Positions 1 to 64,000 of a stretch of 64,000 nucleotides of DNA are shown here, in pieces. The position numbers were made by a program, and so were the translations under genes. Each line of letters starts with the position of its first letter. The first letter of the stretch is position 1. The notes under the pieces were generated by a model. It was not told where the DNA came from, searched no databases, and saw only the letters and a list, made by a program, of their open reading frames with translations. Origin of the DNA: Raja brachyura (lineage: Eukaryota); the NCBI GenBank assembly GCA_963514005.1, contig OY740806.1, positions 36,952,001-37,016,000 of the forward strand, given 5' to 3'.

Positions 1-1282
1 TTAAATTCATTGTTGTATCTATCATTACAATCTGTTCACTCTGAGCTTCATGTGGTCAAGGAATTCCATTGCACTCTGGTGCATATGATGATAAGCTAAG
101 CTGAATCACTGGACAGATCTTTGTGCTTTGTAGCATTTGTTTATTTCTCTTTATCAAGCAGTAGCTTGTGTGAGACGAGGCCCACCTACAGCGCCAGGAT
201 TATTTCCAACAAATAGAAGTCCCTGTATGAAAGTCCCAATTTGGAAAACATCTATGTTTTACTATCTAAAACTCTTTGTTGAAAGGTGATGTGATCCAGT
301 TTTCTGCAACTTCTTATTCCTCACTAAATAACCTCCAAAGTGGATCTGGAACTAAAAGTCCGCACAGACGATTGCAGCATTTAAGGTGAATGAGACTGAA
401 GAGGAAAGTATTACAAGCAGAGGCACATCTGATAGTATTTTATCATGAATTTGGGCAGTGAGAAAAGCAGAAAAAGTCACAATGACCTTCAGGGACCTGT
501 TTTTCAAGGGAGGTTGTGTAAATAATAATGTTACAGCAAAAGAGATTTGAAGATAAAAACACAATCTGTAGCTATGATATAAGACAGTCAATCTCTTGGC
601 TGCCTGAGCAGAGAATAGCTTTTCTTAAAATTCATAGAAAAGCATGAGTATATTTTTTGCCTGAAACTGTATTTGATGGAGCATCTCAAATTGATCGAAT
701 AATTTTCAAGCATTGCCAAATGCTGGCCTATTCAGGGTCAAAATAACCTACTGGAATCACTCCTGTAAATGCACAGTGGGCTCAAAGAGAGGTGCAGACA
801 TGAACTCACAAAGTGTTTGGGTTTTCGTACATACAGATACGGATGTACAAGACAAAACAGTGAAGCAATTAAGCCACTTGGAGCTACCTCAATTCAAACG
901 AATACACCCACTAATCTGCAAATGACCTTCCAGGAATAATGAATTGGTTAGATTTGCAATTTCTCATTATCAACTCTAAATGTGAACCATTTTGCTTTAT
1001 TTGCAACTTTGAGACCTCCCAAGTGCCTATGTTTTTGGACCCATTCAACACCATTAATCAAGAGCGTTAGAGAGATGTATGGGAGCTGACCAATCCTTGG
1101 ATTCATGGCAATAGTTTCTTCAGAAGCTAATTCCGTGACTCCATGTTAACTTTCAGTCCAGCTTTTGATATTTGATTTATTTTGTTAACAAAGAAAATGT
1201 TAGGGGAAGGTGGAGGATAACAAAGTACTCTTGATTTTGATGTCCACCAGAATGCAATGTTTTGAGAGGATAGTTATGGAAC

Positions 1283-1660
1283 GCAGTAAATCCAGTGTAC
1301 TCAGCAGCCTTGATCCATAGCAGTTCGCCTACCGCCACAACAGGTCCATGGATGAAGCCATTGCCCTGGCACTACACTCATCCCTGGAACACCTGGATAA
1401 GAGAGACACCTACAGTGCGTCAGACTCCTATTCATAGACTACAGCTCTGCCTTTAACACCATTATACCATCCAAGCTGGCTTGGTGTCAACACTCATCTC
1501 TGCAACCGGATCCTCAACCTCCTGACCACCAGACCCTGAACAGTGAGGGTAGGGGATAAATCACATTCCCCGATTACCCTAGACGCAAGAATGTGTTCAC
1601 AGCCCTTTTCTTTACTCCTTGTACACCCACGACTGTATCCATGTACAAATCTAATTCAAT
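1283..1660 (+). mobile_element. degenerate Rex1/Babar-type RT fragment
   Basis: QFAYRHNRSMDEAIALALHSSLEHLD... and [14 protein letters not shown] remnants, homologous to the 7089-7649 ORF. Confidence 0.7.
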
Positions 1661-1664
1661 TTGC

Positions 1665-1850
1665 AGAAACCAATTAACCTACAAGTCTGCACTTGGGAAT
1701 GTGGGAGGAATTTGGAACATGTGGAGAAAGCCCACATGGTCAGAGGGAGAACGTACAAACTCCGCACAGACTGCACCCATAGTCAGGATCAAACCTGTGT
1801 CTCTGGCAATGTGAGGCAGCAGCTTTACCGCTGGGCCACCTTGTCACCCC
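1665..1850 (-). mobile_element. tRNA-derived SINE (HE1-like)
   Basis: Same family as 30060-30350, 41810-42070, 49040-49265 and 62170-62335. Confidence 0.6.
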
Positions 1851-2777
1851 CAATGCCTTAGGCCTTTGAATTTATCCATTTCAAATACCATTTGTATTAC
1901 CCTACCCATCTTTGTCATCACTTTCAATGAGCTATGGACCTGAACATCAAGGTCCTACTGTACATCTATGCACCTAACCATTTACTCTATTTCTTCCACC
2001 AGAATTTGCCCCTCCAAAGAGCATAACAGCCTGAAATTAATAGAAGAGACACAAAGGGATTGAGTCATCTATTGTTACATAAGGGAGGGAGATGGAAAGA
2101 TCAGTGATCTCCACCTGTTTGGGTAGGTAATCACCCTTCCCTGACACTTAGATCAACAAAGCAAGCCGTGCCTCTGAGTAAGGCACATTCCTTCAACAGT
2201 TCAATAACTCCATCACTTATTAGATCACCTCCACGCAATACTCTTGAGAATGATTACTGCACTGAATGCTGAAATGAAGCTCCCCAAGTAATGGTAATAA
2301 TCGAACAGAAATCCAAAAATGTGTCTGAGGGGAAACAAATATTCTGTGAAATGTAGTGTGCTTGTGGGTAGTAACTTGAATGACTGGATTAGCACACAGG
2401 GATGTGGCTCAGTAGAGAGTGGATGACAGCATCTCTCCCTTGTCCTGCTGGCAGCTGCTGTTATGTAAATCCTGCACAGCCAGATTGATTCTGCTTTGAA
2501 CTTGCCTGAAAAGAGAGAGAATTTTTAAAGAACTGGTTGCTCGTGTGTTTGACACGGTGAATCGAGGGTGGGGCCAAATGAAATTTAAATGTATTCTAAA
2601 GTTGGAGCAGAGTTTGCAGCAAATTTCAGCGTGCAGAGAAACTATCTGCCAGTGACAAACTGGGAGTAGGTTAGTTATGGTATTCTAATTGTGTAGAAAC
2701 AATCCCAGTCAATTATTATCATGGTCATCAGTCAAGATTGATGTTGAAATAACCCAATTATTTCCATTCTGCCTGGA

Positions 2778-3352
2778 TATATATAACCATATAACCATAT
2801 AACCATATAACCATATAACCATATAACAATTACAGCACGGAAACAGGCCTTCTCGGCCCTTCCAGTCCGTGCCAACCATTTATTTTCCCCTAGTCTCATC
2901 TACCTGCACTCAGACCATACCCTTCCATTCCCTTCCTGTCCATATACCTATCCACTTTACTTTTAAATGTTAAAATCGATACTGCCTCCACTACTTCTGC
3001 TGGAAGATCATTCCACACAGCCACCACTCTCGAGTAAAGAAGTTCCCCCTAAACTTCTGTCCCTTAATTCTCATGTCATGCCCTCGTGTTTGAATCTTCC
3101 TTACCCTCAATGGGAAAAGCTTATCCACGTCAACTCTGTCTATCCCTTTCATCATTTTAAAGACCTCAATCAAGTCCCCCCTTAACCTTCTGCACTCCAA
3201 AGAATAAAAATCTAACTTGTTCAACCTTTCTCTGTAACTTAGTTGCTGGAACCCAGGCAACATTCTAGTAAATCTCCTCTGTACCCTCTCTATTTTGTTG
3301 ACATCCTTCCTATAATTTGGCGACCAAATTGTACACCATACTCCAGAATTGG
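2778..3352 (-). mobile_element. CR1 LINE 3' fragment with (TATAACCA)n tail
   Basis: ORF 2991..3263 matches the ORF2 C-terminus of the 38113-38925 copy; 8-bp microsatellite tail at ~2781-2826. Confidence 0.9.
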
Positions 3353-3489
3353 TCAGTACAGTATAGAACTTTGTACAACATATGTGTCAGTACAGTATAG
3401 AACTTTTGTTTAACCAGTAGTAGTACAGTGATGCCAAGGTACATGCCAGTGTACAGACTGGAGGAACTCATATTTTCAAATGTTCAGAA

Positions 3490-3850
3490 GTTGTAGGCGC
3501 AGAATTAGGCCATTCGGCCCATCGAGTCTTCTCTGCCATTCAATCACGCCTGATCTATCTTTCCCTCTCAAACCCATTCTCCTGTCTTCCCGTAACCCCT
3601 GACACCCGTACTAATCATGAATCTGTCAATCTCCACCTTAAAACTATCCATTGACATTGCCTCTACAGCTGTCCATGCCAATGAATTCCACAGATTCACC
3701 ACCCTCTGAGTAAAATAAATTTCTCCTCATCTCCTTTCTAAAGGTACGTCCTTTAATTCTGAGGCTGTGGCCTCTGGTCCTAGACTCTCCCACTGGTGGT
3801 AACATCCTCTCCACATCCACTCTATCCAGGCCTTTCACTATTCAGTAAGT
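3490..3850 (-). mobile_element. CR1 3' fragment (second subfamily)
   Basis: MKGLDRVDVERMLPPVGESRTRGHSLRIKG. Confidence 0.8.
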
Positions 3851-4077
3851 TTCAGTGAGTTTGCAAAGGAGATGTTAAGATAGAAAAGGGTAAATCTGCA
3901 ACACAGATTAAACCATAGAAACACAAGTGCCATTCAGCTCAATGCTCCTACCCTGGCACTTTGATGAAACTAGGTTCAAATTAACAAAATGAAAACTAGA
4001 ACTCTTCTTCATAATTTATTTTCACAAGGCATGGAATGGAGTGGAATTTGGACCAGCCCAATCTCCAACCTTTCTTC

Positions 4078-4436
4078 AAAGATAGACACAAAAAGCTAGA
4101 ATAACTCAACGGGTCAGACAACATCTCTGGAGAAAAGGAATAGGAAACGTTTTGGGTTGAAACTTCCCCTATTCCTTCTCTCCAGAGATGCTGTCTGACC
4201 CGCTGAGTTACTCCAGCCTTTTGTGTCTATCTTTGATTTAAAGCAGCATCTGCAGTTCCATCCTTCCTTCTCCCTAGTGTTAAAGAAGGAACTGCAGATG
4301 CTGGAGAATCGAGGGTTACACAAAAAGCTGGAGAAACTCAGTCTGAAGAAGGGTCTCGACCCGAAACGTCGCCTATCTCCTTCGCTCCTTAGATGCTGCT
4401 GCACCCGCTGAGTTTCTCCAGCTTTTTGTGTAACCT
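4078..4436. mobile_element. Penelope-like (PLE) derived foldback repeats with hammerhead motif
   Basis: Inverted arms 4081-4231 and 4316-4435; CTGAAGA-AGGGTCTCGACCC-GAAACGTC at 4343-4370. Confidence 0.7.
4343..4370 (+). ncRNA. minimal hammerhead ribozyme motif (PLE type)
   Basis: CUGAnGA core, stem II GGGUC/GACCC, GAAAC, GUC cleavage triplet. Confidence 0.6.
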
Positions 4437-5264
4437 TCCTTCTCCCTATGTATTCCTAAAAAATATTACAACTTTCTAAATTTATGCCTGTCGTTATTTT
4501 TGAATCGTTCCAATGAAGGAACTTCCTTATTAATCGTTGTACCCGTAATGATTGTGGCAAATGCCACCTATCCCTATCTTTAAACAGCCATTGATGTGGA
4601 TGCAACATCACCCTCTTCTAAAGCTCTCCATTAACATTCACTTGGGAATAACTGTCTTTGCCTGCGTGTATTTTTATCTATCTCTTCCTCGCTGCTTCTC
4701 CTTCCCTGACTACAGCATTACTCCTATCACTTCCCCTCAACATTGTCATCTAAATGTAGACTATTATTTCCCATGCATATACTGATGACAACCAGCTCAA
4801 TTTAACCAAGTATTTTTCTCTCTCAATGTTGTCTGCTTGTATGCTTCACATTCAGAACTGGATAGTCAAAAGTTTTCTCTGACTACAATCTCTCTCCCTG
4901 ATATCTGAAAATAATCTAGATGATTTGAGTTCTATATTTGACACCCGAGGTGAATTTAAGATTGTACATCCATAACATTATCTGAACTCCCCAGGGTCCA
5001 AAATAAAGATAAATGCTGAGAATACTAAGCAGGCTGGGCAGAATCAGTGGAGAGTGGTGCGGAGATAATTGCACAGACGAGCATCAATTGCGAAAATGGT
5101 GTAAGCATGTTAACTAAAACTGAGCTGTCAGGAAAAGGTATAAAAGGAGGCAATACTGAGGAAAACCAAACCATGTTTCTCTCCATTAATGCTACCTGGC
5201 CCATTGAGTATTTCCAGCATTCTCTATGTTTGTTTTTATCTTTGTCATCTGCAGTTACTTTGGT

Positions 5265-5535
5265 TCCACCGCCCCTCACTCTGGCAATGGAGGAGGCCCA
5301 GGACAGAAAAAACAGCATGGGAGTTAAAATGGTTGACAACTAGGAGATCCAGTAGGTCTTGGCAGACTGAGCACAAGTGTTCAGTGAAAAAGTCGCCAAG
5401 TCTACACTTGGTTGCACTGATGTTCTTGACTGATGTCCTATTAGCCATGTTATCATACACTGGAGAATATCTGAAGAAGGGTCTCTCCAGAGATGCTGCC
5501 TGTCCCGTTGAGTTACTCCAGCACTTTGTGTCTAA
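5265..5535 (-). mobile_element. degenerate Penelope GIY-YIG / terminal remnant
   Basis: ORF 5245..5574 KCRLGDFFTEHLCSV...HFNS...SVLGLLHCQSE is homologous to the 63170-63517 ORF. Confidence 0.65.
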
Positions 5536-6619
5536 CTCGTATACTGGATGCTCACTCATCCCCAAAACTCTCAAAGTCCTTCTATAAGCTTCTTACCTCT
5601 CTGATAAAGCATTTGATTATTTGCCTTGATATTCTTTGTGCATAGTTGTTCGATTTTGTGTGATAACAGAACATGCCTGAGAAGCAGCTTGCAATGTTAA
5701 AAATGGAAATTTAGGGTGTGGTGAACATGAGCAATGCAGTTGAAAAGCCTGCTACTTTGTAACACTTCAATAGTTGGGATTCATTCCAACTACTAGATGA
5801 ATCAAGGTGTTCCCAACTATTCAGTTAGTAGCAACAGGCTGCCTGTGGCCTATCCAAACCCAGCAGATGGATGGAGATGCAAGTCAATCTCCACGGTATT
5901 GTGAATCAGTTGATCTAGCTTTGGCAGTGCCTGTTGGAATGTTGACGTTGGCCTCAGTCCTTTCAATCCAGGGATATTTATTGACTGAGACAGGGCTCTG
6001 ATTTAATTTCATTGCACTGTATTGATATGTGGATGCCAAGTGATCATGTGATCAGGCATTCCCTTTACATGTTGTCAGACTGCTGGTACTTTACAGGTTC
6101 AACAGAAATAAACTTAGAGAACACACCCACAAAAAACCCCAGCCTCTTGTGACCATTTAAAAACAAAGTAGACGGGTGAAATTGGGACCCATTTCTGTGA
6201 AGAATAAAGAATGGTCGGCAATTTTTCAAACAATAATTTGTAAAATCTGTGAGTTTCTATGATTTATTGAATGTGCACTTGTATGTTCACTTGCTCATCA
6301 TTTCAACTGTAAAACAATATTTTTTCTGACACTATATTTAATATTTACTTTCCAGCTGTCCTAGTCCACCTATTACAGAAGCAGATTTTAAACTAGATTT
6401 TAAGCAGAATGTTTTATCATTCTCAGAGTTTCAGAATAAATTGTGTTGCAATCCTCTTACAATGTTCCAAACATGTCATTGATCTCACTGAATGTATTCC
6501 AAAGACTACTGGAGTACACTGCATTTTTCCTCCACCAACCTTTGATAGGAATGATAAATGCATAAATGCTTTGAAAGGACAAACTGGGACATTTTTGAAA
6601 ATCAGGAATAGGAGGAGTA

Positions 6620-8563
6620 CACATCCACTGTACTCTTTTACATCCAGAACTGTGTTGACAACGTCACCGTCGACAAACTCATCCGGGTGGACCCCAACCG
6701 GAAGCCGTGGATGACAAAAGAGGTCCAAACTCTCCTCAAGGACCGCAACACCGCCTTCAGGTCTGGCGACAGAGCCCTGTACAGCGCTGCTAGAGCCAAC
6801 CTGAAGAAAGGCATCAGGGATGCCAAAGTGGCCCACAAGAGGAAGATAGAGGACCCTTTAACAGCAGGGCATCCAGCACATCACCAACTACAAGCCCAGT
6901 AACAGTACAACGGCCAACGGCGACGCCACACTGGCAGAGGAGCTGAACTCCTTCTTTGCTCATTTTGAGCGAGAACCAGAAGAGCTCGTCACCATTCTCC
7001 CACCAGCCCCTAACAACAACAACTACACCCTCACTGTGCAGGAGCATGAAGTGAGGCGGGTGCTCAGGGCGGTGAACCCGAGGATGGCATGACAGGAAGG
7101 GTTCTGAAGGAATGTGCAGACCAGCTCTCCGAGGTCTTCACGAAAATCTTCAACCTGTCCCTGTCCAAATCCATCATCCCACCGTGCCTGAAGTCTGTCA
7201 CAATCATCCCACTACCAAAAAAGCCTGTTATCAGCGGCCTTAACGACCACCGACCGGTCGCTCTCACACCAGTCATCATGAAGTGTTTTGAGAGGCTGGT
7301 TCAGCAGCACATCAAAGCCAGCCTACCGTCCACCTTCCACCCACACCAGTTTGCCTACAGAGCAAATAGGTCAACTGAGGATGCCATCGCCACTGCTCTT
7401 CACACTGCACTGACCCACCTCGAACACCAGGGGAGCTATGTGAGGATGCTCTTCATTGACTTTAGCTCTGCCTTCAATACCATCATCCCCAGCAAACTGG
7501 TCACCAAACTCATGGATTTAGGACTTTCCCAACCCATCTGCCTTTGGATCAAGGACTTTCTGTCTAACCGTCCCCAGACCATCAGACTGGGCCATCACCT
7601 CTACACCCCATCACACTCAGCACCGGCTCCCCACAGGGCTGTGTGTTGAGCCCCCTCCTCTACATACTCTACACCCACGATTGTGCCCCCGCCCACTCCA
7701 CCAACACCATCGTCAAGTTCGCGGATGACACGACTGTGGTTGGACGTATCTCAGGAGATGAGACAGCCTTCAGGAAGGAAGTCCAAAGACTGGCAGCGTG
7801 GTGTTCAGACAACAACGTCATCCTAAACACCACAAAAACAAAGGAAATTATCATAGACTTCCGTAAGAACAGTGCAGCCCTCCAACCCCTATGGATCAAT
7901 GGGGACTGTGGAAAGGGTTCTCAGACTTCAGATTCCTGGGCACACAAATAGCAGAGGATCACTCCTGGACCACAAACACCACCACAGTAGTCAAGAAGGC
8001 CCAGCAGCGACTCTACTTTCTGAGGATCCTCAGGAAAAACAACCTGGAAGAGAAGCTGCTGGTGTCCTTCTCCCGCTGCTCTATTGAGAGTGTGCTGGCG
8101 TACTGTATAACCTCATGGTATGCCAGCTGCTCTGCAGCGGACAGGAGAGCCCTTCAAAGAGTCATCAACACCGGCCAAAAAATCACTGGCTGCCCACTGC
8201 CCTCCCTGAAGGACATCTTCAGCTCTCGCTGCCTTGGCAGGGCAGCCAACATCCTGAAGGACCCTTCCCACCCTGGACACAACCTGTTCCACCGCTGCCC
8301 TCTGGCAGATGGTACAGGTCTTTCAAAACTCGCACGAACAGACTCAGAGACAGCTTCTACCCCATAGCCATACGTGAGCTTAACAATGCAAAATAAGAAA
8401 TAACACTCACATTCAACTGAATTGTTTTTTTATATGTATATATTTTTACCCTTCCTTATATTTTTAAGATTGTTCTTGTGAATCGCACCGTTGGATTGAC
8501 TTTTTAAATTTTGTTGCACCATGTGTAATGACAATAAAGAGATTTGTCTTCCTCTTCTTCTTC
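6620..8563 (+). mobile_element. Rex1/Babar non-LTR retrotransposon, 5'-truncated and frameshifted
   Basis: RT segments [51 protein letters not shown]; 3' UTR with AATAAA and (CTT)n-like tail. Confidence 0.9.
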
Positions 8564-8614
8564 TAATAGAAGTTCATTAAAATGTTCAAGCTCATAGATA
8601 GCGCTGGTTCTTAT

Positions 8615-8828
8615 AACCATTACAGCATGGAAACAGGCCATCTCGGCCCTTCTCGTCCGTGCCGAACACTTAGTCTCACCTAGTCCCATCTACCTGCACT
8701 CGGACCATAACCCTCCATTCCTTTCCCGTCCATATACCTATCCAATTTATTTTTCAATGATAAAATCGAACCTGCCTCCACCACTTCCACTGGAAGCTCA
8801 TTCCACACAGCTACCACTCTCTGAGTAA
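8615..8828 (-). mobile_element. CR1 3' end fragment
   Basis: FTQRVVAVWNELP...GYGPSAGRWD. Confidence 0.85.
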
Positions 8829-10757
8829 AGATTGGAGAAAAACTAGGCACTGTCTGGCCAGTTTTGCTCATTTTGCCCACATCACCGTTAGAAAGAATAA
8901 ACCAGGCAATTGTTTATTGTATCCTGCTATACTTGAAGGTGAGTATTACGTTTACCGACAAATGGTGTCAGGATTTCAAATGGTGCGTAAAACTAAAATG
9001 CAGTACATTTTCCATCCTTGTACAACACAAGTGAAGTCAGTGGATTTTTATGACAATTGGTAGTTTTGAAGCAATTTTTATTTCTATTTCAGCTAATTAA
9101 AACTCTAGTTGATTAGAAGGTGAGGTGGTGTGTAAAAACAAGGCTCTTTTCCTAAATGGTGTACAGGTGTGCAGCATTATTTGAGTATATTCATTTTATG
9201 AAGCAAGTCAAAGTGCTTCATTACAACAGACCAACAGGTGAATCTTTCCACTTGCTAACACTAGTAATGTCCATATAATCTGGGTGGAATCAGAAGAACC
9301 AGTGCAATGAATCAGGGAATTTAAAACAAAATTAAATCACTAATAAAACCGTGATTATCCACCGTCTTTTATTGGCTCACAGTTCAATTTAATCAATTTG
9401 GACCCCAACCTTGAAACTGGCCATGTTTCCATTTCAAAACGACCAGATCTTGCTCAGAGCTGATCTACCACAATAATAGTAAGAACCTACCAGTTTGAAG
9501 TTTGATCTTTATTTTATGAGGAGTACCGATGAGGGATTACGTGATGAACCCCGCCAGTCCGCATGCGCGTCAATCTTCAAAGCAACAGTGTGAAATCACA
9601 GATAACAGTAATTGAAGTGACATAGTAAGATTATAAACCTAGAACTACCAGATGACCTTTGTGATATGAGGGTTTGGAGCGGAGGGTACGTAATCCCTCA
9701 TTGTTACTCCTCATAAAATAAAGATCAAACTTCAAACTGGTAAGTTCTCATTTAATCTTACTATTTTACTTCGGAATAAATAATCATAATAGTAACCCCT
9801 CTCATCTGAGAGGGACTACACAACTGAACCTAAACTAGAGTTGGCAAAACTCCTGGTCTGACAATGGGTTATTATAAGTATTTGGAAGGTTTGACCGTCC
9901 TGCAGCTGCTAGCATGTGGTCCAGCGGAACGTAAATAACCCTTGCTACTGATGTTGTAGCAGACCTGGTGGAGTGATTTAACACCTTCTTATATAGCTTT
10001 GGAACTAACAACATTGATAGTTCAGAGCCTTTAGGCTCTTGGTGACCTTGACATATTGTTCACATAACTGAAGGTCCCTGAATATGTCATGAAACTAGTT
10101 TGGGACCTGACTCCCGTTCTGCCCTGCTTAACTAAAACATAAAATATAATATTATTTGCAGATGTAACCATCCTGTCCAGTCACAATTATGTAGCGACTG
10201 AACCCGTTGCGCTGAGACCAGCGCCATGAGGATAACCACCCTATGAGATGGCCAAAGCTAGGATGTAGTTGGAGCCCCCAGCGAAACAGTGCCAGCACAA
10301 TGTCAGTATCTATACTGCCCTGTACTTGTCCTGGGGTAACTTGTGTTGATGATCCTTTACAAACTCGATATCTGGGGTGAGCCCGACAGAGTGGATCCAA
10401 TTCGCTGCAGCAATATGATGGGAAGGCAATTTGGGCACAGTTAATGGCCCTATAACTCAAGTATTGTCAAAGGGCTATTGGAAAATGAACTTCAAGTTGT
10501 CAGTATCTGTACTGTATTAAATGTAACATAGCATTAAACAAAGCTCTTCCCATCTCCTGGAGAAACTGTACAGCTTTTTTGGGATGCTATCCCTGCCCTC
10601 TGCAGTGAGTCCATACATGGGTTGGTAGGAGCAGTCTACTCAGAATCTGCAAAAGAATATATTGACTTTATCATGCAGAGGCTGGTTTTCCAAGCCACAG
10701 GCTGACCAGCAAAGCTTTACGTGTAGAATAACCGTATAAGGTTGTATTAATGAGAGG

Positions 10758-11016
10758 CCCACAGGAGCCGTTGGAAGAGGGGGGAGGAGCAACACCCGGC
10801 TGCTGAGTATAAAAACCCAGCGCGGGGCTTGCTCCCACAGGAGCCGTTGGAAGAGGGAGGAGGAGCAACACCTGGCTGGTGAGTATAAAAACCCAGCGCG
10901 GGGCTTGCTCCCACAGGAGCCATTGGAAGAGGGGGGAGGAGCAACACCTGGCTGGTGAGTATAAAAACCCAGCGCGGGGCTTGCTCCCACAGGAGCCGTT
11001 GGAAGAGGGGGAGGAG
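10758..11016 (+). repeat. 76-bp tandem repeat, ~3.4 copies, each full unit containing TATAAAA
   Basis: TATAAAA at 10808, 10884 and 10960. Confidence 0.9.
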
Positions 11017-11216
11017 GCACAATCACTAACGTTCCATTCAGATAAGGGTTTTTTTTGAGGAAGCCGCTGATTGGTGGGAAGTGGATTAGAGCAAGCAGCT
11101 GATTGGCAGTCAGATTCCAGCAGTTTGTAGTGTACTGTATTTTGTATTGTATCCAGGGTAAGTGGGGAATTGTACTTTGTATTGTGTTGATATTGTATCC
11201 TGTGTAAGGGGGGAGT

Positions 11217-11900
11217 ATGAAGGCCAGGGCAGTGTACTGTTCTGGATGTCGGATGTGGGAGGTCAGGGAAGCTGATAGCCCTCCAGACGTCCACATCTGC
11301 GCCAGGTGTGTCAAGATGGGGGTCCTAAGGGACTGTGTTAGGAACCTGGAGCAACAGCTCGAGGACCTCCGTCTGGTCAGGGAGAGTGAGGAGGTCATAG
11401 AGAGGAGTTACAGGGAGGTGGTCACTCCCGGACCACGGGAGGCAGACAAGTGGGTCACTGTTAGGAAGGCCAAGAGGCAGGGACTAGTGAGTGCACCGGT
11501 AGCTGTACACCTGGAAAATAGGTACTCATGTTTGAGTACGATTAGAGGGGACAGCCTACCTGGGGGCAGCAACAGCGGCCGAGCCTCCGGCACAGAGACC
11601 GGCCCTGATGCTCATAAGGGTAGCAAAAAGAGGAGGGCAATTGTAATAGGGGACTCCATAGTTAGGGGGTTAGATGGGCAATTCTGTGGATGCAGTTGGG
11701 AGACCCGGATGGTAGTTTGCCTCCCTGGTGCCTGGGTTTCGGATGTGTTGGAGCGTGTCCAAAAGATTCTGAAAAGGGAGGGAGAGGAGCCTGATGTTGT
11801 GGTACACATAGGTACCAATGACATCTGTAGAAAAAGAGCAGAGGTCCTGAAAGGAGAATTTAGGGAGTTGGGGGGAAGGGGGCTAGGGGACAGGGTGTAG
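11217..11900 (+). pseudogene. CR1 ORF1 (CxxC...CxxC zinc finger, coiled coil, GDSIVRG esterase), C-terminally truncated
   Basis: YCSGC..HICARC, VIGDSIVRG, VVVHIGTND. Confidence 0.85.
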
Positions 11901-11994
11901 GGCAAGAGGCAGAGAGAGAAGGGAAGCACTCGGACCCAAAATGTTGGCGAGAAAGAGGAAAAAGATAATAAACAGAGAATAAGGGATGGTGGGT

Positions 11995-14765
11995 TTCTAA
12001 AATGTGTATATTTTAATGCTAGGAGCATTGTAAGAAAGGTGGATGAACTTAGAACCTGGATTGACACCTGGAAATATGATGTTGTGGCAATCAGTGAAAC
12101 ATGGTTGCAGGAGGGCTGTGATTAGAAACTAAATATTCCAGGATTTCGTTGTTTCAGGTGTGATAGGATTGGAGGGACCAGAGGTGGAGGTGTTGCATTG
12201 CTTGTCAGAGAAGATATTACTGCAGTGCTTTGGCAGGATAGATTAGAGGGCTCGTCTAGGGAAGCTATTTGGGTGGAACTAAGAAGTGGGAACGGTGTAG
12301 CAAAACTTTTAGGGGTGTATTATAGACCGCCAAATGGGGAGTGAGAATTGGAAGAGCAAATATGTAAGGAGATAGCAGATATTAGTAGTAAGCACAAGGT
12401 AGTGATTGTGGGAGATTTCAATTTTCCAAAAATAGACAGGGAAACACATTCTGTAAATGGGCTGGATGGTTTGGAGTTTGTAAAATGTGTGCAGGATAGT
12501 TTCTTGCAGCAATACTTAGAGGTATCGACCAGAGAAGGGGCAGTGCAGGAAGTCCTGATAGGAAATGAGGCAGGTCAGGTGACGGAGGTATGCGTTGGTG
12601 AGCACTTCGGGACCAGTCATCACAATACCATTAGTTTCAATATAATTATGGAGAGAGTCAGAACTGGACCTAGGGTTGAGATTTTTGATTGGAGAAAGGC
12701 TAACTTTGAGGGAATGCATAAGGATTTAAAAGGAGTGAATTGGGACATTTTGTTTTATGGGAAGGATGTAGAAGAGAAATGGAGGACTTTTAAATGGGAA
12801 ATTGTAAGAGTACAGAATCTTTGTGTCCCTGTTCGGTTGAAAGGAAATAGTAAAAATCGGAAAGAGCCATGGTTTTCAAGGGAAATTGGACACTTGGTTC
12901 GAAAAAAGATAGATATCTACAATAATTATAGGAGGCATGGAGTAAATGAGGTGCTAGAGGAGTATAAAGAGTGTAAAAAGAATCTTAAGAAATAAATTAG
13001 AAAAGGTAAGAGAAGATATGAGGTTGCTTTGGCAAGAAAGGTGAAAGTAAATCCAAAGGTTTTCTACAGCTATACTAATAGCAAAAGGATAACGAGGGAC
13101 AAAATTGGACCATTAGAGAGCCAGAATGGACAGCTATCTGCAGAGCCAAAAGAGATGGGGGAGATATTGAACAATTTATTTTCTTTGGTATTCACCAAGG
13201 AGAAGGATATTGAACGCTGTGAGGTAAGGGAAAAAAGTAGAGTAACTATGGAAACGATGAGATTCAAAGAGGAGGAAGTACTGACACTTTTGAAAAATAT
13301 AAAAGTGGATAAGTCTCCAGGTCCTGACAGGATATTACCTAGGACATTGAGGGAAGTTAGTGTAGAAATAGCAGGGGCTATGACAGAAATATTTCAAATG
13401 TCATTAGAAACAGGAATAGTGCCGGAGGATTGGCGCACTGCGCATGTTGTTCCATTGTTTAAAAAGGGTTCCAAGAATAAACCAAACAATTATAGACCTA
13501 TTAGTTTGACGTCAGTGGTGGGCAAATTAATGGAAAGGATACTTAGAGATAATATATATAAGCATCTGGATAAACAGGGTCTGATCAGGAACAGTCAACA
13601 TGGATTTGTGCCTGGAAGGTCATGTTTGACAAACCTTCTTGAATTTTTTGAAGAGGTTACTAGGGAAATTGATAAGGGTAAAGCAGTGGATGTTGTCTAT
13701 ATGGATTTCAGTAAGGCCTTTGACAAGGTTCCCCATGGAAGGTTGGTTAAGAAGGTTCAATCTTTGGGTGTTAATGGTGGAGTAGCAAGATGGATTCAGC
13801 TGTGGCAGAATGGGAGATGCCAGAGAGTAATGGTGGATGGCTGTTTGGCAGGTTGGAAGCCGGTGACCAGTGGGTGCCTCAGGGATCTGTGTTGGGTTCA
13901 CTGTTGTTTGTCATGTATATCGACGATCTGGATGATGGGGTGGAAAATTGGATAAGTAAGTATGCAGATGATACTAAGATAGGTGGTGTTGTGGATAATG
14001 AAGTAGATTTTCAAAGTCTACAGAGAGATTTGGGCCATTTGGAAGAGTGGGCTGAAAGATGGCAGATGGAGTTTAATGCTGATAAGTGTGAGGTGCTACA
14101 TCTTAGCAGGACAAATCAAAATAGGATGTACATGGTAAATGGTAGGGAATTGAAGAATGCTGTGTAACAGAGGGATCTAGGAATAACTGTGGTAAAGGGT
14201 GGTAAAGAAAGCTTTTGGTGTGCTGGCCTTTATAAATCAGAGCATTGAATATAGGAGTAGGGAAGTAATGTTAAAATTGTACAAGGCATTGGTGAGACCA
14301 ATTCTGGAGTATGGTGTACAATTTTGGTCGCCTAATTATAGGAAGGATGTCAACAAAATAGAGAGAGTACAGAGGAGATTTACTAGAATGTTGCCTGGGT
14401 TCCAGCAATTAAGTTACAGAGAAAGGTTGAACAAGTTAGGTCTTTATTCTTTGGAGCGCAGAAGGTTAAGGGGGGACTTGATTGAGGTCTTTAAAATGAT
14501 GAAAGGGATAGACAGAGTTGACGTGGACAGGCTTTTCCCATTGAGGGTAGGGAAGATTCAAACAAGAGAGCATGACATGAGAATTAAGGGACCGAAGTTT
14601 AGCGGTAACATGAGGGGGAACTTTTTTACTCAGAGAGTGGTGGCTGTGTGGAATGAGCTTCCAGCAGAAGTGGTGGAGGCAGGATCAATTTTAACATTTA
14701 AAAGTAAAGTGGATAGGTATATGGACGGGAAGGGAATGGAGGGGTATGGTCTGAGTGCAGGTTGA
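11995..14765 (+). pseudogene. CR1 ORF2 (AP endonuclease + reverse transcriptase), broken by stops and frameshifts
   Basis: YFNARSI..VAISETWL, GDFNFP, NYRPISLTSVVGK, YMDFSKAFDKV, KYADDTK spread over several ORFs. Confidence 0.9.
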
Positions 14766-16260
14766 TGGGAGTAGGGGAAAATAAATGTTTGGCATGGACT
14801 GAAAGGGCCGAGAGGGCCTGTTTTCCATGCTGTAATTGTTATATGTTATATGTTATAATATTCCTGACAAACAGGAATCAAGGCTGCACAGTCTAGCCAG
14901 CCAGTGCAAAGTCCTAAGCCGGATCTTACTGACTTTATTCCAAGATCTGACTGATGGGCAAAATGGAGGAAGACATAACGAACATTCCTCCTTGTTGTAG
15001 TGATAATGTATCTCTCGCCACTGTTATGCCACATAGTTTTGCAGCCGTGAATAAGCATGAAACATTACATCAACATTCGGTGTTCCATCGAACCATAATT
15101 TCATAAATACTTTGTGATCCAACACTCATTCTATGTTGTCATTGATCTGTACTGGATGATACACCAATGGCAAATGAGATTATGTAAATTAGTACAGGAT
15201 GCTTTTACTTGATTGCACCCATGTGACTAACATATGCCACCACCATTGTGTATCAACCTGCAGTTGAGCATGCAGATTATGCATATTTGGTCCATGACCC
15301 TTTACCCATATAATGCACCTAGGGTTTATAGATAGTTGGTAGCAATAACTGTAGAATTGGCAACTGATATAAATCAGCTCCACCTCCCAACTAGAGGTAA
15401 AATTCACAATTTTCCACCTTAAAGCACTTGACATCAGTTTGTAATATACCTGAATTTTTACTGATCAAACTAGTGGAGCCTTGCTGAATAGTGTTTGTCC
15501 ATCATTATGACTTTATTAACTTCAGCTGGTAAAAGCATAGGTCTCTTAACAATGACCTAGCCGACACTTGAGAGTTTGCTACTTCACAGCTGACACAGCT
15601 ACTATATTGCCAATTACTCTTGATAATAGATAGCTGCTTATAACAACAAGGTTGTTACAAGTTCCCATTAACTCCAATCTCTTGTTCCAGGGCGGAGTCA
15701 CAGGCTAATTAATAGTTGAAGGTAAATCCCAATGACCAACAAGTATATTGGTAACTACTTAATTTTAACTGGATGGATGAGGGAACCTACAAAGCCCTTC
15801 CCATCTTTGAATTTCTCAAATATAGTTTGAAGCTGAACAATTGATTTTTGCAAAATAGAGTGTTAGAATATCATTCAGACTAGACATACCAAGTTTAGAC
15901 TCTGAGTAGCCGAAGCACAGATTTTAGTAATTTGGTAAATACCTGGGTAAATAATTTAGCCTATCTTGCAATGGTTTACTGTTATTAGTACTGTTATTAT
16001 TGCCTCATCATTAGCAAATTATCAGTACTGTTATCATTCTCCTGATGACAATAAAGTTTTCCATGATTTCCATGAATTCCATGATAATTTCAAATGTCTC
16101 TGTAAATGGGAACTGAATAGAATGTATCTTTGAGATCCTTATGAAAATCAGTTGTTAGTCAGTAATGAAGTTTCCTATTCTGAAAGTTTATACTGCGCAT
16201 ACGCGTTACACGACATTCTCCATCTTAACAATGAACGGCCACGGCTGCCATCATTCCGTG

Positions 16261-16500
16261 CCTGTCTGGAACGACAACTCTGGCCCAATTTCTGAGCCTG
16301 TCTTGTAAGACAATCCTGGCTATAAAAATGAGCCTACCTCATAATTCCGAAGCTGCCTCTAAAGGCAACTCTGGCCATAATTCTAAGCCTGCCGTGAAAA
16401 ATAACTGGCCATATTTCGATCCTGTCTCAAAGCGATCCTTGCCATAATACTGAGCCGGCCTTAAAAGACAATACTGGCTTTAATTCCAAACCTGCTTGGA
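16261..16500. repeat. degenerate ~36-bp tandem repeat (~6-7 units)
   Basis: Units such as cctgtctggaacgacaactctggcccaatttctgag and cctgtcttgtaagacaatcctggctataaaaatgag. Confidence 0.7.
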
Positions 16501-17718
16501 GCATTAGTATTGTGCAGTTTTACATGGTTAGGTGACAATGCCTTAACCATACGTATGTTGTACAAACAAGTGTAAAATTACCAACTTGTAAGTGGTCCAC
16601 TTACCCCGTGCCGGGTTATAGAGTAGGACTTGTAGGGTGCGTGGAATGTCTGTCCAGTTTTCACGCTGCCATAGCTTCAGTGAGCGCTCACTGGCAATGG
16701 AGGCGTGGAGTGTGTTGTCGCTGAACCGATGAAGCTTTGCTTGTCATTGGTACCTTGATTGTCCGACAGCTTTTGCTTCCCCATCCAGGTTTTGCCTGTT
16801 GAATAGGTCTTACCTGAATAGAAGATTCGGAGGCTTCCCAACAGACCTATACCAGAATGGAACATACTCGGTGGCAGAATAATGCTGCCCCGCATGCTCT
16901 CCTCTTCCAAGAAGGAGAAATTAAGCAGCCCTAAATAGGCGCTGCTGGCACGGGCACTCGCAAAGGCCGGCGCTGACACTACTCCTCCTGTTGCAGTGTG
17001 TCTTGATGGAACATCCTCTCCATTAGGAGCTCCATCCAGTTTAGCCCAAACAGTTCATTATTACCGGAGGGGAACCCTCCCGGCCCGACTCGTCCCGAGT
17101 CCATAGGTCTGACTGCTTTATGGTTGGTTATACCCCATGTCCTGGGGACCACAACGGCATGGGAGCCGCTGACCGTACTGTCAGCGACTCTGGTGGTGAT
17201 ACTGCCTTCCTCCTGGATTTACCCCTCCACAGGAACCACAGCCGGTCTGGAAGCCACTGACAGTGATACCGCCTCCTGGATTTACCCCTCCACGGGAACC
17301 ACGCCGGTCTGGAAGCCGCTGACCGCATTGTCAGCGACTGGAGTCGTGACCCCGACAGCCGCCGGCTCCCGTGATCCGTGGTTCGGACCGGAGTCTCCCC
17401 ACAGCCCAAACCGGTTTCCCTGCGGCTCGCTGGACTTTGCGACAATATCGAGCAGGAAACCTCTACAAGAAGAGGTTCCTGCAAGAGAAAACAAAACCTG
17501 GTAAGAAATATAAAACTTACCTGCATGTTTAAACTTATCGCTGGCAGGACCGCTGCGCCATGTGAACGACGTAATGACACGCATGTGCACTGGCAGGGTT
17601 CTTCACGGAATCACTCACGTGACTCCGAAGTAAGATGCTGCTGCTTGTCTCTCTGGAACAGAAATTAAATAACATTGAACCAAAAGGGTATGTGTTTATT
17701 TCATTTGCTGCATCTGCA

Positions 17719-19110
17719 TCAAGTGCCCAGACTGTACTTGATCCAAGTGCCGACTGTACTTGATCCAAGTGCCGACTGTACCTGATCCAAGTGCCGACTG
17801 TACCTGATCCAAGTGCCGACTGTACCTGATCCAAGTGCCGACTGTACCTGATCCAAGTGCCGACTGTACCTGATCCAAGTGCCGACTGTACCTGATCCAA
17901 GTGCCGACTGTACCTGATCCAAGTGCCGACTGTACCTGATCCAAGTGCCGACTGTACCTGATCCAAGTGCCCAGACTGTACCTGTCCAAGTGCCCAGACT
18001 GTACCTGATCCAAGTGCCGACTGTACTTGATCCAAGTGCCCAGACTGTACCTGATCCAAGTGCCGACTGTACCTGATCCAAGTGCCGACTGTACCTGATC
18101 CAAGTGCCGACTGTACCTGATCCAAGTGCCCAGACTGTACCTGATCCAAGTGCCGACTGTACCTGATCCAAGTGCCGACTGTACCTGATCCAAGTGCCGA
18201 CTGTACCTGATCCAAGTGCCGACTGTACCTGATCCAAGTGCCGACTGTACTTGATCCAAGTGCCGACTGTACTTGATCCAAGTGCCGACTGTACTTGATC
18301 CAAGTGCCGACTGTACCTGATCCAAGTGCCGACTGTACTTGATCCAAGTGCCCAGACTGTACCTGATCCAAGTGCCGACTGTACCTGACCCAAGTGCCGA
18401 CTGTACTTGATCTAAGTGCCCAGACTGTACCTGATCCAAGTGCCCAGACTGTACCTGATCCAAGTGCCCAGACTGTACCTGATCCAAGTGCCGACTGTAC
18501 TTGATCCAAGTGCCGACTGTACTTGATCCAAGTGCCGACTGTACTTGATCCAAGTGCCGACTGTACTTGATCCAAGTGCCGACTGTACCTGATCCAAGTG
18601 CCGACTGTACCTGATCCAAGTGCCGACTGTACCTGATCCAAGTGCCGACTGTACCTGATCCAAGTGCCGACTGTACCTGATCCAAGTGCCGACTGTACCT
18701 GATCCAAGTGCCCAGACTGTACCTGATCCAAGTGCCGACTGTACCTGATCCAAGTGCCCAGACTGTACCTGATCCAAGTGCCGACTGTACTTGATTCAAG
18801 TGCTGACTGTACCTGATCCAAGTGCCGACTGTACCTGATCCAAGTGCCGACTGTACCTGATCCAAGTGCCGACTGTACTTGATCCAAGTGCCGACTGTAC
18901 CTGATCCAAGTGCCGACTGTACCTGATCCAAGTGCCCAGACTGTACCTGATCCAAGTGCCGACTGTACCTGATCCAAGTGCCGACTGTACTTGATCCAAG
19001 TGCCGACTGTACTTGATCCAAGTGCCGACTGTACTTGATCCAAGTGCCAACTGTACTTGATCCAAGTGCCCAAACTGTACTTGATCCAAGTGCGCAGACT
19101 GTACCTGATT
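17719..19110. repeat. minisatellite, 22-bp unit CCAAGTGCCGACTGTACCTGAT with 24-bp (+CA) and C/T variants, ~60 copies
   Basis: Directly visible tandem array. Confidence 0.97.
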
Positions 19111-19764
19111 CTGTACTTGAGTAATTTAAACTGGAAGTTTTTAGACTTGAACAATTTCAGGTCAGAAATGCTAGGGAGGAATGTTGGGATTGTGTAGCAA
19201 TATGACTGGACCATTGATGCTCATCAGGTCAACTGAGGAATTTTAATTAGCCAAAACTGAAATAGTAGTTACTATAAAACCACTGGATTGTCCTCAAAAT
19301 CTACTGACTGCTTGTGTTCATCAAGGAAGGAAAACTGTCATCCTTACCTGGTTTCATAGACCATTAGCATAGATTATTAACTTTCTCTGCAGTTCAGGGA
19401 AAATTAAGGAAGGTCAATAAATGCTGCTCACAAGTCATGATTTGTTAAGCACTGGGAATTAAAGATTCTAACACTTCAACTAAAGTCGTGCCTTGATTCT
19501 CTGTCCTAAATAAGGCAGTGGTGAACAAAGGGCCATTGACATGACCAGCTCAGAAGAAATGAATGTTTTCAAGACTTAAATTTTCTAGTTTTCACAATTC
19601 TCCTGTCGGCTTCAATGTGTTGCTAGATGGTTCAGGGATAATGTTGTTCTCTGGGACCTTGAGGATAATTAATGTCTGAGCCTTGGTAATTGTCACTGTT
19701 TCATGTGAAGGTCAAGGAGGCTTCATTATATGTTCTCAGCCAGACTTCATATAACAGTATAGGC

Positions 19765-19955
19765 AAGAACTGCAGATGCTGGTTTAAATCGAAGGTAGAT
19801 ACAAAACGCTGGAGTAACTCAGCGGGACAGGCAATGGGTGACGTTTCGGGTCGATCAGTCTGAAGAAGAGTCTCGACCCGAAACGTTACCCATTCCTTCT
19901 CTCCAGAGATGCTGCTTGTCCCGCTGAGTTACTGTAGCATTTTGTGTCTACCTTC
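19765..19955. mobile_element. PLE-derived foldback repeat
   Basis: Inverted arms around ctgaagaagagtctcgacccgaaacg. Confidence 0.7.
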
Positions 19956-20957
19956 ATATAACAGTGCCCTGGTGTGGAGCAACCTGCTTCCTTTCTACCC
20001 AGCCAAGGCAACCTGAGGCATGGCGCAGTGCCCAAACTTAGTGGTGGCAGAGTTTGTTGATGCTTGACAAACTAATGCTTCCACCAGAGACACTCCGTAG
20101 ATTTCTGGAGTTCCGGTTGCTGAGAACTGTTCTGCATTCATTATGTTCTTGGAGTATTCAACATCACATTCCATCTTACAATTAAGTCCTTGTACGTCCT
20201 CAGTGCCCAGAAGGATTTACGTATTATTGAACCCTTGTGGTTATAAAATTCAGATGCTTGACTTGCAGATTGTACAGTATGTTCAGCTCATGAAGGCAGA
20301 CGGAGGCCCTATTACCATGCATTCCACGGTTCCATGTTACACATGTAGCCTTGGGTCTGCAGAATTTAATCCTGCATCTTTATAATTATTATTTTCAAGA
20401 GATACTACCATAGGACATAATTGCATATCCCAAAGCTTTCTGTTTTTTTTGTTACCTCCAGCATTGTTCTTGTACTGAGTGAGAAAGCTGTGGCCTTGAG
20501 TCTCTGAATATTTCAGAAATAATGAAGATTGTACAGTAGTTAATTTAGTGTCAGCCTTTAACAGTGAACTGTCTTCATTTTTTACGATGGGTCACAGTAA
20601 ACCAACCTGAGTGCAATACTACTCTGCATTGCTACTTGGTTTACAGGGTGATGTGTATTCAAAGCCACTGTAACTGCTTAGTAGTGTGACGCTATAGCAT
20701 TAGGATACCCAGCATTGTCTGAAGAAGGATCCTGACCTGAAACATGGCCTGTCCATTCCTTACACAGATGCCTGACTCGTTGAGTTCCTGCAGCACTTTG
20801 TGTTTTGCTTGCATCAGCATAGTAATTATTGGTGACAGCACTCCTGTTTTGTAAGTGTGCAGTTTCGATTTGTACTCGACTCTCCGCCCCTGAGTTTGAG
20901 CAGGAAGTACAGTGCCAGTGGATTCTCCTTTCCCCAAAGCTGTCTTCTCCTTGTGCC

Positions 20958-21160
20958 ATGGCAGGTGAACCAAAGGGGTTTCTCCTTCAGCAGTCAGCCA
21001 TCACCCCAGGTGTGTTTACCGAGGCTGACTTTGTGTCTTTCAACAAGATCGCTTCAGGAAAATTCGCAAATGTCTTCAAAATAAAACACAAAGTGTGGAG
21101 GGTGAACTTGGCCCTAAAGTGCTGCCATTTGTTACGTGAAGAATCATCATCATTTGAAAG
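20958..21160 (+). CDS. ANKK1: ANKK1 exon 1 (kinase N-lobe: Gly-loop IASGKFANV, beta3 LALK)
   Basis: Kozak-like gccATGg start; ends GAAAG|GTGGGT, phase 2. Confidence 0.85.
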
Positions 21161-24100
21161 GTGGGTGGTAGACATTATAGCTACAGTTAGAGATGCATTC
21201 ACTTTTAAACAAAATACAAATTGATAATTAAAACTGCAGTAAGCAAACGTGGATGATATTATTTATATCCAGCAGTCAATTACTGTGTGATAGAAATTGC
21301 TGCAGGCTAGCTTTTGCTTTTTCCTATAATTTGCAAGATTTATCATTTGGATGGCACTTTAAACTAAACAAAACTAAATGTTATTTTAAATTTAGTTTTC
21401 TCGATCAATAGATGAAAGGATGTGGGTGAAGTGGGTGCACCCGCACTGATGATTGTAGCTGCGCCCATCTGAACAATTTAGGCTTGTCACGATTCATGAA
21501 TTTATCGGCCAGTGGCATCTTCCTGTATGAGACTGTAGATGTTGGAGTCATAGTCTCAGGATAAGGGGCGGGTATTTCAGACGGGAGCAAGGGGAATTTT
21601 CTGCAATTAGAGGGCTGTGAATCTTTGGAATTCTCTACTCTGCTGTGGATGCTCATATACTGTGTATAATTAAATCTGGGCAATAGATTCTTGGCTGCAA
21701 GAACAACAAAGTGATATCGGGCAAAGCAGAAAAAATGGAAGTGACATCAATGTTCAGCTGATCTTATTGACAAGTGGAGAATATGAGGTGTCAGAGTTTA
21801 CTCCTGAGTCTATTTCTTATGTTCTTAAGTTTGANNNNNNNNNNNNNNNNNNNNNNNNNNNNNNNNNNNNNNNNNNNNNNNNNNNNNNNNNNNNNNNNNN
21901 NNNNNNNNNNNNNNNNNNNNNNNNNNNNNNNNNNNNNNNNNNNNNNNNNNNNNNNNNNNNNNNNNNNNNNNNNNNNNNNNNNNNNNNNNNAGACTAAGTG
22001 GGACCCGTTGGGTCCCAGCATCACACGGGAGGGCTAGTCCCCCAACGCAATATTCCACCTCTCCACCAAGGTGGGGGGCGGGGGGGTAGCTTTCTGGAGC
22101 ACTAGTATGGGTGTTGTGGGCTGAATAGACTGGTTTCCAGATAGCTAGTATGGACATTGTGGGCTGAATGGATTCTTGGGGTGGCGGCTCAGCCGCTCAA
22201 GCCTGTTGTGCTTGCAGCTCACTCATTCATGGCTGGTGGGCTGGCAGTTGACTCACGGCTATTCCTTGAAATTCCATTTCAAGCAGGGTGCAAGGCCACC
22301 AAATTCAAGTGTAGTTTCTTACCAATTCAAGCAGGGTGCAAGGCCACCAAATTCAAGAGCAGTTTCATACCATTTCAAGCAGGATGCAAGGCCACTAAAG
22401 ACAGTGAATCCTCCATCTTGCAGAGACTGAGCCACACCTACACTTCTGGGTTTTATAGTCCATCCCCCCCTCGCACCAGAAGGGGCATCGCCTTCATGGC
22501 ATGATTGACAAGAGAGAGAATCTCAACATTTTTTAAACACTAATAACTCTTTTTTCATCAATGGGAAAATTCCTCGGCACCTGATGAGCGGAGGGGGACT
22601 CTGAGTAAGATGACCAAAAATCACAGTCGTACCTGGTAGCGTCTTTTCTAAAATCAATATAAAGCACAATAAGGAAGTGGTCGAGATTAGACTTTTAATT
22701 TTATAGAATGCAAGGCAATTTTAATTGGGCAAGGCAACTTTAATTAGGCAAGGCAACTTTAATTGGGCAAGGCAACTTTAATTAGGCAAGGCAACTTTAA
22801 TTAGGCAAGGCAACTTTAGGATTTCCAAACCAAAGGCAACACAGCTTTGGCATTTCCAAAGCAAAGGCAACACAGCTCTAGAATTTCCAAACTATATTTT
22901 CAAACCACATTAAGGGCACTGACAGGTCAGTAAAACCACTTACAGTTTAGTAGACATGTGTTCAGTGTTATTCACAGCTCAGACTGAGAGACGTGACCCT
23001 CTCACTCCCACCATCTTGCAGAGACTGACTGAGGCACAACACTTCCTGGTTTTATAGTCCCTCCGGAAGGGGCGTGGCCTTCAGGAGCGAGAATCTCAAC
23101 ATTTTTTAAACACCAATAACTCTTTTATTTTTTTTATCGATGGGAAAAATCCGCTTGTCCTGCGCAGCGAATGGGGACTCTGAGTAAGATGGCCAAAAAT
23201 CACAGCCGTAAGTGGCAACGTTTTTTCTAAAATCAATATACGGAACAAAGGAAGTGATCAAGGTCAGACTTTTAGTAATATAGATATCGGCAGAGAATTT
23301 ACAGTTAAAATTGTGTAAGTACCGTAAAAATATCGATAATTCTAAGGATAGTAGGAGATAAAAACTGTATCTGCATAAAAATGGTTGAGGGTGGTAGTTT
23401 GGGACATTACCTTTCTTCTTTAACATTACAGGGACATTAAATATCTGATGGAGGTGGCAGGGAAGATGCTGAGAGTTAAGTTCAAGCACATTTTGCCAAT
23501 ATATGGGATTTGTACACGACCAGCGGGAATTGTAATGGAATACTTGGAAAACGGATCTCTGGATAAATTGCTTGTAAAAGATACATTACCTTGGCCAATG
23601 AAATTCCAGATTATTCATGAGACGTCTTTGGGAATGAACTTCTTGCACAGTATGAAGCCACCACTACTTCACTTGGAGTTGAAAGCTAGAAACATACTCC
23701 TGGATGAAAACCTCCACATCAAGGTTGCTGTGTTGATTGTCTGACTGGAACTCTCATACCTGACAGGTTTAAGGCAGCTAGTGTGATATCAATTAGTTTC
23801 CAGCCTTGGTTCCATGATATCTCTCATCTCTGCATAGGATATTTGCAGTTTCAACTTTCATTTCAGCGTACAATGCAGTCTGACACCCCAGTGAAGTGTT
23901 GAGGGAGTGCACCATCATCAAGATTTTAAAACTAAATCCTTTGCTAATGTCCAAAAGATAGATTGCATTACAGATTAAACCAGTATAATGATATTCATTC
24001 AATTTATCATAAGAGATAAGCTACAGAATATCAATGCAGCGTTGTGCTAAACCAGTCAGTTAACAGCACAATCTCTGGCAGGTGTTGAGAGTTCATTAGT

Positions 24101-27100
24101 TGTCCCAGTGGGTGAACCTGTTCATTGTCACTGTGGTGGGGGTTCATTCCTTGTCACATGACTTCTGTATCCCACTCCACAGCAGGTCAGGCTACATCTG
24201 TGGAAAGAGAAATCGAGTGAACGTTTCATGTCACTGACTCTTCATTTGAGCAGACGAGAGAGTATATGCAGTCAAATGCAGAGGACGTGGGGGGGGGGGG
24301 GGGGGAAGCACCAAGATCGAGTACAAAGTAGTTGAGATAAATTGAGCAAAATGGTGATAATGTGAGGTGAAAGTGTGTGACGGTCAAACAAGTAAATATA
24401 GTTGAGAAGATGTGTAAATGAGATTAGACAAGATCATTCACCCAAACTTGAAGTTCGGTGCAATGTGCCCAGTAAAAAGATGAGAAGATAGATTTTTATT
24501 GTGAAGTACTTTTCAAAGTATTTGGTGAAAATAAGGCAGACACTGTGAAATTCATTGTGTGATGTGCCATGAAGGCTATTCAGTGTGTGATGTGCCATGA
24601 AGGCCATTTTGCAAGTTATCACATGTATGCATCAAAGTGGAAAAAAAACAAGTCTCAGCAGGAAGGAGTCTTGTCCAAAGAAAGTTAGAGAGTAATTCCT
24701 CGTGGCATCATGATCACAGTGTCTGCTGCTGTAGGCAGCTGAGGAATCTCCTGCAACCTCGAGTCTCCAACGCTGCAGGTTAAACAGGCAATCGGTGAGC
24801 TGTCCGTGCGGTGTTGGGCACCATTCCAGTGTTTCTCCTCCACATTGTCTTCCAGCACAATGTCTAGCCATCTGTCAAAGGTGTGGGAGCCCACTCCTGC
24901 TTCCCGCCTGCCAATGCCGCAGAAGGCAAGGCTGGCATTTGGCCATATGACTTGAGACAGTGCCATCTGCTGGTGATTGCTGGCATTACTCAATAACGTG
25001 CAAGGGCACTCTTGCTAATTCACCTTCCTTCATATAATTTGAAATGCCACGCAGTTACCATGTGTAAATGTATTGGAGGCCTGAGAATGCCACAGCTTAC
25101 GTACACAATGTTTTGTGTGTCAGACATGTCTCTCTGCCACTGCCCTGGAATAAGCTTGCCATGTCCATTATATGTTCCCATTTCTAAGGTCCAGGTGGTG
25201 GCTTTTAACGCCTTGCATTGAACGTCATTGGACCGTTACTGGAGTCCGACAACCAAATGCAGTGGGATAGAGAAGTAACGTGACAGAATCTCTCTCTAAA
25301 TGGTGTTTGGCATAATCGTTGGCACAGTGGAGTGTGGACTTCGGCATTTCTGCCTTTGTGCTGCCCTTAATTGTTAAACCAATACATGCACGTAACACCA
25401 TAATGATTTTATTCATCAAAGGGACACTTGTGGGAAAGAAAATGTTTGTGATCACTAACAAGCATATTTTTATATTATATAGATAGCAGATTTCGGATTA
25501 TCAAAATGGGAAGATAGCGTGAGTGATATGGAACAAATTGAAAGGTCTGCTATGAGAGGAACCATCATCTACATGCCACCAGAATTGTCAAATAAACCTT
25601 CTGGAGTCAAGCATGATGTTTACAGGTCAGATTTCATTGAGTTACAGGATCAGGTTAAGTCTTTAAGTTTAATTTTTAGTAGCAGTCTTACTGGTATTAT
25701 TGGAATTCAGCATAGTCAGAATTGTTGTGGTTAGGTGTGAAGTTAAAGGAGACTCTTGGTTAAAGGTTGCTGCATTAATTACTTGCTATGATTTATACAT
25801 AACAATGAGAGCTGAATTCAAAAGAGCCTCATTGACTATAAATTCCTTCTGGAAAGACTGGAATAGTGAGAGGTGCTACATGGATGCCCTGATGAAACAT
25901 CAACAACTTGAACTGTTGTCTAGTTTCCCGTTCTGGGGTGGTGCCTGTCCTGAGAGGTTCCACATTTTGTTTTTGTTTCAGATTTCCAGCATTCACATTT
26001 ATTTTGTAATTCTCCTTTACTGTAAGGATGTGCAATGTTTGTTTTTGTTCTTTCCATTTTCTTCCAAATGTGCAGTTTGTGACTGTTTGCTTTATGCTGC
26101 TTCATTTGGCCCTTGCTCTTTGTTTGATCATCGCTCCATGAACACAGCACTATCTCTGAATAAAAAACCTAATCTTAGGAAATCATCAGCATTCTGCTAT
26201 GCTGAAAGTTATGTTCTCATGCACTACCTTCTCTGAGATCTGTCAACAGCTTGTAGCTGATGTGATGAGGTGAATGCCAAATAGTCCCTAAGTTCTGATA
26301 ACAAAGTTACTTCCTGAAGCAATAGTTTTTCACCACACTAAAATAAACTGCTGGAAGAACTCATGCAGGAAAAATGTTCCCAATGTTGGGTCAGTCCAGA
26401 ACCAGAGGCCACAGTATTAGAATAAAGGGGAGATCATTTAAGACTGAGCCGAGAAAAAACTTTTTTACCCAGAGAGTTGTGAATTTATGGAATTCCCTGC
26501 CACAGAGGGCAGTGGAGGCCAAATCACTGGATGGATTTAAAAGAGAGTTGGATAGAGCTCTAGGGGCTAGTGGAGTCAAGGGATATGGGGAGAAGGCAGG
26601 CACGGGTTATTGATAGCGGATGATCAGCCATGATCATATTGAATGGCGGTGCTGGCTCGAAGGGCCGAATAGCCTCCTCCTGCACCTATTTTCTATGTAA
26701 CTCAGTAAGCCAGGCAGCATCGGCTGGGGGAAATGGACAGACAATTTGGGACCTGGGCCTTCTTCAGAAGAAGGGTCCCAACCCAATACTGTCTCCAAAG
26801 ATGCTGCCTGGCCTGCTGAGTTCTTGCAGCAGTTTGTTTTTTGCTCTAGATTCCAGCATCTGCAATACCACATGTCTCTAGTTATTCCTCTTGGATTGTT
26901 CACTGATTCAAACCATGTCTTTGAAATGTTTTATATTGCTTTATATCTAAATGTTATTATTGCATTGAAAATGATTTGTGATGGTGATGATTGAAGCATT
27001 TGACCTCATTGATTACATTTGAATGAAAGTAGATAATAGGAAATCTGCAATGTTCTCGGCATTTTGACTAGTAACACCTTTCCCATTAGTAACTGCGGGA

Positions 27101-30100
27101 CAGATTTCATATTCAATCTTGAATAAATTGTTTATTTCATTTTATAACAACCCTTAAACCTTCTATATAGTTCCTGAACTGCATTCCACTTACTTATCCA
27201 TCAAGCACCTGAGGAAAGAAATATAGTTATTCCAGCATCTGTGACGTTTTGATGTGACAGAACATTTCTGGGACTAAAGTGATACGACGTAAATTCAATG
27301 GAAATTCATATATTTTTTAATTACTCTATTCCACAAGGATAACAAAGTCTATTGCTGCCATATGTCAAGGTGTCTCAATGTATCTTTCACTGAAGTACCA
27401 CCTTTGAGGCACAGTCATGTAGGTATTGTGTCAGGCTCTTTGCAGCCATGAAGTTCAAACAAACAGCCATATGATCAACCAAATAAGTTTTGGTTGTGTT
27501 AATTGAATGATAAATGCTGACTAGGACATAAGGAGGGATTCCTCTACTTTGTACGTTAACCTTTGAGAAGATTCAATGAAAAGGAACTGCAGATGCAGGT
27601 TTATACCAAAGATAGACAAAAAGTGCTGGATTAACTCAGCAGGTGAGGCAGCATCTTTGGAGAAAATTGGCAGGTGACGTTGCGGTTCGGGGACTTTCAG
27701 ACTGAAGAAAAGTCCTGACCTGAAACTTCACTGATCCATTTTCTCCAGAGATGCTGTCTGATCCGCTGACCGAATCCAGCACTCTGGAAGAAGGCACCTT
27801 CAACGTTGTAGAATCCCTAAAATACTGCAGTGTAGTTCCTGGCTGTTTGTACACAAGCCTATGGATTTCCCTGTCTTCCAACTCAGGGTCAAGAGAGCTC
27901 CTCACTAACCACAGAGAATATGCCAAGGAGTACCTGAATAAATCAGCACCTGAGGGAAGGGACAGAAGCATATGAAGGAGAAAGGAAAAAAAGAAAAGAT
28001 TAATAAAGTTGGATGAAATCAGATTGGGCAATTGGAAACACACACCCTCATGCTGATGGATGAAGCTAGTGGGAAAAAATACCAATCTCCTCGTGAATCT
28101 TTGCTACACATTCCATGTTTGTTAAACTTCATGCTGGCAACAATAACACTGCCACTAAACTAATTTACATAACATTATTATTTGGGGTGAAACAAATCTT
28201 AAAAACCTACAAGCAAACAGATTTTGTCACTAATATTCATAGAAGCTAGTCATATTTCAGTGAATTAGAGCAGCTGTATCATTTAGCAGTCAGAATGTAA
28301 GCACTTATTATGCAAATTAATATTAAAGCTTTCAGTGCCCTCTAACCATTTAACGCGACACAAAGGTATGGTACGTGCATCAATACTTGTTTACCCAACA
28401 TCTCTCTGCTCAGCCACCTACATTACCCACTAGTTTGACAACAGTTTTATTTTAAAACCTTAAATCTTTTATTCAATGTTTTTTTCAAGAATGTTCTTCC
28501 ACAGTCCCATTCTTCCCTACATCTGTAATCTTTAGCCGCTGAGATCATTGCTTCTCTCCCATTCTGTTGTGAATCGATTCATCGTAGGTTGTTATTCCTT
28601 CAGCCCCCTAGGTATAAAGGTTTAGAATTCCCTCCTTGGACTACATACTCCACCCTCTCTCCTACTCAATATTCCCCACAAAGCCTACTGTGCCTCTAAG
28701 ATAGGATAGTGACACTGAGAGTAATTTTGGATGGGCAAATGGATATGCTGGGAATGGATGATGTACAGGCAGGTAAGATAAGGTCTTGGCATCATGTTCG
28801 GCACAGACTTCCTGGTCTGAAGGGCCTGTTCTAGTGTACACAAAAGGCTGGAGAAACTCAGCGGGTGCAGCAGCATCTAAGGAGCGAAGGAGATAGGCGA
28901 CGTTTTGGGTCGAGACCCTTCTTCAGACTGGTTAGGGATCAGGGAAACGAGAGACATAGACGGTGATGTGGAGAGATAAAGAACAATGAATGATCACAGA
29001 GGGGGAGCAGTTAGAGAGGAAGTTGTGAAACTGTCTTCCTGTTCTTGTGTGCTATGTTCTATAACCAAGATTTTGAATCTCTTTTAAGATCTCATGTGGT
29101 TCAATGTGAACTTTTGTTTCAGAACACACTTGTAAAGTATATTGAGAGATTTTTGTATAATACAATTAACAGTTGATGCTTTTGTTGAATTGTGCTGGTG
29201 TCATTTCTTTGCCCGGTTAAAGAAGATTAGCATTTGATTTGCGCTGGACAACTGTGCTGTCCTGAAGAAACTTACGGTGAATGTTTTTTTCAGCTTCTCC
29301 ATTGTGATGTGGGAGGTCGTGACTCAGCAGAAGCCCTATGCTGGTAAGACCATCACTAGCTCTCCTTGCAAGAACATCCCTACAGTCATCATGGCAACAG
29401 CTAATCCCTTTACAATGGGATTTATGATTTACTTTAAGAAGGATGCATTATTATTATCATTTAATTATGAGCACTAACATTAATTTTGTTTGAGTTTTGT
29501 GGTCGATGTACATGGATGTGTTGAATACAATTAAGTTATCTGCTTGATTTTCAACTTCATTACAGAGGTACTTGGTGATCCCTGTAGAAATCATAGAATG
29601 TTGCTCCTCAGAAAATAATTCAGTTGTTTACCTGATTCATCATGGCATTAAATCATTTTACTTCCTCTGAGACTGCACTGGTGAACATGTTTATTGATCT
29701 GTTTAGGAAAAGTAGTTTAGCAGCTGCATCTTATATTAATGCAAAAGAAACATTGACACAAATTATACCTGTGCAGTGAAAGCTATTTCATGTAAAACGA
29801 AACGCAAGCATACACTTCTGAATATATTCTAAATGATTCTGGCCAACACGTCAACTGTTTATTCCTTCTTATTTTTCTCAAATTACTGTGAGGTAATGTG
29901 TTTATAATTAATTCTGCCTTTGTTGAAGAGCAGATTTGATACGTGATTCAAGTCATGTTGTGCTTTGGCAGGTTAAAGAGAGTGAAGCAGTTCCCATTAG
30001 ATTTGATTCAGGGACCAAGAGATGGTGGTGATGATCTAGACTGTCTCCAGGGATAGTTTAGTCCAGTTTAGTTTAGTTAAGAGATACAGCGCTGAAACAG

Positions 30101-33100
30101 GTCTTACGTCCCACCGAGTCCGTGCCGACCTGCGATCCTCGCAGACTAACGCTATCCTACACACACTAGGGACAATTTACAATTTTACGAAGCCACTTAG
30201 TCTACCGTCTTTGTAGTGTGGGAGGAAACTGGAACTCCCAGAGAAAGCCGGCGCAAGTCACGGGGAGGTCGTACAAACTCCGTACAGACAGCACCCGTAG
30301 TCAGGATCGATCCTGGGTCTCTGGCGCTGTCAGGCAGCAACTCTACCGCTGAGTGGGTAGTAGAAACAAGGAATGGATGGGTAGAAGAGAAATAATGTGC
30401 AAGGCTGTGGAGAAAGAAGAGGGAATGGAACTAAATAGATTGCTCTACAGTGAGCAGCCATGGACTCGGCAAGATGAACACTTTCCTTCTCTTCTGTAAC
30501 AGCTCTATGATTCTCATTTAACAACACAGTGTGTGTACGTGTGTGTGTGTACGTGTGTGTGTACGTGTGTGTACGTGTGTGTGCGTGCTTTTGTGTACGT
30601 GTGTGTACGTGTGTGTACGTGTGTGTGTGCGCGTGTATGCGTGTACATTTGCAAAATACCTGTTCTTGGTAATGTTATATTTGTATACTTAAGCAACAGG
30701 ACTCCATCTTGAGTCGTACACAGTTTTTATTAAGACAAGAGCTGGTGTATTTCAGTATCCAAATGCTTCCATTTACCGTTCTACATGTCAGGAACTGACG
30801 TACTGGCTGTATTTGTGAAAGTTGTGGCAGGAGAGAGACCGTGCTTGAAAATAATCCCAGAAGACGGTCCTCCAGGATGCGCACAGGTGGTTGAACTGAT
30901 GCAAAGATGTTGGAACCGGGAACCAAAGAGACGACCTGCATTCTCAGGCAAGCTGGTTATTGATGATGGGGCCAACTCTTTACAGGGAACTGCAGCTTTT
31001 GTTCACAAATAGTTCTAAGCTAGGTGTTGAAGGAGGGTCCTGACCTGAAACAACACGTTGGTTGGAGAGAGAAACAGAGTTAATGTTTTGGTTTATGGTC
31101 TTTCATCAGAGCAACCTAATGAAAGATCACCAAGCTAAAATATTAGAGAGCAGAAACAAGGAACTGCAGATGCTGGTTTACACTGGACTAACTCAGTGGC
31201 TCAGGCAACATCTCTGGAGAACATGAATAGGTGACGTTTAGGGTCGGGACCCTTCTTCAGACTGATCAGTCCAGACCTTTGTGTCGCTATTCAGTAAAGT
31301 ATTAACTCTGTACTTCCATCCAATGCTGCTTGGCCCGCTGAGTATTTACAGTATTCCCTGCTTTAATTAAAACCAGTAAATCAATCATCATTTTTTTATC
31401 ATTTTCTTTTCTAGAAATCGTTGTGGAAACTGAAATGTTGTGCAGCCTGTTACAATTCCCAGATATTGACGGCAGTAAGACAACTGAGAAAGCAAGAATG
31501 TGTCTGCATTCACCACATAGTGGCCTTCACGTACGCCGATCTCCTGTGGGAGCCTTTATCTTCACAAAAAACTGTGTTCAATAGAAAAATAAGTAAAATA
31601 ACAAACTGATGAATCTAGAGAAGTTGCAGAACAGATTCACAAGGATGGACAGAGTAGAGAGTTGCAGCCTAGTTCCAAGGCTACAAGGGTCAGCCACTAG
31701 AGGGCATAGGTTTAAGGGAAGAGGGAAAAGATTTAAATGGGATCTGAGGGCCAAGTTCTTTCACACGGAGGTAAAGAGAAGTGGTCGAGGTGGGTACGAT
31801 TACAACATTTTAAAGGCATTTGGACATGTACAAGTCTTTTCCGCGGATAGGAACATTTTAGAGGGATATGGGCCAAACGCAGGCAAATGGGACTAGTATA
31901 GACAGGCGTCTTGGTCAGCATGGATGAATGGGGCCGAAGGGTCTGTTTCCATGCTGTGCCACTCTATGAATCTAACAGTAGTTTCGCAACTGAGATTAAG
32001 CCATAGTAATTCATAGTAAATTAGATAATTTTAAACAGTAGTTTATCCTTTAATAGATGAAAATGGGCAGTTAATTTGTATACAATATGATCCCCAAAAC
32101 ATAAGAGGGCAGTCATTTTTTTGATATGTTGAATTTGGATAAGTGAACCTCAAAATAGTGCAGTAGTAATTTCCATATGTGCCTGAGGGAGTATTAAAGA
32201 AGTTTTGAAAAACCTCTTGTGAATGGTGGTGTCTTTAACAATGCAGTGCTCTTTATTACAACAATTAAGTATTCATCAATATGTTTATGTTCAATTATTC
32301 ACAATTATCGGATTCAGAATCACGAGTGCCAGCCACAATAATGCAGCTGAGGCATGGATAGGTTGTTTTTATATCTGCAGGTAGGAAGTGCTGACAGTCA
32401 GATGAAATAAAGTAAGAAAGTATGGCTAATTCACTCATGAATGTTCAAAACATGCGTGTCCTGGCAAGGCAAGAACTTGTTCACCATCTTCAACAGCCCT
32501 TGAGGAGCTGGCTTTACCTTGCACTAAATGTTATTCCCTGATGTATCTGCACTGTAAATGCCTCGATTGTAATCATGTATTGTCTTGCTGCTGACAGGTT
32601 AACACGCAACAAAAGCTTTTCACTGTACCTCGGTACACGTGACAATAAACTAAACTTAACTGAACTGGTGGTGAGCCACGAGCTCTTCTGGCGAATGTAC
32701 CTGAGTCCTACTTTTGTAGGGAGTTTCAGGATTTAAGGGCCTGTCCTACAAGCATGCAACTCCATGCGATGAGCGCGACCTAACGTGGTCGCTTGAGCCG
32801 TCCGGCGTCGCGGGGCCGGTCCCACTTCGATCGCCGGAGCCGTTTCTCAAGGGAGAACAATTAAAGTTCCCAGCCACTAAAATTAAAAACATAAAAGTTA
32901 AATAAATAAAGTTTTATTGACACCAGTGCAATGATGCTGTATTAAACAGTATATTATACAGCCTTTAGTGTTTTTAGATTCTTTAGCATGCAGTAACAAA
33001 AATAAACTTATAGACATTAAAAGTTATTAAAGAGATCTTTAATTCTGTTCTGCTTATGGGAAATTGACCAGATACAGATTGCAGATAGTAGACAGTGAAT

Positions 33101-36100
33101 TAGATGATTGCACACATCAACATTGACTTGTATCTGATGTGCAATTCAGACAGCAAACATTCATCACTTACAAAATGACACTGACTTAGTAAGTTGCCAC
33201 AGAAGGCTGTGGAGGCCAAGTCAACAGATATATTTAAGGCAGTGATAGATTCTTAATTAGTATGGGTGTCAGAGATTATGGCGAGAATGCAAGAGAATGG
33301 GGTTGGAGGGAGATATAGACCAGTCATGATTGAATGGCGGAGTAGACTTGATGGGCCGAATGGGCTAATTCTGCTCCTATAACTTATGACCTTATGACTA
33401 AGTAGTTTTTGAGAAAATCAAATGAACAAAGATTTAGAATTCCCAAACAACAATCAGCATTCTTATTTTTTCCTTTCTTCTAGAATGGAACAATAATTTC
33501 AGAGATTGCAAGTTGTGAATTGCAGAAGTTGAGTCTGTTGTCGGGGACTGAAACCGATGGTGAGTATGTACGTGCTCCCCAGAGTAAGATTGGACCATAT
33601 TCAGTGGTGTTTTGAAGCATTAGAGAACCAGGTCCGCCTTGGGTTTCAAACATCTGATTTTGTTTTTATCTGCAGGGGCTGTGCAAGCTGAGTTCAATCA
33701 TTTAAGGCTGAGGTTAATGTATTTTAAGGTGATAACAAAGTTATTGAGATCAAATAGGAAAGTGGATGAGATAGTAATTAGTTATGATATTACTGAGTGG
33801 TGGAGCATGCAGCAGACTCCTCCGTCATGCACTCTCACTCCATTCATTTCTTCTCTGTATTATAAATCATTGTGGGCCAATCCACTCTGCAATAGCTGCA
33901 ATAATAATTGGAATCATATCTTCATGAACCTATTAAAAAGCGAAAGGATCCTGCAGCTTCTGGAAATCTGAGAAAAAACAGAAATGGTTCAGCAGGCCAG
34001 GCAGTATCTGGAGAGACAAGCAGAGACAAAAGCAGAGTTGCAACTCATCCCAGCAACTAATGACCACTGTGTATTTCATGGGTTTATCATTGGTTACAGT
34101 AAAGCTGAGTTGAGTTCTGCTTGCCAGATTATCACCACGACCTGTGTGCTGGAACCTTCAGCAAAATACAAACTGTTGGGGGAACTCAGTGGGTCTGTGG
34201 AAGAAATGGACAGGCGACATTTTGGGTCGGGAACCTCCTCAAGACAGCCAAAACAGTGCCTGCCCATATTCTACATCGATGTTGCCTGACCTGAGTTGCT
34301 CCAACACAGCTTCAAAACTCTGATTTGAAATATCGAGTTTTAGTTTCTTATTCACAATCTTGTTAACAGATAGCAAGAACTGTGGGAAATGATGCCTGAA
34401 AATTAAATAAACATACAAAATGCTATAAATACTCAGCCAGCCAAGCTGCTTCTCTAAAGGGACCTATGTTCACCTAGGGACAAGTTCACCTATGCATGTT
34501 CTCCAGAGATGCTGCCTGACCCGCTGAGTTACTCTGCACATTGTGTCCTGCCTCGCCAGTAAGACTTGGTCTTGGTTTTCTGTGCTTTGCTTGTCATCTC
34601 TGATACTCTGGTGAGATTTGATGCAAAATGGTTTGTGGATTAATGTTCGAAAAATCAGGTCAGTCACTGTTCTCTCATGAAGGGTCATTGACCAGAAATG
34701 TTGATTCTATTTCCCTCCACAGATGCTGTCTGACCTGCTAACTATCCTCAGCAGTTTACATCTTTATGCAGGATCATATTGAATGACAGAGTGGTATTGC
34801 ACCGTCCTTTCCCTGTTTCTGCTCATAACCCTCTCTACTTATTGCAGATGAAATCTCCATTGATTCTAGAAGGGAACTGTTGCACTCTCTACTCGAAAGT
34901 GACCTCAGTCATTTGAAGAGGATATTCAGAAAAGAGCATGTTAGCCTGAACTTTGTGGAAGACTACACTTTGATGCACTTGTCCGTTCTGACTGGAGATG
35001 TGGAGTTTGTTCAGCTGGTTCTGGAGTCTGGGGGATGTGTAAATGATCAGACATCGCAAGGGACCACACCTCTGATACTGGCTGTGCAGTACAGGTTTGT
35101 GCATCTGTGTAACTTACTGATCCAGGAGGGAGCCATTGTCAATCTAGTGGATGAAGACAAATGGGCACCTCTGCATTTTGCATCTCAGAATGGGGATGAC
35201 CACATTGCCCGGCTGCTCTTGGACAAGGATGCCCAGGTCAATGTGAAGGAGGCTGATGGATGGACACCACTCCACCTGGCCTCCCAGAACAGCCATGAGA
35301 ATGTGATGCGAGTGCTCTTCACTCGAGGTGCAGACACCAGCTCACTGGACCATGAACATTGCACATGCCTTCACCTTGCTGCATATTATGGTTACTACAG
35401 CATCACCAAGCTACTGATTGCTCAAGGAGCCAATTTAAATGAAGCACAGACTGGCCTGAAGACGCCACTACATCTAGCAGCTGCAAGGGGTTTCTTCAGA
35501 GTGGCGAGGTTACTGGTGAACAGTGGAGCTGATATCAATAGTCTAGACCACACTCATTACACCCCGCTGCATTTGGCAGCATTGAATGGCCACACTGGCA
35601 TCTGCCGGCATCTCTTGAAGCATGGGGCTGATGTCCAGCAAAAGTCCTTGCAGAATTGGACCCCCTTGCACCTTGCTGCTCTGAAGGGTCACACATCAAC
35701 TGTACGTCTTCTGATTGAACATTTATCTGATCTTAATGTTGGTGGAGACCTTGAGTGGACTTCACTGCACCTGGCAACGTGCCACAACCAAGAGGATGTT
35801 GTCTCCGAGCTCCTGGAGAGAGGTGCCAATCCCAATGCCACTGAAGCTTCAGGATGGACACCGCTGCACCTGGCTGCCCACGGAGGCAGATTCCGCTGCC
35901 TTGTCAAGCTGCTGGACCACCAAGCCAATGTGAATGCTGTCAGTCACACCGGATGGACATCGCTGCATCTGGCAGCCATGAGTGGGGGTGTGAACATCGT
36001 AAGGATGTTGATCATGCAGGGAGCTGACCTGATGGCCCGAGACCAGTATCTCAACACTCCCCTGCAGTTGGCTATGAAGCACCGGAACCACAACGTGGCC

Positions 36101-36142
36101 AATGTACTCTCAGCTGAAGAAACAGCAAAGCATGATTCATGA
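20958..36142 (+). CDS. ANKK1: ANKK1 (ankyrin repeat and kinase domain containing 1, RIPK4 paralogue); join(20958..21160,23432..23723,25483..25625,29294..29343,30792..30947,31415..31530,33484..33559,34848..36142), ~776 aa
   Basis: Eight exons join in frame (2331 nt) with AG acceptors and GT donors (one GC). Motifs [39 protein letters not shown] and [13 protein letters not shown] resemble human ANKK1; ~12 C-terminal ankyrin repeats; adjacent to TMPRSS5. Confidence 0.9.
21835..21990. other. assembly gap (N run)
   Basis: Run of n characters. Confidence 1.
21991..23284 (-). mobile_element. non-autonomous Helitron
   Basis: Minus strand starts a|TCTATATTA; GC hairpin GGGACCC-AAC-GGGTCCC lies ~10 nt before the end ACTTAGTCT, where the expected CTAG terminus is cut by the gap; internal 19-bp tandem repeat at 22712-22815. 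Confidence 0.7.
23432..23723 (+). CDS. ANKK1: ANKK1 exon 2 (alphaC to catalytic loop)
   Basis: tacag acceptor; [12 protein letters not shown]...[18 protein letters not shown]; donor AAG|GT. Confidence 0.92.
24958..24975 (-). promoter_or_regulatory. candidate CTCF site
   Basis: Minus strand CCAGCAGATGGCAC matches the CCASYAGRKGGCRS core. Confidence 0.45.
25483..25625 (+). CDS. ANKK1: ANKK1 exon 3 (DFG, activation segment, PPE)
   Basis: [47 protein letters not shown]; tag| and |gtcaga. Confidence 0.92.
26363..26700 (+). mobile_element. CR1 3' fragment
   Basis: [19 protein letters not shown]...[14 protein letters not shown]. Confidence 0.85.
28835..28995 (-). mobile_element. PLE terminal repeat fragment
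   Basis: Near-identical to ~62815-62970. Confidence 0.7.
29294..29343 (+). CDS. ANKK1: ANKK1 exon 4
   Basis: 50-bp exon [16 protein letters not shown]; tttcag| and |gtaaga. Confidence 0.92.
30060..30350 (-). mobile_element. tRNA-derived SINE (HE1-like) with (TAAAC)n tail
   Basis: Minus strand cagcggtagagttgctgcc...ggatcgatcc A/B-box-like head. Confidence 0.7.
30527..30646. repeat. (GT)n/(GTAC) microsatellite
   Basis: Visible. Confidence 0.95.
30792..30947 (+). CDS. ANKK1: ANKK1 exon 5 (kinase C-lobe; GC donor)
   Basis: [18 protein letters not shown]...[17 protein letters not shown]; donor CAG|GCAAGC gives the phase needed for exon 6. Confidence 0.85.
31415..31530 (+). CDS. ANKK1: ANKK1 exon 6
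   Basis: Strong polypyrimidine+tag acceptor; [13 protein letters not shown] resembles human ITIETDILLSLLQ; donor CAC|GTACGC, phase 0 (3' boundary less certain). Confidence 0.75.
31610..31970 (+). mobile_element. degenerate CR1 3' fragment
   Basis: [31 protein letters not shown]. Confidence 0.75.
32736..32843. mobile_element. truncated PIF/Harbinger-like MITE end
   Basis: TTA+AGGGCCTGTCC; reverse complement of ~40290-40398. Confidence 0.7.
33484..33559 (+). CDS. ANKK1: ANKK1 exon 7 (linker)
   Basis: ttcctttcttctag| acceptor, G|GTGAGT donor, open frame [25 protein letters not shown]; phases 0/1 bridge exons 6 and 8. Confidence 0.75.
34848..36142 (+). CDS. ANKK1: ANKK1 exon 8 (~12 ankyrin repeats, stop)
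   Basis: ttgcag| acceptor in frame with ORF 34880..36142; repeated TPLHLAA...LL..GA motifs. Confidence 0.95.
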
Positions 36143-36381
36143 CTTACCTTGTGATGGGCTGCTCACAAACACAAAACACTTGATGTTGGGGATTTAAAAT
36201 CTGCTAAGGGATTGACCTCCCACATCTGAATCTCTGCTTGAATTGAGACCAGTGTTGAATGTAAACTTCCTCAGAATGACAGGGTGCCCAGAGGAAGAAC
36301 AGTGGAGGACCCGGCGTGGGGGGGGGGGGGGGGGGGGCAACCATGGACCCGGCGTGGGGGGCAATAGAGGATCACATTTAA

Positions 36382-36387
36382 AATAAA
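36382..36387 (+). promoter_or_regulatory. candidate ANKK1 polyadenylation signal AATAAA
   Basis: AATAAA ~240 bp after the stop codon, with T-rich sequence downstream. Confidence 0.35.
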
Positions 36388-36984
36388 ATCTAACATTTTC
36401 CATTTTATCACAGTGTTCTTTTACTAAATTATTGTACATGCTTGATAGACACAAAGTACTGGAGGAACTCAGCAGCTCAATGCATCACTAGAGAACATGG
36501 ATAGGTGATGCTTTGGATCAGGACTCTTCTTCAGACTTCAGTTTGAATAAAGATCCCGGCCCAAAATTTCACCCATCCATGTTCTCCAGAGATGCTGACT
36601 GACCTGTCGAGTTTCTCCAGCATTTTGTGTCTATCTTCGGTTTAAATAAGCATCTGTAGTTCCTTGTTATTCCACCTTTTGATGCAGTAATTAGCCCCAA
36701 AACATTGAGCAATGTGAAATTTGTCATAGAGTCATAGAGTGATTCAGCGTGGATACAGGCCTCTTGTCCCATGCTCACACTGGCCAACAATGTCCCAGCT
36801 ACACTAGTCCTACCTTCCTGCACTTGGTCCATATCCCTCCAAACCTGTCCTATCCACAAATTTGTCTTTTTACTTACAGTGTGTTGTAAAGAGTTGATGA
36901 AAAATATCAGCTGAGTCTGGGTATCAACCATCTTTGGATTGTCCCCCATTACAATAGATTAATCTCTACCAATCCATGGCACTT

Positions 36985-38998
36985 GGAAAGAGCCATGGTT
37001 TTCAAGGGAAATTGGACATGTTTCGAAAAAAGAGAGATATCTACAATAATTATAGGAGGCATGGAGTAAATGAGGTGCTAGAGAAGTATAAAGAATGTAA
37101 AAAGAATCTTAAGAAATAAATTAGAAAAGCTAAAAGAAGATATGAGGTTGCTTTGGCAAGAAAGGTGAAAGTAAATCCAAAGGGTTTCTACAGCTATATT
37201 AATAGCAAAAGGATAATGAGGGATAAAATTGGACCATTAGAGAGCCAGAATGGACAGCTATCTGCAGAGCCAAAAGAGATGGGGGAGATATTGAACAACT
37301 TATTTTCTTCGGTATTCACCAAGGAGAAGGATATTGAACTCTATTGAGGTAAGGGTAAAAAGTAGAGTAGCTATGGAAACTATGAGATTCAAAGAGGAGG
37401 AAGTACTGACACTTTTGAAAAATATAAAAGTGGATAAGTCTCCAGGTCTTGACAGGATATTCCCTAGGACATTGAGGGAAGTTAGTGTAGAAATAGCAGG
37501 GGCTATGACAGAAATATTTCAAATGTCATTAGAAACGGGAATAGTGCCGGAGGATTGGCATACTGCGCATGTTGTTCCATTGTTTAAAAAGGGTTCCAAG
37601 AATAAACCAAGCAATTATAGACCTATTAGTTTGACGTCAGTGGTGGGCAAATTAATGGAAAGGATACTTAGAGATAATATATATATAAGCATCTGGATGA
37701 ACAGGGTCTGATCAAGAACAGTCAACATGGATTTGTGCCTGGAAGGTCATGTTTGACAAACCTTCTTGAATTCTTTGAAGAGGTTACTAGGGAAATTGAT
37801 GAGGGTAAAGCAGTTGTCTATATGGATTTCAGTAAGGCCTTTGACAAGGTTCCCCATGGAAGGTTGGTTAAGAAGGTTCAATCTTTGGGTGTTAATGGCA
37901 GAGTAGCAAGATGGATTCAACAGTGGCTGAATGGGAGATGCCAGAGAGTAATGGTGGATGGCTGTTTGTCAGGTTGGAAGCCGGTGACCAGTGCGGTGCC
38001 TCAGGGATCTGTGTTGGGTCCACTGTTGTTTATCATGTACAGCAATGATCTGGATGATTGGGTGGAAAATTGAATAAGTAAGTATGCAGATGATACTAAG
38101 ATAGGTGGTGTTGTGGATAATGAAGTAGATTTTCAAAGTCTACAGAGAGATTTGGGCCATTTGGAAGAGTGGGCTGAAAGATGGCAGATGGAGTTTAATG
38201 CTGATAAGTGTGAGGTGCTACATCTTGGTTGGACAAATCAAAATAGGACGTACATGGTAAATGGTAGGGAATTGAGGAATGCTGTGGAACAGAGGGATCT
38301 AGGAATAACTGTGCATAGTTCCCTGAAGGTAAAATCGCATGTAGATAGGGTAGTAAAGAAAGCTTTTGGTGTGCTGGCCTTTATAAATCAGAGCATTGAA
38401 TATAGGAGTAGGGAAGTAATGTTAAAATTGTACAAGGCATTGGTGAGACCAATTCTGGAGTATGGTGTACAATTTTGGTCGCCTAATTACAGGAAGGATG
38501 TCAACAAAATAGAGAGAGTACAGAGGAGATTTTCTAGAATGTTGCCTGGGTTCCAGCAACTAAGTTACAGAGAAAGGTTGAACAAGTTAGGTCTTTATTC
38601 TTTGGAGCACAGTAGGTTAAGGGGGGACTTGATTGAGGTCTTTAAAATGATGAAAGGGATAGACAGAGTTGACGTGGATAAGCTTTTCCCATTGAGGGTA
38701 AGGAAGATTCAAACACGAGGGCATGACATGAGAATTAAGGGACAGGTGTTTAGGGGGAACATAAGGGGGAACCTCTTTACTCAGAGAGTGGTGGCTGTGT
38801 GGAATGAGCTTCCAGCAGAAGTGGTGGAGGCAGGATCAATTTTAACATTTAAAAGTAAAGTGGATAGGTATATGGACGGGAAGGGAATGGAGGGGTATGG
38901 TCTGAGTGCAGGTAGATGGGACTAGGGGAAAATAAATGGTCGGCACGGACTGGAAGGGCCGAGAGGGCCTGTTTCCGTGCTGTAATTGTTATATGGTT
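36985..38998 (+). mobile_element. 5'-truncated CR1 LINE, near-identical to the ~12860-14850 copy
   Basis: ORFs 37153-38925 align almost residue for residue with 13029-14765. Confidence 0.93.
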
Positions 38999-39843
38999 AA
39001 TCCAACAACTGTAGACTGAGTGGTAAAACTGATATGGCTATCAAAGAGAAGTAGGTTCGTTTCTCAATTTTTCAAACTCTTTTGTCTTTCTCGGTAATAA
39101 AGAAACTTGGAAAGTAAAATAACCTGTTTCAAGGGGTGACAAGGCAGATGAAACTTCCCAGATATATACTCAACAAGTTGAATATGACTCTCATGAACAA
39201 GGCAGTTTGAAAAACAATGTTTATTTTGCCAGCTCCCACATCTTCGGAGCAAGAGCCATCATTGCAGCACTCCAAATGAAGTGAAATACAAGCTAAAAAG
39301 ATCATTTTTATGTTTTGCTTCAGTCCTGATTTGAACATTTTCACTGAACCTGATCATCAGCTATGATGGCCAAAGTGATTTGTTCATCTTGTTATTTGTG
39401 TCAAAACAGATGCAGATTCTCAAACAATGGATTGAAGGAATGTACAAAACATCGAGGTGCACAGTGGTACACTTTTAGTTCCACGATGTTGGTATTTAAT
39501 GAGGAAAACCACTTGTTTGTGAGAGTCAATGATGCAGAGTTAAGGAGCCAACATGAAAGTCCACTGATGTCCATTTGGGAAAACCAGGTCTCTGAGCTTA
39601 GCCTGGGGAAGCACAATGGTTCTCACTCCATGGGTCGGATGCAACAAATACCGTTAACCTTCTTTACACTGAGGGTTGTTCCATTCTGCTTCTGTAAAGC
39701 ATTCTTCTTGTTGCTCCAGTAGATGAGTGAATGCTTTCTGAGCCGTTGGGTTGTGCTATTCCTAAGAAAGAGAACACGTCACAGAATTAAACTGATCGTC
39801 ATTTAGGCACAAGGGAACAGGTGTAGCTTTTAGCTGCTGCTTT

Positions 39844-40398
39844 AGGGCCTGTCCTACCAGCATCCGACTCCATGCGATGAGCGCGATCAAATTAGAAGCG
39901 GGGGACGCGCGGAGGTCAGGTGATTCCTGTACAGGACCGTTCCCAACAGCATGCGCCTGCATGCGGCAAGTGCGACCAAAACCGGCAGTGGGGGCCGCGC
40001 GGAGGTCGGGTGAGTGGCGCAATGCGGCGCAAAGTGAGGTGAACTTGGAACGAAGTCTTAAAGGTAAGTTCGCCAGGACAGAGAGGGGCACACAGAGAGG
40101 GGCACAGAGGCACACACACAGAGGGCCACGGAGCCACACACATAGAGGGTCACGGAGGCATGACGTCGAGGCGGTGTGTAATGCGTCGAGGCGACTGCGA
40201 GCCGACAAGCCGTTGCCGCGCGGAATTTTTGAACACGGTCAGTTTTTCGGAGCCCCGCGCGATGTCGGGACGAACTCCGCACAATTCCGCACGGCTCCGG
40301 CAATCGAAGTGGGACCGGCCCCGCGACGCCGGACGGCTCAAGCGACCACGTTAGGTCGCGCTCATCCCATAGAGTTACATGCTGGTGGGACAGGCCCT
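39844..40398. mobile_element. PIF/Harbinger-like MITE
   Basis: ~42-bp imperfect TIRs AGGGCCTGTCCTACCAGCAT.../...ATGCTGGTGGGACAGGCCCT flanked by TTT/TTA; CpG-rich. Confidence 0.8.
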
Positions 40399-41809
40399 TT
40401 ATGGGAAATAGGAGTGAGAATGGGCCTGATCAGGCATTGAACAAGGTCATTGATTTCCTTGACCTCTGTCCTCCACATTCCTTCATGGTCCCATTACTGT
40501 TGATTATTCCACAGTATAAACATGTGTCTCAGCTTGAGTGTGTTCAATGCCAACGCCTACAGCCTTCTGAGAAAATAAATTCCTGCTAATCTTAAATGGC
40601 TGACCTCTTCCTCCAGCACTGTGTTCAACTTCCCATTTCTCCCACCATCGGAAATCCTCGCAGCATCTACCCATCATGATTCCTTGCACGCCTAATAACT
40701 TTCAGTGAAATCAATAAAAAGAATAACAGTGGTGCAGCAGGTAAAACATCTGCCTCCCAGAACCAGAGATCGAGGTTCATCGCTGTTAGTGTGGACCTCC
40801 CTGTGACTGTATGGGCTTCCCACACATTTGAAAACCATATAGTTCAAGTTAGACACAAAAACCTAGTATAACTCTGCAGCTCACTTAATGCGTCAAAGAC
40901 AGTCCTTGTCCGTAGCAACGTGGCTTCACCTGTTTGATCTCAGTGATAAACAAATGGCACCTTCTGCTCTGGGATCTGTCAACATTGGTACTGGAAAACA
41001 ACTGCCCATGAGAGCTTCCATTAAACAACCCAGAGCCTTCACCAGTGGGAAAGGATTACACTCCTCAATATTAAGATGGGTGTGAATCATCAAAGCCATT
41101 TGTTATAATGAATGATGTGCGTCCAGGAAGCAGACATGACAACCTTAACCTCGAGAACATCACGCACAATCAGACATTTTCAGGGATCAGCAATGTTTGA
41201 TGGATCTTTGGGATGGGATTGGGGTGACCCTCTGTTTCCTGGTTCCCACATTCACACATGGTGGGTGTGTGGAACAAGCTGCCAGAGGGGGTCAGCTTCA
41301 TAGCAAGTATTATGAAGGTGAGTACATTTAAAAGATTTGGATGCATTTTCAAGAGAAAGTTAGATTTAGCTCTTAGGGGTAAGGGAATCAAGGGATACGG
41401 GGAAAAAGCCGGAACGGGCTATTGATTTTGGATGATCAGCCATTATCATATTGAATAGTGGTGCTGGCTCGAAGGGCCGAATGGCCTACTCCTGCACCTA
41501 TTTTCAATGGTTCGATGGTACATGGATAAAAAAGGTTTAGAGGGATATGGGCCAAAGGGCTTGTGTGTGTAGATGGGGCCATCTTTGTTGGTGTGGGCTT
41601 TGGGCCAAAGGGCCTGTTTCCATGCTGTACGATGCCATGACATACCACAGCAGTTGAGTTCAGATCAGTGAGAGTCACATAAATAACAATCACTGTTGAA
41701 AATGACATTGATCTTCTAAAACTGAGATGCAGTTTCCACATCAGTCTAGGGTATGCTGATCAGGTACAAATACCATCATGGTGTGCTTTGACTATCTGCC
41801 TTAAGTCGG

Positions 41810-42070
41810 TAACACAGTGGTAGAGTTACTGCCCAGGTTCGATCCTGACTAAGGGGGCTGTCTGTACAGGGTTTGTACTTTCTCCCTGTGAACGTGTCGG
41901 TTTTCTCCAGGTGCTCCAGTCTCCTCCCACATTCAGGGTCTGTAAATTGTCCCCAGTGTTAGGATGTGAAACTGGGATAAGATAGAAATGTACGGGTGAT
42001 TGCTGGCCAGCGTGGACCTGGTGGGCCGAAGGACATTTTTCCCACACGGTATCTCTAAACTCAAAACTAG
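41810..42070 (+). mobile_element. tRNA-derived SINE (HE1-like)
   Basis: cagtggtagagttactgcc..ggttcgatcc head; CR1-like 3' tail. Confidence 0.7.
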
Positions 42071-42239
42071 TCTCTTATTTGGTTCAGGGTCAATTTGTCT
42101 GCTTACACTTCTGTGTTAGGTTTTGCAATGTTCTACGTTGCTGCTATTTACATGCAATGTTCTTGGATTTCATGCATCTGTGAAGTGTGAATTCATGTAA
42201 GCACGGCTATTTGTTATGGATTCAGTCATGAAGACAATA

Positions 42240-60529
<18,290 letters not shown>

Positions 60530-62169
60530 CACTGAAGGTTTTCACGGGACGTGGGCCTTGCCAGTCGACAGCTCGGTGTGGAGGTAACTGAATGCGTTTT
60601 TGTTAGTGATTGTGAACCAAGTGTCTAGTCCTGTGACACTCTGAATGATAATGAATTACAATTCAGGATGGGTTGTTATTTTTATAGAGCAATCAAGAGA
60701 GTTACTCAGCCGGTAAAACTAGTTTCCAAATATCATGTGTAGGCACATTCCATGCAAATATAGCTTAACTACCGTTCGGCAACTACTTGCTTTTACTTCT
60801 GGCATCCGACATGATTGAAAAAAATTAAAAGGTAGTGAAATGGCAATAAAGACGTAAAGATCCGAGCATGTCTATTATAACCCAAAGCACATGACAAGCT
60901 GTGATGGGTGTGTAGGAAGGAACTGCAGATAGACATTAGACAATAGATGCTGGTTTAAACTGATTTCCCCGACTGAGAGTCTGAAGAAGGGTCTCGACCA
61001 GAGATGCTACCTGACCCGCTGAGTTACTCCAGCATTTTGTGCCTAAGCAGTGATGTATGTTTGAGGTGTCGATGCTGCCGTAATGTAAGGTGAATGATTG
61101 GCTTCTGACCTTGGCAATTAAATAAGGGCGCTGGTTGAAATGCACAGATTATAATCACAAGATCTGAGTTCCTCCAGCAGTTTGCTCCAGCATTTGTAGT
61201 CCCCTGTGTCCCTGTGATAATGTGGTCCACCAGAAGTCACAGTGAACAGTCTGGAGGAGGGGGACAAGATTTAAGAGAACTGAGAGAGGATTAGATGCAG
61301 CACACAGTGAGATATCACCTGACATTTGTTCCACCATTGTGTTTGGCAAATACATTCCAAACCATTCTTTGCAGGAGTGTTCAGTCGAAGCAATTGTCGA
61401 GCTCTAGAGATGAAATAACAGGTGAGCAGGTTGAGGGGAGAGTGTTATTTGTTTCACAGAGGTGGGCAGATTGGGGCAATGTCCTTCCATGGTGTATAAT
61501 TTTATAGACCACCTTGGAGCCTAATTAGCCTGACCTCACTACAAGAGAGGATGTAAAGTAATTGCTAAGAAAATGGTTAATGTTACAACTGCTGGCTGGT
61601 TCTGGGATTTGCTAATAATTGCAGCTCCTGCAGGAAGTGTAGAAGGATGGAACGACTTGAGGTTTGAACAGCACCCTTTGCAGCCTGTGGCTTGATGTTA
61701 AGAGCATGGTGTTCCTGAGAAGAATTCCAATGACAACCAGGATTGAAGCGAACTTGGGAGGATATCTTTTGTTTAGTAATTGTGGTAAATTTTCTGATAG
61801 ATTTTACTCGTATAACACAGAACGGTACAGCACAAGAATAGGCCTAGTGATCAACAATATCTGTGCTGACATGATGCCAAAACCAACTCTCATCTGCCTG
61901 CACATAATCCATGTCCCTCCATTCCCCGCGTGTACACATGGCTATCCCAAAGCCTTCTAAATGCCACTATCATATCTGCCTTGACCACCACCCCCAGCAG
62001 ACCGTTCCAGGCACTCACCACCCTTCATGTTCGGCACAGACATTGTGGGCCGAAGGGCCTGTTCTTGTGCCGTGTTGTTCTATGATCTTCAATAGAAAAT
62101 TATTGAAGAAGTCCCCGTATCACTTTCTTTGTTTTCACTAGTTATAACTAAATTGCAGATTGTCTGCAT

Positions 62170-62335
62170 ATCTTCGGGATGTGGGAGGAAACTGGCGCAC
62201 CTGTAGGAAACCCATGCGGTCACAGGGAGAACATGCAAACTCCACACAGACGCCACCCAAGTCAGGACTAAACACGGGCCTCTGACGCTGCAAGGCAGCA
62301 GCTCCACCATCTGACGCTGCGCCATCGTGCCACAT
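62170..62335 (-). mobile_element. tRNA-derived SINE (HE1-like)
   Basis: Family similarity to the other SINE copies. Confidence 0.65.
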
Positions 62336-62777
62336 TTCCTTCTATGTGATTAACATAATTGTCCGCTTTTGTCGTAATAACGTTATTAGTAATTACCTTC
62401 AATATAATTGGAGCATGGTGGAGTGAGCAGTGACTGAGAGAGACCCTTCTATGTTTCCAGTGAAGAATGTTTGCTCTTGGACATTGGAAAGTGCAGCTCA
62501 TCTTAAGTGAAGTTGACAGCAGACTCTGTACAAATTGCAACGAAACTGAACTGAAAACCAAAGCTACCTGAATCCCTGTGGGACAAGATGATCTTCACCA
62601 TCAGGAAAGATTGATGCATCTAATTTCCTTCTCGTGTCTATACTTAGTTTTGATAGATTACAATGGTGATGGATGTGATGTGCTGAGGCTGCAGTTGTAG
62701 GAGTTACTTAAACAGAAGGCAGACAGATTCACTGTTGTTGGGAAAGTTCCCCTCGAGGTCAATCTCGATCCTGTCCT

Positions 62778-63445
62778 GTTAAAGAAGGAACTGCAGATGC
62801 TGGAGAATCGAGGGTTACACAAAAAGCTGGAGAAACTCAGCGGGTGCAGCAGCATCTAAGGAGCGAAGGAGATAGGCGACGTTTCGGGTCGAGACCCTTC
62901 TTCAGACTGGTCAGGGATCAGGGAAACGAGAGATATAAACAATGATGTGGAGAGATAAGGAACAATGAATGAAAGATATGCAAAAAAGTATCGATCATAA
63001 GGGAAACAGGCCATTGTAAGCTGTTTGTGGTGTGAAAATGAGAAGCTAGTGCGACTGGGGTGGGGGGGGGGGGGGGAGATGGAGAAGGAATGTCAGGGCC
63101 CGAGGGCTGAGGGAGAGGTGGGGAGGGGAGGGTGCAGTCTGGGTTAACAGAATTGAGAAAATTCAATGTTTAAGCCCAGAGGATGCAGACTCCCCAAGCG
63201 GAATATGAGGTGCTGTTCCTCCAACTTGCGGTGTTGCTACTCTGGCCGTGGAGGAGGCCCAGGACCGAGAGGTCGGATACGGAATGGGAGGGGGAGTTGA
63301 AGTGCTGAGCCACCGGGAGGTCGGGTTGGTTATTGCGGACCGAGCGGAGGTGTTCGGCAAAACGATCGCCCAGCCTCCGCTTGGTCTCACCGATGTAGAT
63401 CAGCTGGCATCTGGAGCAACGGATGCAGTAGAGGAGGTCCAGGCA
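62778..63445 (-). mobile_element. Penelope-like element 3' portion (GIY-YIG endonuclease + terminal repeat with hammerhead)
   Basis: LYCIRCSRCQLIYIGETKRRLGDRFAEHLRSV..PVAQHFNSPSH; hammerhead motif at ~62878-62907. Confidence 0.88.
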
Positions 63446-63449
63446 AGAG

Positions 63450-64000
63450 CCAACATGAACCGAGTCATCAGGCTGGCCAAGCGTGCCCATGGTCAGAAAA
63501 TCCAGAGCTTCTTCCATGACCCCAAGAACACCAGGCGCATGTGGCAGGGAATCAAATCAATCACGGACTATAAGACTGCTTCACCACCCTGTGATGACAA
63601 CATTGAGTTCCTCAATGAACTCAACAACTATTTTGGTCAGTTCGAGGCATTAAATAACACACCTGCAAGCAAAGGTATTCCTCATTGTGAGGAAAAGGCA
63701 CTCAGTCTTGACATAGTGGATGTTCGGAGGACCCTAAAAGGAGTGAACGCACGAAAGGCGGCAGGCCCTGATAACATACCAGGGCGGGTGCTCAGGGAAT
63801 GTGCTGATCAGCTGGCACATGTCCTTACGGACATATTTAACACCTCGCTGAACCAGGCTGTCGTCCCATTATGTTTCAAGACTGCCACCATCATACCAGT
63901 GCCAAAAAAATCCAACATACAATGTCTCAATGACTACCGCCCTGTAGCACTCACCCCCATAATGATGAAGTGCTTCGAGAGGCTGGTCAGGGACCACATT
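63450..64000 (+). mobile_element. Rex1/Babar LINE (N-terminal part of RT), runs off the window
   Basis: [53 protein letters not shown]. Confidence 0.88.

Follow-up and report, generated by a model that had tools for sequence, protein, structure and literature searches.

ANKK1 (also RIPK5 or SgK288), described in human, mouse and zebrafish, is organized with a kinase domain followed by ankyrin repeats and is encoded by eight exons, an organization shared by its skate orthologue, which falls in the same clade. No substrate or mode of action is established for it in the excerpts of PMC12119088 and PMC8861280, and human RIPK5 does not activate NF-κB and has no known function (PMC12119088, excerpt). 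A scaffold role in cells has been proposed for human ANKK1, to which the skate gene is orthologous: a kinase-domain-only isoform pulled down the RhoGEF FARP1, the effect on migration was unchanged in a Lys51Arg variant, and the authors propose ANKK1 as a Wnt/PCP scaffold, with the FARP1/WGEF evidence coming from one group and from human cell lines (PMC11477271, excerpt). Loss of zebrafish ankk1 alters dopaminergic markers and drug responses (PMC8861280, excerpt). Human ANKK1 has been scored as keeping 9 of 12 critical residues (PMC9573974, excerpt), and in the excerpts of PMC9573974, PMC10492769 and PMC7177674 no lineage is said to have a pseudokinase ANKK1; no description of catalytic loss in ANKK1 was found in the literature, with a mention in kinome-survey supplements being possible.

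The closest paralogue is RIPK4 (40% identity over 752 aligned residues in Amblyraja, with the same domain order), which differs in carrying both the HxD Asp and the alphaC Glu in all 120 control rows (the best 120 of 453 matches, with no named neopterygian row among them); a kinase-dead RIPK4 knock-in is lethal in mice (PMC10492769, excerpt). RIPK3 provides two parallels. Feline RIPK3, like ANKK1, has a lineage-restricted catalytic loss, with non-catalytic function retained (PMC12119088, excerpt), and the mouse RIPK3 HxD mutant D143N, altered at the same site as ANKK1, is dead but as stable as the wild type and scaffolds with its partners bound (PMC13434183, excerpt). The RIPK3 loss is confined to one lineage and has a RHIM-dependent output, whereas the ANKK1 losses number at least three and involve a protein with ankyrin repeats. 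Nucleotide-binding pseudokinases of the HER3/ERBB3 type lack the alphaC Glu and the catalytic Asp and keep the beta3 Lys, the catalytic-loop Asn and DFG. Skate ANKK1 has the same residue pattern, but HER3 is a receptor tyrosine kinase with a shown role as an allosteric activator, and for ANKK1 both ATP binding and an activator role would be hypothetical. Because neither pseudokinases nor lineage-specific loss of catalysis among RIP kinases is new, the skate locus represents an extension and not a new kind of system.

The window, a 64,000-nucleotide stretch of the genome of the skate Raja brachyura, contains a complete 776-amino-acid (aa) ANKK1 frame in eight exons (20958-36142; Table 1) with no internal stop, and the Amblyraja and Leucoraja ANKK1 records are also 776 aa long. 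An initial annotation of this DNA had described the full ORF and all splice sites as intact. The ORF is indeed preserved, and all introns end in AG; six of the seven donors are GT, and the intron 5 donor is a GC (30948-30949) that had gone unmentioned. The RIP-type kinase at the N terminus and the ankyrin repeats at the C terminus form the ANKK1 domain order (from Pfam matches in the Amblyraja orthologue and window exon 8), and the best solved kinase match of skate ANKK1 is RIPK4, followed by RIPK2. Exon 2, for which 37 of 66 candidates in a protein search passed, best matches skate ANKK1 records (95% and 92%) and then those of an electric ray and of sharks, at 67-75%. A search with full-length ANKK1 matched mostly ankyrin proteins and contributed nothing further. 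In a maximum-likelihood tree built from 51 kinase domains, the window groups with Amblyraja and Leucoraja, then Rhinoraja, and then Narcine (100/99), within a chondrichthyan ANKK1 clade (100/99) that is far from the RIPK4 clade (100/100).

A search of the genome yields five matches: ANKK1 exon 2, an intact RIPK4 exon on contig C12, a pair of RIPK2-like exons, and a further exon of RIPK type. Of the non-ANKK1 matches, the three that include the catalytic loop (RIPK4, RIPK2, and the third RIPK exon) all have an intact HxD Asp. The tree position and the separate RIPK4 exon rule out a misassigned RIPK4 and agree with the original naming of the gene as ANKK1, and there is no second intact ANKK1 copy among the five matches. 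The further RIPK exon (L003; G000:C17:16316239-16316538) is 44% identical to the query, has an intact HxD motif, and is possibly the RIPK2B paralogue described in PMC12119088 (excerpt).

Table 1. Coordinates of the skate ANKK1 exons and key kinase-domain features in the window
Feature	Position	Strand	Remarks
ANKK1 exon 1	20958..21160	+	Start codon, Gly-rich loop, beta3 Lys; 3' end is the loose end joined to exon 2 in the run X8 contig
Gly-rich loop ASGKFA, residues 32-37	21051..21068	+	Lys35 skate-specific; Ala37 common to sharks
beta3 Lys54, retained	21117..21119	+	Lys in 153/154 ANKK1 rows having a residue there
ANKK1 exon 2	23432..23723	+	alphaC, hinge, catalytic loop; X8 and X12 contigs show it joined to exon 3 by splicing
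GTG, Val76 at alphaC-Glu position	23454..23456	+	Val in 6/6 other skate rows and 0/150 remaining ANKK1 rows
GAG, Glu150 at HxD catalytic Asp position	23676..23678	+	Glu in 6/6 other skate rows
Lys152-Ala153-Arg154-Asn155	23682..23693	+	Lys and Mg-binding Asn retained; Pro153Ala skate-specific among chondrichthyans
ANKK1 exon 3	25483..25625	+	DFG (25489-25497), activation segment, PPE
ANKK1 exon 4	29294..29343	+	Model; start is the loose end behind exon 3 in the run X8 contig
ANKK1 exon 5	30792..30947	+	Followed by GC donor; model aligns gap-free to skate records
ANKK1 exon 6	31415..31530	+	Kinase domain end and linker; model aligned to skate records
ANKK1 exon 7	33484..33559	+	Linker; model aligned to skate records
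ANKK1 exon 8	34848..36142	+	Ankyrin-repeat array and stop codon; Pfam Ank, 10 stretches

Two catalytic residues are replaced in the kinase domain. The catalytic-loop codons (23670-23693) are CAC TTG GAG TTG AAA GCT AGA AAC, coding for H-L-E-L-K-A-R-N, and the alphaC codons (23448-23468) are ATG GAG GTG GCA GGG AAG ATG, coding for M-E-V-A-G-K-M; codon reading and alignment columns thus bear out the earlier proposal that GAG stands in place of the HxD Asp and GTG in place of the alphaC Glu. Exon 2 aligns gap-free to RIPK4 chain 5WNI, with Glu150 falling on residue 143, which in 5WNI is Asn, the residue natural in neopterygian ANKK1; Fay et al. used D143N for RIPK4 and D145N for RIPK5 as kinase mutants (PMC12119088, excerpt). 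Column 76 is Glu in 120/120 RIPK4 rows and 147/156 ANKK1 rows and the neighbouring column 75 is variable, so that Val76 replaces the conserved alphaC Glu, and a register shift in which Glu75 is the alphaC Glu is excluded. Lys54, His148, Lys152, Asn155, DFG (168-170), PPE, and Asp210 are all present, consistent with the initial description of the beta3 Lys, DFG, and PPE as intact. The residues expected of an active kinase are therefore split, with the beta3 Lys54, the catalytic-loop Asn155, and the DFG Asp168 in place and the alphaC Glu (Val76) and HxD Asp (Glu150) missing. Skate ANKK1 qualifies as a pseudokinase by the sequence definition (the Lys, HxD Asp, or DFG Asp missing from an intact and expressed gene), where "expressed" refers to splicing in contigs of relatives from runs whose RNA status is a guess. 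The ASGKFA Gly-loop, also remarked on in the initial annotation, is present but mostly not peculiar to skates: most ANKK1 rows (145/156) have Ala in place of the first Gly, the third Gly is replaced in 12/12 chondrichthyan rows, and Lys35 is the sole skate-specific loop change.

Both Glu150 and Val76 are found in skates of other genera (Amblyraja, Rhinoraja, and Leucoraja) and in three further 726-aa Logan proteins from 2.3- to 2.6-kb contigs, a transcript-like size, which we infer to derive from spliced skate transcripts. A contig of run X8, from another organism, joins exon 2 to exon 3 at a GT-AG intron, has loose ends into exons 1 and 4, and differs from window exon 2 at three positions, all of them listed and none in either lesion codon. 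A contig of run X12 has the same exon 2-exon 3 joint, and run X14 covers the catalytic-loop stretch with two differences, one of which is among those listed and lies outside the GAG codon. Runs X13, X22, and X23 gave no sequence over that stretch, which is no evidence of absence. The table of differences stops 82 rows short, so runs X5, X9, and X12 are weaker witnesses than X8, and the RNA status of these runs is a guess. All 25 sampled words of exon 2 occur in runs of two studies, one of which may be the source of the assembly, with no RNA run among those listed. With both residues in three other skates and in spliced transcripts, the lesions are real and are neither an assembly error nor a private allele, explanations that had been raised at the outset, that no finding favors, and whose probability is now negligible. 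As a separate observation, a contig of run X12 joins position 23474 to exon 3 via an internal GT donor (window 23475-23476) that is stronger in that organism; this skip, seen in one contig, is in frame and would remove 83 residues including the catalytic loop, and is a possible kinase-disrupted ANKK1 isoform.

Loss of the catalytic Asp extends well beyond skates. Among 156 tabulated ANKK1 rows (bird-heavy, with some duplicates and partial models, and with one source listing giving the best 120 of 562 matches), the HxD residue is Asp in 125, Asn in 24, Glu in 6, and Lys in 1, compared with Asp in 120/120 RIPK4 rows (the best 120 of 453 matches). Asn is present in 21/21 named gar, bowfin, and teleost rows, in two further teleost-like rows, and in the horn shark, and also in eight more neopterygian cluster members; Lys is present in the electric ray Narcine and Glu in the skates. 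All lungfish, tetrapod, bichir, and sturgeon rows have the Asp, as do 6/7 shark rows, and mammal, bird, amphibian, lungfish, bichir, and sturgeon rows carry both the HxD Asp and the alphaC Glu, in contrast to Glu and Val in the skate. Retention is more uniform for the beta3 Lys and the DFG Asp (153/154 and 153/156 ANKK1 rows, respectively), with Hemiscyllium and two Chiloscyllium species having Asn for the DFG Asp. On the tree, three changes are needed for Asp versus its loss, or four when the bamboo-shark DFG loss is counted, and a single origin of all Asp-less ANKK1 is rejected as a one-clade topology (p-AU 8e-49). The HxD Asp has thus been lost independently at least three times in fish ANKK1, and the pseudokinase state, as defined from sequence, is a recurrent fate of this protein. 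The initial annotation had called the lesions lineage-specific, which is correct for the exact substitutions, Glu150 and Val76 being skate-only, but not for loss of the HxD Asp, which recurs in neopterygians, Narcine, and the horn shark, with the bamboo-shark DFG loss in addition. The notable result is the repeated loss of the catalytic Asp in fish ANKK1 compared with none in RIPK4, for which a single-species framing is too narrow. No stingray, sawfish, or chimaera ANKK1 rows are among the matches listed (the best 120 of 562 in one listing), and the batoid residues fit either one loss, passing from Asp to Glu to Lys, or two.

Several other departures from kinase consensus are present in these alignments. 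In bamboo and epaulette sharks (P0013, P0435, and P0436) a separate ANKK1 lesion is fixed, with NFG in place of DFG and with Gln-Glu in alphaC. The activation-segment GT-motif Thr, which normally contacts the catalytic Asp, is Asn in 20/20 neopterygian rows examined (e.g., P0075, P0126, and P0022), and the neopterygian ANKK1 Gly-rich loop is degenerate. Private DFG lesions are DVG in Rhinoraja and DIG in one catshark species.

The skate ANKK1 is a single intact gene, and its kinase domain is likely catalytically dead and kept as a folded protein-binding scaffold together with the ankyrin repeats. The absence of two catalytic residues and the repeated HxD loss in fishes together point to a scaffold rather than an enzyme, as do the intact eight-exon frame, splicing in relatives, fixation of the lesions across skates, the conserved fold, and the absence of HxD losses among the RIPK4 rows; the sequence, tree, and reads thus favor the scaffold role suggested in the initial annotation. 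Efficient phosphotransfer would not be expected with a displaced catalytic base and no possible salt bridge between Lys54 and alphaC. The domain is nonetheless predicted to remain stable, because the ANKK1 losses mostly hit the HxD Asp and spare the beta3 Lys and DFG Asp; the K51A (beta3 Lys) and D161N (DFG) mutants of RIPK3 are unstable and D143N is stable (PMC13434183, excerpt), which offers a reason why the losses fall mostly where they do. By analogy, skate ANKK1 may recruit partners as human ANKK1 reportedly does (the RhoGEFs FARP1 and WGEF, in Wnt/PCP regulation of actin). Binding of Mg-ATP may be retained, with Lys54, Asn155, and Asp168 kept, but in skates it has only about an even chance because of Lys35, Ala37, and Val76. 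Against a dead scaffold, the Asp-to-Glu change retains a carboxylate and Glu75 adjoins the lost alphaC Glu. Catalysis is probably still selected in other lineages, because lungfish, tetrapods, bichirs, sturgeons, and 6/7 sharks keep the Asp, and it may not be wholly dispensable.

The lesions could alternatively reflect neutral decay under relaxed selection in a gene heading for loss, as ANKK1 has been lost in monotremes and lagomorphs (PMC12119088, excerpt). Chondrichthyan ANKK1 does evolve far faster than RIPK4 (skate-shark exon 2 identity of 67-75% versus 94-96%), private lesions such as those of Rhinoraja and the catshark exist, and the exon 3 differences listed have no synonymous excess (5 nonsynonymous and 1 synonymous, small counts). 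However, in exon 2 the differences listed for three runs number 4 nonsynonymous and 7 synonymous, giving a rough omega of 0.16 from tiny counts, and skates are 72-79% identical to sharks in the kinase domain, compared with 66-71% in the ankyrin region. With the species tree fixed, the ratio of kinase to ankyrin branch length comes to 0.52 for the skate stem, to 0.45-1.65 among skates, to 1.52 for the batoid stem, and to 1.16 for the neopterygian stem; decay of the skate kinase domain is no faster than that of the ankyrin repeats, and there is no collapse. Every skate record has an open frame and splice sites, spliced transcripts are present, the neopterygian Asn form persists from gar to cichlids, and loss of zebrafish ankk1 has phenotypes (PMC8861280, excerpt), making decay very unlikely. 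Conservation in both RIPK4 and Asp-bearing ANKK1 defines 102 core positions, 27 of which are in the ATP/catalytic cleft. Six core positions (35, 76, 106, 150, 153, and 222) differ in skates while most sharks keep the conserved residue, and five of the six are in the cleft (p 0.005), with the cleft set having been defined after the lesions were known. The same test finds no cleft enrichment in neopterygians (5/19, p 0.61).

A dead domain could also serve as an allosteric dimer partner, for which HER3 and KSR are precedents, pairing back-to-back with RIPK4 or with itself and tuning the activity of its partner. HER3 likewise lacks the alphaC Glu and HRD Asp, and Trp47, Lys84-Phe85, Asp159, and His163, which we take to be the RIPK dimer face, belong to the core positions that skates and neopterygians retain. 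The same residues have structural roles too, however, and Lys84 is Asn in Narcine, Heterodontus, and Pristiophorus. RIPK4 does need dimerisation for activity (PMC10492769, excerpt), but in the literature excerpts ANKK1 is mainly neural and myogenic and RIPK4 epithelial, no skin phenotype is reported for ANKK1-deficient mice, and no ANKK1-RIPK4 interaction was found, so a dimer partner seems improbable. A comparably small chance attaches to retention of low or altered activity, in which Glu150 acts as a weak base, Glu75 or another residue places Lys54, and slow autophosphorylation matters in vivo. The retained Lys54, His148, Lys152, Asn155, DFG, and PPE, together with fixation of the Glu throughout skates without drift, are consistent with such activity, and HER3, CASK, and JAK2 JH2 are weakly active despite degenerate motifs. 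In Csk, however, an Asp-to-Glu change at the HxD site cuts kcat by orders of magnitude. Moreover, skates carry further cleft changes, other lineages have Asn or Lys at the HxD site (Lys in the sister batoid), and Asn is the residue substituted as standard to make RIPK1-5 kinase-dead (PMC12119088, excerpt). Literature on RIPK dimer-face residues or Csk D314E was sought, and nothing was found.

The dead-scaffold reading has consequences beyond skates, as repeated fixed loss of the catalytic Asp in an intact gene is an evolutionary argument that the essential job of ANKK1 is non-catalytic. We lean slightly towards a broader view in which ANKK1 has undergone repeated conversion from kinase to pseudokinase, with dead forms in the lineage of gar, bowfin, and teleosts (about half of all vertebrate species, with zebrafish presumably among them), in skates, an electric ray, the horn shark, and bamboo sharks, and in which its core role in every lineage, the human one too, is that of a scaffold independent of kinase activity. 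The Asp is absent from all neopterygian rows examined, and fish ANKK1 models probably study a dead kinase; if so, the zebrafish ankk1 knockout phenotype reflects loss of a natural pseudokinase. Orthologue pairs of one live and one dead form, such as sturgeon versus gar and shark versus skate, would then let the purpose of ANKK1 catalysis be tested directly and would serve studies of pseudokinase origin as natural pairs. ANKK1 carries TaqIA, which is among the most studied addiction-associated variants, and the question of kinase or scaffold for this orphan, disease-linked protein becomes directly testable.

ANKK1 is syntenic with TTC12, DRD2, and TMPRSS (PMC5900934). In the skate, the minus strand carries a TMPRSS-like gene with a trypsin domain, whose end is ∼6 kb beyond the ANKK1 stop (window 36142-48820), and the last exon of a D2-like receptor (L027; G000:C26:37294862, plus strand) lies ∼307 kb downstream, with no DRD2 between ANKK1 and the trypsin-domain gene; a genome search with Pfam 7tm_1 does not list DRD2 among its matches. 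On the plus strand, 45 kb upstream of the window start (G000:C26:36907005), is an exon with TPR repeats, which we take to resemble TTC12. The gene order around skate ANKK1 appears to differ from that in human, and the human ANKK1-DRD2 arrangement, presumably tail-to-tail, appears to be rearranged. The window also contains ordinary repeats, namely remnants of LINE-type reverse transcriptases and of a Tc1/mariner transposase (12345-14765, 37120-38925, and 43629-44432), as well as a 191-aa Ser/Thr/Glu-rich open frame on the minus strand (57154-57729) that has no Pfam match and is possibly a mucin-like stalk exon of the TMPRSS-like gene.
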